Assembly: GCA_965200245.1 (NCBI GenBank)
Contig: CBDATS010000004.1
Location: 640,001-704,000 of the forward strand
DNA length: 64,000 nt
Origin: a bacterium
GTDB lineage: Bacteria; UBA8248
Direction of reading: 5' to 3'
Shown: in pieces, positions 1 through 64,000 of the stretch
How the letters are laid out: every line of letters starts with the position of its first letter
Numbering within the stretch: position 1 is the first letter of the stretch
Made by a program: the position numbers and the translations under genes
The notes under the pieces: generated by a model
Told to the model about the DNA's origin: nothing
The model's input: the letters and a program-made list of their open reading frames with translations, nothing else
Databases searched by the model: none

Positions 1-799
1 CGACGCCAGAGAACTTGAGAAGGCGCGCGTCGTTTTCTGGGTGGGCGAAGTGCTCGCCCCGAGTCTGGAGCGACCGCTCGCAATTCTGCCGAAACGGGCG
101 AAGGTCGTCGCATTGGCGCAGACGAAGGGTTTGGAACTGCTGAAGATCAGGAAAGGCGGCTTGTGGGAAGAGCATGACGATCATCACGACGATCATCACG
201 ACGATCACAAGCATTCCAAGGCCAGGGATGATCATCACGACGAGAAGGCCGGTGGTCATCACGCACATGAGCATCGCGGCAGTATTGATGTGCACATCTG
301 GCTCGATCCCATGAACGCCAGCAAATGGGTGGACGCCATCGCGCACGAACTTGGAGAAGTGGACTCCAGGAACAGGAAGAAATACGAGTCGAACGCGCAA
401 AATCTGAAAGCCCGCATCAACAATCTGCACAAAGAACTCGCGCGCTCATTTGCGCCAGTGCGAGGCGCACCCTACATCGTCTTTCACGATGCGTATCAAT
501 ACATGGAGAAACGTTACGGGCTGAACGCCATCGGATCGGTGACCCTCTCACCCGAGAAAAAGCCGGGTGCGGCGCGTCTGGTAGCGATACAGAGGAAGAT
601 CAGGAATACGAAGTCGCTCTGTGTGTTCACCGAGCCGCAGTTTCAGCCCAGATTGGTGAATGTCATCCTGGAGGGAACGGACGCCGGAACCGGCGTGCTC
701 GACCCCTTGGGAGCGGATATACCCGCAGGTGAGGACGCATATTTTACTCTCATGCGAAACATGGCGAAATCGCTCAAGGGGTGTCTTGCTCGCAAATAA
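1..799 (+). CDS. znuA: Zinc ABC transporter substrate-binding protein (5' end outside window)
   Basis: His/Asp-rich loop, HIWLDP, VFHDAYQY, CVFTEPQF and LDPLG motifs. Confidence 0.93.
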   Translation, partial: DARELEKARVVFWVGEVLAPSLERPLAILPKRAKVVALAQTKGLELLKIRKGGLWEEHDDHHDDHHDDHKHSKARDDHHDEKAGGHHAHEHRGSIDVHIWLDPMNASKWVDAIAHELGEVDSRNRKKYESNAQNLKARINNLHKELARSFAPVRGAPYIVFHDAYQYMEKRYGLNAIGSVTLSPEKKPGAARLVAIQRKIRNTKSLCVFTEPQFQPRLVNVILEGTDAGTGVLDPLGADIPAGEDAYFTLMRNMAKSLKGCLARK

Positions 800-860
800 T
801 CCGTGCGGCATCCCCCCGGGGATATGAACAAGCCTGCCCTGTTCCCCAGCATATCTTCGG

Positions 861-893
861 GAAGCCGCCCGCTTTCTTGTTGCGGCGGCTTTC
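861..893 (+). terminator. Putative intrinsic terminator after znuA
   Basis: GAAGCCGCC...GGCGGCTTTC hairpin; composition becomes AT-richer just after it. Confidence 0.45.
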
Positions 894-894
894 A

Positions 895-1378
895 ATGGCC
901 CCTATACGTTCCATAGTTTTCAGGGAAGTTTTTGATGAATATGTACATCCATGGGAAAATCTGAAAATGACAAAAAAGTTTGATTCTTGGGATGAATTCC
1001 TGGATTGGGCGGAAAGTACCTCGCCCACTTTGGAACTGAACGAATTCAGGTACGGTCCAACGGAACCGAAATTAACTCCTGATCTTTCAGATGAATTTAA
1101 AGAAGATTGGAAAGAACTTGATGATGATACCAAAAAGAAAGTCATAAAAATGATTAGAACGATGATATTCAGTGGAGAACCACTCACGGATTCCATATAT
1201 GATGATCATGAAATAACGGTTGGAGCACAAAGGGGATATCGAGCTGCCCGTGTTCCGAGCGAGGGCGATGATCTTTCTCCTAATCCATAAAATTGGCACA
1301 AAGAAATCAGGGTTGGCATGTCCATCAAACCACGACGAATTGTTTTCGCCAGATACAGGAAAGACGGGAATTATATGA
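895..1378 (+). pseudogene. Family-A peptide fused to a frameshifted YafQ/RelE-like toxin
   Basis: HPWENLKMTKKFDSWDEFLD then SDEFKEDWK...GEPLTDSIYDDH...GDDL; after a +1 shift at ~1275 it continues LLIHKI...SNHDELF; paralog of 32715..33194. Confidence 0.75.
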
Positions 1379-1400
1379 TTAACTTGGCAATGTATATTTG

Positions 1401-1408
1401 GATAAATA
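1401..1408 (+). promoter_or_regulatory. Possible T4-like late promoter (NATAAATA)
   Basis: GATAAATA about 30 nt upstream of ATG 1438; a short motif in AT-rich DNA, could be chance. Confidence 0.3.
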
Positions 1409-1437
1409 AAGTTTGATATATAAAGGGAAAATCAGAC

Positions 1438-2469
1438 ATGCCAGGCCATCGAAAAATGTTGGAAATGTTTCTGGAAGCCGCAGACGGGTTTCCGATTATC
1501 CGCAATGGCGAAAACGCAAGCGATTATACCCGCAGAATTGGCAGACTGTATAAAGGCTGGATACTTGAATCGGGGATACACATCAACCCCGTCAGAATGG
1601 AGAATGCCGTGGATATAATCGAGGGCGAAGCCTTTGATCGATGGCACGACCACATCGCGACACCGAGCACGGCCGTGTGGGACATGGAGTTTCCAAAATA
1701 AGCCATCTTGCGCCAGACGATGAAACAACCCACGGGCCCCGTCACCAAGGCGACGCCTACTCCGCCCATGAATCCCCTCAATATGAAATCCTCCATCAGT
1801 TGCCTCCGTGATGGCGATGGGCTTCCTCGGGTTCGACAGGGAATATCTCCCCCTCCGGTCCGTGAACATGGTCGTGGCTGTGGGTGTAAATCGCCAGACT
1901 CTCCGCCTGTTTTCCGAACAAGGCGAGGTATTCGGGATGTTTGCTCACGGCTGTGGGATGTCCCGAGCAACAAAGGAGATGAACACAAGTATTACGATCT
2001 GGATGATGAAGAGAGATGCAAAAACAAAGGCGAACTGGGGAAATGGGTAAAGGAAGAGTCTGCATTTGTGGCCGATATAGATGACCCGCATGGCGATGGC
2101 GAGCGGCTGAAAGAAGACCTGATATACTTTGGTAAGAGATATGACCAAGACGGAGTACTGTTCCTGCCCCTGTATGACGATTATGTTTTTGAAATAGACC
2201 CAGAAACCAGCGAAATGGAAAAGAAAGGCAGGAAAAGCAAGGTCCTAGAAGTGATGCAGAAACTCACGGGCGGATATACCAGGATAAGGAACAGGTTCTT
2301 CCAATTCAGTGAAGTGCGCGAAATCCCGATGCTCAGCTGGTTTGATACTATATCGGAAAGGATATCATATCAAAGACATTTCAACAGCGGAAAGACATTG
2401 GAAGAAATGCAAAAAAAAGAATCCTGGCTATTATTGGGGAAGATGGTGTCTGGAACCATACGAAGATGA
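1438..2469 (+). pseudogene. Phage-like (T4-type) hypothetical gene interrupted by a host znuCB fragment
   Basis: N-part 1438-~1651; C-part ~1973-2469 has VKEESAFV...FGKRYDQDGVLF...GYTRIRNRFF, resembling a conserved myovirus protein (from recall). Confidence 0.5.
1652..1972 (-). pseudogene. Fragment spanning znuC 3' end and znuB 5' end
   Basis: CCSGHPTAVSKHPEYLALFG...YTHSHDH (ZnuC C-term), stop overlapping MEDFILRGFMGGVGVALVTGPVGCFIVWRKMAYFGNSMSHTAVLGVAM (ZnuB N-term); both truncated. Confidence 0.88.
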
Positions 2470-2478
2470 TGACGATGA

Positions 2479-2739
2479 TTGGTATGGGAGATAAGTATGA
2501 GAAGATGGCAGACGGAATTTGTACCTTTCGCGGATAGAGTTGTCTATATACCTTTCCGCCCATTCAGGGGCATACGTCCGCAGGTGGGCGATGAAGTGGA
2601 GTTTCTGGACCATGAGACCCAGGAATCGACGGGGGTAGTCGAGAAGATCGGCCGTGTACTCCGCAGCAGATACGAATCATTCCATAGCAGACGATCCGCC
2701 TACGTGATTCTTGAAAAGGATATGGATAGGTGGGATTGA
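2479..2739 (+). CDS. Small hypothetical protein
   Basis: Co-oriented ORF; GGGAG upstream of alternative ATG 2497. Confidence 0.5.
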   Translation: MVWEISMRRWQTEFVPFADRVVYIPFRPFRGIRPQVGDEVEFLDHETQESTGVVEKIGRVLRSRYESFHSRRSAYVILEKDMDRWD

Positions 2740-2741
2740 TA

Positions 2742-2921
2742 ATGGCAATTATTCAATTATTGCAGTCACGTATAGTCATCCATATAATTCACGGAAATAC
2801 AAAAAAGGAAGCAGTGGAAATATACGAGGATTTGGAACCGGGAATTTATCGTCAAGCTATTGAAGGAGTTTGGATGAAGCGGCTAGCCTATTGTTGCGGA
2901 AAGTTGAAGTGCGTCATATAG
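2742..2921 (+). CDS. Small hypothetical protein
   Basis: ORF directly follows the previous one. Confidence 0.35.
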   Translation: MAIIQLLQSRIVIHIIHGNTKKEAVEIYEDLEPGIYRQAIEGVWMKRLAYCCGKLKCVI

Positions 2922-3091
2922 AAGACCCGAATTAAAATACTTTGGGGATCATTATATATAAATCCCTGAAATATTCATGCCCGCACATTGCAGGGGTGGT
3001 TCGCGAACCGCCCCTGCATGAGTTCCAGACCCTGTAAATGGTCCTTGCCCGTATCTAATGGGACTTTATTGATCGAGCAAACCCTCGCTCC

Positions 3092-4066
3092 TCACTCGGG
3101 GTTCACCTTGTCCAGAATACCGGTCGCCTCCAGGTCCCTGCGGAACGCCTCCTTCTCCCGCTGCGTGAGGGGCACGATGGGCGGACGCGGATCCCCCGAG
3201 GGCAGACCCAGAAGCCTCGTCCATTCCTTCAGGTACGCCGTCGTCCGTCCGTTCGGACCCGTCGTGAAGTACTTCCTCCGCACCGCGCGCAGCGGTTCCA
3301 GTGAATAGTTGATCTGCCACGCCCTCTCCGTCTCCCCCGACAGCGCCGCCTCGTAGTAGTCGCGGATCGGCGTGTAGCCCGGCACCTGGAACAGGTACGG
3401 AAGCGGCGAGGACATGTGCACCTGCATCCCAAGGTGCAGGAGACTCACCAGGAAGTGCTCCTCGTTCGGGTCGCACACCACTATCTCCTCCCCCACGCGA
3501 CGCCGCACCTCGCTCTGGTGCGCCATGCTGGGAACCGCGTTCTTGATGCAGCAGATGTTCTCCAGTTCGCAGAGCCGCTCGATCAGTTCGGGACTCAGCG
3601 TCGTCCCCGATTTCGGCTGGTTGAACAGCGACAGCCCGATGTCCACCTGCTCGCAGATCGTCCGGAAGTACAGGAATATCTCCTCGTCGTCGTGCGCCCC
3701 GTACACCGGGTTGATCATGATCGCGTAGTCCGCACCCACCTCCTCGGCGCGCCTCGTCAGTTCCACCGCTTCCCGGATGTTGATGTGCGGCGTGTGCGGT
3801 ATCGTCTGCGCAACCCCACGGCTCTCCTCGCACACGATGTGCTGCACACGCCTGCGCTCCTCGGGAGAGAGCGACCAGAACTCCCCCATCAGGCCGTTGC
3901 AGAAAAACCCGTCGATCCGCAGGTCGTCGATGCAGGTCCGGACGAAGCGCCGCAGACCATCCTCGTCCAGCTCCCCCGCGGGCGTGAACGGCGTCGTCAG
4001 CGCCGCCCAGACGCCCCTCATGTGTTCCCGGCAGTACGCCTTCGCCTCGCCCTTCGTGTATTCCAT
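3092..4066 (-). CDS. Dihydrodipicolinate synthase-family aldolase/lyase
   Basis: ALTTPF, GLMGEFWSLS, LFNQP, CCIKN motifs; GGAGGAG RBS. Confidence 0.88.
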   Translation of the reverse strand: MEYTKGEAKAYCREHMRGVWAALTTPFTPAGELDEDGLRRFVRTCIDDLRIDGFFCNGLMGEFWSLSPEERRRVQHIVCEESRGVAQTIPHTPHINIREAVELTRRAEEVGADYAIMINPVYGAHDDEEIFLYFRTICEQVDIGLSLFNQPKSGTTLSPELIERLCELENICCIKNAVPSMAHQSEVRRRVGEEIVVCDPNEEHFLVSLLHLGMQVHMSSPLPYLFQVPGYTPIRDYYEAALSGETERAWQINYSLEPLRAVRRKYFTTGPNGRTTAYLKEWTRLLGLPSGDPRPPIVPLTQREKEAFRRDLEATGILDKVNPE

Positions 4067-4127
4067 CTCCTCCCCCCATAAGCAGTCGGTAACGAAATCC
4101 CCGGACAGACTCTCCCCCGCCCACTCC

Positions 4128-5321
4128 CTACCCGGCAGGAAGGCCCGTGATCCGAGAACTCATCTTGATGCGGTAGATGTGGTTGTTCCCCGCTCCGTGC
4201 AGAAACGATATCACGTCGCGGAGGTATTTCTCGACCGGACAATCCCGCATGTAGCCCAGCCCCCCGTGCACCTCCAGAGAGAGCCGGCACACCTCGTACG
4301 CCGCTTCCGAGCACACCACCTTCGTCAGACACGACAGCTTCGGATCGTACTCCTCCGCGTAATCCACCGCCCAGGAGGTGCGCCACAGTACCGAACGCGC
4401 CGTTTCCAGACGCGTGTACATCTCCCCGATCATCTGTGCAACCGCCTGATGTCCCCCGATGGGCTTGCCGCCCTGCACCCGTTCCCGGGAATAGCTAACC
4501 GCGGCATCGAAGGCAGAACGACCCGCGCCCAGCACAGTCGCTCCGTAACCTCCCCTCCCGCGGGCAAGACGGCTTGTGCGCAACGCCTCCGCCTGACCCT
4601 CTTCCTCTCCCAAGCGGTTCAAGGCTGCAACCTCGGCGTTCTCGAAAACGAGCGTGGCGTTGCTCAGGAGGCGGCGACCCATCTTGTCGTGAATCCGGCC
4701 AACGCTAAGGCCCGGAGTGTCCGAGGGGACGAGGAACGGCGTCATCCCCTTGAGGCCTCCTTTCGTCCTGTCGGTGCGTGTGTAGACGATGTAGAGCCTA
4801 GCCGTTCCGCCGTTGCTGATAAAACTCTTGACCCCGTTCAGTATATAGACGTCTCCTTTGCGTTTGGCGCTCATCTGCACACCTGATCCGACGGCAGTAT
4901 AGGGCAGCACATGATCCGTGCCTGAATCGGGCTCGGTCATGCATGTCGCCAGATGATAGTGGTGGTCTGAGACGAATGCCGGAAGGAAACGTTCCTTTTG
5001 CTCGTCGTTCGTCCAGTGTTCGAGGATGGGCGTGAACTTCCAGGTCTGATCGAAGGTGGCTGCCACGCCGAGATCCCCGGCCCCGAGTTCCTCGCCCACG
5101 ATGGAAAGCGTAAGCATGTCGGCCCCGCCGCCGTGCTCATCAGACAGCGCCAGTGTGCGCAGGCCGAGTTTCGAGCCCTCCTCAACGACCTCGGTGGGGA
5201 TGCACTCAAGCGGATTCGGGTTCCGGTCGAATTCCGCAGCAATGGGGCGCACGTGCCGCTCGACATAGTCGCGCGCGAGTTTTTGAAGGGCCTTTTGTTC
5301 GTCGCTCAGCGAAAAATCCAA
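4128..5321 (-). CDS. Acyl-CoA dehydrogenase
   Basis: CMTEPDSGTD, LNGVKSFISNG, RVQGGKPI, HGGLGYM. Confidence 0.93.
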   Translation of the reverse strand: MDFSLSDEQKALQKLARDYVERHVRPIAAEFDRNPNPLECIPTEVVEEGSKLGLRTLALSDEHGGGADMLTLSIVGEELGAGDLGVAATFDQTWKFTPILEHWTNDEQKERFLPAFVSDHHYHLATCMTEPDSGTDHVLPYTAVGSGVQMSAKRKGDVYILNGVKSFISNGGTARLYIVYTRTDRTKGGLKGMTPFLVPSDTPGLSVGRIHDKMGRRLLSNATLVFENAEVAALNRLGEEEGQAEALRTSRLARGRGGYGATVLGAGRSAFDAAVSYSRERVQGGKPIGGHQAVAQMIGEMYTRLETARSVLWRTSWAVDYAEEYDPKLSCLTKVVCSEAAYEVCRLSLEVHGGLGYMRDCPVEKYLRDVISFLHGAGNNHIYRIKMSSRITGLPAG

Positions 5322-5966
5322 TGCTCCTCCTTCCAGCCAGACATTCGAGAGAAGGCAGGCAAGGGGCGCGCAGATATTCCATCCAAAGGAAAAAACACGT
5401 CATGCCGGATCGACATTCCTGCCTATGGAATGTGCGCTTCAACGAATAATTCAACATCTATAATCGGGAGTTCCCTGTCAATCCACTCGGCTGAATTTTA
5501 TGGCGTAGCGCACATTCTTGCACGCGATGGGATCGTCCGTATCCCGGGACATCAGTGGCCAACCCCTGCCTGCGTCTTGAGTCCGATCAGGACGCTCTCC
5601 TTTACGCGCATCCCCCCCGCCCAGGCTGCCGGGAATCGTCGTGCAGATCCGCATATGGCAAAATACCTGTTTCATCCCGAGGAAAGCGTCATACCCGCCT
5701 ATCGCTTCGAGGATTTGCCCACCGTGCAGCACAATTCGAACTTCTCAAGTTACCGGGGGAGTCGACCAGGGGCGAAATACATGTGTTTTGGGGCCGTGTG
5801 GAGCAGAAAATCAAGGTCCGCTTCAGTTTACGCGATGGGCAGTCGCAAAAACAGTTGCCAGGAGCGATGCGCGCAAGCTATCGGGCACTACGGCCCCAGG
5901 GATGAAGCGTTGGGACATTCACCGTCACGGAGGAGATCCCGGTGTCGACTGTGCGGTAACCTCTGG

Positions 5967-8900
5967 TCAGGCGTCTCCGATGACGATCAGCAGGTCCTTG
6001 GCATCGACTGTGGTGCCGACCGACGCAACAACCTTCTCAACGACGCCGCCGTGCTCCGCGCGGATCACGGTTTCCATCTTCATCGCCTCGATCGCCGCCA
6101 GCACGTCACCTTCCTCGATCGCTTCGCCTTCTGCGAAGAACACCTTGGTCACCATCCCCGGCATCGGTGCACCGACATGGCCGGTGTTTCCTTCCTCGGC
6201 CTTGGGCAGCGCCACGCCTGAGGCTGCGGCACTGCGGTCAGCGACGCGCACGGTCCTGGGTTGGCCGTTCAACTCGAAGAATACCGTGCATTCGCCCTTC
6301 CGATCAGTCTCGCTCCGCGTAAGGTAGCGAATGAAAAGGGTGCGTCCGCGGTCGATGTCCACGGAGATTTCCTCGCCCGGCTCCATGCCGTAAAAGAAAA
6401 CCGGCGTAGGCAGAACGCTCACATCACTGTATTCGCGCCGCGCGGCGACGTAGTCGGTAAATACCTGGGGATACATCAGCCAGGAGGCGAATTCGACATC
6501 GCTGATGGGGCGTTGGGCCTTTTTTTCGGCTTCCGCGCGTTCAGCTTCGAGATCAGCCTCTGACAACACCGATCCGGGCCGTACGGTAATCGGCTCCCTT
6601 CCTTTGAGTATCTTCTCCTGCAAGGCGCGGGGAAAACCGCCGTGCGGCTGCCCCAGTTCGCCCGCGAACAACGAGACCACCGATTCTGGAAAGGCAATCT
6701 CGCGCTCGGGACTGACCACGTCTTCGGGCGTCAGCCCACCCGTCACCATCATCAACGCCATGTCGCCGACCACCTTGGAGGAGGGCGTCACCTTCACGAT
6801 ATCGCCGAACATGCGGTTTACCTCGGCGAAAGCCCGCGAGACCTCCGGCCATCGCTGGTTGTCGATGCCCAGTGCCCGCGCCTGTTCGCGCAGATTGGTG
6901 TATTGGCCGCCCGGAATTCCGTGGTCGTAGACATCCGACGTGCCGGCGCGGAAATCGCTCTCGAAGTCGCGGTAGAGGTTACGCACCTGCTCCCAATAGG
7001 TGGAGAGCATCATCACCGTATCAGGGTCGATTCCGGGGTCGCGCCCGGAGTGGCGCAAAGCCGCAGTGATCGAACCGAAACTTGGCTGCGAGGTGAGACC
7101 ACTCATCGAATCCATCGCCGCATCCACAGCATCGACCCCGGCCTCCACTGCAGCGAGCACGCTTGCGGCGGAAATTCCGCTGGTATCGTGGGTGTGGAAG
7201 TGGATGGGTATACCGATCTCCTGCTTCAGTGTCTCGACAAGCGTCCGAGCTGCCGCCGGCTTGCAAAGACCCGCCATGTCCTTGAGACCCAGTATATGGG
7301 CACCTGCCGCCTCGAGTTCCCGGGCGAGTGCGACATAGTACTTCAGGTCATACTTGGTGAGGTTGGGATCGGTAATGTCGCCGGTGTAGCAGATCGCCGC
7401 CTCGCAGAGTTTGCCGGTTTCCAGTACCGCATCCATCGCCGTGCGCATGTTCTCGACCCAGTTGAGCGAATCGAAGATGCGGAAAAGGTCGATCCCGTTC
7501 TCGGCCGACCGGCGCACGAAATAGCGTACCACGTTGTCGGGGTAAGTGGTGTAGCCGACGCCGTTCGACGCGCGCAGGAGCATCTGGGTCAGGATGTTGG
7601 GCATCGCGGCGCGCAGCCGTTCCAGCCACGCCCAGGGACATTCATTGAGAAAGCGCATCGCCACGTCGAAGGTAGCACCTCCCCAGCATTCGACCGAGAA
7701 AAGCCGGGGCAGCAACCGCGCATAGACCGGCGCGATGGCGACCAGGTCGTAACTGCGGACCCGTGTCGCCAGAAGCGACTGATGCGCGTCCCGGAACGTG
7801 GTGTCGGTCATCAGCACCTGTTCCTGATCGAGCATCCACTGGGCGAAAGCCTCGGGCCCGAGGGCATCGAACAACTGGCGCGAACCATCCTGAACCCCGA
7901 CGCCGGAGACTTCCGGCACGTTCGGAGTCTGGTGCGTCGGCGGTTCGGGCCGTCCCTCGACGGCGCCGTTGCCGTTCACGATCACGTTCCCCAGATAACG
8001 CAGCAACCGCGTCGCGCGGTCTCGCCTGTAGGCGAAGGTGAACAGTTCTGGCGTCTCGTCGACGAAGCGCGTCGTGCAGGCACCTTCCAGAAACTGGCGA
8101 TGGCCGATGACGTTTTCCAAAAAGGCGAGGTTGGTGGCGACACCGCGGATACGGAATTCGCGAATCGAGCGGTCCATCCGCCGGATCGCCTCCTCGAACG
8201 TCGGCGCCCAAACCGTCACCTTCTCCAGCAGCGAATCGTAGAACGGCGTAATTCGCGCGCCCGAATAGGCTGTGCCGCCGTCCAGGCGCACATCGAACCC
8301 GGTAGCACCGCGATAGGCGGTGAGCACGCCGTAATCCGGAATGAAATTGTTTTCCGGATCCTCCGTGGTCACCCGGCACTGCATGGCGTGACCGTTCACC
8401 CGAATCTCGTCCTGGCCCGGGATTTCGCTATCAGGCGCGCCGATAGCGGCTCCGCCTGCGATGCGGATTTGCGCCTTCACCAGATCCACTCCGGTCACCA
8501 TCTCGGTGACCGTATGTTCCACCTGGATGCGCGGGTTCACTTCGATGAAGTGGAACGAACCGGTGTCATCGTCGACCAGAAACTCGACGGTCCCTGCGTT
8601 ATTGTAGCCTACCGCGCGGCCTATTCTGAGCGCACTCTCGTGGATCGCCGCACGGGTCGCCTCGTCGAGATAATGTGCCGGTGCCTGCTCGACGATCTTC
8701 TGGTTGCGCCGCTGCACCGAACAGTCCCGCTCGTGGAGATGGACAAGGTTGCCGTGATTGTCGCCGAGTATCTGGACCTCTACGTGCCGTGCGTGGCGAA
8801 TCAGCTTTTCGAGATACACCTCGTCATTCCCGAATGCCGCCAGGCACTCGCGTCGCGCGGCTTCGACCGCATCGGCGAATTCGGCCTCGTTCTCGATCGT

Positions 8901-9431
8901 GCGCATACCGCGCCCGCCGCCGCCCCAACTCGCCTTCAGCATGACGGGAAAACCCACCTCCCGGGCGAGGTGCGCGGCCTCTTGCCGGTCGTGCGGGAGC
9001 GGGCCAGTCGCAGGCACCACCGGAACTTCCGCCGACAGTGCTATCTCCCGCGCCGCCACCTTGTTGCCGAGCGCGCGCATTATCTCGGGCCTGGGACCGA
9101 CGAGGACGATTCCTGCGTCCGCGCAAGCTTCGGAGAACTCGGGATTCTCGGCCAGGAAGCCGTATCCGGGGTGGATCGCATCGGCAGCGTTCTCGCGCGC
9201 AACGCGGATCACCTCGTCGATGCTGAGATAGGCCTCGATCGGACCCATGCCCCGGCCTATCAGATAGGCTTCATCGGCCTTGAAGCGATGAAGCGCGAAG
9301 CGATCCTCCTGCGAGTAGATCGCGATTGTCGCGATGCCGAGTTCGACCGAGGCGCGAAACACGCGAATGGCGATTTCGCTCCGGTTGGCGACCAGGAGCC
9401 GACGGAAATTTGTCTGCCGCTGGTTGATCAT
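5967..9431 (-). CDS. pyc: Pyruvate carboxylase
   Basis: BC domain (LVANRSEIAIR, GGGGRGMR), CT domain (DTTFRDAHQS, HTHDT), biotinyl EAMKME. Confidence 0.97.
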   Translation of the reverse strand: MINQRQTNFRRLLVANRSEIAIRVFRASVELGIATIAIYSQEDRFALHRFKADEAYLIGRGMGPIEAYLSIDEVIRVARENAADAIHPGYGFLAENPEFSEACADAGIVLVGPRPEIMRALGNKVAAREIALSAEVPVVPATGPLPHDRQEAAHLAREVGFPVMLKASWGGGGRGMRTIENEAEFADAVEAARRECLAAFGNDEVYLEKLIRHARHVEVQILGDNHGNLVHLHERDCSVQRRNQKIVEQAPAHYLDEATRAAIHESALRIGRAVGYNNAGTVEFLVDDDTGSFHFIEVNPRIQVEHTVTEMVTGVDLVKAQIRIAGGAAIGAPDSEIPGQDEIRVNGHAMQCRVTTEDPENNFIPDYGVLTAYRGATGFDVRLDGGTAYSGARITPFYDSLLEKVTVWAPTFEEAIRRMDRSIREFRIRGVATNLAFLENVIGHRQFLEGACTTRFVDETPELFTFAYRRDRATRLLRYLGNVIVNGNGAVEGRPEPPTHQTPNVPEVSGVGVQDGSRQLFDALGPEAFAQWMLDQEQVLMTDTTFRDAHQSLLATRVRSYDLVAIAPVYARLLPRLFSVECWGGATFDVAMRFLNECPWAWLERLRAAMPNILTQMLLRASNGVGYTTYPDNVVRYFVRRSAENGIDLFRIFDSLNWVENMRTAMDAVLETGKLCEAAICYTGDITDPNLTKYDLKYYVALARELEAAGAHILGLKDMAGLCKPAAARTLVETLKQEIGIPIHFHTHDTSGISAASVLAAVEAGVDAVDAAMDSMSGLTSQPSFGSITAALRHSGRDPGIDPDTVMMLSTYWEQVRNLYRDFESDFRAGTSDVYDHGIPGGQYTNLREQARALGIDNQRWPEVSRAFAEVNRMFGDIVKVTPSSKVVGDMALMMVTGGLTPEDVVSPEREIAFPESVVSLFAGELGQPHGGFPRALQEKILKGREPITVRPGSVLSEADLEAERAEAEKKAQRPISDVEFASWLMYPQVFTDYVAARREYSDVSVLPTPVFFYGMEPGEEISVDIDRGRTLFIRYLTRSETDRKGECTVFFELNGQPRTVRVADRSAAASGVALPKAEEGNTGHVGAPMPGMVTKVFFAEGEAIEEGDVLAAIEAMKMETVIRAEHGGVVEKVVASVGTTVDAKDLLIVIGDA

Positions 9432-10157
9432 GACACCCCCTCTGCGCCTGAGCGGAACTTCTGCCCACATGTTCACGGTTCTGATTCCAGCAAACGTCCG
9501 GGCCGGTTGGCTCCTCGTGAATCATCGGACCTGATACATGCTTCAAACCGGTGTCCACATGGCTCAGAGGCCAAACCGTCGATGCGTCACATCCATTACG
9601 GCAAGGACCCGGGCACTCCTGATCCTGAAACCAGTCCGCGTCAGTTCTTCCCCGTGAATACCAAGAACCGGCTCTGGATGCATTCTCACATGTTGCCGCA
9701 CGACCAGCCATCGTCGCATCGGGAAAGTCCGGCCCGGCGCGGACGAGAAATGCATTCGCCACTTCACATATTGTCCCATCGTGCCACCTGATTCCGGTGA
9801 ATGCCCAGGAAACCGGAAAGCGCGATCCTGCCCCTGCTCATCAGTCCCTGCTCGTTAATCTATCTTGCAATCACAGTTTCACACATTGCACGAGAAGACA
9901 CCAAATACGCTTGACCCATCGTATGTGGAATCATCATCCTTTTGGCGAGCGTACTCCCTGCGAACGGGCGCAACCTCATCACGAATCTTCATCGCCACCG
10001 GACGTGCCAAGCCCTGCCGCATCGGACAGCGCAGCAAATCATGCCGAGGGGAAAGTGCAGTTTGCGGTTCAAATCCCCGGGTTTCCCTCTTATCGAAGGG
10101 GAGCGCTCTGTACAGGAGAACCTCTTCTCCCTTCAAATCCCGTTGGCGCTTGCTGCC

Positions 10158-12531
10158 CTACTCCAGCACGTCCCTGCACGCCTGCTCGATGTGTGCCTGG
10201 CCGATCTGGAGGGCGTCGTAGACCTCATGGGGAAGGCCGCTCTGGCCAAACTGATCCGTGCCGAGGCATCTTTGCTCAGCCCCAAGCGCACCACCGAGAA
10301 ACGAGAGCGCGAGCGAGTGGCCGTCCAGTACAGAGACGATGGGATTATCGATGTGCGCATTGCCCACCATCATCTCGAGACGTGACAGGCGGCCTGCTTT
10401 TTTCGCCTTTTTGTGCTCGGCGTATATTCTGTCCGCGCTCGTTAGCACGAAAACGTTCGCGTATACACCCTCATCCAGCAGCGAGCGGGCGGCGGTAATG
10501 ACTTCGGGCGTCATCACCCCGCTCACGAAGAGGTTCACCGCATTCACACCCGCGCGGTAACCGGGTTGGTCCCTGGCCGAGTGGAGCAGGTAGCCGCCTT
10601 CCAGTGTATTTCGACGCAGCACCTCGCGCTTCATCGGGTCCTGAAGCCAGTCTTCCGGCAGGAGATTCTGATCGATCGACTTCGTGCTCAGGCGAAGATA
10701 GAAGGCCGGGCAATCGCCCTCGCCCAGAACACGGCCGATAGCCGAGAGAAGCAGCCACTCCACCTCGACGGCGAAGGTCGGTTCGCAGGCTTCGAGCCCC
10801 GGCATTTCCAGGGATATGGCGGGCGTCAGGATACTCTGGTGCGCGCCTCCTTCCGGGGACAGGCTCGTGCCGCTCGGCGTCGCCACCACGATGAAGCGCC
10901 CCCCGTTATAAACCGCGTAGCGAAGTGCATCGAGACAACGGCTGATGAAAGTATCGTAGACCGTACCGATCGGGCAGATGCGCACCCCGCAAAGCTCCCT
11001 CGAAACGCCGAAGGCGGCGAGCAGGAGCATAAGGTTGTTTTCCGATATCCCCAGTTCGATGTGCTGGCCCGCAGGCGATTCCTCCCACTTGAGGAGCCTT
11101 TGCACCTGCTGGAGGGCAAAGAAATCCGCCTTGCCTTCCGGGTGATACACGCCGCGCCGGTTGATCCACCCCCCCCAGGTTTGTGCTCACCGCCACGTCG
11201 GGCGAGGTCGTGACGATGTGGCGCGCAAGCGCATCCTCCCTTGCCAGGCGCGCCATGATGGCGCCGAATGCCTCCTGCGTGGAAATGTCTGAGGCGAAGT
11301 TCGAGCCCATTTCCTCGGGTACGGGGTCGGGGATTATCTCTTCCCTTTCGAGGGTGGCCCGTGCATCGTAGCGCGCAACAGCCGCCTCGACCGCGCGGGC
11401 TTCCGCGCTTCCCGTCACGAGGGGCGCGAGCTCCTCTCCCTCATTCAGGCCCGTGGAATCGCGAAGTTCCGCGATTTGGACGCCGGTCAGGAGTTGGGAG
11501 TGGTTCATCGGATCGCCCGCGATGGGAAGTCCCCAGCCCTTGATGGTGTAGGCGAGGATCATCACGGGCTTGTCCTGAACGCCGTCCGCCTCCTCCAGGG
11601 CTTCCAGGATACACTCGATATCATGGCCCCCAAGGTCCGATAAGAGGGCGGGTAATTCCTCGTCCGCGTAGCGGTCCAGAAGTCCCTCGAGGCCCCTGTA
11701 ATCGTCAACCTCACCGCGTGTGAGGCCCTCTCTTATCTCGCGCCCATTTCTCCCGATGAGACTCTGGTACTCGCCGTTCGACATGTCGTCGATGCGTCGC
11801 CTCAGAGACTCGCCGTTTCGAAGCGCAAAAGCGGCTTGCAAGCGCTTTCCGTACTTGAGTTCCACCACGTGCCAGCCGTGCAGGCGAAACTGATCGCGAA
11901 TCTGCTGTGCCTTGCCGTCGGGCACGACACGGTCGAGACTCTGGCGGTTCAGGTCCACCACCCAGATGACGTTGCCTAGGTGCGCGACGTATTCCTCCGC
12001 CAGTGCCTCCCAGATGTTTCCCTCATCGAGTTCGGCATCCCCCACCAGGGAGATGAAACGCTGCGGCGGACCTTCGCCGAAATGATCGTCGATATAGGAC
12101 TGCATGAGCGCGGCGAACGAGGCGGCGACCGAGGGTAGCCCCAGCGAGCCGGTGGTGAAATCGACGGGGCATTCATCCTTCGTGCGACTCGGGTAGGCCT
12201 GCAAGCCTCCGAAGGCGCGGAGGTCGTGCAGACGTTCCATCGGCAAATCGCCCCTCAGCGCATGGGCCGCGTGAAGGGCGGGCGATGCCTGGGGCTTGAT
12301 GGCCAACCTGTCCCCCGTCTTGAGCCAGCGGAAGAACATGGCCGTCAGCAGGCTCACCACCGAGGACGAACTCGCCTGGTGACCGCCTATCTTGATCGCC
12401 TTGGAACCCGGGCGCAGGTTATTCGCGTAATGCACACTGTAGGTGGAAAGCCAGAGCAGCCGCTTCTCGATGCGGCGCAGAATGTCTGCTTCGTCCTGTT
12501 CAACGGCGTTCGTTTCTGGCGGAGGGTTCAC
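10158..12531 (-). CDS. aceE: Pyruvate dehydrogenase E1-like (AceE type), split by a +1 frameshift in a G8 run at 11169-11176
   Basis: GGHQASSS, GDAELDEG, NRQSLD, TSPDVAVSTNLGG|WIN, ELGISENNL, EGGAHQS; removing one G joins the two ORFs. Confidence 0.85.
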
Positions 12532-12566
12532 GCCGGTCTCTCCCTCGGGAGTCCGGGGTCAGTGGA

Positions 12567-13277
12567 TTATCCGCGCACCCCGATGTGAAGCTCGGCGATG
12601 CCGCCCGTCATGGGGCGATGGCTCACCTCGCGAAAGCCCGCATCACGCATCATCAACGAGAGCCTCTCTGCTTCCGGAAATTCATATACCGTGTTTGGAA
12701 GATAAGTATACGCGCTTCGGTGTGCGGATACGAGCCTCCCCACCACCGGAAGGAGCAGCCGGAAATAAAACAGATACAACAACCCGAACAAACCCTCCGG
12801 GTGGCCGAATTCCAGAACCACGAGCCTGCCGCCCTCTTTCAATACGCGCCGCATCTCGGCCAGGCCCGCTTCCCTGTCCTCGAAATTCCGCAGGCCGAAC
12901 GCGATGACGACACCATCGAACGCGGCATCCTGAAAAGGAAGTCTCAGCCCATCCCCCTGAATCAGGGCCAGGGGAACACCCCGCTTCTCCGCTTTCGCCT
13001 TTCCGCGCACAAGCATGGGATAGGCGAAATCAACACCGACGATGATCGCCCCACCTCCCGCCTGTCGATGCACTTCCAGCGCGACATCCGCCGTTCCCGT
13101 TGCCAGATCAAGAAAGCGGGCATCCGTTCCACCCGAATCGTTCAAGAGACCAGCCACGGCGCGCGCGCGCCAGAGGCGATCCACACCGAAACTCAGAAGG
13201 CGATTCAGGAGGTCGTACGTGGGCGCGATGTCCGAGAACATCGCCTGAACCTGCTTTTTCTCGATGCGGGTCGGCAC
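12567..13277 (-). CDS. menG: UbiE/MenG quinone C-methyltransferase
   Basis: MFSDIAPTYDLLNRLLSFG, LDLATGTAD, AFGLRN. Confidence 0.92.
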   Translation of the reverse strand: MPTRIEKKQVQAMFSDIAPTYDLLNRLLSFGVDRLWRARAVAGLLNDSGGTDARFLDLATGTADVALEVHRQAGGGAIIVGVDFAYPMLVRGKAKAEKRGVPLALIQGDGLRLPFQDAAFDGVVIAFGLRNFEDREAGLAEMRRVLKEGGRLVVLEFGHPEGLFGLLYLFYFRLLLPVVGRLVSAHRSAYTYLPNTVYEFPEAERLSLMMRDAGFREVSHRPMTGGIAELHIGVRG

Positions 13278-13285
13278 GGGCGCAT

Positions 13286-14164
13286 TCAGCCTGCGCGGAT
13301 GAGCACGTCAGTGATGGCACCCGCCGCGATGACGACGGACACCCAGGCGTTCAAATTGAAAAACGATATGTCCACGCGGCTCAAGTCGTCGGGCCGCACG
13401 ATCCAGTGCTCCCAGAAGAGGAGACATCCCGCAACCACAAGCGCTATCCAGTAGAACGGTCCCGAGCCGAACGCAACACCCGCGACAAGGAAGCAGGCCA
13501 TCATCCCCAGATGAGCGAGCACAGAGACGATGAGCGCGCCTTTCACGCCCAGAAGGCACGGCAGGGAATAGATGTTCTCCTCGCTGTCGAAATCCACGTC
13601 CAGACAGGAGTATATGAGGTCGAAACCTCCCACCCAGAGGGTGACGCCCAGGAAGAGCAAGACGGCCACCAGGCGCAGGTCGCCTCGAACGGCCACCCAT
13701 GCCCCCGCAGGCGCACATCCCAGCACGAAACCCAGGAACAGGTGCGTCCAGGAGGTGAAACGCTTGGAAAAGCTGTAGAAGACGATACAGGCCGCGACGG
13801 CGAAAGAAAGCACGAACGCCAGGGGATTCAGCATCCAGGCGGAGAATATGAAGAGTGCCAGAAAGCCCGCCAGCATCAAGAGGATGGATTTCGAGTGGAG
13901 CAACGCCTGAAACTCGGCGCGGTCTTTCGTCCTCGGATTTCTGGGATCGATATCCCTGTCGGCGAAGCGGTTGAGTGACATGGCGAAATTGCGCGCACTC
14001 ACCGCCGCAATCACCATCCAGAACAGCACCCAGGCGGAAGGAATCCCACATTCGGCCATCACGCCGCCCATCAGCACGAATGGAAGACCGAAGATGGTGT
14101 GTTCGAACTTCACCATGCGCAGGAGTTGCCTGAAACTTCCGAGCACCGATACTTCAGCCGCCAA
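13286..14164 (-). CDS. UbiA-like prenyltransferase (MqnP type)
   Basis: KFEHTIFGLPF, NRFADRDIDPRNPRT, GFDLIYSCLD. Confidence 0.88.
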   Translation of the reverse strand: MAAEVSVLGSFRQLLRMVKFEHTIFGLPFVLMGGVMAECGIPSAWVLFWMVIAAVSARNFAMSLNRFADRDIDPRNPRTKDRAEFQALLHSKSILLMLAGFLALFIFSAWMLNPLAFVLSFAVAACIVFYSFSKRFTSWTHLFLGFVLGCAPAGAWVAVRGDLRLVAVLLFLGVTLWVGGFDLIYSCLDVDFDSEENIYSLPCLLGVKGALIVSVLAHLGMMACFLVAGVAFGSGPFYWIALVVAGCLLFWEHWIVRPDDLSRVDISFFNLNAWVSVVIAAGAITDVLIRAG

Positions 14165-15617
14165 GGCCGTACTCCTCCCACCGCCTCGTGACGCGTTCCT
14201 TTATCTCGTCCGTCATCACGATCTCGGGCGGCCATTCGCGTTCGAAACCCTCGGACGCCCACTTGCGCGTACCGTCCACGCCCACCTTGCTGCCCACGTG
14301 GAGACGCGGCGCGGCGTGTTCGAGTGCGTCCACGGGGCCGTCGACGAATACCATGTCGCGCCTCGGGTCGATGCTGCCGAGCACCTTCCAGGAGACCTCG
14401 CTCATGTCGTGCACGTTCACGTCCTCATCCACGATCACGATGACCTTCGCCAGCGCCATCTGGCCCATTCCCCAGAGGGCATACATCACTTTCCGTGCGT
14501 GGTAGGGATAGGCTTTCCGGATGGAGACGATCACCATGTTGTGGAACACGCCCTCGGCGGGCATGTGCACATCCACGATTTCGGGCAACTGCATCTTCAT
14601 CAGCGGCAGGAAGATGCGCCCCGTCGCGCCGCCGAGCCAGTAGTCTTCCATCGGCGGGCGGCCCACGATGGTGGTGGGGTAGATGGCATCCCGCTTTCTC
14701 GTGATGGCCGTGACGTGAAAGACGGGATAATCGTCCGCCAAGGAATACCAGCCCGTGTGATCGCCGAAAGGTCCCTCCTCCCTCAATTCGCCCGGGTTCA
14801 GGTAACCCTCCACCACGATGTCCGAATCTGCGGGAACCTCCACGTCCACCGTCCTGCACTTGACGAGTTCGGCGCTCTTCCGCCTCAGGAAACCGGCCAG
14901 GTTCAATTCATCTATCGCGGGCGGAAGCGGCGCACTTGCCGCATAGACGTAGACGGGATCACCTCCCAAAGCTATCGCCATCTCCATGCGCGCGCCCATC
15001 TTCGAGCTTTCCTGAAAGTTCTGCGCCCCGTCGTGATGGAGATGCATGTGCATACCCGCGGTCGTCTCGTCAAAAAGCTGTACGCGATAGAGGCCCACAT
15101 TGCGCCTGCCCGTCCGGGGGTTTCGTGAGTAGATGTGCCCGAAAGTAATGTAACGTCCTGCGTCCTCGGGCCAGCATTTGATGGCGGGAATCGAGAAGAG
15201 GTTCGGGTTTTCAGTCTCCACGATCTCCTGGCACGGGGCCGTGCCCACCGTTTTTGGGGAGAAGGATGCGAGCCGCGCGAGCTTGGGCAGCATCTTCACC
15301 TTCTCGATGATACCCTGGGGCGGCTTGATCTCCAGAAGCTCGGCCACCTCGTCCGCAACCGCTTCCATACTATCGACGCCCAGGGCCATTTTCATTCGCG
15401 CATCCGAGGCATAGGCGTTGATGAGGACGGGAACGCCGTATTCTTCGCCACCCGGGCCGACGGGTTTTTCGAACAGAAGTGCCGGGCCGCCGTTTTTCAC
15501 CGAGCGGTCGGCTATCTCGGTGATCTCGAGTTCCAACTCCACCGGTACCTTGACGCGGCGCAGTTCGCCCGCCCGTTCCAGGGAATCGACGAAATCTCTG
15601 AGGGAAGCGTACGCCAT
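14154..15617 (-). CDS. UbiD-family decarboxylase (menaquinone, MqnL type)
   Basis: EGPFGDHTG, VGRPPMED, EITEIADR. Confidence 0.92.
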   Translation of the reverse strand: MAYASLRDFVDSLERAGELRRVKVPVELELEITEIADRSVKNGGPALLFEKPVGPGGEEYGVPVLINAYASDARMKMALGVDSMEAVADEVAELLEIKPPQGIIEKVKMLPKLARLASFSPKTVGTAPCQEIVETENPNLFSIPAIKCWPEDAGRYITFGHIYSRNPRTGRRNVGLYRVQLFDETTAGMHMHLHHDGAQNFQESSKMGARMEMAIALGGDPVYVYAASAPLPPAIDELNLAGFLRRKSAELVKCRTVDVEVPADSDIVVEGYLNPGELREEGPFGDHTGWYSLADDYPVFHVTAITRKRDAIYPTTIVGRPPMEDYWLGGATGRIFLPLMKMQLPEIVDVHMPAEGVFHNMVIVSIRKAYPYHARKVMYALWGMGQMALAKVIVIVDEDVNVHDMSEVSWKVLGSIDPRRDMVFVDGPVDALEHAAPRLHVGSKVGVDGTRKWASEGFEREWPPEIVMTDEIKERVTRRWEEYGLGG

Positions 15618-15630
15618 TTTTTCCGGGAAA

Positions 15631-15918
15631 CTACTCGATGACCCTGGGGACGCGGAAGTGGCCCTTTGCAAAATCGGGTGCCATCTTTTCCATATTCTCG
15701 ATGGGGGACTCGGTGACTTCGTCCTCGCGGAACACGTTCACGATGTCGAGGACATGCGAAGTGGGCTCCACATCCTCGGTGTCCACCTCGTTCAACTTGG
15801 CGATATGCTCCAGAATGGCGCCCAGCTGTTCGGTGAACTTCCCGATCTCGTCCTCCTGCAGTTCCAGCCTCGCCAGTCTGGACACGTGGATCACGTCTTC
15901 ACGCGATATGGACATCAT
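15631..15918 (-). CDS. gatC: Asp/Glu-tRNA amidotransferase subunit C
   Basis: HVSRLARLEL, VEPTSH, FRED, FRVPRVIE. Confidence 0.95.
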   Translation of the reverse strand: MMSISREDVIHVSRLARLELQEDEIGKFTEQLGAILEHIAKLNEVDTEDVEPTSHVLDIVNVFREDEVTESPIENMEKMAPDFAKGHFRVPRVIE

Positions 15919-15936
15919 ATTCTCCTCCTGCTGCCC

Positions 15937-18246
15937 TTATACCGCCGGGTTCTCGCCTGCGTCAACGCTCTCGTCGGCGGGCGAGAGTGACGCGTATTTC
16001 AAGACCAGTTTCCTGGGTCCCACCTTCTCGAACTCCACGTTCACCACCGTGCGGTCTCCCGTCCCTGTACGCGAGGAGACTATGCCGAAACCGAATTTCC
16101 CGTGTCGCACGCGCGCGCCGGGCGCAAAGGGGCCGAACGCGGCGGGAGGAATGGCAGGCGTATCCTTCACTTCGCCGCGAGGGGAAGCTTTCGCATCGGA
16201 CAGGATATCTTCATATCGCGAATCGGCGGGATCCCGCGGCGTTCTGAACCTGCGCGGAGCGTGCCTCCTCCTTGGCGTATGATCTCCCACGCGTCTGATG
16301 ACTTCAGGCCCGATTGCATCCATGAACCGGCTCGGGCGCGACGCCCAGCTCTCTTTCGCGCCATTCGGCCGCCGTTCTTTCGCCCAGGACAGGTACAAGA
16401 CCTCTTTCGCGCGCGTAACGCCTACGTAGAGAAGCCTTCTCTCCTCATCCAGACTGGCCGGCTCATCCAGCGAACGGTTGTGCGGAATCAGCCCATCCTG
16501 CACGCCCACGACTCCCACGGCGGTAAACTCCAGGCCCTTCGCCGCATGAAGCGTCATCAGGGAGAGCGCACCGTTTTGGCCTGACAACTCATCCGCCTCG
16601 CCCATGAGCGCCAGTTCCTCCAGAAACAGGGTCCTGGCCTCTTCCGATTCGGGCGAGAGGGCTTCTTCCTTTCCCAGTCGCATCTCGAACGCTCGCGCTG
16701 CGGCGACAAACTCATCCGCACCCTGCATTGCGCGCGCTGCGGCGCGACGTCGATCGGCGGATGCGCTCTCTCTTACAGAACGCGAAAGCCAGGCCCGATA
16801 ACCCGTCCGATCGAGCGTCTCCTCTATCAAACACGAAGGACCCGCTTTCAGGGCAGCGAGATACCCGAGCGTCTCAAGCAGTTTTCCGATACCCTGCACA
16901 GCACTTCCCCTGATACGTCCCCCGTCCAGAGCGGCCCGCACATTGGCGATCGTCAATCCGGTCGCGCCTTCCTGCGCAATGGCCTTCAGGCTCGCGGGTC
17001 CCAACCCCCTTGGCGGGCGGTTCACGATACGCGAGAATGCTACGCTGTCATCGGGCCGTATCAGCACCCGCAGGTAGGCGGCCAAATCCTGTACCTCGGT
17101 GCGGTCGAAAAACCGTTGTCCCTTCACCACCTGGTATGGAATCTCTCGCCTGCGGGCAGCTTCTTCCAGAGGGCGCGACTGCGTGTTGATTCGGTAGAAG
17201 ACGGCAACCTCCTTCCAGGGGATCGCGCCGCCCGCCCCCGCCTCGATCAGGCGATCGATAACGCCTTCCGCCTCTTCTTCCGGGTTCGTCGCCGCCAGAT
17301 AACAGACGGCCTCACCGGCGGCCTTGCGCGTGAAAAGCCTCTTTTTGCGACGTTCCCCCGCTTTATCCATGATACGCGAGGCGAAGTTCAGTATCGCACC
17401 GCTCGATCGGTAATTCTCCTCCAAGCGGAACACCAGTGAGCCGGGAAACCTGCGCTCGAAATCCAGGATGTTCTCCACCCGCGCACCCCGCCAGCCATAG
17501 ATTCCCTGATCGTCATCCCCCACCGCGAACACGCGCCCGTGAAGGCGCGAGAGCAGAGCCACGAGTTCATCCTGCACAGGGTTGGTGTCCTGGTATTCGT
17601 CGACGAGTATTTCCTGAAAGCGACCCTGGTATTTCCGGAGAACCCCGGCATGGCGCCGGAACATCTTCAACGGACGCGCCAACAGGTCTTCAAAATCCAG
17701 CGCGCCCGCCTCGGCCAGGGCGCGCTCATAGACAGGCGCGATTCTCCGGGCGATGGCGTCGATACTGAAGGGAAGCGGCTCGGAGTCATCCGTCTCCGCC
17801 AGAGATGTCTTGCGGCGTCCTATCCGTTCCAGAACCGAGCGGGGCGGGTAGCGCTCCTCGCTGATGTGTGCCGCAGCCATACACCGTTTGACGAGCGTCA
17901 GACACTCCCCGCGCGAGCAAATGGTGAAGTCGCGAGGCAAACCCGCATTCTCGGCTTCCGCTCTCAAAATCCTTGCGCACACCGCGTGAAAAGTGCCCAC
18001 CCAGATGCCGCGCGCACCCTCACCCAGGGATCCGAAAAGGCGTTCTCTCATCTCGCCCGCCGCCTTGTTCGTGAACGTAATGGCGAGTATCTGATTCGGA
18101 ACCATGCCTTCACCGAGCAGTCGGAGAATGCGGTGGACAATTACCCGCGTCTTGCCCGAACCGGCGCCCGCCAGCACGAGGTTCGCGCCCGGCGGTGCAA
18201 GCACTGCCTCTTTCTGTCGGGGATTCAGATATTCCAGAAAGTCCAC
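15937..18246 (-). CDS. pcrA: UvrD/PcrA ATP-dependent DNA helicase
   Basis: AGAGSGKT, TFTNKAA, VDEYQD, LHAAKGLEF, EERRLLYVGVTRA, C-terminal Tudor-like RVRHGKFG; start approximate. Confidence 0.93.
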   Translation of the reverse strand: MDFLEYLNPRQKEAVLAPPGANLVLAGAGSGKTRVIVHRILRLLGEGMVPNQILAITFTNKAAGEMRERLFGSLGEGARGIWVGTFHAVCARILRAEAENAGLPRDFTICSRGECLTLVKRCMAAAHISEERYPPRSVLERIGRRKTSLAETDDSEPLPFSIDAIARRIAPVYERALAEAGALDFEDLLARPLKMFRRHAGVLRKYQGRFQEILVDEYQDTNPVQDELVALLSRLHGRVFAVGDDDQGIYGWRGARVENILDFERRFPGSLVFRLEENYRSSGAILNFASRIMDKAGERRKKRLFTRKAAGEAVCYLAATNPEEEAEGVIDRLIEAGAGGAIPWKEVAVFYRINTQSRPLEEAARRREIPYQVVKGQRFFDRTEVQDLAAYLRVLIRPDDSVAFSRIVNRPPRGLGPASLKAIAQEGATGLTIANVRAALDGGRIRGSAVQGIGKLLETLGYLAALKAGPSCLIEETLDRTGYRAWLSRSVRESASADRRRAAARAMQGADEFVAAARAFEMRLGKEEALSPESEEARTLFLEELALMGEADELSGQNGALSLMTLHAAKGLEFTAVGVVGVQDGLIPHNRSLDEPASLDEERRLLYVGVTRAKEVLYLSWAKERRPNGAKESWASRPSRFMDAIGPEVIRRVGDHTPRRRHAPRRFRTPRDPADSRYEDILSDAKASPRGEVKDTPAIPPAAFGPFAPGARVRHGKFGFGIVSSRTGTGDRTVVNVEFEKVGPRKLVLKYASLSPADESVDAGENPAV

Positions 18247-18262
18247 GGGTACGTTTTTCGCC

Positions 18263-19039
18263 TTAAAACCTTCGGCGGCCCACGCTCGGCCTGGGAGCAC
18301 GGATGAGCGTTCGCTCAGGGTAGATCCCCTTGGTTACCGTCACATTGGGCGCGATCCAGCAACCCGGTCCAAGCAGCACGCCGGGGGAAGTCACGGCGTT
18401 ACATCCGAGTTCGACGTCATCGCCTATGATGGCGCCCAGTTTCGAGAGACCGGTATCAATGCGTTCCTCCCCGGTGCGAAGGACGATGTTTTTCGTCTCG
18501 CCCGTTTTTTTCTCTTTTTCTGTCCTGAGTTCGAGGTTCGCCAGCTTGACGCCCGCGCCCAGGTTCGACCCCGCACCCAGGATACTGTCTCCCACGTAGG
18601 CGAAATGTCCCGCGTGCGCTCCGTCCAAGAACGCGCTGTTCTTGACCTCGGTCGCATGGCCCACGACGGCGTCGGGACCGATCAGGCAGCCGCCCCGCAA
18701 ATACGCTCCATGTCTGACTTCCGCACCCGCACACAGCACCGTCGGTCCCTTGATTACGACGCCCGGTTCCACCCGCGCGCCGGCTTCGATGACCAGGCCG
18801 ACAGATGTGATTTTGAGGTTTTCTTCCAGTGCGAGCAGCCCCTCGCTCACCACCAGGCCGTCTTCCACGCGCAGGGCGGAGGCTTCGCTCAATGGCACAT
18901 CCATCTCGTCCACGACTTTCCGAACGAAATCGCCCAGCAGGCCGACCGCCTCCCAGACATTGCATACGCCATCAAGGAAGGAGGCATGGGGGAATTCGCC
19001 GAGCTTTCGGAAATAGGTTTCCGGGGTCGTCCCGTTCAT
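18263..19039 (-). CDS. Hexapeptide-repeat acyltransferase (GlmU C-terminal-like)
   Basis: RHGAYLRG, EVKNS, HFAYVGDSILG, NLGAG, KLGAIIGD. Confidence 0.82.
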   Translation of the reverse strand: MNGTTPETYFRKLGEFPHASFLDGVCNVWEAVGLLGDFVRKVVDEMDVPLSEASALRVEDGLVVSEGLLALEENLKITSVGLVIEAGARVEPGVVIKGPTVLCAGAEVRHGAYLRGGCLIGPDAVVGHATEVKNSAFLDGAHAGHFAYVGDSILGAGSNLGAGVKLANLELRTEKEKKTGETKNIVLRTGEERIDTGLSKLGAIIGDDVELGCNAVTSPGVLLGPGCWIAPNVTVTKGIYPERTLIRAPRPSVGRRRF

Positions 19040-20967
19040 CTTTTCATATCCAGATACCACGCGCCCAAAGATGTGATGTTTACATCCCCTGCATCCTTGC
19101 ACACAAGTCCGCCGCGCAGTGCCTCTTTTCTTATGGCTGCCCCGTGTACCGGCGCACCGAAACGGGCAACTGCGTCTGTTCCGAGAAGCGCATCGACCGC
19201 CAGGGGGTCCATCCCGCGCTCGCGCAAGGCCTCCAGCAAGGAAACTTCCGCCCGCGCACCGGGAGCGACGTCATTCTTCATGCGGCCGAGAATCTCCCGC
19301 AACACCTCTTCCCCCATGGCGGAGAGCTTCTCCCGCCACTCCACGGGACCTCTCAACACCACGCCAGTTCTGTTCTCCGTGCCTGAGTTTCTCACATAAA
19401 CCGCGCCCAGCGGTCCTCCGGTCCCGTCTTCCAGAGCGAGATACATGACGCCGGGATCGTCATCGAGCGGCGCGAAATTCCAGAAAGCCGCACCCGAAAA
19501 AGCCGTCCTAGCAGATTCCATCAGTCTCCCGGCGATGGCCTCCCACGCCTCTGTTCCCGGCGCGAAGCGGCTGCGTTCCACGTGATAGGCATAATAAGAC
19601 CTCTTAAACCCTCGGGGAAACGGTGCTGCGACAGCCGCATACGCCTCTTCGGGTTCTGCATCCTCGAAAAGGCTCCGCACCGCGGCACTGGTGTTGAGAA
19701 AACCCTTGAGACCGTCTCCCGCCGCGAATCTCCGCCCCTTGCCCAACGCGTTCACGAGCAGACCCGGCGCAACCGTATGGCCTGATTCCTCGCCACCCAG
19801 AGCGAAACGATCTCCCCATTTGCGCACCTCGTTCAGGATCCACTTGTCCCCCACGGGGGTGAAGACGACACGAAGCCCTGTCTCGGCCAGGGCCGCTGTC
19901 GCGCCCGAATCGCTCTCTATGGTGGCGGCGGCCACTTGCCCATCGGGAAGTTCGCCCTCGCGCTTCAGAAAACGGGCCTGCAGGACGAGCGCGTCGTCAC
20001 CATCAATGACGTGAAGCGCGTCCCGAAACGGGTTGTAGACGAGGGTGTAGCCCCTGTCGCCGTCGGCATCCAGAATGCAGGCCACCGCAAGGCCGTCGCC
20101 CCTGCGGAGTTCCCCGCGCCGCGCGCGACCCGTTTCGAGGAGGACACGCGCCCCTGTGTGCCCGGCGATGAAATCGGTGTCATCTCCTTCGATGACGCGT
20201 CTGCCCTCTAGCGCGACCACACCTCCATTTTCGTTCACGCGGCCATCGCCCAGAGTGTTCACCTCGTTCACGTCCAGCGGGCACAATTCCTCGAGAACCT
20301 GTGTGGCCAGCCCGCTCCACGCCCCCGCCGCCGGGTCCACGACGAGGCTCCATCGGGAAAGGTCACCCTCGCGCAGCCAACAGTTGGGAAGTCTTGTGAC
20401 ATAGTCCACATAAAAGGCGCGCGCCTCGGCCGCTGCTTCCACCCCCTGGCCGTTCCCGGGTGTCTGTGCCACCGAATTCCAGTCGCTCGCCCAGACGCGG
20501 TCGCTGAGCACAGCATCTTCCTCTGGAAGGGGTTTCATCGAATCAGGAGAAATCAGGATTTTTACACCGTTTTGTTCCCCGGGATTGTGAGAGGCGGTGA
20601 GAACGACGGCGCCCGCCCCGCCCACGCCCGCCAGATAGGCCGCCGAGGCAGGGGTGGGCATCACACCGAGCGAGAGCACGTGCGCCCCTGTGCGCAGGAG
20701 GCCGTTCACGCATGCGGCGATATGTTCTCCTTCCACGTCCCGGGGGTCCCAGGCCAATACCACAGCCGCCGGCGAGACGAGCTGTTCGGAGGCCCTCTCC
20801 AAGAGCCATTTGCCGGCCTCGAAGACGTAATGCTCGACAAAGCGGGGGGTGAGAACGCCCTGCTGCACGAAGGCAGTGCGCGCCTCGATTCCCGTCGCCT
20901 GCGGGTGCTCTTCATCCACGGCGAGGCCGCGAACCCCGTCCGTTCCCTGAAACTTCGCGTTTGACAT
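19036..20967 (-). CDS. glmM: Phosphoglucosamine mutase-like phosphohexomutase
   Basis: GTDGVRG, TASHNP, DADGDR, VGDKW, GGEESGH, RNSGTE. Confidence 0.8.
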   Translation of the reverse strand: MSNAKFQGTDGVRGLAVDEEHPQATGIEARTAFVQQGVLTPRFVEHYVFEAGKWLLERASEQLVSPAAVVLAWDPRDVEGEHIAACVNGLLRTGAHVLSLGVMPTPASAAYLAGVGGAGAVVLTASHNPGEQNGVKILISPDSMKPLPEEDAVLSDRVWASDWNSVAQTPGNGQGVEAAAEARAFYVDYVTRLPNCWLREGDLSRWSLVVDPAAGAWSGLATQVLEELCPLDVNEVNTLGDGRVNENGGVVALEGRRVIEGDDTDFIAGHTGARVLLETGRARRGELRRGDGLAVACILDADGDRGYTLVYNPFRDALHVIDGDDALVLQARFLKREGELPDGQVAAATIESDSGATAALAETGLRVVFTPVGDKWILNEVRKWGDRFALGGEESGHTVAPGLLVNALGKGRRFAAGDGLKGFLNTSAAVRSLFEDAEPEEAYAAVAAPFPRGFKRSYYAYHVERSRFAPGTEAWEAIAGRLMESARTAFSGAAFWNFAPLDDDPGVMYLALEDGTGGPLGAVYVRNSGTENRTGVVLRGPVEWREKLSAMGEEVLREILGRMKNDVAPGARAEVSLLEALRERGMDPLAVDALLGTDAVARFGAPVHGAAIRKEALRGGLVCKDAGDVNITSLGAWYLDMKR

Positions 20968-20983
20968 CGCGGGAGGTACGCCC

Positions 20984-22807
20984 CTAGGCGACGGTGACGG
21001 ACTTTGCCAGAGCGCGCGGCCTGTCGACATCGCGCTTCAAGGCCACAGCGAGGAAGTAGGCCAGCAACTGCCCCGAGACCAGATGCAGGAAGGGCGCGAG
21101 CAGGGGAGAGACTCTCGGCAGCACGATCTCCTCGCTGAAAAGTCCCTCCACCACATCGTCACCATCGAAGCGGTAGCCGAGCACGAAGCCGCCGCGTGCG
21201 CGCACTTCTTCCACGCAGCTCCTGGTGAGAGCGTGGAGTTCGGCTTCTTCGGGCGTGGGCATGAGGACGATGGTGTACATATTCTCGTCTATCAGGGAGA
21301 TGGTGCCGTGCTTGAGAAAACCTGCACTCATTCCTTCCGCGTGGAGGTAGGTGACTTCCTTCATCTTGAGGGCGCACTCGAGCGCTGCCGGGTAGTAAAT
21401 ACCCCGGCCCAGGTAGAGCCAGTTCTTCATGTGCTGGTGCGCCTGCGCCGCTGCGTGGAAATAGCCCGATCGTTCGTTGAGGGTCTCGAGTACGAGGTCG
21501 GACAGGGCGGCCACCTCTTTCCGCAACGCAACAACCTCCGCCTCGTCCACACGTCCCGCGAGCAGGCCGAACTCCATTGAGGCGAGCAGCAGTATCACCG
21601 CCTGGCTCAGGGCTGTCTTGGTACTGATAACGCATTTTTCGGGGCCTGCGCCCTGCAGGACAGGCACGTCCACCGAGCGGACGAGGGTGGAGCCCATCAT
21701 GTTCACGATGCCCGCCGTCCTCGCTCCATTCGATTTCGCATGACGCATGGCGCTCAACGTATCGTAGGTTTCCCCCGACTGGCTGATGGAGCAAAAGGCG
21801 TCTTCCGGTCCCATTTCCACGACGTGGGAGAATTCGTCCGTGCTGACGACGGGCAGATACCTTCCCCCCATGGAGTTGAAGAAATACTGACCCATCGACG
21901 CGATGTAATACGTCGTTCCCACGCCGCCCAGAAAGCATTGCCGCGACTCTTGGATCATCCCGGCCAGGGCCTGAATATCCTTTCTGGGAATCTCGAGGGC
22001 GGCCTGGACGGTGGCAGGCTGGTCGTAAATCTCCTTGAGCATGAAATGCGGATAGCCGCCCCGGCGCGCCTTTTCCGCGTCCCACTCGATTTCGGTGATT
22101 TCCTTGTCGACGCTCTCTCCGGTGAGCAGACTCTTTACAACGTAGCTTTCCGGCGTGATGACCGCAAACTCGCCGTCTTCCATGATGATCGCCCGGCGTG
22201 TGAACTCGAAGAAGGCGCTGAAATCCGACCCCACGTAGTTGGCGTCGTCCCCCAGTCCGATAATGAGGGGCGATTCGCGCCTCACGCAGAATATCCGCCC
22301 CGGCGCGTGGACCGAGATGACCGCGAGCGCGAAGGTACCCTCGAGTTCGTCAATCGCCTCCACGAAGCCTGCTTCCACGTCCTGGCCGTTTCGCGCGACT
22401 TTCTGCGCCACCAAGTGCGCGATGACCTCGGAATCCGTTTCCGATCGGAACGACGCACCCTCGCGCGCGAGTTTCTTTCTGAGTTCCCTGTAGTTCGAGA
22501 TGATACCGTTGTGCACTACGGCGATGCGGCTCTCATTGTCCGCATGGGGATGCGCGTTCGCCTGCGTCACCCCGCCGTGCGTCGCCCAGCGCGTGTGCGC
22601 AATGCCTACCAAGCCCTTCATGTCCGTGAAGCGTTCCAGTGCGTTCACCGCCTCCACGGTTCCCACGTTCTTGCGGACGTCAATCGTTCCGTTTCTCTGA
22701 ACGGCCATGCCGCAGGAATCGTAACCGCGGTATTCCAAGGCTGCGATGGAGCGCAGGAGCTTCTGCGAAACGTTCGCACTCGCCGCCATGCCCGCGATGC
22801 CGCACAT
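20984..22807 (-). CDS. glmS: Glutamine-fructose-6-phosphate aminotransferase
   Basis: MCGIAG, EYRGYDS, HTRWATHG, SQSGET, LAKSVTV. Confidence 0.96.
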   Translation of the reverse strand: MCGIAGMAASANVSQKLLRSIAALEYRGYDSCGMAVQRNGTIDVRKNVGTVEAVNALERFTDMKGLVGIAHTRWATHGGVTQANAHPHADNESRIAVVHNGIISNYRELRKKLAREGASFRSETDSEVIAHLVAQKVARNGQDVEAGFVEAIDELEGTFALAVISVHAPGRIFCVRRESPLIIGLGDDANYVGSDFSAFFEFTRRAIIMEDGEFAVITPESYVVKSLLTGESVDKEITEIEWDAEKARRGGYPHFMLKEIYDQPATVQAALEIPRKDIQALAGMIQESRQCFLGGVGTTYYIASMGQYFFNSMGGRYLPVVSTDEFSHVVEMGPEDAFCSISQSGETYDTLSAMRHAKSNGARTAGIVNMMGSTLVRSVDVPVLQGAGPEKCVISTKTALSQAVILLLASMEFGLLAGRVDEAEVVALRKEVAALSDLVLETLNERSGYFHAAAQAHQHMKNWLYLGRGIYYPAALECALKMKEVTYLHAEGMSAGFLKHGTISLIDENMYTIVLMPTPEEAELHALTRSCVEEVRARGGFVLGYRFDGDDVVEGLFSEEIVLPRVSPLLAPFLHLVSGQLLAYFLAVALKRDVDRPRALAKSVTVA

Positions 22808-22808
22808 G

Positions 22809-24014
22809 CTAGCTTTCTCCCCGGGGGTAGGTGTAATGGTGCGGAATGACCTTGCCGGGCGGGACGACGGTTCCGGAGGCGAGCGTGTTCGATGCACCGA
22901 CCTGCGCACCGTCGCCCAGAAAGGAACCTACCTTCTCAAGGCCTGACTCGACCTCTCCCTCCGGCATTCGCACCATGTTGGGGGAGCGGTCGAGGTTCTG
23001 AGTCAGCGTCATGGTGCCCGAACCCACCACGGCGCCCTCGCCGACCACGCTGTCTCCCACGAAGGAGAGACGCCCGACCCGAACACCGTTGAACAGGATG
23101 CAGTTCTTGAGTTCCACGCCGAAACCGATGGTCGCGTTCGCGCCGATGGCCGTATAGGGACGGACCAGAACCCCGTTTCCGAGAAACGTGTTTTCCCCGA
23201 TGAAACACGGTCCGAATATAGAGACGCCCGATTCAATCACCACGTTTTTTTCGATCACCACGGGACCACGGAACTGCACTGCGCCCCTCAGCATCACACT
23301 GCCGTCCACGCGTGCTTCGCTCCAAGTGTCCATGATCATCCGGTTGCCCTTGAGCAGGTCCCAGGGATGTTGGGCGTCCAGCCAGGGTTCCTCCCAAATC
23401 GAGGAGCGAAGACCCCCTCTTGCGCACAGCCTGTTCAGGGCCTCGTCCATATCGAGAGTTTCAAGCAAATCGAACAGCCGGCATGGCATGACAAACACGC
23501 CGGCCAGAACGTAGTTACCCACCTCGCGTTCCACGGGCTTTTCCACGAGACGCTCTATCTGCATGTCGTTGCCGAGATAGACCGTGCCGTAGTTCTGGGC
23601 GTGGGGCGTATGGCAAATCGCCGCAACGGGTTGCTGGAAGGAACCGAACGTCTGCACAACCTGGCGATACATGTTTTCCGACGCCAGCACGTCCGCATAG
23701 ACCAGCAGAAACGACTCGTCTTCCAGGAAATGCCCTTTCGCGAGGCTGATGGCGTCACGGATTCCCGTGGACTCCTCCTGGCGGATATACTGTATCGTCA
23801 TCCCGTAGCGCGAACCCTGCCCGATTTCACTGATGATCATGTCGGAGCGGTGGCCAACGACAACGACGAGATCGCTCACGCCTGCCGCGCGTATCTTCCT
23901 GAGCGTCGAGTGGAGAAGCATCTCGCCTGCCATCGGCAACATCGCCTTCGGCCGGGTATTCGTGAACGGATACAGGCCTGCCCCTCGGCCAGCTGCCAGA
24001 ATCAATGCTCTCAC
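22809..24014 (-). CDS. Bifunctional sugar-1-phosphate nucleotidyltransferase/acetyltransferase (archaeal GlmU-like)
   Basis: LILAAGRG..PFTNTRPKAM, EKP, PWDLL, C-terminal hexapeptide repeats. Confidence 0.82.
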   Translation of the reverse strand: MRALILAAGRGAGLYPFTNTRPKAMLPMAGEMLLHSTLRKIRAAGVSDLVVVVGHRSDMIISEIGQGSRYGMTIQYIRQEESTGIRDAISLAKGHFLEDESFLLVYADVLASENMYRQVVQTFGSFQQPVAAICHTPHAQNYGTVYLGNDMQIERLVEKPVEREVGNYVLAGVFVMPCRLFDLLETLDMDEALNRLCARGGLRSSIWEEPWLDAQHPWDLLKGNRMIMDTWSEARVDGSVMLRGAVQFRGPVVIEKNVVIESGVSIFGPCFIGENTFLGNGVLVRPYTAIGANATIGFGVELKNCILFNGVRVGRLSFVGDSVVGEGAVVGSGTMTLTQNLDRSPNMVRMPEGEVESGLEKVGSFLGDGAQVGASNTLASGTVVPPGKVIPHHYTYPRGES

Positions 24015-24111
24015 GAGATACCTTTCTCAGATTCGCTCAAAACGGGCCCGAAGCGGGCATTTTTTCTGCCTTGCGCGGGAAATTATAGCAAATCGGGCGG
24101 GTTTGCGCGCA

Positions 24112-24873
24112 TCAGGGTCTGGATTTACGCTTCTCGTAGATTGTCTGCGCACGACTCAAATCTTCTTTCGTGTTCACGCCGAGCGTTTCTTCGGGTGAAG
24201 CAAGGGAGAGTCCGACAACGACGTGCCCCCCTGCGCGCGCGATGGCGAAGACGTCAGGCAGGTAGTATTCCCCCTGGTTATTCTCGGGTTTGATCCTCGA
24301 CAGGGCGAATCGCAGGAAAGCGGCCTCGAAAGCGTAGGTCCCCGTGTTGATCTCGCGAATTTCCTTCTGCTCATCCGTAGCGTCCGATTCCTCCACTACA
24401 CCGACGAGCCTTTCTCCATCGCGCAGTACGCGACCATAACCCCGAGGCGCATCGACCACGGCCGTGAGCATGGTGGCCGCCGCACGCGCTTCACAATGTT
24501 GCCGGGCAAGCCGCTTCAGGGTGACGGATCGTATCAGGGGCGCATCGCCGCACAACAGGAAAAGATGCCCCGCCCCGATCTCGAGGCGGGAAAGACCCAC
24601 CTCGGCGGCATGGCCCGTGCCCAGCTGTTCTTCCTGAAAGGCGTATTCGATGTCTGCATCATCGCCCGAAAACGTTTCCCGAACATCGTCGGCCCGGTGA
24701 CCCAAGACGATGACGATTGGCCGGGCACCCGCCTCTCTCGCGGCGGTCACAACGTGCCGGATCATGGGTTGTCCCCCGACGGGATGAAGAACTTTCGCGA
24801 TCGGAGACTGCATTCGCTTGCCCTGGCCGGCGGCGAGGATGACGGCGGCGAACCCATCGCTTCGATGAGCCAA
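24112..24873 (-). CDS. GlmU N-terminal uridyltransferase domain only
   Basis: LAAGQGKRM, QLGTGHA, GYGRV, EINTG, NNQGEYYLPD, GVN; ends before the acetyltransferase domain. Confidence 0.88.
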   Translation of the reverse strand: MAHRSDGFAAVILAAGQGKRMQSPIAKVLHPVGGQPMIRHVVTAAREAGARPIVIVLGHRADDVRETFSGDDADIEYAFQEEQLGTGHAAEVGLSRLEIGAGHLFLLCGDAPLIRSVTLKRLARQHCEARAAATMLTAVVDAPRGYGRVLRDGERLVGVVEESDATDEQKEIREINTGTYAFEAAFLRFALSRIKPENNQGEYYLPDVFAIARAGGHVVVGLSLASPEETLGVNTKEDLSRAQTIYEKRKSRP

Positions 24874-24878
24874 GGAAT

Positions 24879-26267
24879 TTATCTCCGGCGGGAGGGAGAT
24901 GGCTTGGTCAGTCCGTATTCGTGGAGTTTCCTGTTCAGCGTGTTGCGGCTGATGCCCAAAATCTCTGAAGCCTGTTTCCGGTTCCCGCCCGCTTCGCGGA
25001 GTACCAGTTCGATCAGGGGTTTTTCGACGCTGCGCATGGTGTACCCATAGAAGTCGCTGTCCCCCCCGTCGTCCAGGGCAGCGATTACCGAGGAGAGCCT
25101 GTCCCGAAAAAAGTGTTCCATGTCGCCGCGTTCTTCCCTGCGGGAAGTGGTACTGATATCGTCGAGCGCGATCGAGTTATTCTCGCTGATCAGAAAGGCG
25201 CGGTACAAAGCCATCTCAAGTTCCGCCTCGTTTCCCCACCACTTTTGGGCGGAAAACCAGTTCATCGCCGCCGGCGTGATCCGTTTTTTCGACTGCCCGA
25301 CGCGATCCGAGAATTCATCCAGAATCCCCTGGGCCACGCTCGAAATATCCTTTTTCCGTTCGCGCAGCGGGGGAATCTTGATGAAACAAGTCGTCTCCTC
25401 ACGATAGAGGCACTTGAGAATCCTGTCCTGAATCAACCTCTGTGGATCGATCGTGCAGCCGAATATCACGCGGAACTCCCGCGAGAGGCTTTTTTTCTTC
25501 AGGACTCTGGCCAGCGCCTTCTGGTGATCCCTCGCCATGAGTTGGGCGTCCTCGATAAAGAGCGTACCCCCTTTCTCGAGGATGTCTCCCTCCGTTCCGC
25601 GTTTTTCCGTCATACGCCTGATGGCACTTTCGAGCGTCGAGGCGCGTCTCTTCTTCGGTCCCCAATGCAGAAACGGGTGCCGCACCCCCGGATGCAGGGC
25701 ATGCAGTGCGTGGGCGACGACCCGAAAATTCAGTCCCTTCTCCCCTTCCAGAACTACCGTTTCGAACTTGCGGCCCGCCCGCTGCACCGCTCGTCTGAGC
25801 CTCTCGGCCGCCGCACTCGTTCCATCGAACCGCCACCCGCCTTGCTTTTCACGCACCTCGGTGCGAAGCCACCCGAGTTCCCGGCGAAGATTGCCCTCCT
25901 CGCTCAACGCCATGGAGAACTGGAACACTTCCTCGGGATGGACTTCGTCCACAAAAACAGCCCGCGCCCCCGACTGGATGCTCAAGGGCGTGATCCCCTT
26001 GTCCTCGGGGCGGAGAATCGCGGCGAGCGGCTTGCCCATCTCCTCGATTCTCTGGATCGCCGCCATATCTTCGTGCCCTGTGACTCCCAACAGCACGAAA
26101 TCGCACCAGTTGATGCGTGCCCGCGCTCGCGAGGGAGTTTCGAAATAGAGCGCCTTCATTCCGGTATCCCGCAAACCGGCGAGCATGCTCTCCCTGCCTA
26201 GCGTGAGGCGGCCCACGAAGAGCACCCTGGCGCCAGTCGCGTCCCTGTCGATTGTTTTCATCGTCAC
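24879..26267 (-). CDS. Degenerate sigma-54 activator-like regulator with Fis/NtrC HTH
   Basis: GGTLFI, IPPLRERKKDI, WWGN, GNRKQASEILGISRNTL; Walker A and GAFTGA not conserved. Confidence 0.8.
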   Translation of the reverse strand: MTMKTIDRDATGARVLFVGRLTLGRESMLAGLRDTGMKALYFETPSRARARINWCDFVLLGVTGHEDMAAIQRIEEMGKPLAAILRPEDKGITPLSIQSGARAVFVDEVHPEEVFQFSMALSEEGNLRRELGWLRTEVREKQGGWRFDGTSAAAERLRRAVQRAGRKFETVVLEGEKGLNFRVVAHALHALHPGVRHPFLHWGPKKRRASTLESAIRRMTEKRGTEGDILEKGGTLFIEDAQLMARDHQKALARVLKKKSLSREFRVIFGCTIDPQRLIQDRILKCLYREETTCFIKIPPLRERKKDISSVAQGILDEFSDRVGQSKKRITPAAMNWFSAQKWWGNEAELEMALYRAFLISENNSIALDDISTTSRREERGDMEHFFRDRLSSVIAALDDGGDSDFYGYTMRSVEKPLIELVLREAGGNRKQASEILGISRNTLNRKLHEYGLTKPSPSRRR

Positions 26268-26273
26268 ATTCCT

Positions 26274-26600
26274 TCAGGGAATCCGAAAGACAGGGCCGGA
26301 ATCCGAAACACCGGAAAAAATCACAACATCCCCGATGGAGGGCTCGTCCCCCCCATCGTTCGCCAAGCGGGCGAGAATCCGTCCGCCCTCTTCCAGTTCG
26401 ACCAACGCGAGTGTATACGGCGTCGCCATTCCCCTGGCTCCCATGTGAACCGAGGAGAAGCTGTAGACGGTTCCTCTCCCGGAAACTCGCCGTTCGTCCA
26501 TCTCGCCGGCGCAATACCTGCAGCATCCCGAATCTTCAAGATAAAGCCGCCCGCATCCGGAACAGACAAACGTACCCATCGCAATCATCCGCCCTTGCAC
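26274..26600 (-). CDS. Zn-ribbon/OB-fold protein (DUF35)
   Basis: CSGCG...CRYC, GRGTVYSFS, VELEEG; next to thiolase. Confidence 0.85.
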   Translation of the reverse strand: MQGRMIAMGTFVCSGCGRLYLEDSGCCRYCAGEMDERRVSGRGTVYSFSSVHMGARGMATPYTLALVELEEGGRILARLANDGGDEPSIGDVVIFSGVSDSGPVFRIP

Positions 26601-26603
26601 ACT

Positions 26604-27770
26604 TCAGGCGGTCACTCCCAGAATATGCACGGCACACGTAGCGCCCGAGCCTCCCAGGTTGTGGGCCAGTCCCACCTCGGCGCCCGGAACCTGGCGCGCA
26701 CCCGCCTCTCCACGCAACTGAAGCGTGAGTTCGTGAATCTGCGCCACGCCCGTCGCTCCCACCGGATGACCCTTTGATTTCAGGCCGCCGCTGGTGTTGA
26801 CCGGCATCGCACCACCGAGCTTCGTAATTCCTTCGAAAGCGCCTCGACTCCCCTCGCCCCTGGCGAAAAATCCCAAATCCTCAAGCGCGATAATCTCTGC
26901 GATAGTAAAACAGTCGTGAATCTCGACCAGATCGATGTCCTCACGGTTCAGGTTGGCATGAGAGAAGGCATCCTCCCCCGCCTTTTGCGTCGCATGGAAC
27001 GCCGTGATGTCGCGTTTGTCCGAGATAGCGGGCGAATCCGAAGCCTGCGTCGATGCGAGAACCTTCACCGGTTTTTCATGATGTGCCGCAGCCACTTCCG
27101 TGGGGCACAGCACGACGGCCGCCGCACCGTCGCTGATCAGCGAACAATCGAACAGCCCGAGCGGTTCCGCCACGGATCTGGCGTCGAGCACCTGGGCGAG
27201 CGAGATTTCCCTTTGCATGTGCGCGTTGGGGTTGAGCTTGCCGTGGGCGTGGTTTTTCACCGCCACCCAGGCGATCTGCTCACGCGGCGTTCCATACTCG
27301 TGCATGTGGCGTCTGGTGATGAGACCGAAAAGTGCGGGAAATGTCGAGCCCACGGGTTCTTCCATCGCAACGTCCCCGGCGGCGGCAAGAATGGAGGCCG
27401 TCTCGTCCGTCTGTGTCGACGTCATTTTTTCCACTCCGGCGACGAGTACATAATCCACCTGGCCCGAAGCCACGGCCAGCACCCCCTGGCGCATGGCGAG
27501 TCCGCCAGAAGCGCATGCGCCCTCCAGTCGGGTACAGGGAACCGCGCCCAGCCCCGCCGCGTGCGCCACCATGGGTGCTGCATGGTTCTGGCCGACGAAG
27601 GCCTGTGAGGCAAAATTGCCAAGAAAAAAAGCCTCGACCCGTTCGGGTTCGAGGCTTGCGTCGTCAAGGGCGTTCCTGCCTGCCATCGCGCCCAGCGCAG
27701 TGAGGCTCTCCTCCCTCACGCCAAACGGCGTGACACCTGCCCCAATGATCGATACGCCTCGCATCCTCAT
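26604..27770 (-). CDS. SCP2-type thiolase
   Basis: EGACASG, GVEKM, EIHDCF, VNTSGGL, GHPVGATG. Confidence 0.92.
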   Translation of the reverse strand: MRMRGVSIIGAGVTPFGVREESLTALGAMAGRNALDDASLEPERVEAFFLGNFASQAFVGQNHAAPMVAHAAGLGAVPCTRLEGACASGGLAMRQGVLAVASGQVDYVLVAGVEKMTSTQTDETASILAAAGDVAMEEPVGSTFPALFGLITRRHMHEYGTPREQIAWVAVKNHAHGKLNPNAHMQREISLAQVLDARSVAEPLGLFDCSLISDGAAAVVLCPTEVAAAHHEKPVKVLASTQASDSPAISDKRDITAFHATQKAGEDAFSHANLNREDIDLVEIHDCFTIAEIIALEDLGFFARGEGSRGAFEGITKLGGAMPVNTSGGLKSKGHPVGATGVAQIHELTLQLRGEAGARQVPGAEVGLAHNLGGSGATCAVHILGVTA

Positions 27771-27783
27771 CCCCTCGATGGAT

Positions 27784-29112
27784 TCATACGCGCGTTTCGC
27801 GCAAATCCAGAAATCTTTTCGCCTTGAACGTCGTTCTTTCAAAAGAGCCCGCGGGCAGAACTTCTACCTCGGGCGTCACGAGCAGTTTCACCCCGAGCCT
27901 TTTGCGCAACGCATGGCACATGCCCGGGTTCGCCTCTCCCTCGGCAGCCTCGGCCACGACGACGCAGCGGTCCCGTCCCGTCGACCTGTCCGGGTGCAAT
28001 TCCACGCGAAACTCGTTGCTGAGGCCCGGAAAACTCCGCACGACTTCCTCCACCTGGATGGGATAGAACTTCGCTCCCTTGTAGATGACGAGATCGTCAT
28101 GCCGCCCGAGAATCCCCCCCGGCGAACGCAGGTGCGTTCTGCCGCAAGCACTGGGGGAACTGTCCACGCACGCGAAATCGTTCGTCCAGTAGCGCAGCAT
28201 GGGCGTGGCCTCGCGCGTGAGATGCGTGATGACAAGAATGCCCACCTCGCCCTCGGGCACAGGCTATTTCGTCTCGGGATCCACGATCTCGACGATATGG
28301 TGATCCTCCGCCCAGATGAGTCCCGACTTCGCTGCCGACTCACTCGCGAAAGTCGGTCCGATCTCGCCAAGCCCGTAATAGTCATAGGCATCCAGGCCGA
28401 GAGCGGCTTCGATTCGAGCGCGTGTGGATGGGTTCTGCGTTCCCGCCTCCCCGCCGAAAGAGCCGACTTTCAAAGGGATATCCGCGGGGTCCACGCCGCT
28501 TTCGGTGAGTTTCTCCCCGATGTAGAGGCCGTAGCTCGGCGTACTCAGCAACACCGTGGAACCGACAGTGGTGAGGTAGTGAATCTGCCGTTCCGTCATG
28601 GCGGCGCCAATAGGTATTACGAAACACCCCATCTTCTGCGTGGCGTAGTGCACACTCATTCCGGCAACCCACAGCCCATAGCTGAAAGCGTTCTGGACAA
28701 CGTCGTTCGGTCTCACCCCGAAGCTCCACATCGTGCGCGCCGTGAAATCCGCGATGTTCTCGATGTCGTTCCTGCTCCAGATGGTGCTCACGGGAACCCC
28801 TGTGGTACCCGTGGAAGGGTGGAGTTCTCCCCACGTCTGCGGCGGAGCCACGGTGTATCGTCCGAAGGGAGGATGCTCCCGCTGCTCGTCTCTCAGTTCC
28901 TGTTTGGTAACGAATGGAATTTTCCGCAGATCGTCCAGGGTACGAACGGAATCAGGCCCAATACCCGCCTCATGCAGACGTTCACGGTAGAATCCGGATT
29001 CCAGGTAACAGCGGCGGACCTGCCACTTGAGGCGTTCGAGTTGTAGGGAGGCGAGTTCGTCACGCGCCATGCATTCGATTCGCTCATCCCAAAAATCGCC
29101 GTTTCGCACCAT
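27784..29112 (-). pseudogene. paaK: Phenylacetate-CoA ligase family, interrupted by an in-frame TAG at 28264-28266
   Basis: STGTTG, YGLGE, then DPETK*PVPEGEVG in one frame, then GRHDDL. Confidence 0.82.
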
Positions 29113-29427
29113 GACAGCGAAAACTCCTGTAGAGGAAAAGCGAGCGAATCTGTCGCACACTCCCGAAACCACATTCAGTTCGTAGACGATAATCCCGGAA
29201 AGAAATCCCAAGAAAGATAGTACAACGATTGATGATGCGCAAGTAAGGGGTTTTCCGGGTTCAGTTGATAGGTGTCCAGTGCTGCGTTAAACATCACTTA
29301 CGCTACGACTTGAAGTTATGTCAAGACAGTTGGTGTGACTGACTGTCTTGAAGATCACGCCTGCTCAGTACTGTAATTTGCAAATGTTGCTCATAATCTT
29401 CTTCAAATCCTAGAGTTCTTCATTCCC

Positions 29428-29676
29428 TTGGATCCCAAAGGTATTTTTCTGCGTGTTGGTAAGGCTGTTGATGCTGGTCAAGAAGGAGGCTACCAGTATG
29501 AATCTCCGGGTGCAGACCTCGTCGTTCGCATCGTTGAAAGATACCTCGCAGAACACCGGGAGTTGTTACAACAGGATGAGCAGTGTCGCCAGACACTTAT
29601 AGAGATTCTGGATGTATTTGTGAGCTGGCCCTCCGCCAGGAGACTTGTGTACCGACTGGATGATATCTTTCGGTGA
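29428..29676 (+). pseudogene. C-terminal remnant of a large protein, possibly a STAND/NACHT ATPase
   Basis: YQYESPGADLVVRIVERYLAEHR...LDVFVSWPSARRLVYRLDDIFR resembles C-termini of such proteins (from recall); no N-terminal part. Confidence 0.4.
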
Positions 29677-30008
29677 GCCATATACTGGGCGTGGGCGATT
29701 GTCTCCTGGAAACCGTAGCTATGCACTTGGCAAAGTTTCATTCCAGTAAATTATGAATATTCGTGCTCGCATATATGAAATTGCAGTATATTACTTTGCA
29801 ACTCCTCCTCGGTTCGATCCGTCCTGAGGGGATTTTTCACTTCATCGATCATCAGACGATGATGCAAATAACCTAGCAATAACTCCTCCTCCATGAATAT
29901 AGCGGAAACTACAGGGGAATTACTAAGCTAGTGCAGGCTCATCGAACTTCTGTCATGACCTTATCCAACTTGGCATGGAATAGGGTGAACATTTATTCAT
30001 GACAACTA

Positions 30009-30248
30009 CTATGATCTTACATCCCCGGAGGAGTTGATCCTCGTATATGGCCATTCGGGCCTCGTGCGCCTTTTCTTAATGGAAGAATGGAAGATTCTGG
30101 CCTGGTCTACGATCGCAAGAACCAGATCCGGGTCCATTGGATCAGGGTCGTCTACGGCATATTGATAGTACAGTTCTCTCTTTCTCTCGGTGTCCAGTTT
30201 GCTTATCGAATATTCAAACATTTTCCTGATGTTATACTTTTTAGTCAT
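30009..30248 (-). CDS. Mini-protein family C
   Basis: KLDTERKRELYYQYAVDDPDPMDPDLVLAIVDQARIFH; two paralogs upstream. Confidence 0.65.
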   Translation of the reverse strand: MTKKYNIRKMFEYSISKLDTERKRELYYQYAVDDPDPMDPDLVLAIVDQARIFHSSIKKRRTRPEWPYTRINSSGDVRS

Positions 30249-30312
30249 TTTTAAATACCCCGCAGAACGCAGGAAAGAGACCGTGTAGAACGGCACGGTG
30301 GGCAAAGAGAAT

Positions 30313-30543
30313 TCATCGCCGGTAATCCCGGGGCCAGTCGCGTCCTGTCTTTTCGGCTTCGAGCCTGTCCCTTTCGAGCATCCCAAAGAACGTATCCCCG
30401 AAAGGAGAAAGTCCCCCCTCCGAACAGAATTCGACGTATCTTTTCCGGTATTTCTCGTCACTCCAGCCGGCGAGAATGCGTCTTTGCGAATTGTCGAGTC
30501 TCATTCCCCGATACGATTTTTGCTTCGACTTTTCAAGTGCCAT
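30313..30543 (-). CDS. Small hypothetical protein
   Basis: Co-oriented 76-aa ORF inside the array. Confidence 0.5.
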   Translation of the reverse strand: MALEKSKQKSYRGMRLDNSQRRILAGWSDEKYRKRYVEFCSEGGLSPFGDTFFGMLERDRLEAEKTGRDWPRDYRR

Positions 30544-30669
30544 CTATCTCATCCCTTCGTCTTTGTGCCCTTCCTGCCCGGTTCGGAGGTATGGGGCCTC
30601 GTTTTTTCACGAATGCAGTCAGAATACATATCCTGCCGCCTCTCACGACAAAGAAAAGACGGGCGGCAT

Positions 30670-30862
30670 TCACCCGAAAATACCCGATATCCCTTCTGAG
30701 GACCTAGCATTTCCAGGGTTCTTATGGAATTGTCTCGATTCATCGATAATGGCTCGAACCAGGTCGGCATCTAATCGATCAGAACCGGAGGTGGCCGCAT
30801 CATAGTAGGACTTTCTTATTTTTTCCGTACTCAAACCCCTGATTTCAATGTCGTACCTTATT
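30670..30862 (-). pseudogene. Mini-protein family C, start lost
   Basis: GLSTEKIRKSYYDAATSGSDRLDADLVRAIIDESRQFH; no in-frame start. Confidence 0.55.
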
Positions 30863-31045
30863 TCTTATATCGGCCATTTCGGTTCTTCTCGGCATGGAAG
30901 GGTCCTGATTCGTCTATAATCAATCGAACCAAATCGGCATCTACCGGACCGGGTTCAGAAATGGAGTGGCTATAAAACGATTTTCCTTTCTTTTCGGTGT
31001 CCAGATATTCAATAAAAACCTTGTACTTCTTCTCGAAGGTGGCAT
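30858..31045 (-). pseudogene. Mini-protein family C, frameshifted
   Basis: EYLDTEKKR in one frame, FYSHSISEPGPVDADLVRLIIDESGPFH in another. Confidence 0.55.
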
Positions 31046-31046
31046 T

Positions 31047-31208
31047 TTAGTTTCCATGAATCATCCGGGATCTTTCCACTTCATCCCTTGCAATAACCAT
31101 GAAATCATCGTCCCTGTATTCAGCGACTGCCTTCAAGTACAGTTCCCTGTCCTTTTCAGTTTTCAGGAAATCGGCAGTATCGTATCTATAGGTTTTTGTT
31201 CTGGCCAT
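31047..31208 (-). CDS. Mini-protein family B (HI1420-like antitoxin N-terminal domain, no HTH)
   Basis: MARTKTYRYDTADFLKTEKDRELYLKAVAEYRDDDFMVIARDEVERSR; GGAG RBS; below the ORF-track size cutoff. Confidence 0.7.
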   Translation of the reverse strand: MARTKTYRYDTADFLKTEKDRELYLKAVAEYRDDDFMVIARDEVERSRMIHGN

Positions 31209-31354
31209 TGTTTATCTCTCCAGCTGCATCTTCGGTCCATTCCCATACATTAGCCGCGATCTTTCGATATCTTCCAGTGCTTCATCGACCAGTTTCCGAT
31301 TACCGAACTTTTCAACTGCTTCCAGGTAAAGTCTCCTGTCCTCTTCATCCTCCA
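31097..31354. repeat. 258-bp direct repeat, copy 1
   Basis: Identical by eye to 33677..33934 (offset 2580). Confidence 0.92.
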
Positions 31355-31397
31355 GGATTTCAGCGGGATCGTATGGTCTGACTTTCGTTCTGGCCAT
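31212..31397 (-). CDS. Mini-protein family B (HI1420-like antitoxin N-terminal domain, no HTH)
   Basis: PYDPAEILEDEEDRRLYLEAVEKFGNRKLVDEALEDIERSR; AAGGAG RBS. Confidence 0.75.
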   Translation of the reverse strand: MARTKVRPYDPAEILEDEEDRRLYLEAVEKFGNRKLVDEALEDIERSRLMYGNGPKMQLER

Positions 31398-31426
31398 CGT
31401 CTATGTGCTCCTTTCGTCCAGATCCC

Positions 31427-31609
31427 CTACCATCCCAGTCTATCCCTGATTTCATCCATAATTTCATCCTTGTCCAGTTCCGGGGCCGTCTTATCCAGAA
31501 AATCTTCAAATGACTTGCATCTGTTCATCTTCAGCCCCTCCCACGGATACTTTCCGGTTTCGCGCTTCACTCTTTCATAAAGCAGGGCTCTCTCTTCTCG
31601 TTCGTTCAT
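31427..31609 (-). CDS. Mini-protein family A
   Basis: LLYERVKRETGKYPWEGLKMNRCKSFEDFLDK; paralogs at 33188 and 34012. Confidence 0.75.
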   Translation of the reverse strand: MNEREERALLYERVKRETGKYPWEGLKMNRCKSFEDFLDKTAPELDKDEIMDEIRDRLGW

Positions 31610-31627
31610 GACAATTCCTGTCCGCAT

Positions 31628-31837
31628 TCAATAGCCGAAAAACTCGGGTTCCGGGATGGGATCCCTGAAATGTTCACGCGATTTTCTTACATCTTCCCTA
31701 GCGATTTCCCATGCTCTTTTACTGCTATCCAGAAATTCCTCAAGGAACTGTCTTCTCGTGCGCTCATCATCGAGATGCTCATGCACGATGAATTCCTTGC
31801 CGCGCAGAACCCGGTTTCTTCTTTCTTGATGGTTCAC
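31628..31837 (-). CDS. Divergent family-B-like mini-protein
   Basis: EFIVHEHLDDERTRRQFLEEF...AREDVRKSR aligns with family B. Confidence 0.55.
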   Translation of the reverse strand: MNHQERRNRVLRGKEFIVHEHLDDERTRRQFLEEFLDSSKRAWEIAREDVRKSREHFRDPIPEPEFFGY

Positions 31838-32040
31838 AGATAATCCCCACGCATTTCATGGTAAAGGGATGGTGCAGGTGGAATTATTTCAAGGCCTCCG
31901 CGACTTTTCCTGAATTTCAGTTCGGCGTTCAAAATGCGTTCAAACTCTTTCTGCTCAGTCTCCAGGGATTTTCCACATGCGGCTATGTCATGTTCCAGGC
32001 ACTGCGCAATCCCGCTATCTCTGAAAAACAGAATCGTCAT
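31834..32040 (-). CDS. HicB-like antitoxin domain
   Basis: AQCLEHDIAACGKSLE...IPPAP pattern; overlaps both neighbours by 4 bp. Confidence 0.6.
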   Translation of the reverse strand: MTILFFRDSGIAQCLEHDIAACGKSLETEQKEFERILNAELKFRKSRGGLEIIPPAPSLYHEMRGDYL

Positions 32041-32666
32041 ACCCCTATTGCAATCTTCGGTTCTATGGGAATTATATTGTAATCCCTCGATTCAAAGGGG
32101 TTCTCGTGATTCGGTTTCCTGGGCCTCCGCATCGGCTTGGGCCGTCCGTTCTTGTAGTACTCTTTCCGGAAGGCGTCGAAATGGCCCGGTTCGTGGGCAT
32201 CCTCCACTTCCTTCATCCGCATGTTGAGTTCCATCGTCCAGGCCATGACATGGTTGGGCACCTGTTCGCCGGGTTCCAGGAAGTGGTTGTATGGGTCATC
32301 CGGATTATAGGACTTGACTTCATATATCCCCCAGGCAGTTCCGCCCCAATCCGCTTTCCTGTATACGTCGAGTGCCTCGATCTGGCGTTGCATCCGCAGG
32401 GTGCTGGCCATCTCCGGAACTATACGAACCATGCCCCTGTAGTTCATTCCGCCCTCGTGCCTGTGGTAAATCACCAAGAGGCCCTTCATGAGGAAGTCGC
32501 GCGATTCCAGATCTTCCTCGCCTTCATAGATGTATGTGTCTTCTATGGATTCTTCCATGAGGAATCGAAGCTTGAATTCCCCTCTTTTCCACTTTTCAAA
32601 TTTTTCGGCTTCCGGCCACGATTCGGGTACATAGAACGCTTGGTCATCGTATATGTGGATCTTCAC
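32037..32666 (-). CDS. Hypothetical protein (209 aa)
   Basis: AGGAG RBS, translationally coupled to the HicB-like gene; no motif recognised. Confidence 0.7.
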   Translation of the reverse strand: MKIHIYDDQAFYVPESWPEAEKFEKWKRGEFKLRFLMEESIEDTYIYEGEEDLESRDFLMKGLLVIYHRHEGGMNYRGMVRIVPEMASTLRMQRQIEALDVYRKADWGGTAWGIYEVKSYNPDDPYNHFLEPGEQVPNHVMAWTMELNMRMKEVEDAHEPGHFDAFRKEYYKNGRPKPMRRPRKPNHENPFESRDYNIIPIEPKIAIGV

Positions 32667-32714
32667 GGCAGTCTGCTCCTTTTCTCGAGTTCGCGGAGTC
32701 TATCGTCCGCGATA

Positions 32715-33194
32715 TCACCTCGATGATTCCTGCCATGTGATGAAGTCGGCGTAAACTCCCACTGCTTCATTCTGGTTTTTCTTCCACGCCTTTCCTTTTT
32801 TCTTCTTTGTCCGGTTTCTTCGCGTGGTCGTTTTTCCCTGTTGCGCCTTCGCAAAGAGGGTAGCATGGTCCGACAGACGATGAAGGAACAATGTATTTCC
32901 TTCGATTTCATACATAAGAAGAAGATTATCGCCCGGAACCGGAACATGGGCGTCGTAGAGGCCCCTCTGGTTTCCGCGTGTTATTGTGTGGTTCTTGTAG
33001 ATGGAATCCGTGAGCGGCTTTCCGGTAAACACTATAATGTCAATCATTGTCGAAACTTCTTCTTCTACATCGTCATTAACCTTTTTCAGATCTTCCTCGA
33101 ATTCATCCGAATAGATGCGAGTCAGTTTTTCATTCGGAGGGACTTTTTCCTTCCCTTCCTGGCCCCTTCCCCTTTCAAACAGATATTCTAACAT
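32715..33194 (-). CDS. YafQ/RelE-family mRNA interferase
   Basis: YSDEFEEDLKK, YKNH, YDAHV, GDNLLLMY, LHRLSDHATLF. Confidence 0.8.
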   Translation of the reverse strand: MLEYLFERGRGQEGKEKVPPNEKLTRIYSDEFEEDLKKVNDDVEEEVSTMIDIIVFTGKPLTDSIYKNHTITRGNQRGLYDAHVPVPGDNLLLMYEIEGNTLFLHRLSDHATLFAKAQQGKTTTRRNRTKKKKGKAWKKNQNEAVGVYADFITWQESSR

Positions 33195-33370
33195 CCCAAT
33201 CTATCCAGAGCTTTTCTCAGAATCTTGTCCTTGTCCAGATCCGGGAACACTTTATCCATAAAATCATCCCGCGACTTGGCCCTGTTCATCTTCAGCCCCT
33301 CCCACGGATACTTTCCAGTTTCACGCTTTATTCTTTCGTAAAGCAGGTCCCGTTCTTCCCTTTCGTTCAT
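33188..33370 (-). CDS. Mini-protein family A, overlapping the YafQ-like start (candidate antitoxin)
   Basis: YPWEGLKMNRAKSRDDFMDK; AAGGA RBS; 7-bp overlap. Confidence 0.75.
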   Translation of the reverse strand: MNEREERDLLYERIKRETGKYPWEGLKMNRAKSRDDFMDKVFPDLDKDKILRKALDRLGC

Positions 33371-33448
33371 GGCTGTTTCCTTTTCTCTATTTAGGCCACC
33401 AGATCCCGGTAGGTAATCCTTCCTTCCCGCCTTATCTTGGATTTAAGG

Positions 33449-33625
33449 TCATTTTCTGAATTCACTGTAATCAGTGTGATGTGCCTTTTCCATTTCATCC
33501 CATGGCAGGGGGTTTGAATACTTCAGATTCTTCCATGGATGATCGTGGATTTTCGCTCTTCCGACTTTCTTATAGAGGAGTAGCGATGTCCTCGGATCCT
33601 TGCGTTCAAGGTTCTTTCTGTTCAT
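33449..33625 (-). CDS. Divergent family-A-like mini-protein
   Basis: LLLYKKV...HPWKNLKYSNPLPWDEM. Confidence 0.55.
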   Translation of the reverse strand: MNRKNLERKDPRTSLLLYKKVGRAKIHDHPWKNLKYSNPLPWDEMEKAHHTDYSEFRK

Positions 33626-33788
33626 GGTGTCCGCCATCTATTATTCGCGATCTTTCCACCGCGTCCCTTGCTTCGGCCATGAAATCATCGTCCCTGTATT
33701 CAGCGACTGCCTTCAAGTACAGTTCCCTGTCCTTTTCAGTTTTCAGGAAATCGGCAGTATCGTATCTATAGGTTTTTGTTCTGGCCAT
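33606..33788 (-). CDS. Mini-protein family B
   Basis: Paralog of 31047..31208. Confidence 0.72.
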   Translation of the reverse strand: MARTKTYRYDTADFLKTEKDRELYLKAVAEYRDDDFMAEARDAVERSRIIDGGHHEQKEP

Positions 33789-33934
33789 TGTTTATCTCTC
33801 CAGCTGCATCTTCGGTCCATTCCCATACATTAGCCGCGATCTTTCGATATCTTCCAGTGCTTCATCGACCAGTTTCCGATTACCGAACTTTTCAACTGCT
33901 TCCAGGTAAAGTCTCCTGTCCTCTTCATCCTCCA
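33677..33934. repeat. 258-bp direct repeat, copy 2
   Basis: Identical by eye to 31097..31354. Confidence 0.92.
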
Positions 33935-33977
33935 AAAATTCGGCAGAATCGTATGGTTTGACTTTTACTTCAGGCAT
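33792..33977 (-). CDS. Mini-protein family B
   Basis: Paralog of 31212..31397. Confidence 0.75.
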   Translation of the reverse strand: MPEVKVKPYDSAEFLEDEEDRRLYLEAVEKFGNRKLVDEALEDIERSRLMYGNGPKMQLER

Positions 33978-34011
33978 TTCTGGCCCCTTCCCCTTTCAAT
34001 CAGATACCATG

Positions 34012-34200
34012 TCATCGGAGTCTATCCCATATTTCATCTATAATTTCGTCTACATCCAAACGGGGATGTCTTTTCTTTGCTTTATCCAGATATTCTTCAA
34101 ACGACATGGCCCTGCCGAACTTCTGGCCCTCCCACGGATACTTTCCGGTTTCGCGCTTCACCCTTTCATGGATCAGGTCTCTTTTTTCTCGTTCATGCAT
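34012..34200 (-). CDS. Mini-protein family A
   Basis: HERVKRETGKYPWEGQKFGRAMSFEEYLDK. Confidence 0.72.
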   Translation of the reverse strand: MHEREKRDLIHERVKRETGKYPWEGQKFGRAMSFEEYLDKAKKRHPRLDVDEIIDEIWDRLR

Positions 34201-34744
34201 GATAGTAATCGCCTTGTATCTTGTGGATTTCGGTGGGACTTTCCTCGCGCATTGATTTCGCCCGGGTGTTTACCGGAAGGGCCATGCAGGCATCGCTGTC
34301 TTGAGAAGAAACCCGATCAATGTCCGCCCTCCGACCATAGTCCCTCAAGTACCTTCGCATCATTCCTTCCAGATCCCGCAGCCGCTGCGCTGTCCGGTCG
34401 TATAATGCGTTCCCTGCCGTCAGGCTCTTCTCCCGCAGGGTCTGCCGGAAACCGCGCCACTGGCGGGCGGACATCTCTTCGGGGTCTGCGTGCTCTACGG
34501 TCATGCGGGGTTGCCGGCCCTTGCTGCACAGGAGATTGCGGATATCCTTCGTCAGGTTTTTTTCTATCCCGAGTTCCGTGCGATTCTTTCTCTCGTCCAG
34601 CCACTCGACCAGTTCGGATGCTTCCCCGTCATCGTGATGAAAGTGATTCGCGGCGTTTGCGAGGGAGAACAGAATCAGGTGTCTTTCATAATCGGTCAGC
34701 ACGACTCCCTCCTGATGAAACCCCGAAAAGTCGGGGCGATACAC
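34193..34744 (-). CDS. Hypothetical protein
   Basis: 183-aa ORF overlapping the first array gene; start uncertain. Confidence 0.5.
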   Translation of the reverse strand: MYRPDFSGFHQEGVVLTDYERHLILFSLANAANHFHHDDGEASELVEWLDERKNRTELGIEKNLTKDIRNLLCSKGRQPRMTVEHADPEEMSARQWRGFRQTLREKSLTAGNALYDRTAQRLRDLEGMMRRYLRDYGRRADIDRVSSQDSDACMALPVNTRAKSMREESPTEIHKIQGDYYHA

Positions 34745-35184
34745 GTTGCGTTGCAGGGAACCTACGGCACCCGTGCGTCAGATTCGGACGTATGGGCCAA
34801 GAAAATCACAAAAAAATCATCCTGATGTTTCTGACAGGATGGATTTGAAGGAGGTCACGGGATCGCCCGATTGGATTGTTCAGGAAAAATCCCGTGTCTT
34901 GAGGGATACGGTTGACCATGCAGACCGGGGTTCGCCTGCTCTTCACAAGACGCAAGAGACCATCGACAGGGGACGTTTCGGTTGGTCCGCAGTCCGAATC
35001 AGCGAATATATGGCAGTGCATCACCAGCGGGCCATGCGAGGCCGAGTGCAGGGTGGCCGGGTTGCATGGTCGCCTGAGGCATTGAATCGCAGGGACTCCG
35101 GGTGCGCCGGGGGGCCATGGATGAATTGCTGGATGTTGACCAGGAATGGATGGGTGACCACCGCGGGCAGGAGCAGAACCCCTA

Positions 35185-35389
35185 TTACTCGTATTCGTTG
35201 TTCTTCTCTCCCTGGGTGATCCGGTGCCTGATGTATACGTGCTCGTTGCCGTCGCAGTGATTGTTCATGGAACAGATACAACGCTTCATCGACGACCTGT
35301 TCGTCGGCTACATCGATGGGGATAACCGGTTTCCCGAGCCTTCTCAGGCAATGATCCCTGAATTCTTCCCTCGTGGCTGGTATAGCCAT
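35185..35389 (-). pseudogene. T4-like phage neck protein gp13 N-terminal remnant
   Basis: AGGAGA RBS; MAIPATREEFRDHCLRRLGKPVIPIDVADEQV-VDEALYLF, frameshift, then HCDGNEHVYIRHRITQGEKNNEY*. Confidence 0.78.
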
Positions 35390-35414
35390 CCCGATCTCCT
35401 GAACAAGAGGAACG

Positions 35415-35732
35415 ATGTTATTATTCAGGAAGAAAAACATGGACATCAGGGACAGGGCCGACAGCATCACGGAGATGTCGATAGATATCGGCGAGACCTG
35501 TCGACTTCCTCCCGGAACCGACGCCGGCCAGATCGTCGGGATTGCCTCGAACATCGCCACGAAGTGCGCAGGGGACATGATACAGTTCCTGGGCACCGAC
35601 GCGAGAGAGACGGCCAGGACGATTCGCGAGGAGAACGACAGGATGGCCAGACTCAACGCAGGCATCGATCCCGGGTTCGCGGTACGGATAGACGAACTGC
35701 ACGACGGGATCGAGTATTTCCTCGAGGAGTAG
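35415..35732 (+). CDS. Hypothetical protein
   Basis: ORF followed by a CCCCTCTAGGGG hairpin. Confidence 0.5.
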   Translation: MLLFRKKNMDIRDRADSITEMSIDIGETCRLPPGTDAGQIVGIASNIATKCAGDMIQFLGTDARETARTIREENDRMARLNAGIDPGFAVRIDELHDGIEYFLEE

Positions 35733-36062
35733 CCCCTCTAGGGGGTTTCGCGAAATGCATCTTATGTGCCGGGAATTAAAGCATGGCAAGTTACAAGGCA
35801 GACATGATCAGTCAACCTGACCACGGGCCGATGCATTTTCAGGGAATAGGTTTCCGGCCAGATATCATTCCCTTGAAATGGGCATTATCTTCTTGAATCT
35901 GCGATAAAATTTCATGTGCTTTCCTGAACTCTGAATTCATTTCCTTTCTGATGTTCCTGAGTTGTGAATTTATGTCTTAAATATTTTTGTCAACACGATG
36001 AATCTCTGCGTTACTGGCTGACGCAGCAAGATCGGTAACGAGGGCATGCACGAGACTGCAAA

Positions 36063-36692
36063 ATGAAACGACTATTCCCTGACCTTAATCAACTATCTGC
36101 TGAGTGGATAATGAAGTGGGCATTATCCCTCGTGAGCGTAGCAGTAATTGTCTGGGTTATGTTCCCGACCTGGTTGACTGCTGGAGAGTCAGCCAGCACT
36201 ACCCTTCGCAATATCAGCCTCCTCCTCGCGGCCGCCATCGGTCTCCCGCTCGCAATTTGGCGTAGCGCTATTGCTCAGAGGCAAGCCGAAGCGGCACACA
36301 AGCAGTTTGACGTGGCCGCGCAGAATCTATCGAACGAACAATTCAAGAATGGGGTAGAGTTTTTGGCGCATAAATCCATGCCGATCCGTTTAGGTGGTGT
36401 TTTGCTTTTGGGAGATACGGCGGAACGAGAACCTGAACTCTACCATATTCGCGTTATGCAAATATTTGTTGCGTTCTTGTCGTATCCGCCTCGATATACA
36501 ACAACCGAAGGAAAGGTCACGGATCAAATTGATTTTAAGAGTGCGGATACGCTCCAAATAATCAAGGCGATTAACGAAAGAACGGAACAGCAAAAGAAAA
36601 TTGAAACACAAGAGAATTTTGATCTCGAACAAAAACTGGAAGGAGTTCCCGATGTTGATGCGAGACTCAGTGTCCGCGATGGGCATCAATGA
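36063..36692 (+). CDS. Membrane-anchored hypothetical protein, probably 3'-truncated
   Basis: Two TM segments, GLPLAIWRS, IRLGG; last ~50 nt derive from the adjacent IrrE fragment. Confidence 0.6.
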   Translation: MKRLFPDLNQLSAEWIMKWALSLVSVAVIVWVMFPTWLTAGESASTTLRNISLLLAAAIGLPLAIWRSAIAQRQAEAAHKQFDVAAQNLSNEQFKNGVEFLAHKSMPIRLGGVLLLGDTAEREPELYHIRVMQIFVAFLSYPPRYTTTEGKVTDQIDFKSADTLQIIKAINERTEQQKKIETQENFDLEQKLEGVPDVDARLSVRDGHQ

Positions 36693-36879
36693 GATAGAAA
36701 TGGAAGCCAATCTATTCGCCGCGGAATTGCTGATGCCCGCTGTACTTATCAATCAGGAACTTGAGAGCAACGTCTTTGATATCGATGAAGAGGCAGCCAT
36801 CGACGCGTTGGCAAGGCGCTTCAAGGTGAGCCAGTCAGCCATGCCTTTCCGGCTTGGAAACCTCTTGACCTGGAATTGA
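36643..36879 (+). pseudogene. ImmA/IrrE metallopeptidase C-terminal fragment
   Basis: EMEANLFAAELLMP...LARRFKVSQSAM; HExxH part missing. Confidence 0.78.
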
Positions 36880-36893
36880 TCCGAGTACCAGTT

Positions 36894-38300
36894 ATGGGGT
36901 TTGTCTTTTACGATACAGAGACGACCGGAACGAATACGTCTTTCGATCAAATTCTTCAGTTCGCTGCCATCAAGACCGATTATGAACTTAATGAACTGGA
37001 ACGATTCGAGATTCGTTGCCGTCTATTGCCCGATGTTGTCCCCTCGCCTGGCGCAATTCTGATTACAGGAGTTGGTCCTTCCCGATTCACGGACTCTGGG
37101 TTGCCTGGTCATTACGAGATGGTCCGCGCCATCAAGGCCAAGCTTGACGAATGGACACCCGCAGTCTTTCTTGGCCACAATTCACTGTCATTTGATGAAC
37201 ACTTGCTGCGGCAGGCGTTCTACAAGACGCTTCATGCACCGTATCTGACCAATACCAACAGCAATTGTCGGACTGACAGCCTGCGCATTGTCCAGTGCAT
37301 GGCTTTATACGCGCCGGGGATAGTGAACGTACCTATTGACGATAATTGGCAGTCGACCTATAAGCTCGATCGGTTGGCTCGTGCCAATGGCTTCAATCAC
37401 AGCACTGCGCATGATGCGATGGGTGATGCCGAGAAAACGGTTCATCTTTGCCGGTTGCTGGCCGAGCGCGCTGACGGTTACTGGTCGGGCTTTGTCCGGT
37501 TCGCTCAAAAATCGGCAGTTCTGGACTTCGTGCAGGAGGAGGAGTTCTTTTGCCTCACAGACGCCTATTTCGGGAAAACCTATACCTGGATGGTTTGCCA
37601 AATCGGTGAAAATCCAGACTATGCAGCCGAGCAACTGGTTTTTAACCTCGCCATCGATCCAGAAGAGTTGACTTCTCTTGATGACGATGCCCTGGCTGTC
37701 CGTCTTATGGAGCGACCCAAACCGGTGCGAGCTCTTCGCGCCAATGCTTCCCCGGCGTTACTGGCCTACGAAGATATCCCGTCACATCTACGCGCAGCCA
37801 CTCCCGGGGAAAATGTGCTCAGAGGACGTGCGTCCCTGATCAGGGGCGACGGGCACTTTGCACGACGATTGGTGAATTCTTTCCTGTCGACTCGCCAGGA
37901 ACGTACGCCATCCGTTTACGTCGAAAAGCAGATCTACGATTCATTTGCCAGCTGTGCAGATCAGGAGCTTATGGAACGTTTTCACACGATGGACTGGAAG
38001 GATCGGCCCAGGCTGCTTGAATCTCTTTCGGATCCACGAGCAAGAATTCTCGGAGAGAGACTGCTTCACATTGAAGCTCCCGCGGTTCTTTCTGGCGATG
38101 TGCGCAAGAACCTTGACATCGCTGCTGCGAGGCGCCTTATGGGAACAGACGGTTCAGCGCCATGGCTTACCTTGCCGGGAGCCCTCCTGGACACACGCGA
38201 TTGGCTTGTGGGTGCTTCTGGCGCCGCCGCTGTATTGCTTCGTGAACTAGAGGCTTATCTTGTCGAACGGTCCAATGAGGCCAGAACATTGATTGCCTAA
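36894..38300 (+). CDS. Exonuclease I (SbcB)-like DEDDh exonuclease
   Basis: FYDTETTG, QFAAI, GHNSLSFD, AHDAMGD, EKQIYDSF. Confidence 0.88.
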   Translation: MGFVFYDTETTGTNTSFDQILQFAAIKTDYELNELERFEIRCRLLPDVVPSPGAILITGVGPSRFTDSGLPGHYEMVRAIKAKLDEWTPAVFLGHNSLSFDEHLLRQAFYKTLHAPYLTNTNSNCRTDSLRIVQCMALYAPGIVNVPIDDNWQSTYKLDRLARANGFNHSTAHDAMGDAEKTVHLCRLLAERADGYWSGFVRFAQKSAVLDFVQEEEFFCLTDAYFGKTYTWMVCQIGENPDYAAEQLVFNLAIDPEELTSLDDDALAVRLMERPKPVRALRANASPALLAYEDIPSHLRAATPGENVLRGRASLIRGDGHFARRLVNSFLSTRQERTPSVYVEKQIYDSFASCADQELMERFHTMDWKDRPRLLESLSDPRARILGERLLHIEAPAVLSGDVRKNLDIAAARRLMGTDGSAPWLTLPGALLDTRDWLVGASGAAAVLLRELEAYLVERSNEARTLIA

Positions 38301-38419
38301 CAGGACGCACTTATTCAGAAGCACGATTCTTTCTCGTTCCTCGGTCAATTTCCAGTCAAGAACAAGCATTTGGCGAACCGAAATATCATGGTGACCGACT
38401 AGCCATTGATGGAACGCAT

Positions 38420-39103
38420 GTGCAGGCTACTGCCAATACGCAAATTGCCCGGACAAAAAGACTTGAAAACCATACGGCCTTGCCTTATATTCGTTCCCTG
38501 AAAGGGATGAATATGCCTGTCACAGCCGATTTGACGATTCGGGAAACCGCTGCCCTCGCGGGAGTATCCCGGACAACGATCGAAAAAGCCCTGGAAGCCC
38601 GTATCCTGAAGGTTCTCACCGGACCGGCCCGTCTTCGTGGTGGCGCGATGCGCTATCTCCCGGTCCGGGCCGTGGTCTATTTCCATGCCCTGAAGGCAGC
38701 CAACCTTACGGACCTTCCTTTACGTCACAAACGGGCAATCTGGACCGATATGGTCCGGCTTGAGCCCATGCAGCTTGATACAATCGAATTCACTCCCGGC
38801 ACCATGCTCGATCTCGAGCGTCTCGCGGCGGATTCCCTGCGGAATGCCGAGCGATACCGGATAGCCCGTGATCGATACATCACATCAGACGGGGACATCC
38901 TCGGCGGCACACCGGTCATCGCCGGAACCCGGTTGACCGTTTACGCGATTCTCGGGCGGCTGCAGGATGGAGACAGTATCGATGATCTTCTGGAAGACTA
39001 CCGCGAGATTCCGCGCGAAGCGTTCGGGGCCGCCGAGATCTACGCCAAATCCCATCCTCTCAGGGGACGCCCGTCCGGCAGACCCTGGCGAAACACAGCC
39101 TGA
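38420..39103 (+). CDS. DUF433-domain antitoxin with N-terminal HTH
   Basis: ETAALAGVS; ILGGTPVIAGTRLTV...DLLEDY; true start may be downstream. Confidence 0.82.
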   Translation: MQATANTQIARTKRLENHTALPYIRSLKGMNMPVTADLTIRETAALAGVSRTTIEKALEARILKVLTGPARLRGGAMRYLPVRAVVYFHALKAANLTDLPLRHKRAIWTDMVRLEPMQLDTIEFTPGTMLDLERLAADSLRNAERYRIARDRYITSDGDILGGTPVIAGTRLTVYAILGRLQDGDSIDDLLEDYREIPREAFGAAEIYAKSHPLRGRPSGRPWRNTA

Positions 39104-39120
39104 TTGACGGTTGCGGCAAG

Positions 39121-39446
39121 ATGATGCGGTTGTTTCTTGATGAGTGTCTGTCCTCAAAACTGCCCGGTCTCTAAACGCCGAGGGGATTCATGTTGCCCTG
39201 CATCCACGCGATTTCGGTGGGCTGGGTGCACCGGATCACCACGTATTGGCCAGATGCGTCGAGCAGGATATTGTACTCGTGACGGTCAATGCGCTCGATT
39301 TCCGAGCCCTCGTCGCCGCATGGGACGTGCATCCCGGCCTCGTCATCCTCCCGAGCGTGAGCCGGGAACGTTCGGAGTCACTGCTACGTGATGCGATCAC
39401 TTTCCTTTCAGGACACGGCGCCCCGATGGCTCTTTCGAGCGGATAG
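39121..39446 (+). pseudogene. DUF5615 PIN-like toxin, frameshifted
   Basis: MRLFLDECLS, shift at ~39160, then GLGAPDHHVL...LVTVNALDF...HPGLVIL. Confidence 0.8.
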
Positions 39447-39626
39447 CTAGAATTTATCAAAAATGATTTTGAGTGCTCCAATTGCCAAAGTGAAACTTCG
39501 AGAAGCAACGCGCCGCTCAAGTCTGGGAGCTCATTCTCGATCAGATCGTCACCTGTGAAGGCCCAAGGGACATTTCAGCGCTGGAAGAAATCAGGTATCG
39601 CGTTAACAGAGCTAGCCTGCCATAGA

Positions 39627-39756
39627 ATGACCATTATATCAGCCATTAATAGTTTTGATGACTATTATTCTATCCTTTTTTCTTGACAGTCCTGAATTTA
39701 TTTGCCAGAAATGACTATATTATCAGGCTCTATATAGCCTAATGACCATTATTCCA
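39627..39756 (+). promoter_or_regulatory. hipBA-type promoter with four repeated operator-like motifs
   Basis: ATGAC(C/T)AT... at 39627, 39658, 39711, 39742; TTGACA at 39683. Confidence 0.55.
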
Positions 39757-39780
39757 GTCTCTTCGTGTCAGGTGTGAAAA

Positions 39781-40113
39781 ATGGCAAAGCAACGAACCTA
39801 CTCCAAATACGCCCGGGAAGCCACTGTGCTTATGGGGGAACAGATCAAACTCGGACGCAAACAACGCCAGTGGTCAGAAAAAAATCTGGCGGAGCGGGCC
39901 GGTATCTCCAGAGCCACGCTGCAAAAAATTGAGAAAGGAGAAATGGGCTGCTCCGTTGGCCTGGTCTTTGAGGTCGCAACGCTTGTTGGTATCAAGCTGT
40001 TTGAATCCGACAATATGCGGCTCTCCAAACATATCGAGCACACGAGAGACAAAATTGCGCTGCTGCCGCAACGTATGAAAGTAACCGAAAAGACGGTACG
40101 GGATGATTTCTAA
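39781..40113 (+). CDS. XRE-family HTH antitoxin (HipB-like)
   Basis: LAERAGISRATLQKIEKG; overlaps the hipA start. Confidence 0.88.
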   Translation: MAKQRTYSKYAREATVLMGEQIKLGRKQRQWSEKNLAERAGISRATLQKIEKGEMGCSVGLVFEVATLVGIKLFESDNMRLSKHIEHTRDKIALLPQRMKVTEKTVRDDF

Positions 40114-41362
40114 CAGCGACAGGGAAGCCTTCGTCTGGATTTGGCTGCCGGACGAAACCACGCCAGTGGTCGCCGGACGGCTGGAAGCGGACAACGGTAA
40201 TGTTCTGTTCAACTACGGCAAGAGCTACCTGGAGCGCATTAACGATCATCCCCCTGCGATTCCGATTTACGAACCTGAGGTGCCGTTGCAGGCCGGAGTT
40301 TTACCGCTGCCGGAAGGATTAACCATGCCCGGCAGTATTCGGGACGCTGCCCCCGATGCGTGGGGTCGGCGTGTGATTATCAACAAGATGCTGGGACTCA
40401 AAGGTGCTGACACGGATACAGCCGAGCTGGGCGAACTGACCTGCTTGCTGGAGTCCGGTTCCGACCGGATTGGTGCACTCGATTTTCAGCGTTCACCGAC
40501 CGAGTATGTGCCGCGTGCCGCCAGCAACGTCAGCATGGAAGAACTGATTGAATCCGCTGAACGTGTCGAGAAAGGCGTCCTGCTCACGCCTGAACTGGAT
40601 CAGGCTTTGTTCCACGGCAGTTCCATCGGCGGTGCGCGTCCAAAAGCCTTGATCCAGGATCAGGGCAAAAAATACGTTGCCAAGTTTTCATCCAGCACCG
40701 ACCTCTACAACGTGATCAAAGCTGAATTCATCGCCATGCGGCTGGCACATCTTGCCGGACTGAATGCAGCGTCAGTAAAACTGGTCAAGGCCGCTAACAA
40801 AGATGTACTGCTGATCGAACGCTTTGACCGCCAGCCAAAAGACGGGAGTTGGTCACGCCGGGCCATGGTCTCGGCACTGACATTGCTCGGGCTGGATGAG
40901 ATGATGGCGCGTTACGCCAGCTATGAAACGCTTGCAGAAACCATTCGCCACCGTTTCACAGATCCGAAGGATACGTTGAAAGAACTGTTTTCACGGCTGG
41001 CCTTCAACATTCTGTGCGGCAATACCGATGACCATGCCCGTAACCATGCCGCCTTCTGGAACGGCAAGGAACCGACTTTGACACCAGCCTACGATATCTG
41101 CCCACAGGGGCGCACAGACAACGAGGCGTCTCAGGCGATGCTGATATCAGGCAACAACAATATGAGCCAACTCAAATCCTGCCTCGAAGCGGCGAACCAT
41201 TTCCTGCTTTCGGAAGACGATGCCCGCGCTATCTTCGGCCACTTGACCGAATCCATCGAAAAGCAATGGGACTCAGTATGCGAGGAAGCCGAATTGAGCG
41301 AAGTGGACAGGAAATTTTTCTGGGGAAGGCAGTTTCTAAACCCTTATTCGACCGAGCAATAG
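40103..41362 (+). CDS. hipA: HipA-family kinase toxin
   Basis: PDAWG, SSIGGARPK, ERFDR, NTDDHARNH, PAYDI. Confidence 0.92.
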   Translation: MISNSDREAFVWIWLPDETTPVVAGRLEADNGNVLFNYGKSYLERINDHPPAIPIYEPEVPLQAGVLPLPEGLTMPGSIRDAAPDAWGRRVIINKMLGLKGADTDTAELGELTCLLESGSDRIGALDFQRSPTEYVPRAASNVSMEELIESAERVEKGVLLTPELDQALFHGSSIGGARPKALIQDQGKKYVAKFSSSTDLYNVIKAEFIAMRLAHLAGLNAASVKLVKAANKDVLLIERFDRQPKDGSWSRRAMVSALTLLGLDEMMARYASYETLAETIRHRFTDPKDTLKELFSRLAFNILCGNTDDHARNHAAFWNGKEPTLTPAYDICPQGRTDNEASQAMLISGNNNMSQLKSCLEAANHFLLSEDDARAIFGHLTESIEKQWDSVCEEAELSEVDRKFFWGRQFLNPYSTEQ

Positions 41363-41458
41363 GTACCTGCTTTGAAAGGGCCCATTGATCCAAACGACAT
41401 TAAGGAAATTTCCGGGAAAAACCGTGACTCGGCCCTGAAGGTCGTAAAAATCCCAAAA

Positions 41459-43336
41459 TCAAAGGGTTATGGTGGTTCCCGCCGCCAGGGGGTCGTCGAG
41501 CGCGACGAGTAGAGCCTCCATCACGCGGGCCGGGTCGACGCGCCCCTCGAGAATCAGCATGAAACCGTCCATCAATTCGCGCCTCATCCAACCCGCGAAC
41601 ACCGCCGCCTCCTCGAATGCTGCCCTGTCCGTCTGCAGACCCCCGGAGCTTCCATCCAGAAATATCTCCCCGATTTTTTCCTCCAGGGTGCGAACGGGCG
41701 GACCCTTCTTCTCGAAGGACATTTCATAGGCGAGGAGTCCATCCTGAATGAAACAACAGTACCTCTCATCTCGCGTCTGGCCGGGTTCGACAATGATGAG
41801 CCTCCTCTTCTCGACGGAAGGCCCCGAGAGGGCGTATATCCTCGCCAGATGATGGACACGGGCGATATAGCGTCTGAGTTTCCCGGGCGAGGGTCCCTCC
41901 TCTCCCCAGGCTTTCTGCAGAAGAGAGAATACGCCCTTGTCCTCCTTTGGGAGACGCCCATCGAGGATACCTTCAAGCGTCTCAAAGAGTTTCGCGCATT
42001 CTGAGTCCGGCAGCCGGGGCGGGTTCTTCCCACGCGAGAGAGCACCGGGCTTTCCGGAATCGCACGGTGTTTCCGGCACCTTGCGGGGCAGCGGAAAGGC
42101 GGCGGAGATGGCACTCAGCAAATCGGTGAGTTGTGTTTTTTTCCGAAACGGACCGTAGTAGCAGGCACCGTCCTGCGCCAGACAGGAGACGCCGGAGACT
42201 CCGGGCCGGGCGCCGTTTGCCGAGAGCCTCAGGAAACCCCCGCCCGATACGGAGAGGTTCCCGTTTACCAGACTCGCTTTTTGCATCGCCCGGAACGCCT
42301 CTACGTTCATGACCAGTTCGCTTCGCAGGCTCTTCGCCTCTACCTGGCGGACACCCTTCAGTCTCTGGGCGAACCGGCTGGCGGACCGGTTCCTGGGATA
42401 GAACAGGTCCCGCACCGCCCGCTGTATGTCATTGGCCTTTCCTGCGAAGACGAGTTTTTCCTCCCTGTCATAGAGGCGGTACACGCCGCGACCGCGTGGC
42501 AGGGACTCGATCTGCGCCGGGTCGAACTGAATCCCTTCCGCCATCGGCGGGGAAACTTTCTCCTCAGATTGCTGAAACGCGAGCAGGGATTCGAGGCTAT
42601 CCAGTCCCAACAGCCGACACATTTGCATGAAGCGGATGAATAACTGTGCCGTCGTCTCGGCGTCGCCCAAAGCGCGGTGTCTCCCTTCCCCGGATTCGGG
42701 AAGACCGAGTGTAGCGCTCAGTTCGCCGAGATTGAAGCGTTTTTGGTTTGGCAGAAGCAGGTTTGCCAATTCGAACGTGCAGAGAACCGTAGGAGAAAAG
42801 TCGCGATTCAGGAATTCCCGGGCGTAATACTGAAGAAAATGGAGGTCGAAATTCGCGCAATGGGCGACGAACACGCAGCCTTCGATGAAGTCCAGAAATC
42901 CGGGCAGCACCTCCGTCAACCCTGGTTTGTCCGCCACCATGGCTTCGGTAATACCCGTCAGGCGAACGACGTTCCAGGGGATATCCCGGCCCGGGTTGAC
43001 CAGGGCGTCCCATGAATCCACCACCTCGCCCGCACGAATCCTGACGGCAGCCAACTCCGTGATCCGGTGCTGGGGAGGACGCCCGCCCGTGGTCTCGATG
43101 TCGACCACAGCGAATGTGGTTTGCGGAAAGTGGGGGCGGGAAAGCAAACGAGCGGCCTCGTCCACGCTCATGAGGCCACTCCTGCCGTTTCCGGAACTTC
43201 TCTCCAGAAGAGGCCCCAGGATAGCGAACGCCGCCAGATCGCCTATCTCTTCGAGGTTCAATGAGTTGAGAATGTATTGAAACGTGTCTGATTCCTGAAT
43301 CGCCAACTGTTCGTTTCGTGTCGTTTCCTGATCCAT
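41459..43336 (-). CDS. DnaQ-like exonuclease fused to a UvrC-like GIY-YIG region
   Basis: VDIETTG, AHCANFD, HRALGDA; LPRGRGVY...FAGKA; YYGPF. Confidence 0.82.
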   Translation of the reverse strand: MDQETTRNEQLAIQESDTFQYILNSLNLEEIGDLAAFAILGPLLERSSGNGRSGLMSVDEAARLLSRPHFPQTTFAVVDIETTGGRPPQHRITELAAVRIRAGEVVDSWDALVNPGRDIPWNVVRLTGITEAMVADKPGLTEVLPGFLDFIEGCVFVAHCANFDLHFLQYYAREFLNRDFSPTVLCTFELANLLLPNQKRFNLGELSATLGLPESGEGRHRALGDAETTAQLFIRFMQMCRLLGLDSLESLLAFQQSEEKVSPPMAEGIQFDPAQIESLPRGRGVYRLYDREEKLVFAGKANDIQRAVRDLFYPRNRSASRFAQRLKGVRQVEAKSLRSELVMNVEAFRAMQKASLVNGNLSVSGGGFLRLSANGARPGVSGVSCLAQDGACYYGPFRKKTQLTDLLSAISAAFPLPRKVPETPCDSGKPGALSRGKNPPRLPDSECAKLFETLEGILDGRLPKEDKGVFSLLQKAWGEEGPSPGKLRRYIARVHHLARIYALSGPSVEKRRLIIVEPGQTRDERYCCFIQDGLLAYEMSFEKKGPPVRTLEEKIGEIFLDGSSGGLQTDRAAFEEAAVFAGWMRRELMDGFMLILEGRVDPARVMEALLVALDDPLAAGTTITL

Positions 43337-43484
43337 GAACCTGCGCTTTTGTGAAGACATGGGGCGTAGTTCGCTGCACAAGCTCTTAATGTAGCAGAAA
43401 GCGACTCATGCTCATAGCCCTGTACCCTTAGGCTCGTTCACCAGTCGCTCTTGTTTTGGTATAAACCAGAGATATGATCTTTTC

Positions 43485-43910
43485 GTGAGGAGAGCAGCCT
43501 TGTTCGGAAGCATTGGAATGACGGAGTTGATCGTGATCATGGTGGTCGCCCTGATCGTCATCGGCCCCAAGCGTCTGCCGGAGTTGGCCCGCACGCTCGG
43601 GAAGGCACTGGGCGACTTCAAGCGCGCGACGTCGGACTTTCAGAACAGCTTCAGCATGGAAGACGACTACGACCTCGACGTGCTTGATGAAGAGGCGAAG
43701 AAGAGCGAGAAGAAGACGACAGACGACGATTCGGAAGACAACGAAGAAGACGACACGGTGAATGCGGACGCCGAGCCGAACCAATCCGAAACGCAGGCAT
43801 CCACGCCCGATACGGGCGACGACGCGCCTGAGACCGAAGCCACCGCTGCGGAGAACGAGGCGGCTGCGGGGAAGACCGGGCCCGCGCAAGAGGACGAAAA
43901 ACAGACGTGA
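43485..43910 (+). CDS. tatB: Twin-arginine translocase TatA/TatB subunit
   Basis: FGSIGMTEL...IGPKRLPELARTLGK, acidic tail. Confidence 0.85.
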   Translation: MRRAALFGSIGMTELIVIMVVALIVIGPKRLPELARTLGKALGDFKRATSDFQNSFSMEDDYDLDVLDEEAKKSEKKTTDDDSEDNEEDDTVNADAEPNQSETQASTPDTGDDAPETEATAAENEAAAGKTGPAQEDEKQT

Positions 43911-44665
43911 GCGGCGATACCTCCATGTCCCTCACCGGGCACCTGACGGAACTGCGTAACAGAATCCTCTACATCCTGGGCACGATCCTCGTCGTGTTCC
44001 TGAGTGCCTATTATTTTTCAGCCGAACTTCTGACCCTCATGCAGCGCCCCATCGCAGAACAGAAACTCGTTTTTCTCTCGCCGACGGAGGCGTTTTTCGC
44101 GCACATCAAGGTCTCGTTCTTCGCCGCCGTGTTCATCAGCCTGCCCATCATCCTGTTCCAGATATGGCGCTTCTGCGCCCCCGGCCTGCTGGATCGCGAG
44201 AAGCGTTATATCGTGCCCTTCGTTTTTTTCTCGACGCTGAGCTTCATTGTTGGAGCTCTGTTCTGTTATTTCCTGATACTGCCTTACGGCCTCGCCTTCC
44301 TGTTGAGTTTCGCCACCGAAGCGCTGACGCCGCAGATTTCGATAGGGTTCTACATCTCTTTCGCCTTCAAGCTCATCTTTACGTTCGGCCTCGTTTTCGA
44401 AGTGCCAATCGTCACCATTTTGCTCGTGCAGATCGGCGTCATCACGCCGGATTTCCTTTCGAAAAACAGAGGCTATGTCATCGTCGGTGCTTTCGTTCTC
44501 TCCGCCCTGCTCACGCCGCCCGACGTGGTGACGCAGGTGTTTCTCGCAGGTCCCGTCATCGTGCTGTTCGAGATAAGCATTATCGTTTCGAAAATCATCA
44601 TGAAGCGGAAGAAAAAGCGCCAGGAGGAATGGGAAAAGCAATGGGAAGACGACGATCCGGACTAG
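43907..44665 (+). CDS. tatC: Twin-arginine translocase TatC
   Basis: HLTELRNR, SPTEAF, APGL, FEVP, TPPD. Confidence 0.96.
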   Translation: MSGDTSMSLTGHLTELRNRILYILGTILVVFLSAYYFSAELLTLMQRPIAEQKLVFLSPTEAFFAHIKVSFFAAVFISLPIILFQIWRFCAPGLLDREKRYIVPFVFFSTLSFIVGALFCYFLILPYGLAFLLSFATEALTPQISIGFYISFAFKLIFTFGLVFEVPIVTILLVQIGVITPDFLSKNRGYVIVGAFVLSALLTPPDVVTQVFLAGPVIVLFEISIIVSKIIMKRKKKRQEEWEKQWEDDDPD

Positions 44666-44730
44666 ACTTCATGGTCGACCCTTTGCCCCTTATGTGAACC
44701 CGGTCCCCGGAAGCGAAAGAGGAGGCACTC

Positions 44731-45468
44731 TTGAATCCCCCGGACCCACGTGCCGAACTGGCCCCGGTCGATAGAATCATCTGCGCCCTGGATGTCCCCA
44801 CGCTTTCCGAGGCGATTCGCCTGATGGACACGCTGGAAGACGAAGCTCGCTGGTTCAAGATCGGGATGGAACTTTTCACAGGCGAAGGTCCTCCGGCCGT
44901 AGAAGCCGCACTCAAGCGCGGGGCAGGAGTTTTTCTCGACCTGAAATACCACGACATTCCCGCCACGGCCCAAAGGGCCGTGAAATCGGCGGGCGAGTGG
45001 GGGGTATCGTTACTGACCGTACATGCGGCAGGCGGCCCCGCCATGCTGGAAGCCTGTGCGCGAGGCCGGGATACGTGCCGCAATCCACCGGCCATCCTTG
45101 CTGTCACGGTGCTCACGAGCCTGGATGCGCGGGCGCTTCGCGCCATTGGCATCTCAGAAGAGGTCGAAGCCCAGGTGCTCGCCATGGGTCGCCTAAGCCA
45201 GGAGGCCGGTCTTGACGGCGTGGTCGCCGCTCCCGGGGAGGTGGCTGCACTCAGACGTTCACTGGGCGATGAACCCCTGATCGTGACGCCAGGGGTTCGG
45301 CTCGAAAGTGATGCGCATGACGATCACTCCCGTGCGCAAACACCCTCGCGCGCGATTCGGGACGGTGCGAACCTGCTGGTAGTCGGCAGGCCCATCCGTG
45401 ATGCGCAAGAACCCAAAGCCGCCCTGCGCGCTTTCGTGGACGCTATCGCACGCGCGCAATCCCGGTGA
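44731..45468 (+). CDS. pyrF: Orotidine-5'-phosphate decarboxylase
   Basis: ALD, FLDLKYHDIPAT, VTVLTS, TPGVR, VVGRPI. Confidence 0.96.
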   Translation: MNPPDPRAELAPVDRIICALDVPTLSEAIRLMDTLEDEARWFKIGMELFTGEGPPAVEAALKRGAGVFLDLKYHDIPATAQRAVKSAGEWGVSLLTVHAAGGPAMLEACARGRDTCRNPPAILAVTVLTSLDARALRAIGISEEVEAQVLAMGRLSQEAGLDGVVAAPGEVAALRRSLGDEPLIVTPGVRLESDAHDDHSRAQTPSRAIRDGANLLVVGRPIRDAQEPKAALRAFVDAIARAQSR

Positions 45469-45481
45469 GTGTCCACACGCC

Positions 45482-45739
45482 ATGAAAGGGGAAACACAGC
45501 GGATTCGCCTCACCGTTCAGGGCCGGGTGCGGGACGCCTGATATCGGGACAGCCTCCAGGAAATCGCCTGGGAACCCGGCCTCACGGGAAGGATGAGAAA
45601 TTCAGCCGACCGAGGCGGTGATTTGGACGCCGAAGGCGAGGTCTCCCTGCTCAAATCCTTCAGGACATGGTGCCGGCAGGGACCGCCTCCAGCAACAATC
45701 GATAACATTCCTGCAGGACAAAACGACACTCTGTGGTGA
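45482..45739 (+). pseudogene. acyP: Acylphosphatase pseudogene
   Basis: VQGRVRDA*YR...GLTGRMRN...AEG...WCRQGPP; in-frame TGA and eroded GRVQGV motif. Confidence 0.75.
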
Positions 45740-45768
45740 ACCGGCGTTGTTCGGGGTGCGCTGAACCG

Positions 45769-46668
45769 CTAGACACCCGAAAATCCGGTCCAGAAGATGA
45801 GGTAGGAGGAAATGGCGTTCAGGTAGTTCGAGATCAGCAGGAGGCCCACGAGCAGGAGCATGGCGCTGCTCGCTATTTCCACCCCGTGGAAATAGCGCCG
45901 GAAAGACTGATAGAACCGGAAGAAATACCCCACGCACAGGCCGCTCAGGAGAAAAGGAACGCCCAGACCCGCGGAATAGCTTGCCAGCAAAACGACGCCC
46001 TGGCCCGCCGTTTGCTGCGTACCCGCAAACAGGAGGATGCTCCCGAGAATCGGGCCGACGCAGGGCGTCCAGCCGGCGGCGAAAGTAACGCCCACCAGCA
46101 TGCTGCCGAGCCAGCCTGCGGGCTTGCTCTTCAACATGATACGGCTCTCCGAGGAAAGCACGGGCGCGAAAACGGCCACGAAGACATAGAGAGCGCCGGC
46201 CGAGAACACCCCGCCCAGTGTGGGATAGCCTTTTTGCAGACCCGCCAGCCCCGCCAGGAAAACCACGGCGGCGAACGCACCGCTCACAGCGGTCGGTTTT
46301 TCGGAGAAAAATCCCTGAACCCTGAAATCGAAGGCCCTGTCGCCGACGTAGAGGCCAAACATGGTGATCAAGATGCCGCCCAGTAGCCTTATGTGGTCCT
46401 GAAATTCAAAGAGGAGGTTCCCCAGAAAAGACACGCTGGCACCCAGCAGGACGAAGACGATGGAAAATCCCGCGACGAAGAACAGGGAATTCACCAGGGT
46501 GACGCTTCGAACGCGGGCGGCCTCGCCGCTCTCGCGTATTTCCTCATAGGACAAACCGGTCAGGTAGGAAAAATAGCTGGGAACCAGCGGGAGAATGCAG
46601 GGGGAGGCGAAACTCAACACCCCCGCCGCAAAAGCGAGGCTCAAGGACACGTTTTCCGGGGCCATCAT
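45769..46668 (-). CDS. ccdA: Cytochrome c biogenesis CcdA/DsbD-type protein
   Basis: SFASPCILPLVP, GWTPCVGPILG, GLGVPF. Confidence 0.9.
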   Translation of the reverse strand: MMAPENVSLSLAFAAGVLSFASPCILPLVPSYFSYLTGLSYEEIRESGEAARVRSVTLVNSLFFVAGFSIVFVLLGASVSFLGNLLFEFQDHIRLLGGILITMFGLYVGDRAFDFRVQGFFSEKPTAVSGAFAAVVFLAGLAGLQKGYPTLGGVFSAGALYVFVAVFAPVLSSESRIMLKSKPAGWLGSMLVGVTFAAGWTPCVGPILGSILLFAGTQQTAGQGVVLLASYSAGLGVPFLLSGLCVGYFFRFYQSFRRYFHGVEIASSAMLLLVGLLLISNYLNAISSYLIFWTGFSGV

Positions 46669-46763
46669 TCTCCCTCATCCTGTTCCCGGCCGCCATGCGC
46701 ACGATACGAGCCTTTACCTGCCACAGGAAAACGGACTCCGGGCCGAAAGCAGGAAAAACCGAA

Positions 46764-49368
<2,605 letters not shown>

Positions 49369-49372
<4 letters not shown>

Positions 49373-50973
49373 GAAAATCCTAGTCTGACGAGGAATGCGT
49401 CGTGGACAAGGGGAATGGCGCGAATTTCGTTCATGACGGGCTCAGGCACCGGGTCGTCGAGTATCAGGATGGCGACAGCCATGTCCTGCTGCCACACCCT
49501 GCCCAACTGCATGCCCGCGATGTTGATGTTGTGGTTCCCCAGTAAGGTGCCGATTTTGCCGATCATTCCGGGCCTGTCTTCGTTTCGGAAAACAAGGAGA
49601 TAGCCTCGAAGCGCCACGTCGACCGAGTAGTCGTCTATCTGGACGATTCTGGGATCGCCTTTTCTCGGGAAAGTTCCCGCCACGGAGCGTTCTCCATGAT
49701 CGGTTCTCACGCGAAGTTCAATGAGGTCCGTATAGAGCAGATTGTCCGAACGGGTGGTGGTCCTCACTTCGATACCGCGCTCTTTCGCGAGCAGGAGGCC
49801 GTTCACCATGTTCACGCGCACACTCGACAGGAACCGACCCAGCATGCCCTTGATGGCCGAGGCGGCCAAGGCCATCATGGGCATCTCGATGGGGCCACCA
49901 TAGACCACCTCGAGCGTCTGCAGTCCCCCGCCCGCGAGCTGGGCCAGGAAATCGCCGAGGCGATCGGCCAGATCGAGATGGGGGCCGATCTGCTCAAGCA
50001 TTTCGGGGCCAAGGGAGGGCAGGTTCACGGCATGCCCGACCACGCCTTCGGTCAGATAGGCCACGACCTGCCTTGCCACGCTGGTCGCTACGTTCTCCTG
50101 CGCTTCAGAGGTCGAAGCGCCCAGGTGCGGCGTACAAACCACATCGTCACGCCCGATGAGCGGATCGTCCGAATCGGGAGGTTCTTTCTCATACACGTCC
50201 ACCGCGACGCCCGCCACCTTGCCACTTTCAAGCGCCTCGGCCAGTGCATGATTATCAATAAGCCCGCCTCGGGCACAGTTGATAATCCGAACGCCGTCAC
50301 GCATGGAGGCGAGCTCCGCAGCGCCAATCAGGTTCCCCGTTTCGGACGTTTTGGGAATGTGCAGGGTGATATAGTCCGACTGGGCCAGAAGTTCATCGAA
50401 GTCCACCGGGCTCACGCCGCGCTGTGAGATCACCTCGGCGGAAATATAGGGGTCATAGGCGAGAACATTCATCCCCAGGTTGCGGGCGAAGGTCGCCGTC
50501 TGCGAACCCACGCGCCCCATGCCAACGACGCCCAGGGTTTTGGAAGACAGTTCGCTGCCCACGAAGCGGTTGCGTTCCCATTTCCCTCCCTTGAGAGAGG
50601 AGACGGCCGAAGGAATCTTGCGGGCGAGTGAGAACATCATCGCGACGGTATGCTCTGCCGTGGTGATGACGTTGCCGTCGGGCGCATTCACCACTAGAAT
50701 ACCGCGCATGCTGGCGGCATCGAGGTCCACATTGTCCACCCCGATGCCCGCGCGGGCAACCACCTTGAGCGTCTCGCCTGCACCCAGAAGTTCCTCGTCC
50801 ACGCGCGTGCCGCTCCTGATGATCAGAGCGTCCGCCATCTTCGCGGCTTCGAGTATTTTCTCGCGCGGCGATGAGGCGAGGTCAAGGATATCGAAACCCT
50901 CCTGGGTCTCAAGGATTTCCTTCGCCCTCGGGGATAACGGTTCGCAGATCACAACGCGATACGTCTGGCTCAT
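49369..50973 (-). CDS. serA: D-3-phosphoglycerate dehydrogenase
   Basis: RAGIGVDNVD, GMGRVG, NCARGG, TPHLGAST, C-terminal ACT domain. Confidence 0.96.
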
Positions 50974-52109
50974 TCGCTGAACACCTCTTGCGCCGCCGCA
51001 AGGCCGCGCCCCTTTTCAAGTACAAGGCCCAGTTCGGCCAAAGTCGATTCCAGCGCGCCGACCGTGACAAGCACATCGGATGAGTCCACATAGCCCAAGT
51101 GACCTATCCGGAATATCCTGCCGCTCAGGCCGTCCTGTCCGCCAGCGATGGTCACACCATGCACACCCTGCATCCGCCTCGGAATGGCCTTGCCATCGAC
51201 TCCATCGGGCACGCAAACGGTGGTCAGGGCCTCGCTTCTCGAATCGCGGGGAAAGATAGTCAGTCCCATCGCCTCGACCGCAGCCTGCGTGGCTCGTGCA
51301 AGCCTCGCATGGCGCGCGAAAATATTCTCCAGACCCTCCTCGCGCATCATGTCGAGCACGACCGCCAGTCCCGCCAACAGCGAGATTGCGGGCGTCCAGG
51401 CGGTGGTGTTCTTCATCTGGCTCTTTCGCTCGATGGAGAGGTCGAAATAATACCTGGGCGAGGTCGATTCCGACGTCGCGCGCCAGGCCCTCTCGCTCAT
51501 CCAGACGAAGGCCAGTCCGGGCGGAAGCATCAATGCTTTCTGGCTCCCGGTAATCACGACGTCAATATCCCATTCATCGGTCTTGAGGTCGTAGACGCCC
51601 AGCGCGGTGATGGCGTCCACCACCACGAGCGTATCAGGCGAGCGCTCGCGCACGATGCGCGCGACGGACTGCACATCGTGCTTGGCTCCTGTCGAGGTCT
51701 CGCTCGCCTGCATCAGCAGGGCCTTGTGTCCCCCCCGCGCGAGGCGTTCTTCCAGTTCGTCCAGGCCCACTGAACGGCCCCATTCGACTTTCAGAACGTC
51801 CGCCTCGATGCGGTAGGCCGCGCAAAGCTCCGTCCAGCGCTCGCCGAACTTGCCGCCTTCGATAACGAGCGCGGAATCGCCCGGGGAGAGCAGGTTCGCC
51901 ACCGCCGCCTCCATGCCGCCCGAACCTGAAGCGGCGAGGGTGATGACGTCACCGCTCGCCTGAAAAAGCCACTCGAGGCCGCGCCGTGCCCCTTCGAAGT
52001 GCGCCTCGAACTCCGGGGTGCGGTGATGAATCAGGGGCCGCGACATGGCTTCGAACACCCGGTGGGGAACCGGCGTGGGACCTGGGGCCATGAGATGTTT
52101 CTTGTTCAT
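50970..52109 (-). CDS. Class V aminotransferase (serine-glyoxylate/phosphoserine type)
   Basis: PGPTPV, ETSTG, DAIT, GSQKALMLPPG, FRIGHLG. Confidence 0.92.
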   Translation of the reverse strand: MNKKHLMAPGPTPVPHRVFEAMSRPLIHHRTPEFEAHFEGARRGLEWLFQASGDVITLAASGSGGMEAAVANLLSPGDSALVIEGGKFGERWTELCAAYRIEADVLKVEWGRSVGLDELEERLARGGHKALLMQASETSTGAKHDVQSVARIVRERSPDTLVVVDAITALGVYDLKTDEWDIDVVITGSQKALMLPPGLAFVWMSERAWRATSESTSPRYYFDLSIERKSQMKNTTAWTPAISLLAGLAVVLDMMREEGLENIFARHARLARATQAAVEAMGLTIFPRDSRSEALTTVCVPDGVDGKAIPRRMQGVHGVTIAGGQDGLSGRIFRIGHLGYVDSSDVLVTVGALESTLAELGLVLEKGRGLAAAQEVFSE

Positions 52110-52336
52110 TTTCTCGCCTCTTTCCTTGCCTTTGCCATTGCGAACAACCACGGAATTCCAAGCAACAAAGATATACCATTCCACAAAAACCCCTCAAGCG
52201 GATAGCTCCTGAAAATCGACCCCCAAGCGTCGTTCCCTGTCGTTTTCGCCGGATGAGAACAGGGAAACTTCTGGAACAAAGCGTGGAACGGCGCACCTGG
52301 AACACGCCTTCGCTCGAGAAGCGATATCCTACCGGA

Positions 52337-52730
52337 TCAGTCATTCATGCGCACCCCTATGGAGCCTTTGAGCAGATGAAAGTTTCCCATATCGAAGAAC
52401 ACCCGGAGATTCTCCCCCACCCGGGCGCGAAAATGACCTTCCTCCTTCACGCGGGGGTCAATCTCCCCCAGGGGAATCCGGCGCACGCGGAAGACGAAAG
52501 CCGTGTTTTCGTATACCGTCATATGAGGACAGGAGACATCGTTCTGGAACACCATGGCCATGTTGCGATCCCTGGCGGGACTCCCGTTCATGCGCCCACC
52601 CGACACACGTATCTCGCCCCCGCGGGAAACTCCAGACCCGCCACCATCCGCAGCGTCGTCGTCTTCCCGCAGCCCGACGGTTCAACCAGGATCAGGAACT
52701 CTCCCTCTCGTTTGGTTGCGCGGCCGGGCA
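52337..52730 (-). pseudogene. Sugar ABC transporter ATPase remnant (MalK/UgpC-like)
   Basis: [25 protein letters not shown], frameshift, RDRNMAMVFQ...PHMTVYEN, then a large internal deletion. Confidence 0.8.
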
Positions 52731-52941
52731 TCAGGTGCTCATAATGGAAACTATCCATGACACAAAACAGGAGACGCGCGGTGAAGACGCAACTGGCGAT
52801 CATGGCCGTCGCGGCGATTGCCATCAGGGGGGCGGCGCAGGCTCCGGGTCGGAGACCGGACGTCAGGGTACGTATCGCTACCGAGGACACTTGTCCCTCA
52901 AATGGTTCGACATCGACTTGTTACCCAGGGGATGACCCGAG

Positions 52942-53824
52942 ATGAGCGAAGAGACCGCACAACAAAAAGACAGCGCAGAAACCAGGTCCGCAGGGAAAAG
53001 TTCTTCCGTATTCACCAGGGGGGGGAGACGCCAGGAAAACCCCGCGCCAGAAGCTGACCAAAAGGGTATATGAGGCTGAACTCGCACGGCTCCAGATAGA
53101 GCTCGTGAAGCTCCAGGAATGGATAAAGGACAGGGGTCTTAAAGTCGTCATCCTTTTCGAGGGAAGGGACGCGGCCGGCAAGGGCGGCGTCATCAAACGC
53201 ATTACACTGAGACTCAACCCGCGGGTCTGCCGCGTCGTGGCCCTCGGAACACCCACCGAGCGCGAGCGCACACAGTGGTATTTTCAGCGCTACGCGGCCC
53301 ACCTGCCCGCGGCGGGCGAAATGGTGCTCTTCGATCGCTCCTGGTACAATCGCGCGGGCGTGGAGCGGGTGATGGGCTTTTGTACGGATGAAGAATACCG
53401 CGAGTTTCTGCACTCATGCCCGACATTCGAGCGGATGCTGGTGCGATCCGGTATCATCCTGATCAAATACTGGTTCTCGGTGAATGATGAAGAGCAGGAA
53501 CGCCGCTTTCAGGCGCGCCTCGACGACCCCACGCGGCACTGGAAACTCTCGCCGATGGACATGGAATCACGCAACCGCTGGGTAGAATACTCGAAAGCCA
53601 AGGATGAGATGTTCGCCCACACCGACATCAAGCAAGCCCCCTGGTACGTGGTGGACGCGGATTCAAAGCGCCGCGCGCGGCTGAACTGCATCCACCACCT
53701 GCTCTCCCTCATCCCGTATGAAGACCTGACACCCGACCCGGTCACCCTGCCCCCACGTCGATCCGAGCAAGCCTACGTGCGTCCCCCCATAAGCGAGCAA
53801 ACTTTCGTACCGGATCGATATTGA
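52942..53824 (+). CDS. ppk2: Polyphosphate kinase 2, with +1 frameshift in a G8 run at 53018-53025
   Basis: FEGRDAAGKGG, WYFQRY, FDRSWYNR, WKLSPMD; ATG 52942 joins the main frame if one G is removed. Confidence 0.9.
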
Positions 53825-53924
53825 GGGGCACCCACTCGGCTATCAATATTCAGGGAAGGGAATTTATGCACTTTACCCACCCCACCCGTAGCGTTGGGGG
53901 ACGCGGCGATATGGGTACGGAGCT

Positions 53925-54530
53925 TTAATCAGGCAAGTCAAAACCCTTGGCTTCTAATACCTTGTCTCGAAGCAACACACCAATCACTTTGAGAACTTGA
54001 CTCACTTCTAGTCCATGTTTATAGGCTGATGTTTTAACCCGCACATCCAAGGGAAATTGATACTCTTCTCTTATATTAGGATCGTTTATAAGTTCATCTT
54101 CTGCATACTTAAAACACATTTCTTGGATTTCATATGGAGGCATATCGCTGGCTCTGGAAATAAAAGTTTCCGCACGATCCTCAACCACCTCTTTCGCTTT
54201 TATCTCTTCAGCAATTTGTTTTCCTAGATCAGTCAGTGTTATGGGACTTGACATTTTTGTAGTGTCTTGGGGAAGAGCATGAAATATCTTTTTGACATCC
54301 TCGCGCATCTCTTCCATAAATTTTGTTAAATTCTCTTCCAATGTTTTCAAGCTATTTGATAAGAAGGTTTGGTTTGAATCAACAAGAGTTTTCCATCCTG
54401 CAATTTTCCAAGTGATAAAAATTGCGACAAGCATAATCAAAAATACAAGAACAACGATGGCAATGATACTTCCTCGCAAAGCAGATTCAATCAATTCCAA
54501 CAAAGATATTATTTCAGAAGTCGGGGGCAT
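53925..54530 (-). CDS. AT-rich hypothetical membrane-anchored protein
   Basis: N-terminal TM and coiled coil; composition unlike flanks. Confidence 0.7.
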   Translation of the reverse strand: MPPTSEIISLLELIESALRGSIIAIVVLVFLIMLVAIFITWKIAGWKTLVDSNQTFLSNSLKTLEENLTKFMEEMREDVKKIFHALPQDTTKMSSPITLTDLGKQIAEEIKAKEVVEDRAETFISRASDMPPYEIQEMCFKYAEDELINDPNIREEYQFPLDVRVKTSAYKHGLEVSQVLKVIGVLLRDKVLEAKGFDLPD

Positions 54531-54632
54531 AATCAGGGGCTCGTATACATAGGTGACAAGGCAAACACCTTAGCTTGTTTATGAATATTTTATGATTGCT
54601 TATCAAGGATAAGGCGGCGCATTTCTGCTAAA

Positions 54633-54851
54633 ATGGGGCTGTCAGAAGCCCGGTCATTCAGCAAAGAGGAGATGCGCCACCATGCAGAAAGATACGATGA
54701 TTCCCCTCATGAATCCGGCCTGCGGGACGAGCTGAGTGAACTGTTGCGTGCGAGTGCGCAACGCATCATACGCCAGGCCGTGGAAGTGGAGTTAGGAGCC
54801 TTCCTGCAAAAGCATTCGGCCGCGCGTGACGCGCAGATTAGTCATAACTAA
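54633..54851 (+). pseudogene. IS256-family transposase N-terminal fragment
   Basis: DELSELLRASAQRIIRQAVEVELGAFL, truncated. Confidence 0.65.
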
Positions 54852-54867
54852 TTTCGGGGAGACCTTG

Positions 54868-55317
54868 TTACCCCTCCACTTTTCCCCTCATCCTCTTCTT
54901 CTCGCTGCGGGCGCGTTTGTCCTGGAGGCGTTTTTCGATTGATGCGCGGGTGGGGCGTGTGGGGCGGCGCAGTTTAGGTGGCGAGGAGGCTTCGGCCAGG
55001 GCAGAGCGGAGTTTCTCCAGGCAGTCGGCGACGTTTCGCCCCTGATCGCGAAAGCGGCTGCTCGCGATGACGACTTCACCCTCGAGTGTCATGCGTCGCG
55101 GGTGGCGTGCACGCAGGCGGTGTTTCACGTCCTCCGTCACGCTCGGCGAGGCGGCCATGTCCCAGCGCAGCACCGCCTTGCTCGCGACCTTGTTGACATT
55201 CTGCCCGCCGGGGCCGGAACTTCGCGCGAACTGAAAGTGGAATTCGCGCAAGGGGATTTGCAACTTCTCGTTCACGATGAACATTTTCATACTCCTGTGG
55301 CATTGTGGGTGCAACAT
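54868..55317 (-). CDS. arfB: Ribosome rescue peptidyl-tRNA hydrolase ArfB
   Basis: RSSGPGGQNVNK, basic C-terminal tail; start may be downstream. Confidence 0.93.
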   Translation of the reverse strand: MLHPQCHRSMKMFIVNEKLQIPLREFHFQFARSSGPGGQNVNKVASKAVLRWDMAASPSVTEDVKHRLRARHPRRMTLEGEVVIASSRFRDQGRNVADCLEKLRSALAEASSPPKLRRPTRPTRASIEKRLQDKRARSEKKRMRGKVEG

Positions 55318-55578
55318 CGTTCATGCCTGCCGAATCGTAATGCATTTCTCAGCCAAAGTCAGGTTCACGACCACTCAGACAAGACGACGCGCAGGTGGTT
55401 CTTTGTTTATGCCGTGCGCAACGGCGATGCCCTTCCTGACGTCAGGCCATTCCGGACGTGCTCTGAGATTCGCTTTCCAATGGTTTTGGTGAGATAATTC
55501 CGCTGATGATCGGCGTGTAGCTGATCGCTTCGCCAGTCTTATCCCTACAGACCCGGACCGCCGCAACGGAGACAAACC

Positions 55579-56190
55579 ATGAAATGGATCATCCTGACGC
55601 TCCTCGTCGTGTTTACTCTCGGCGTTCAAACGTCAAGCGCACGGCAACTCGAGAAGGCCGTCTTCGCAGGAGGCTGCTTCTGGTGCGTCGAGTCTGATTT
55701 CGACAAGGTGCCGGGCGTCGTCTCGACGATTTCGGGCTATACCGGCGGCAAGACCAAGAACCCGACCTATGAACAGGTCACCTATGAAAACACAGGACAC
55801 TACGAAGCGGTCGAGATCACCTACGACCCGGCGAAGGTCAGTTACGAGGCACTGCTCACCGCATTCTGGCGCTCGGTCGACCCCACCGACGACGGCGGCC
55901 AGTTCTGCGACCGGGGCCATTCCTACAAAACAGCCGTCTTTGTAGTGAACGACAGGCAGCGCGCAGCGGCAGAGGCCTCCAGGAAAACGGCGCAAAAGGA
56001 CCTCGGCCAACCGATCGTCACTCCGATACTCACCGCAGCGCGTTTCTACCCGGCAGAGGACTATCACCAGGACTATTACAAAAAGAATCCCTACCGCTAC
56101 CGTTACTACCGCTGGGGTTGCGGGCGCGACAAGCGGGTGAAGAGAATCTGGGGCAAGCACGCCTTAAAGGGAATCCCCGGCCACAAGTGA
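55579..56190 (+). CDS. msrA: Exported methionine sulfoxide reductase A
   Basis: Signal peptide, AGGCFWC, GQFCDRG, AEDYHQDYY. Confidence 0.95.
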   Translation: MKWIILTLLVVFTLGVQTSSARQLEKAVFAGGCFWCVESDFDKVPGVVSTISGYTGGKTKNPTYEQVTYENTGHYEAVEITYDPAKVSYEALLTAFWRSVDPTDDGGQFCDRGHSYKTAVFVVNDRQRAAAEASRKTAQKDLGQPIVTPILTAARFYPAEDYHQDYYKKNPYRYRYYRWGCGRDKRVKRIWGKHALKGIPGHK

Positions 56191-56238
56191 AGACACGCCA
56201 GTTGAGTCGGCGTCAGGGAACCTCCATGCGAGAGGTGT

Positions 56239-56925
56239 TCAGGAAACCTGGTTGCGCTCCAGCATGTCCAGCACGTCATCCGTTTTTGTCACCCAGCCGA
56301 ATTTCGATTCGAAGTTGTACAGGGTGGCCTGGCGCGTGAAGTCCGGGCCTGTGTGATCCATCGCATCCTCGATTAGAATGGGCCAGAACTCACGAAAATA
56401 AGCCTCGCGTGCCGTGCTCTCCACGCAGACGTTCGTGGCCACGCCGGTGAAGAGAATGTGCCGGATGTCGAGGCCGTTGAGCTGGTTTTCCAGCGTCGTT
56501 CCCGCGAAGCCGCTGTAGCGGGCTTTTTTCACCACCAGGTCTTCCGGCATGGGTTTGAGTTCGTCAATAATCTCCCATCCCCACGTTCCCTCGATGATGA
56601 GCCTGTCGCGATCCACCGGGCGTTCCTCGATCATCCTGAACGCCATATGCTTGCGGACGTTGGGCGAGTGTGGCCCACCCGCGTCACTGAGGTCTGGCTT
56701 GTAGCCGAACTGGAGATACAGCACCTTCACGCTGGCCGCGCGTGCCGCAAGGAGCAGACGCCGGTTTGCCTCAATGACGGGGTTCGTGCGGGATTCGTCG
56801 ATGCCCGTGCCCAAGTCGAGCATTCCCCCTTTTTTCGCGTATGCATTCTGCATGTCGACCACGATAAGAGCGGTTCGAGCCAAATCGATTTCCACATCCT
56901 GGGGCCGAGCCTTCAGGTTCGCCAT
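56239..56925 (-). CDS. Isochorismatase-family cysteine hydrolase (RutB-like)
   Basis: VVDMQNAY, AGGPHSPN, RYSGF, ATNVCVEST, FGWV. Confidence 0.88.
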   Translation of the reverse strand: MANLKARPQDVEIDLARTALIVVDMQNAYAKKGGMLDLGTGIDESRTNPVIEANRRLLLAARAASVKVLYLQFGYKPDLSDAGGPHSPNVRKHMAFRMIEERPVDRDRLIIEGTWGWEIIDELKPMPEDLVVKKARYSGFAGTTLENQLNGLDIRHILFTGVATNVCVESTAREAYFREFWPILIEDAMDHTGPDFTRQATLYNFESKFGWVTKTDDVLDMLERNQVS

Positions 56926-57159
56926 GTCTCTTCTCCATGGGTATGTAGTAGCCATGCAAGTGCACCCCTGAGTCATGCCCGAACGCCGGTGACACGAATT
57001 CCGGGCCGCACACTCAAGCGAATTCATCTTATATCAGCAAACACGCTCTTTCCAGCCGTAAAAACTGGCGGTGATTTGCCGTACGCTTGAAGGTACCGAT
57101 ATGGTAGCGTAGCAAAATGCGCTCATTACAATGTTACACGTTCGGAGACAAGAGAAACC

Positions 57160-58002
57160 ATGCTGACCATAGACGCCCAGGTTCACGCCTATGAAAGGGA
57201 TCATCCGGGGCGACTCTGGGCGGGCTCCCTGCCGGGACCGCCGGAAGTAACCGGCGACGACATGGTCGCGGCCATGGATTCCGTCGGTGTGGACGCCGCC
57301 GTGCTGATCTCGCCCTTCGCCCTGTACCGCTACGACGCCGCCTATGCACTCGAGGTACGCACCACGCATCCGGGCCGATTCGCCCTGATCAAACCGGTCG
57401 ACCCAACCGACCACGCTGTGGCGGAGACGATCGCCGAATGGGTTGCGCTTGAAGGCACGGTGGGGGTGCGAATCATGCTGAACCCGGGCCCTTCCCTCGA
57501 TCCGGAGCATCCGGGAATCGATCGGGTTCTTGCCGCCGCCGCACGCGCCTCACTGCCGGTCAATCTCATGTGCTGGGGCCTGCTGGAGCACATCGCGCGG
57601 TATGCGCGCGCACACCCGAGCACGATGCTGGTAATCGATCACCTGGGTCTGGAACAGCCGTTTTACCCGCCGGCACCTCCCGACCCCTTTGCCGACCTCC
57701 CCAGCCTTCTGGCTCTGGCGGCATTCGACAACATCGCCGTGAAGATCACCGGTGCCTGCACGCTTTCCCATGCTCCCTATCCCTACGACGATATCTGGGA
57801 TCCGCTCTGCAGGGTATTCGACGAATTCGGCTTCGAGCGATGCCTGTGGGGCACCGACTGGACCCGCGCGGTCCATCTGCTGACATACGAGCAGGGCGTG
57901 ACGCCGTTTCGCCTTACGGATCGACTAACGGACGAGGAGCGCGCAACCCTCATGGGAGGCACCTTGCAGCGGATATACGACTGGAAGCCCGGTATCGGAT
58001 AG
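57160..58002 (+). CDS. Amidohydrolase_2 family protein
   Basis: DAQVH, IDHLG, WGTDW. Confidence 0.88.
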   Translation: MLTIDAQVHAYERDHPGRLWAGSLPGPPEVTGDDMVAAMDSVGVDAAVLISPFALYRYDAAYALEVRTTHPGRFALIKPVDPTDHAVAETIAEWVALEGTVGVRIMLNPGPSLDPEHPGIDRVLAAAARASLPVNLMCWGLLEHIARYARAHPSTMLVIDHLGLEQPFYPPAPPDPFADLPSLLALAAFDNIAVKITGACTLSHAPYPYDDIWDPLCRVFDEFGFERCLWGTDWTRAVHLLTYEQGVTPFRLTDRLTDEERATLMGGTLQRIYDWKPGIG

Positions 58003-58316
58003 CCTGCGGTGTTGACGCTTCAAGGAAACTGCAGAAAACGCAAGGGAAAGCACAGGACTCTCTCCGATGAACCGAAATGCTATACACCTGCAGTGACAGG
58101 CCTCCCGTGACTACTTGCATTTTGTTTGCTCGTCAAGGCAAGTGCACAGATCACATATAATGTGGCCACTACACGCGGGCGATAGCCCTTCAAAGATCGC
58201 CAAACGTCGGAATGACGGCAAAATACACAAAACAAACCTGCCTGTTCGACTATGGTTCGACCGGCTACAGGACTCACTCCCTGTTCATGAATCAGGATAA
58301 TCAGAGGTGGTTGTTC

Positions 58317-59195
58317 TGTAGTGGGTCAGTTTGAAATTTTCTTCCTGTAAGGCCCGCGCGGACCGGGTTTGGGGCGGGCTTCCTGTACGAGTCGGACGAT
58401 ATCTTCGATGTCCCAGAGACGATCCGTGACACCGGCGGCCATCGCCGGTGCAATCCCGTCCAGGCTTTTGTGTTGGCGACAGAAATTGTAATGCATGAAA
58501 TGCAGCGAGACGCTGTGGGCATGGTTCTCGATTTTCTTTGAAAAAGCATTTGTCAGCCGCGTAAAGCGGCGCATCGACATCCGCATGGTGAGATTGTTGC
58601 GCTCTGCATAGCTCGTGGAGATATGAACCGGGTCCGGGTCGCCCTCGATCTGCATCATTCTGGCTCCCGTGCATTCGGCAGGGCTGTATCGCTTCTCGGC
58701 GGATGCACCCCCCTCCGAACCATACAGCTTTACCAGCATGGCATAGTCTATGTCCGCGCCAAAGTCATCCTCCACGGCTTCCAGGTAAGGCCGGTGCCCA
58801 TCGCTCGTGAGTTGTATGCGACCGGCCAGCCTGTCGCGCAAATCGTTCATGAAAACAGCTGCGGTCTCGCTCGAACGATCTCCGACAACCCACGAAGGAA
58901 CCAGTTTCGTGTCGGCGCAGATGGCCGTCCACGTCCATACATCGCCTGCCCATTCGGGAGCGGCTTCCGTAACGTTCTTCTGCCTGGCATGGACGAAGGA
59001 CCAGATATCATCGACCTGAACGCGCCTGCATGGCAGGTCGCGCAGCACGCGGTTCTGATACGCGCTGCAGGCCTTTCCTGCGTCCACGAGAAGTTTTGCC
59101 ACGGTGTTCTTGCTTGTATCGGTAATGCGGGTCGTTGCGCGGATGCTCATGCCCTCTACGAGGCAACGAATGATGAGGGCTTCTCGCGAACGCAT
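58317..59195 (-). mobile_element. IS1-family transposase (CDS 58326..59195) and right end
   Basis: LVEGMSIRAT...KNTV, VDDIWSFV, LTSDG, ERNNLTMR, RRFTRLTNAFSKK; TGACCCACTAC after the stop; left end not identified. Confidence 0.85.
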
Positions 59196-59297
59196 AAATA
59201 GATACTGTCGTATCTGGCGTATGGGGCTGAATTGAAGAAAAAAGTAATTGCAATCATTTCCAGCTATGATAAAAATACCCCAGAAGGAGAGAATCCA

Positions 59298-59879
59298 ATG
59301 ATGTACGATGCAGAAAAAGCAGCGCAAGTCGCCTTGTATTTCACCAGGCTCGAAGGCGGCAAAATCAACAGACTCAAACTTATGAAGCTCACCTACTTGG
59401 CCGAGAGGGAGCATCTCCGGCTCTACGGAGAACCCATGTTCGGAGCGGAACTCGCCTTGATGCATCATGGCCCTGTCCCATGCGAACTACTGGACATCTC
59501 CTACTCCGAAGAAGTTGCACCTGTTTCATCTGACCACAAAGAAAAAAAACCTTGGCATTCATACATCCAGAGGGATGGAAGATATTACCTTACATCCAAG
59601 AAAGAAGCGGAATTCAAGGAACTCGACGAAATAAACAGAGCAGACACCGAAATCATCGAAAAACTATACGGACAACACAAAGAAAAAAACCAATACGAAC
59701 TCCGTGATTACACCCATACACTCCAAGAATGGATACGTACTCCCAAAGGAAAACGAGAGCCAATCCATCACAAAAATCTCTTCATGCAATTAGGTTACAA
59801 TAAAGACGAAGCAGACGAGTTATGTCAACGAATTAAAGAAAGAAAAGCACTAGACGAAACATATGCCGTACCTTTCTAG
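59298..59879 (+). CDS. Panacea/SocA (DUF4065) antitoxin
   Basis: LKLMKLTYLAER...HGPVP...LRDYTH.LQEW. Confidence 0.82.
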   Translation: MMYDAEKAAQVALYFTRLEGGKINRLKLMKLTYLAEREHLRLYGEPMFGAELALMHHGPVPCELLDISYSEEVAPVSSDHKEKKPWHSYIQRDGRYYLTSKKEAEFKELDEINRADTEIIEKLYGQHKEKNQYELRDYTHTLQEWIRTPKGKREPIHHKNLFMQLGYNKDEADELCQRIKERKALDETYAVPF

Positions 59880-60294
59880 ATTTTTACCCCTCAAGAAATG
59901 CGTATGCCTCCTCAGAGAATCAGGAACTCAGGAAGACCCAGGCAAAAGACACCTACACATCATACTGACCAATCCAAATTCCAACGAAGAAGTATTACTC
60001 GTAAGCGTCTCAAGCTTCCCCACTGAATCAGGACTCCGCCGCAAGACCGACGATTCTTGTATTCTATTCCCGAATGATTATCCATCATTCATTAGACACA
60101 AAAGCTACATTGCGTACAAACACACCAAAATCAAAAAAACAGAAGCCCTTCAGATCGAAATAGACAATAATAAATCTGCAATACACGGGATGGTAAGTGA
60201 AGAAGTTTTATCAAGAATCTGCCAAGGACCCAAAAAATCCAAATTCACAAGCCCAAAAATTCTCAAATTCTACGAAGAAGCATCCAAGGCGTAA
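59863..60294 (+). CDS. Putative toxin, possibly PemK/MazF-like fold
   Basis: Overlaps the Panacea gene; HLHIILT, VSVSS, DDSCIL...FIRHKSYI.Y. Confidence 0.55.
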   Translation: MPYLSRFLPLKKCVCLLRESGTQEDPGKRHLHIILTNPNSNEEVLLVSVSSFPTESGLRRKTDDSCILFPNDYPSFIRHKSYIAYKHTKIKKTEALQIEIDNNKSAIHGMVSEEVLSRICQGPKKSKFTSPKILKFYEEASKA

Positions 60295-60562
60295 TCAACA
60301 CGTCAAGACAGCATAGGATGATCGCTTCCCCTCGAAACCATTCCCGTCGGCTTCAATCCAGACGGAATGGGGTTTTCTCATTGTCGACACTCGGCTCAAT
60401 AGCAATGGATTGCCGCCAACACGCAATGTTTTTGCCAGGCAGTCAAGGAACTGTCTTGAGAACTGCTTCGTCGAGAGCATAGCGAACCGGATCGGTGTGG
60501 ATTTTCAAAATAATTGATAGGTCGTGGACATTGCACCGAGGAACAAGGAAAACGCAGATTAC

Positions 60563-61138
60563 TCATTTCGTGCCAACAGCTGAAAGATATTCCCGTTCCT
60601 GCAGACTCCCGGTTTCCTCACGGACGACATTAAATTCGAGGTGAGGCTTGACTCCGACGACTTTTCGGGAGAGTTCATCGATTGAATTAGAAAAACCACG
60701 CTTCCTGGTACTCCTGTCAATATAGATAATTGTACCAATCATCTCCAATTCGCCTGCGTTCATGGAGCCGAATTCTCGCACAATCGAGGATATCTTTTCG
60801 TCGTATTGCCCCAGAAAATTCTGAGCGCGTGCTATTAATTCGTTGCCTTTGAGGCCTAATGAATACTCAAAAGCATATCCCCCGGGAAAAGAAGCCAGAG
60901 TGCCCTTTACCCCTTCCAGCGCTTCGGCATAGCTCAAGTCATCCAGCAGTCGGGAATCGAATGGGCCGTAAGTGTAAAGTGTGAAACGGTAATCAAGCGG
61001 AACGGTTTGGATCTCTTTCAAGAGGTAAGCAAATTTCATCAGCGCAGTCCTTCCAGCTTTTCTATCGGTTTGTTCGCTCTTTTCGACCATACGACAAATC
61101 AGGCCCAGTCTGCTCCATCCCCAATCATCCATTGGCAT
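60563..61138 (-). CDS. YwgA/SocA-like winged-helix protein
   Basis: GRTALMKFAYLL...FTLYTYGPFD...LEMIGTI. Confidence 0.65.
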   Translation of the reverse strand: MPMDDWGWSRLGLICRMVEKSEQTDRKAGRTALMKFAYLLKEIQTVPLDYRFTLYTYGPFDSRLLDDLSYAEALEGVKGTLASFPGGYAFEYSLGLKGNELIARAQNFLGQYDEKISSIVREFGSMNAGELEMIGTIIYIDRSTRKRGFSNSIDELSRKVVGVKPHLEFNVVREETGSLQEREYLSAVGTK

Positions 61139-61522
61139 CTCCGGTTTTGTTTAGCCTTTGCACGGCTTCATCACGATCTTGTTTCTTGACATACAATCTG
61201 GTCTGGCGAATCGGCTTAATGCTGCTGACAAGCGACGAAAAAGAAGAAAGCGGTTTTTGCTTGCGATCATGAGCTTCCGTGAAAACAGGAATGTCGGAGC
61301 TTTTGGTATCATGCCAAGATTTTTCCGCCGGAATCTCTGCGCAACCAGTTCTTCGAGTTCAGCTTTTTGCTTGGCAAGCTCCTGTATGTCTTTGGGACCT
61401 GGGCTCTCCGGGGTATGCCATATCTTTCGGTAGTGATCTCGCTCCAAGATTCGCTCCCCATGTTCGCCGCCTTTTCTGTCTTTCAGCGCACCCAGCACCC
61501 GCCAATCACGCCAATCCAAGAA
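61125..61522 (-). pseudogene. C-terminal remnant, probably of an HD-domain phosphohydrolase
   Basis: DWRVLGAL...RILERDHYRK, frameshift, DIPV...PLSSFSSLV...RLYV; coupled to the YwgA-like gene. Confidence 0.5.
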
Positions 61523-61747
61523 TCCGCTCGATGAGCCTGAAAGCCTTGGACAGGGATGTCCCTCCCTGAAACACAGTTTCGGGTGTCCGTCGGGCAACCC
61601 GTTGTAGAGCACATCGAGAACAAAACAGACCTGAAAGTCCTTATCCACGTAACCGGGCATCGTATCGAGACGGTTTGCTGCCGCTTCGAACACGTCGCGT
61701 CTATCCTGCTCAGCCAGTGTGAAAAAGGATTCAAAAGATCCGTTCAT
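61523..61747 (-). pseudogene. AbiEii nucleotidyltransferase toxin, truncated
   Basis: YVDKDFQVC...F(fs)GTSLSKAFRLIER, then breaks off. Confidence 0.82.
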
Positions 61748-62421
61748 CAGGCGAGAACCTCTTCGGTCATGAGGTCGTATGCGAGCGGTAACGCCCAGCC
61801 AGGGAGGTCCTGTCGGTTACGGAACAAATCGCGTTTCACCTTGTCGGGAAGGCGACGTTTCAAAATCGAGACAACCCGGGGGTCTGTGACGGCGTCAGGA
61901 CCGAGCCACCGGAGCGCCTGAACGACCGGGGCTGCCGCTTTTCCCGCCCAGCGCATGACGCCCGGACTTGCCCGCTGGAAGCGGACCATTCGTCCGTCAA
62001 TCTCGACAGAACGCGATGCGCCATCTGTCACGTAGCGGGGTTTGGCAGGGACTGCGTTGGTGAGACCAAGCTGGTTGGCGCTCTCCATACCATCGGGCAT
62101 GATGCGGATACCGTCCCTGCGTGCGATTGCGGCGATTGCGGCAGACAGGGCAACCGGCGCAGGTCGCCCCAGCACGCCGCTGACCCTCGGCACATCGTAC
62201 AGACCACGGCCAACCCGGCGCAGTCGGCCAGCCTTGACGAGACGCGACAAAGCCTGGTCGACGGCTTCACGGATCCCTATATGCAGAAAATCTCTCGGTG
62301 TAAACACCCATTTCGAATCACCGTTCTCGGACACCCTGCTCATGATCGTATCGGCCACACTACTCACTCGGACATATCTCCTCTTCTGATTTGTCAGAAA
62401 TATATTATATTTATATGACAA
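61747..62421 (-). CDS. AbiEi-like antitoxin (DUF6088)
   Basis: VFTPRDF, AVDQALSRL, RGLY, ANQLGLTNAVP; real start probably nearer 62374. Confidence 0.85.
   Translation of the reverse strand: MSYKYNIFLTNQKRRYVRVSSVADTIMSRVSENGDSKWVFTPRDFLHIGIREAVDQALSRLVKAGRLRRVGRGLYDVPRVSGVLGRPAPVALSAAIAAIARRDGIRIMPDGMESANQLGLTNAVPAKPRYVTDGASRSVEIDGRMVRFQRASPGVMRWAGKAAAPVVQALRWLGPDAVTDPRVVSILKRRLPDKVKRDLFRNRQDLPGWALPLAYDLMTEEVLA
62392..62421. promoter_or_regulatory. Inverted-repeat operator upstream of the AbiEi-like gene
   Basis: TTGTCAGAAATATATTATATTTATATGACAA imperfect palindrome. Confidence 0.5.
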
Positions 62422-63255
62422 TCAACTGCACTTCTGTAATACGACAGGTGGAGACCAGACATGATTTCCATGAGGAATCATCTTTCTCATCGGAATACCT
62501 GTCCCATCCCGTTCGTGTCCAAACACCGGCCCCATCGCAGGCAGAACCGTGAAAGAGATGGATGGAACCTTTCATTGATCGCCGAGTTTCTGATTGAGTT
62601 CCTAGATACGGCCGGGGATGAACCGCGAGGCTGCCATCGGTTGTCTATATCACCAGCCCGTACAATTTCGTCACTGGTGTCGAAGTTGTTCCGGTTCCGC
62701 CTTTTTGGCCCTGCCCGCTCCGAGTACTTCCAAAGCCGCGACCCACTCCCCCGTCGCAATCTCCACCCGATCGCACAGGGCCTTCGCGTCGTTCACGAGT
62801 TCGGGCCCGATCGCGCGCACGACCGATCTCGACGAAGAAGCTGGTTTGCGGCGTATCGCCTGCTCTTTGTTACCAACGCCAAATGGCTGTCGCAGACCAG
62901 ATCGATCAGGTGCATTTATCCATCATGATCCGGGTTCTGTACATGCGCTGCGAAGAGCCGTGAGCTTCTCGACACTCATATCAAGCAAACCGGCAACGCG
63001 TCTCACAGAGACGCAGCCCCCCGACAGCACTTTGATCGATTAAGCGGACGCCCGACACTCGAATCGCGTGACCCGAAAACTACCCGTGTTTTCTGCGAAA
63101 TCATCGGGACAAAAGAATTCCATAGATGTGTTGGTATAATTACCAGATAGTGGTTACAACCCGGGACCATGATCGTGACTGGCTGAACAGTGGTTCGAGC
63201 ATCCGGGAAACGAATTGAAATGATGGACAACTTCAAGGATTCCGCACCAGTGCTG

Positions 63256-63547
63256 ATGAATAAAAAGACGCGGTGCTGACTCTGCTTCGCACGTATAAAG
63301 GAATACTCTCGGAACGCTTCGGGATCGCTGGACTTGCCCTTTTCGGGTCCTTCGCACGTGATGAGGCCACCGAAAGCAGCGACGTCGACATTTTGGTGCA
63401 GTTCGAGACGTCACCTGACTGGAAGCGCTACTTCGGAACGCAATCCTATATCGAGAACCTGCTGGGACGATCGGTGGACTTGACAACGGCCCAAGAGTTG
63501 TGAGCCGAAGTGCGCCCCGAGTGGAGCAAGAAATCATTGAGGTCTGA
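63256..63547 (+). pseudogene. Minimal nucleotidyltransferase (MNT) antitoxin pseudogene
   Basis: LFGSFARDEA...SDVDILV...LLGRSVDL; frameshift near the start, TGA at 63501. Confidence 0.8.
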
Positions 63548-63615
63548 TCCGGAGGGAAAAACCCGTGAATGGCGATTCCATGTTCAGGACATGATCGGGT
63601 TTCTCGAAAATGTCA
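63541..63615 (+). pseudogene. HEPN/DUF86 toxin N-terminal fragment
   Basis: REWRFHVQDMIGFLENV directly after MNT. Confidence 0.6.
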
Positions 63616-64000
63616 GGCCAGAATTTCCCCGAAGATATACGTCGTATTGTTCATGGATTTGAACCACCAGCGGAAAGAGATGCCCGAAATCGAGAACTCG
63701 GGGAAGCGGGCGAAGAATTCGTGTTCGAGGCCGAGAAACGCCGGCTACATGACATGGGCAGGAAAGACCTGTCCTCTCGTGTCTGTTGGATCTCCCGCGA
63801 CAGGGGAGACGGTTACGGCTACGACATCCTGTCCTTCCCTGGAACCGGCGAACAGGCAGAACGGGAAAGATGGCTGGAAATCAAAACCACAACCGGTCCT
63901 CAATCGACTCCTTTTTTCATCACGAGAAACGAACTGGAGGTTTCAGGGCGACACTCTGATATTTTCAGGATAATCAGGCTCTACGATTTCGGGCGCCAGG
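63616..64000 (+). pseudogene. DUF3883/NO VEIN C-terminal nuclease fragment (runs off window)
   Basis: RDARNRELGEAGEEFV...GDGYGYDILSF...LEIKTT...FFITRNE...RLYDF; N-terminus missing. Confidence 0.78.

Follow-up and report, generated by a model that had tools for sequence, protein, structure and literature searches.

The window, i.e. the whole stretch of 64,000 nucleotides that was analysed, harbors an array of about 18 small, co-oriented and tightly packed genes on the minus strand (30009-34744, 4.7 kb), with intergenic gaps of -32 to +78 nt. A preliminary description had recognised this co-oriented run, but as about 12 genes within 30009-34200. The GC content is 0.47-0.48 in the array compared to about 0.60-0.62 in its flanks, which consist of housekeeping genes (thiolase, sigma-54 activator, TatC, exonuclease). 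The neighbourhood is also rich in defence and toxin-antitoxin (TA) genes, including HipBA, DUF433 and exonucleases. Canonical start codons and open frames were found for 16 of the 18 genes, the exceptions being C3 and the toxin stub Gp49'. Short GGAG, AGGA or GGGG stretches precede only about half of the genes, so that the clear ribosome binding sites described earlier apply to this half and not to the remainder. The following features were assigned:

781..1378, plus strand: decayed second family A and YafQ-like module, A-like and toxin parts in one frame
30009..30251, minus strand: C1, C-type mini-gene, ATG start at 30248, 79 aa
30313..30543, minus strand: X76, intact partner gene of a Gp49-type toxin, non-HTH family
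30533..30673, minus strand: Gp49', C-terminal stub of a Gp49/HigB-type toxin, N-terminal part missing
30670..30834, minus strand: C2, C-type mini-gene, 54 aa, TTG start
30858..31037, minus strand: C3, C-type mini-gene without ATG, GTG or TTG start, following B2a in the same frame after one TAA
31047..31208, minus strand: B2a, putative HTH-less mini-antitoxin of HI1420 type, 53 aa
31212..31397, minus strand: B1a, putative HTH-less mini-antitoxin of HI1420 type, 61 aa
31427..31627, minus strand: A1, orphan family A copy by tblastn and alignment to A2 and A3, 60-66 aa
31628..31837, minus strand: B3, distant B/C-family mini-gene, 69 aa
31834..32040, minus strand: H68, 68 aa, overlapping each neighbour by 4 nt
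32037..32666, minus strand: U209, 209 aa, without functional label
32715..33194, minus strand: TOX, predicted YafQ/RelE-family mRNA-interferase toxin, 159 aa, YafQ domain at residues 28-114
33188..33370, minus strand: A2, candidate antitoxin of TOX, 60 aa
33449..33637, minus strand: A', diverged A-like gene, possibly decaying, 62 aa, sharing 32 nt with the end of B2b
33606..33788, minus strand: B2b, putative HTH-less mini-antitoxin of HI1420 type, 60 aa
33792..33977, minus strand: B1b, putative HTH-less mini-antitoxin of HI1420 type, 61 aa
34012..34200, minus strand: A3, orphan family A copy, 62 aa, followed by B1b in the slot that holds the toxin at A2
34193..34744, minus strand: U183, first gene of the array, chimeric
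34360..35111, no strand: 752-nt repeat

The array DNA is real, as a sequencing run from another study covered all 30 bins at at least 99% identity and included a 22-kb contig that leads from the flank into the array. The 752-nt repeat is 100% identical (blastn) to positions 396866-397617 of another contig of the same genome, C5, and was assembled in that run as a separate contig of higher depth, leaving a loose end at 34360. It spans the 5' part of U183 and the region upstream of it, and probably marks a recombination joint at the array head. Codons 1-128 of U183 are 100% identical to a stretch (C5:396867-397250) within a 233-aa gene of C5 (tblastn), whereas the last 55 codons are unique. A sister island on C5 holds shuffled pieces. 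U209 has a 71%-identical paralog on the same contig. No matches were obtained for U183 in family-profile searches or for U209 in Pfam, PHROG, NCBIfam, PADLOC and Atlas. H68 had been regarded as HicB-like, but no HicB profile, other family or homologue matched it (AF2 model pLDDT 56).

Family A comprises three clear copies (A1, A2 and A3) that are 58-73% identical (tblastn E 1e-16 to 1e-24). The previously proposed fourth copy, A', is far more weakly related, with 30-32% identity in alignments and an hhalign E of 0.011 against the three clear copies over 32 columns. Directly behind A2 lies TOX, which matches Pfam PF15738 (YafQ_toxin; E 1.6e-8, 35.1 bits, cut-off 30) and TIGR02385 (29.4 bits, cut-off 27.9), carries N- and C-terminal extensions beyond the YafQ domain, and has histidines that align with those of HP0892 and YafQ in their PDB sequences. 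Judged by these matches TOX is an intact YafQ-like toxin, in agreement with the preliminary description. Three observations support A2 as its antitoxin, representing a new family without a DNA-binding domain: the antitoxin-toxin gene order with a 7-nt overlap at the toxin start, the recurrence of this pairing at 781-1378, and a complex model. The same order is given for PF_YafQ in a review table (PMC11980606). In the model A2 and TOX reached an ipSAE of 0.80, compared to 0.00 for the best of three controls; 58 of 80 solved complexes attain the mark used, as do 2 of 110 mismatched pairs, although these counts calibrate only roughly here because own alignments were used for the model. The model runs shared at least 87% of contacts with a partner pLDDT of at least 84, and on the toxin side the predicted contact surface takes in residues 67-74, 81 and 103-113, which lie around the aligned histidines. 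The score could lean on solved YafQ-antitoxin complexes; family A itself has no detectable likeness to DinJ. The second module at 781-1378 is 52% identical to TOX over 73 aa (tblastn E 1e-17) and matches the A profile with E 5.6e-5; its toxin part has a frameshift near the end and an arginine at one catalytic histidine position. Given the cognate position of A2 and the predicted binding, the earlier idea that family A proteins are decoys is not supported. A2-TOX is the sole complete TA module in the array. The A profile matched only the array's own genome among 51 genomes of the phylum, TOX likewise matched one of 51, and the A and B proteins of the window were the sole hits of word-index searches in 5.8 billion proteins.

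Family B was described with five copies, of which four are clear and the fifth, B3, is weak (hhalign versus B E 1.1e-3; A6 profile E 1.2e-4). The C-terminal end of B3 resembles that of P0134. As proposed previously, family B is similar to HI1420-type antidotes over their N-terminal half but lacks the helix-turn-helix: B1a matches positions 1-47 of 89 of TIGR02684 (E 7.5e-6) and phrog_4268 (E 1.2e-5), and sub-threshold matches of the family to PF21716 lie within positions 2-47 (B2a 2-44; B1b 2-46, E 0.0073). All 25 records of the best plasmid matches of B bear the annotation addiction module antidote protein or regulator, and B2a is modelled by AF2 as a two-helix hairpin (pLDDT 90). A DNA methyltransferase encoded elsewhere in the genome also carries a B-like domain, fused to its C-terminus. 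All three described copies of family C are present, although the third lacks a start codon. The treatment of B and C as separate families had to be revised: since both match the same toxin-linked mini-genes of congeners (hhalign 87.6%, E 3.5e-6 for B; 88%, E 2.9e-6 for C), B, B3 and C are by homology one family, corresponding to the HTH-less N-terminal half of HI1420/TIGR02684 antitoxins. As sequence search retrieved no HI1419/HI1420 pair with a solved structure, the putative toxin-binding role of this half is based on analogy and on the toxin-linked mini-genes of congeners.

In three species of the genus, related mini-genes lie directly behind an HI1419-type toxin. In two genomes (G013, G003) the gene of a 113-aa toxin precedes that of a 66-aa mini-protein and overlaps it by 4 nt, the toxin matching positions 3-94 of 95 of TIGR02683 (E 4.4e-5; hhalign 81%, E 1.2e-5), and a third (G016) encodes a 108-aa toxin and a 72-aa mini-protein in the same order. 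In two further congeners (G010, G011) the toxin is lost and the mini-gene is left. The canonical arrangement was found elsewhere: among 17 genome_contigs loci, a frame of at least 85 aa was present in 14 and the HI1419 motif directly upstream in 10, and at one congener locus PF05973 is followed by PF21716. The eight mini-genes of the array (four B, B3 and three C) are likewise without an HI1419-type toxin, and the A15-type toxin gave no match at E <= 1 in the whole genome. The absence of a HigB-type toxin reported earlier is wrong in part, as the stub Gp49' and its intact partner X76 had been missed. Gp49' covers positions 50-89 of 90 of PF05973 (20.4 bits, cut-off 23.9), is 61% identical to an intact toxin at C4:614510-614632 of the genome and is preceded by stop codons in the same frame. 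The genome contains one intact PF05973 copy, which is paired with a gene of the X76 family; relatives of X76 sit directly behind Gp49 toxins elsewhere in this genome, and X76 is 58-66% identical to these partner genes. The copy number of mini-genes is exceptional: six A6-profile matches were found in this genome, to which C adds more, compared to at most two per genome in 50 others of the phylum and at most three in each of two further phyla (401 genomes each).

The unit A-B-B occurs twice, as noted previously, in the form of a 570-nt duplicate with 84% identity that includes 300 nt at 96%. The duplicated mini-genes B1a/B1b and B2a/B2b are 90% and 89% identical, and all three frames are intact in the recent duplicate. 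The 3' flank of A is conserved and precedes TOX behind A2 but B1-B2 in both A-B-B units, so B1-B2 occupy the exact slot that the toxin takes behind A2. The paralogs are under purifying selection. Crude estimates of dN/dS from paralog comparisons gave 0.24-0.28 for pairs of family A (including A3 versus A1 and A2), 0.27-0.36 for recent B pairs (B2b versus B2a 0.27) and 0.44-0.45 for B1 versus B2, with a synonymous excess at p 6e-8 to 0.057 (p < 0.05 in 9 of 10 pairs). The ratios thus stayed away from 1, the value named earlier as speaking against a function, and indicate constraint without positive selection; they do not support a diversifying array. This selection may predate the assembly of the copies in the array. 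A promoter scan of the array gave four sites versus 7.4 expected, which is below chance, and the coverage by RNA-library contigs is confined to short portions of the array and could stem from DNA carry-over.

The array is probably a strain-specific, horizontally acquired accessory island of the chromosome, in which the host keeps a bank of orphan antitoxins derived from TA turnover and segmental duplication. Recombination and segmental duplication would have assembled it from parts of type II TA modules. A2 would be translationally coupled to a ribosome-dependent YafQ/RelE-type mRNA interferase, which it is predicted to wrap including the active-site face. The other contents would be antitoxin-like and toxin-less, namely two A copies and A', the eight mini-genes, and X76 beside the toxin stub.

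The main competitor regards the surviving frames as functionless debris of repeated TA insertion, recombination and decay at a hotspot, which is possible but considerably less probable. The signs of decay (truncated Gp49 toxin, start-less C3, weakly related A', frameshifted second A-toxin copy, chimeric U183) also fit it, and the identical 752-nt repeat, the shuffled pieces on C5, the loss of toxins in congeners and the absence of the array from the 50 other genomes of the phylum agree with it. On the other hand, the mostly open frames, the constraint between paralogs and the preservation of three frames in the recent duplicate speak against debris, and the RNA-library contigs hint weakly in the same direction.

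It is rather unlikely that A-B1-B2 is a working three-gene module, e.g. with A as antitoxin and with B1 and B2 serving some partner from another locus as adaptors or regulators, B not being an antitoxin here. The unit was duplicated whole, B1-B2 stand in for the toxin behind the conserved A flank, and the methyltransferase fusion suggests a more general protein-binding module. However, B is a 53-aa helical hairpin with no DNA-binding domain or enzymatic motif, and in congeners the relatives of B are simply the partners of toxins. Acquired interbacterial defence clusters consist of orphan immunity genes against delivered toxins. With similarly low probability, the mini-genes could guard in this way against RelE-fold (BECR) nuclease toxins of competitors from polymorphic toxin systems. 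Co-oriented, diversified small paralogs without toxins in defence- and TA-rich surroundings would fit, but no delivery-system gene, Rhs, CDI or T6SS marker was present among the ORFs scanned in part of the window, and the nearest relatives of the mini-genes belong to ordinary bicistronic TA modules.

The originally proposed phage cassette, in which amplified decoys carried by a phage or prophage counter RelE, HigB or HicA defences of the host, is very improbable: phages are described as carrying orphan antitoxin-like counter-defences (bioRxiv 10.1101/2024.07.11.602962) and the families of B (phrog_4268) and TOX (phrog_7251) occur in phages too, but a phage origin is ruled against by these being the only PHROG matches of the array, by three scans of viral contigs without relatives of A, B or related mini-genes, by a tblastn search with B2a that gave nothing at E <= 1 in 50,697 phage records, by the absence of nearby phage genes, of an integrase on this part of contig C4 and of a tRNA in the window, and by the housekeeping flanks.

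For the host bank of orphan antitoxins, the mini-proteins would keep the toxin-side N-terminal half with its helical hairpin fold and may bind RelE-superfamily toxins stoichiometrically without autoregulation. Carried along in a single operon that begins within or above the 752-nt duplicated segment, they would be expressed constitutively, and the cell would thus hold a standing stock of orphan antitoxins. HI1419-type and YafQ-type toxins would circulate in the genus on mobile TA modules, and such a stock could blunt them. If this is true, the array possibly provides the host with anti-addiction immunity, the alternative to a phage cassette that the preliminary description had named. It would do so with proteins that differ from canonical HI1420-type antidotes, which carry a C-terminal HTH, whereas the B, B3 and C mini-proteins have none.

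The stretch at 30009-34744 harbors 18 small reading frames, every one on the minus strand, which follow each other at intergenic distances of -32 to +78 nt. Its GC content is 0.47-0.48, compared to about 0.60-0.62 in the flanking 4-28 kb. A preliminary description had recognized a tandem array of small paralogous genes at this site, and repeat analysis together with tblastn of each frame against the whole genome showed this to be largely right. Family A is represented by three clear genes (tblastn E 1e-16 to 1e-24, identities of 58-73%), family B by four (B1a/B1b 90% and B2a/B2b 89% identical, B1 versus B2 41-45%) and family C by three. The copy number proposed for C was thus confirmed, whereas the fourth member claimed for A (A', 33449-33637; hhalign E 0.011) and the fifth claimed for B (B3, 31628-31837; hhalign E 1.1e-3) are weakly related. 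The reported double occurrence of an A-B-B unit was recovered as a 570-nt A-B1-B2 duplicate with 84% identity, rising to 96% over 300 nt inside it. C3 is without a canonical start codon and continues the reading frame of B2a (30858-31208, minus strand), from which one TAA and three codons separate it. RNA-library contigs (30750-31109) span this junction; it could stem from a recent nonsense mutation that split a two-domain B-C protein, be read through, or belong to a gene that is dead. In total the array contains one complete toxin-antitoxin (TA) pair, one toxin stub with its partner, about 12 toxin-less antitoxin-type genes and three genes of no recognized family (U183, U209 and H68). None of the array genes had a match in PADLOC. 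In a run of another study, 29000-36000 is covered throughout at 99% identity or more, in part by a 22-kb contig that reaches from the housekeeping flank through to 31126. The array DNA is not an assembly artefact.

The toxin of the complete pair is the following gene:

32715-33194, minus strand: TOX, a YafQ/RelE-family toxin of 159 aa

TOX exceeds the cut-offs of the Pfam YafQ model PF15738 (35.1 bits, cut-off 30) and of TIGR02385 (29.4 bits, cut-off 27.9). When aligned with HP0892 and YafQ its histidines are kept, at the YKNH, AH and DH positions of HP0892; we take these to be the catalytic residues. The earlier reading of TOX as an intact YafQ-like toxin therefore stands. About 27 residues precede its YafQ domain and a 45-residue Lys/Arg-rich tail follows, and its first ~12 codons have a homologous counterpart in the non-coding spacer after A3. 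A search of genome contigs with the TOX alignment returned 114 pattern matches and no relative.

The gene A2 ends 7 nt inside the start of TOX. This antitoxin-then-toxin order is the one of YafQ modules, which are antitoxin-first in the table of PF_YafQ modules in PMC11980606. The partner A, however, is not an RHH protein. Family A shows no RHH and no likeness to DinJ or to known families in Pfam, PHROG, NCBIfam and the Atlas, the last of which gave no usable match for either A2 or U209. The A-like plus toxin pairing recurs 30 kb away at 781-1378 (plus strand), where an A-like segment (A profile E 5.6e-5) and a toxin segment (52% identity to TOX over 73 aa, E 1e-17) lie in one frame, with a frameshift close to the end of the toxin part. 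A complex model of A2 with TOX residues 17-120 scored 0.80, compared to 0.00 for the best of three controls, with a contact agreement of at least 87% between runs and a partner pLDDT of at least 84. Of 80 solved complexes, 58 pass the mark that this model passed, and of 110 mismatched pairs, 2 do; these counts hold only roughly because our own shallow alignments were used. The model supports a predicted binding of A2 to TOX; since YafQ-antitoxin complexes have been solved, the pass may partly be memory of the toxin's binding face. A is taken to be a new antitoxin family without a DNA-binding domain that partners the YafQ-like TOX. Both an origin of A as a toxin remnant and a kinship to B and C were rejected, A being unrelated to the latter.

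About 35 nt on the 3' side of each A gene are common to all of them, including a purine-rich SD-like stretch, and this shared flank is followed either by TOX (after A2) or by B1 (after A1 and A3). Therefore B1-B2 occupy the slot of the toxin. In a search of 51 genomes of the phylum, only the one holding the window gave matches to the A profile and TOX; word-index searches of 5.8 billion proteins returned the window's own proteins only, and metagenome contigs searched with the query alignments A1 and A9 gave no match.

Family B had been likened to the N-terminal half of HI1420-type antidotes without the C-terminal HTH, and the profile matches bear this out. B1a matches positions 1-47 of 89 of TIGR02684 (E 7.5e-6), and the B proteins end at 53-61 aa, leaving positions 48-89, the Xre-type HTH, unmatched. 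These minis end just behind the helix with which the HTH domain would begin, and so have no DNA-binding part. B also matches positions 3-48 of 96 of phrog_4268, and four of the five B-type genes match PF21716 from position 2 to position 44 or 47 at E 0.007-0.04, below threshold. The curated cut-offs of the HI1420 models were missed (26.1 versus 53.7 bits for TIGR02684, 14-17 versus 27 for PF21716). An AF2 model of B2a built with 21 relatives consists of a two-helix hairpin only (pLDDT 90). Foldseek found no match for it in the PDB at E <= 0.001, the 53-aa hairpin being an uninformative query whose best rows were Rop-like hairpins at E > 6. PDB sequence searches with the B/C profile, a full-length HI1420 protein (P0146) and an HI1419 toxin returned nothing relevant and no structure of the HI1420 antitoxin class.

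B and C align in register, weakly (hhalign E 6e-4), and the link of C to the HI1420 family runs solely through minis of congeners. Two of these (G013 and G003) harbor a 113-aa HI1419-type toxin whose gene overlaps by 4 nt the downstream gene of an HTH-less mini of 66 aa; this toxin matches positions 3-94 of 95 of TIGR02683 (E 4.4e-5) and eight canonical toxins in hhalign (81%, E 1.2e-5). In another, G016, a 108-aa toxin is followed by a 72-aa mini. The toxin-linked minis match both C (hhalign 88%, E 2.9e-6) and B (87.6%, E 3.5e-6). Thus B, B3 and C form one HTH-less mini-antitoxin family, and judged by these sequences its natural partners in this lineage are probably HI1419-type toxins. In the array, none of the B and C genes has an HI1419/Gp49-type toxin upstream of it, and no HI1419 toxin of the congener type was found in the genome holding it. 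Two further congeners, G010 and G011, retain the G016-type mini behind a toxin gene cut to a 5' stub; toxin loss that leaves an orphan is therefore recurrent. At these loci (L090, 2395-2671, in G010; L091, 2445-2721, in G011) the toxin keeps its first ~20 codons, and its remnant continues in another frame over the 72-aa mini; the same toxin is whole in G016 (L095). This is a clean natural example of an antitoxin kept after loss of its toxin.

The B/C profile was also searched against 1.84 billion representatives, which gave 188 matches at E <= 1e-3. Among the best 150 of these, two are the window's own proteins, 58 have a length of 50-69 aa, 24 of 70-79 aa and 20 of 90-104 aa, and the ERSR-type ending of B occurs in 36. 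Several minis are encoded on contigs 1.5-4.6 Mb long and hence are no fragments from contig ends. Stand-alone minis therefore occur elsewhere. P0157 (534 aa) was set aside as a spurious cluster member and P0012, a low-complexity repeat protein, as a spurious match. The family is present in 62 of 401 genomes of one phylum and 58 of 401 of another, both other than that of the window, with at most three members per genome; in the second of them three of 69 matches lie in frames below 80 aa, and such frames are few across the 802 genomes of the two together. In the sampled genomes it is nearly always full length, in 1-3 copies, and 16 of 22 congeners contain 1-2 copies each. A short frame in the genome G125 was rejected as a true mini, as it is a truncated full-length antitoxin. 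A scan of genome contigs queried with four close sequences yielded 17 loci, 14 of them full length and 10 with an HI1419 motif directly upstream. The genome holding the array has six matches to the profile of B-type minis and three C genes. About 39 kb before the window (C4 ~600.7 kb; L009 1495-2481, minus strand) it also encodes a 328-aa N6/N4 DNA methyltransferase (Pfam match 3.7e-58), whose C-terminal ~46 residues are a domain of the B family (E 1.3e-13 with the same profile). B3 and P0134, a 155-aa protein from a 3.1-Mb contig, share the mini domain and a C-terminal ending P-x-P-E-x-E-F-F-G-aromatic, which suggests a conserved extra motif.

The array had been described as free of any HigB-type toxin. 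An intact one is indeed absent, but the C-terminal part of a Gp49/HigB-type toxin at 30533-30673 was missed. This stub matches positions 50-89 of 90 of PF05973 (20.4 versus 23.9 bits) and has stop codons upstream in the same frame. It adjoins X76 (30313-30543), which is 58-66% identical to genes behind Gp49 toxins elsewhere in the genome, one of these toxins being intact. At this locus (L016 1257-1746, minus strand; C4:614284-614770) the 89-aa Gp49-type toxin is followed by a 77-aa partner without Pfam match or HTH. This X family, of which the genome carries four or more copies, may from sequence and position be another unnamed antitoxin family. H68 (31834-32040) had been called HicB-like, a label that found no match in Pfam (E <= 1), NCBIfam or PHROG (E <= 0.1). 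No homologue of H68 was found, its single-sequence AF2 model (pLDDT 56) was too poor for a fold search, and an origin as a toxin remnant was rejected (hhalign 0.1-0.2%).

The array lies among genes for a thiolase, a sigma-54 activator, TatC, HipBA, a DUF433 protein and exonucleases. Further TA or defence-type genes are located at 36876-43381:

within 36876-43381: SbcB-like exonuclease (PADLOC RTasSbcB, 1.2e-107)
38420-39103: DUF433 protein
39781-41362: HipB/HipA
41459-43381: 640-aa DEDDh exonuclease-domain protein (PADLOC PDC-S48, 1.5e-36)

Positions 34360-35111 are 100% identical over 752 nt to 396866-397617 of another contig of the genome, C5, and the first 128 codons of U183 are shared with a longer gene there. 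The identical stretch is a likely recombination joint at the array head. C5 carries a sister island at ~396.5-405 kb with U183 (first 128 aa), U209 (71%), a Gp49 stub and X copies, which adjoins AAA-type ATPase and helicase-like genes. An integron cassette array was rejected, given the gaps of -32 to 78 nt, no Rfam match in the array and no inverted repeats of at least 30 nt. Contigs of two metatranscriptome libraries (X6, X7) cover ~29866-30044, 30750-31109, 31938-32117 and 32276-32430, the array being uncovered elsewhere; this partial cover is a weak hint of transcription. A promoter and terminator scan of the array gave nothing above chance.

The reading with the best support is that of a host chromosomal island, toxin-poor and antitoxin-rich, which arose from TA turnover and segmental duplication. 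In this island A2 would neutralise the resident YafQ-type RNase, whereas X76, the eight mini-HI1420 proteins and the additional A copies would be orphans that bind toxins and have no DNA-binding domain, presumably carried along in the transcript of a single operon. If these orphans act at all, they would do so in trans, on matching toxins brought in by mobile elements, as anti-addiction immunity. The homologies, context and selection are seen in the data; toxin binding by B and C, and any benefit to the host, we infer. A stronger version, to which we give a minority chance, is that the host selects an antitoxin bank as a counterpart of phage anti-TA genes. Minimal toxin-binding modules (the A family and the mini-HI1420 proteins), freed of toxins and DNA-binding domains, would be amplified and cassette-swapped behind the A flank as standing immunity against mobile RelE-superfamily toxins, whether these addict the cell or attack it. 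If so, the HTH-less minis would be a distinct, widespread and unnamed protein family.

Considerably less probable than the host island is that the array is a TA graveyard in neutral decay, a reading to which the Gp49 stub and C3 would be congenial and on which the substitution pattern bears. Nei-Gojobori dN/dS lies at 0.24-0.28 within family A and at 0.27-0.36 in the recent B pairs, and reaches 0.44-0.45 between B1 and B2; for the C copies dS is saturated and pS exceeds pN 1.8- to 3.1-fold. The synonymous excess is significant in nine of ten paralog pairs (p 6e-8 to 0.022), B1a/B1b giving p = 0.057. A dN/dS near 1, the value the preliminary description had named as contrary to its proposal, is refuted by this range of 0.24-0.45, and nothing indicates the diversifying selection that its diversifying library would call for. 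Some of this constraint may be older than the assembled array. Two other readings are improbable to the same degree: an orphan-immunity island directed against delivered toxins, for which the toxin-less minis would be suited, and a separate function of A-B-B, with which the duplicated unit would agree. The phage-derived cassette first proposed is very improbable: phages do encode anti-TA proteins, and here PHROG gave no match in the array beyond TA parts, three scans of viral contigs, a check then suggested, revealed no relative, B2a had no match in phage records and matched ordinary annotated antidote genes on plasmids, the window contains no tRNA, and this part of the contig contains no tyrosine recombinase, those of the genome being on other contigs or far away.

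Should the minis neutralise toxins, they would define the minimal natural toxin binder in an antitoxin class that is very common, and a chromosome could stock many orphan antidotes, which bears on the debated anti-addiction role of chromosomal TA genes. Family A, if its assignment is true, would be a new partner class for YafQ-type RNases. In practice, a small set of proteins of 50-80 aa becomes available, together with natural toxin partners from three related species.

With DinJ-YafQ and HP0893-HP0892 the array shares a YafQ-family toxin over the Pfam cut-off with aligned histidines and an upstream antitoxin gene that overlaps the toxin gene. However, antitoxin A is without RHH and DinJ likeness, and the toxin is extended at its N-terminus and ends in a basic tail of 45 aa. 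In the three-component TA systems omega-epsilon-zeta and paaR-paaA-parE, regulation is the task of a separate component. Antitoxins without their own DNA-binding domain occur both in these and here, whereas their separate regulator gene has no recognizable equivalent in the array.

COG3657 and COG3636 are presumably HI1419 and HI1420. With the HI1419/HI1420 modules, B (and C through the congener minis) shares the first ~45 antitoxin residues. The modules have the toxin gene first and 1-3 copies per genome, whereas the array has HTH-less minis without an upstream toxin, in eight copies. PMC2701414 lists the pairing of RelE (COG3657) with HTH (COG3636). In contrast to Dmd, TifA and similar anti-TA proteins, which are phage-encoded, the array is not in a phage genome.

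Orphan antitoxins and TA islands as such are well known. The literature listings and passages searched describe neither HTH-less minis amplified into an array nor a new family of YafQ partners. PMC7354431 and PMC7192599 deal with orphan antitoxins, and orphan antitoxin-like enzymes of phages are the stated subject of bioRxiv 10.1101/2024.07.11.602962. As with these, the antitoxin-like genes of the array stand without a cognate toxin and could neutralise incoming toxins, but the present case is an amplified, multi-family and DNA-binding-less array on a host chromosome rather than a single gene or a phage.

Follow-up and report, generated by a model that had tools for sequence, protein, structure and literature searches.

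How does a piece of a gene from an obligately lytic phage come to lie in a bacterial chromosome? The question is raised by a 205-bp fragment with the beginning of a gp13 neck gene, located at positions 35389 to 35185 on the minus strand of a 64,000-nucleotide stretch of DNA (called the window throughout) and sitting within the chromosome of a sponge-associated bacterium. The gene is of T4 type, and the T4-type source family is obligately lytic. In what follows, we analyse the fragment itself, its surroundings and the rest of the genome. We will argue that this stub, together with a second one found on another contig, is most probably a functionless relic of lytic-phage DNA that was captured by illegitimate recombination, and not what is left of a decayed prophage.

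The genome, called G000 here, consists of 15 contigs with a total of 3.68 Mb, and its completeness and contamination are estimated to 95.8% and 8.1%, respectively. The coordinates of the features discussed are collected in Table 1.

Table 1. Features of the gp13 locus, its island and the second relic; positions are those of the window unless a contig (C5, C8) or locus (L064) is named.
Feature	Position	Strand	Remarks
gp13 (Ad2 neck/head-tail adaptor) pseudogene fragment	35185..35389	-	equivalent of codons 1-69, then TAA
GGAG Shine-Dalgarno	35396..35399	-	6 nt before ATG 35389-35387; direct sequence reading
Frame A, gp13 codons 1-43	35261..35389	-	lacks 3 codons that 36 relatives have
Frame B (+1), gp13 codons about 47-69 (HCDG..HRITQ..)	35191..35259	-	48% identity to phiN3 gp13
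Low-GC species-specific island containing the gp13 stub	29255..41454	.	12.2 kb
752-bp segment	34360..35111	.	100% identical to G000:C5:396866-397617; window copy truncated at 34360
Small-gene 3'-end remnant ending ..DELLDVAEEWMDRE	35113..35153	+	last ~13 codons; stop codon lost
M78/CapP-like peptidase C-terminal half, truncated	36601-36879	+	profile positions 71-122 of 123; capP 97-150 of 242
SbcB-like exonuclease	36876-38300	+	PADLOC model RTasSbcB (DRT-associated), E 1e-107; abuts M78 peptidase half
gp15 (Tc2, tail sheath stabiliser) internal fragment	G000:C8:about 268300-268589 (ORF match 268262-268589)		aa ~113-209 of about 280
Species-specific insertion, 1.47 kb	G000:C8:268250-269720 (L064 about 8253-9719)		GC about 47-52%

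The original prediction, made from the letters of the window, described a ribosome-binding site, a small deletion, a frameshift, homology that continues in a second frame and an early stop, and all of these are present on the minus strand. The translation of frame A (35389-35261) is MAIPATREEFRDHCLRRLGKPVIPIDVADEQVVDEALYLFHEQ, and this frame stays open for 122 codons from the ATG at 35389-35387. In an alignment with 36 relatives, P4, R16, L18, G19 and P21 are invariant, and the three residues after ..DEQV are absent from the window row only. Four bases past the frame A part, the gp13 homology resumes in the +1 frame, with frame B reading ..HCDGNEHVYIRHRITQGEKNNEYE, and the stub is ended by a double stop, TAA TAG, at 35187-35182 (TAG at 35184-35182). 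The GC content of the stub is 51.7%, to be compared with 56.9% for the whole genome. When the region 35150-36060 was compared with phages by blastn, no match was obtained, and the neighbouring 105-residue ORF (35415-35732) gave neither a phage match by tblastn nor a usable match in the ESM Atlas. From its sequence, the phage-derived patch at this site therefore seems to be limited to about 235 bp.

We now consider the identity of the stub. Comparison of the 247-residue neck protein of Sinorhizobium phage phiN3 with the whole window by tblastn gives matches in two frames, with 60% identity for residues 1-45 and 48% for residues 47-69 and a joint E-value of 1.1e-13, while no homology is found past residue 69. 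The corresponding searches of the window with gp14, gp15 and the tail-fibre-assembly protein returned noise only. The 43-residue peptide of frame A matches 1960 of 50,697 phage records by tblastn; the best matches are T4-like cyanophages (54% identity, E 2e-9) and the Sinorhizobium phages phiN3, phiM12, phiM7 and phiM19 (60% identity, E 7e-9). The best 30 of the 1960 are all T4-like phages or marine single-cell virus records, and those of the 30 that are annotated are mostly called neck protein, gp13 or head-tail adaptor Ad2, the other annotations being 'head completion protein' and 'hypothetical protein'. In a phmmer search of 1.84 billion cluster representatives, 233 proteins were found at E ≤ 1e-3, with a best E-value of 1.5e-7 and a best identity of 72%. 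Nearly all of the best 150 of these matches begin within the first few residues of the target, and the full-length relatives have about 245-340 residues.

The assignment to the N-terminus of T4-like gp13, which had been made in the original prediction, is borne out also at the level of profiles. A family profile that includes the window row aligns residues 6-66 of the solved T4 gp13 (9mkb, 9lu4) with an E-value of 1.4e-11, and a comparison with PHROGs, which had been proposed as a check, gives a match to phrog_211 (Ad2) at E 0.0023. Pfam returned nothing relevant for the two stub frames. A word-index protein search with the 43 residues gave 13 candidates, none of which was scored, a limitation of the word index given that phmmer found relatives, and none of 574 stretches that share exact 8-mers of the window peptide with genome contigs was confirmed. 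With E-values ranging from 1e-13 to 1e-7, chance similarity is excluded, and we take the stub, on the evidence of these comparisons, to be what genuinely remains, in decayed form, of the 5' end of a gp13 (Ad2) neck gene of T4 type.

It is important to note that the stub has a significant match to the gp13/Ad2 family and yet lacks the full-length ORF of about 245-345 residues with the portal-docking C-terminal arm. Because the homology ends at residue 69, and because of the frameshift and the double stop, it is a pseudogene fragment and not a member protein. The N-terminal ~66 residues align with T4 gp13 (phrog_211), including the ..HxDG.. motif, and the start and the ribosome-binding site are of the same type as there. 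The stub, on the other hand, keeps only 69 of about 250-310 codons, carries the deletion, the frameshift and the stop, has no adjoining gp14 or gp15, and cannot form the dodecameric adaptor. As described in the available part of Lopes et al. (2014, PMC4362835), Ad2, Hc2 and Tc2 (gp13, gp14 and gp15) define the Type-2 neck, are adjacent in that order, and occur only in T4-like Myoviridae. Such a module is not present in the window, which is without gp14 and gp15; a gp15 fragment lies on another contig, and no gp14 was found anywhere in the genome by ORF and HMM searches.

The fragment is part of the chromosome, and not of a viral contig. The window carries glmS, a pcrA/uvrD-type helicase gene, serA and hisZ, and to the right of the gp13 piece the sequence is contiguous with host genes that are syntenic with relatives. 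The region 35112-36400 is wholly covered by Logan contigs from sponge-metagenome runs of two studies, one of which is possibly the source of the assembly. The gp13 piece is found on a 17,585-bp contig of run X4 (depth 16, neighbouring unitigs 14-15) and on a 10,629-bp contig of run X1 (depth 8.9, neighbouring unitigs 7.7-10.7), both of which, when aligned to 34250-36450, extend from 35082 past 36450. As the contigs from the two studies cover 35082-36450 without an indel and with at most one substitution (36418), the frameshift and the stop are not assembly errors. Raw reads from a third study (X8) span 34842-35877 at 1-3x. To the left, the 752-bp segment forms a unitig of double depth from which two paths lead on at either end, in agreement with its exact duplicate on C5, and short reads therefore do not establish the left flank of the gp13 side. 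The fixation in a bacterial chromosome that had been proposed is thus supported, at host depth and in two studies.

Next, the surroundings of the stub are considered. The GC content is 45-55% across about 29000-42000 and about 60% in the flanks, and in 22 of 22 other genus members a gap of 39-204 bp separates the flanks 26001-29254 and 41455-44800. The segment between them is thus a species-specific island, of deviant composition and absent at the syntenic site. Its genes include an array of mini-genes, a YafQ-like gene, several truncated genes, an SbcB-like exonuclease, a DUF433/DUF5615 pair and HipB/HipA; the island is a hypervariable patchwork rich in defence and toxin-antitoxin (TA) genes, in which the gp13 stub is one scrap among several. 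The C5 copy of the 752-bp segment constitutes the 5' part and the upstream region of a gene running into an IetA-like AAA ATPase gene, at a locus that also adjoins NERD and UvrD-like helicase genes. The family of the small-gene remnant has five other copies in the genome with 84-89% identity (C4:637082, C4:737197, C5:8992, C4:373632 and C2:16398), and where the gp13 piece joins its surroundings, the breakpoints lie within remnants of other genes. PADLOC was applied to the proteins neighbouring the stub, and no reverse transcriptase was seen near the SbcB-like exonuclease. The latter is 90% identical to a gene elsewhere in the relative G008, where the exonuclease and the DUF433/DUF5615 pair also co-occur, at 88-90% identity. 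We also observed an inverted repeat of roughly 770-850 bp and 95% identity (G000:C4:636705-637551 and 736750-737617), which brackets about 100 kb including the island.

The site does not have the character of a prophage or a defective prophage. No integrase domain was found in 20 proteins scanned against Pfam, 18 of which lie in the island or at its edges; there is no tRNA in the window and no inverted repeat in 28500-36500, and, among 2318 six-frame ORFs, the island holds no viral match below E 0.004 except gp13. The stub shares with cryptic prophage remnants a phage origin, pseudogenisation, restriction to a strain or species and a position in a flexible island. It differs from them in having no integrase, no att site and no adjoining phage genes, and in its size of ~0.2 kb compared to several kb.

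The T4-like phage had also been suggested as the likely donor of the adjacent mini-genes, and here the analysis leads to a different picture. The array, at 30000-34200 on the minus strand, is made up of small paralogous genes in tandem, among them a 300-nt pair at 31054 and 33634 with 96% identity and a ~60-residue ..KRETGKYPWEG.. family that is present three times. Its proteins match only phrog_4268 in PHROGs, an antidote/repressor-like family, and in Pfam there is a weak match to the dnstrm_HI1420 antidote (PF21716), some members resembling the N-terminus of an addiction-module antidote. Members have paralogues on C4 and C5 of the same genome, and the 752-bp duplicate of a host locus separates the array from the gp13 piece. 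Judged from these sequences, a T4-like origin of the array is not supported. A reading of the array as integron cassettes was dropped, since there are no inverted repeats and the copies are tandem gene paralogues.

A search of the rest of the genome for other T4-like fragments, which had been proposed as a further check, revealed one more, a broken gp15 on contig C8. We compared 1398 six-frame ORFs from 53 T4-like loci (51 IMG/VR contigs, phiN3 and S-B43) with the genome, and only two places matched at E ≤ 1e-4, namely the gp13 stub and the C8 gp15 fragment. A further 920 ORFs, taken from the initial 100 kb of the phiN3 genome, added cellular homologues only (RecA-like, clamp-loader-like, a phosphatase and an HNH protein), and 47 HMMs built from the neck region and from phiN3 ORF clusters found the same two places, and no others, at E ≤ 0.01 in the six-frame genome. 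Beyond these stubs, no T4-like genes were thus found by the ORF and HMM searches. Within the class, phrog_211 matches G000 only, out of 51 genomes.

The gp15 fragment is broken by an in-frame stop and a frameshift. It matches 385 phage records, the best 12 of which are T4-like cyanophages, marine virus records, Stenotrophomonas DLP6 and a Methylophilales phage. It lies, at a locus unrelated to the gp13 site, on the left edge of an insertion of 1.47 kb that is matched in none of 22 other genus members; in 20 of them, no more than 300 bp separate the flanks. Inspection by eye places the end of the host intergenic spacer at about L064 8300, and a GAAA of 4-5 nt is the most that the junctions share. 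An intact gene of ~311-331 residues (ATG at about L064 8599, extending to 9534) makes up the remainder of the insert. Its closest match in a T4-like pelagiphage, with 36% identity and E 4e-36, is Mosig_00189 of Pelagibacter phage Mosig, which has genes for methyl-, glycosyl- and sulfotransferases around it. Within the class of 51 genomes, the intact gene occurs in G000 alone; its 42 other relatives are at most 40% identical, have ~184-245 residues and come almost only from metagenome sources. No Pfam or PHROG match was obtained for it, and its 331-residue protein gave no match to viral contigs. The GC content of the gp15 stub is 51.8%, to be compared with 51.7% for the gp13 stub, and the two stubs rank the same viral contigs highest, with a Spearman coefficient of 0.65 over 48 loci that are not independent of each other. 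The gp15 relic probably came from the same donor as the gp13 stub or from a similar one.

To place the stub in a wider context, 185,579 species genomes were scanned with a degenerate pattern, and 28 gp13 loci were confirmed. A single pattern of this kind would miss decayed copies, including the present stub, so the scan is not a measure of how rare such stubs are. All 28 are intact ORFs of 241-344 residues, 24 of them with gp14/gp15 homologues in the fetched flank, and they lie on contigs of 2-189 kb in MAGs and SAGs filed as bacterial or archaeal; two of the contigs (in the set L075-L102) are about 142 kb long. These appear, from their gene content, to be phage contigs binned together with cells, and not chromosomal relics. 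They have in common with the stub that gp13 sequences are filed under bacterial genome records, and they differ from it in carrying the intact gp13 of phage genomes. A search of the literature turned up no report of pieces of T4-like genes that had become fixed in a bacterial chromosome, which is not proof of absence. The available part of a preprint (10.1101/2024.12.31.630880) concerns virulent phages persisting in isolates and not integrated fragments.

Gene exchange between marine T4-like phages and flexible host islands is known from the literature on cyanophages and Prochlorococcus. The present genome resembles these cases in that the C8 insert retains an intact pelagiphage-like accessory gene. 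It differs from them in that the markers are stubs of structural genes (Ad2, Tc2) and in that the host is a sponge-associated bacterium without a known T4-like phage.

On the basis of these results, the following course of events can be proposed. Some 235 bp from a lytic myophage of the T4 superfamily, with a Type-2 neck (Ad2-Hc2-Tc2), would have been joined into the island, carrying gp13 from its ribosome-binding site through to about codon 69. The DNA may have entered as a small piece, or as a piece of a few kb that was trimmed later, by illegitimate recombination of the end-joining type rather than by prophage integration. The 3-codon deletion, the +1 frameshift and the stop would reflect later decay, which could also predate the arrival of the sequence in this host. 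The capture possibly followed an infection that the cell survived, given the wealth of TA and defence-type genes in the island. The gp15 relic and the intact pelagiphage-like gene would derive from the same or a similar donor. The closest gp13 sequences are, over about 40 residues, only 65% (IMG/VR) to 72% (phmmer) identical to the stub, and the donor would for this reason be an uncharacterised member of the T4 superfamily. That both relics stem from one 2-3-kb module of a phage genome of ~150-200 kb hints at more than random capture, under which this would be unexpected, and suggests either that a single donor piece broke up afterwards or that this region is captured preferentially.

We also considered other explanations for the stub. 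That it is an artefact, i.e. a patch of viral reads that was misassembled or misbinned, or a chance similarity, might be suspected, as the genome is fragmented and has some estimated contamination, as a 752-bp exact repeat ends only 74 bp away, and as T4-like contigs often occur in MAG bins. However, the identical sequence is found at host-level depth on contigs of 10-17 kb from two studies and in raw reads of a third, the piece is short and broken with a right flank that is syntenic with relatives, and the E-values are far from those of chance. Misassembly and chance are thus effectively excluded. A second scenario is that the stubs are the last remnants of a whole or very large T4-like genome that was once integrated and has been almost wholly deleted. 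The origin of the two relics from one neck module would agree with this, and so would the island being a graveyard of truncated genes. Nevertheless, it is very unlikely, since only two T4-like pieces of ~200-300 bp each are found in 3.68 Mb, on different contigs, and the one on C8 lies in a clean insertion between genes that are adjacent in relatives. In addition, no integrase, att-like repeats or tRNA were found, no relative of the class has an Ad2 match, and, to our knowledge, T4-like phages are not known to integrate. The evidence fits the capture of small pieces of phage DNA, and not the decay of an integrated T4-like genome.

Another option is that the DNA did not come from a lytic T4-like phage. 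Its source would then be some other Type-2-neck element, for example a satellite, a tailocin-like element or a temperate relative, and integration would be unsurprising. Satellites sometimes carry neck and tail-completion modules, which is the module that both relics come from, and the low identity to the closest relatives leaves room for such a donor lineage. This is very unlikely, as every annotated match among those listed is a T4-superfamily phage, the 28 gp13 loci from assemblies are all full-length and mostly accompanied by gp14/gp15 in the manner typical of T4-like contigs, and no such element is present in the 51 genomes of the class. The stub could, finally, be expressed and useful, either as an N-terminal gp13 decoy that poisons neck assembly in a dominant-negative manner or as an RNA acting against T4-like phages. 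Since the start codon and the ribosome-binding site are intact and frame A is open, a chimeric peptide with the N-terminal motif that contacts gp14 could be made. In T4 gp13, I24 and I25 of this motif touch helix alpha1 of gp14, according to the available text of PMC12929587; the motif is conserved and present in the stub, which moreover is located in an island rich in defence and TA genes. However, neutral decay is what the frameshift after codon 43, the deletion in a conserved helix region and the premature stop look like. A scan of 34900-36100 revealed no sigma-70-like promoter, a homologous short gene is present in 0 of 50 other genomes of the class, and none of the 28 gp13 matches in other assemblies is a short form. 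A decoy function of the peptide is possible yet unsupported, and we regard a useful stub as highly improbable. From the breaks alone, we infer that the gp13 stub would have no function today.

A bolder version of the capture of phage pieces is that the two relics and the Mosig-like gene are the footprint of an uncharacterised T4-superfamily phage with about 50% GC that infects this sponge-associated lineage, and that their origin from one module is non-random. Either DNA near a preferred genome end, by the terminase genes, would be captured when a defence-rich host survives, or the stubs would be kept for an interference of their products or RNAs with the assembly of the neck. We consider this reading unlikely; if it were true, such 'fossils' of lytic phages could serve as a record of which phages and hosts belong together in uncultured symbionts.

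The gp13 relic shows physically that an obligately lytic phage of T4 type has left DNA in the chromosome of an uncultured, sponge-associated bacterium, where it has stayed, and it points to a phage-host link of a kind that is rarely established by culture-free surveys. The view that T4-like phages do not lysogenise is unchanged by it. What the relic adds is that flexible islands gather even sub-gene scraps of lytic phage DNA, and, when the intact pelagiphage-like gene of C8 is considered as well, it is an example of lytic phages acting as gene donors.
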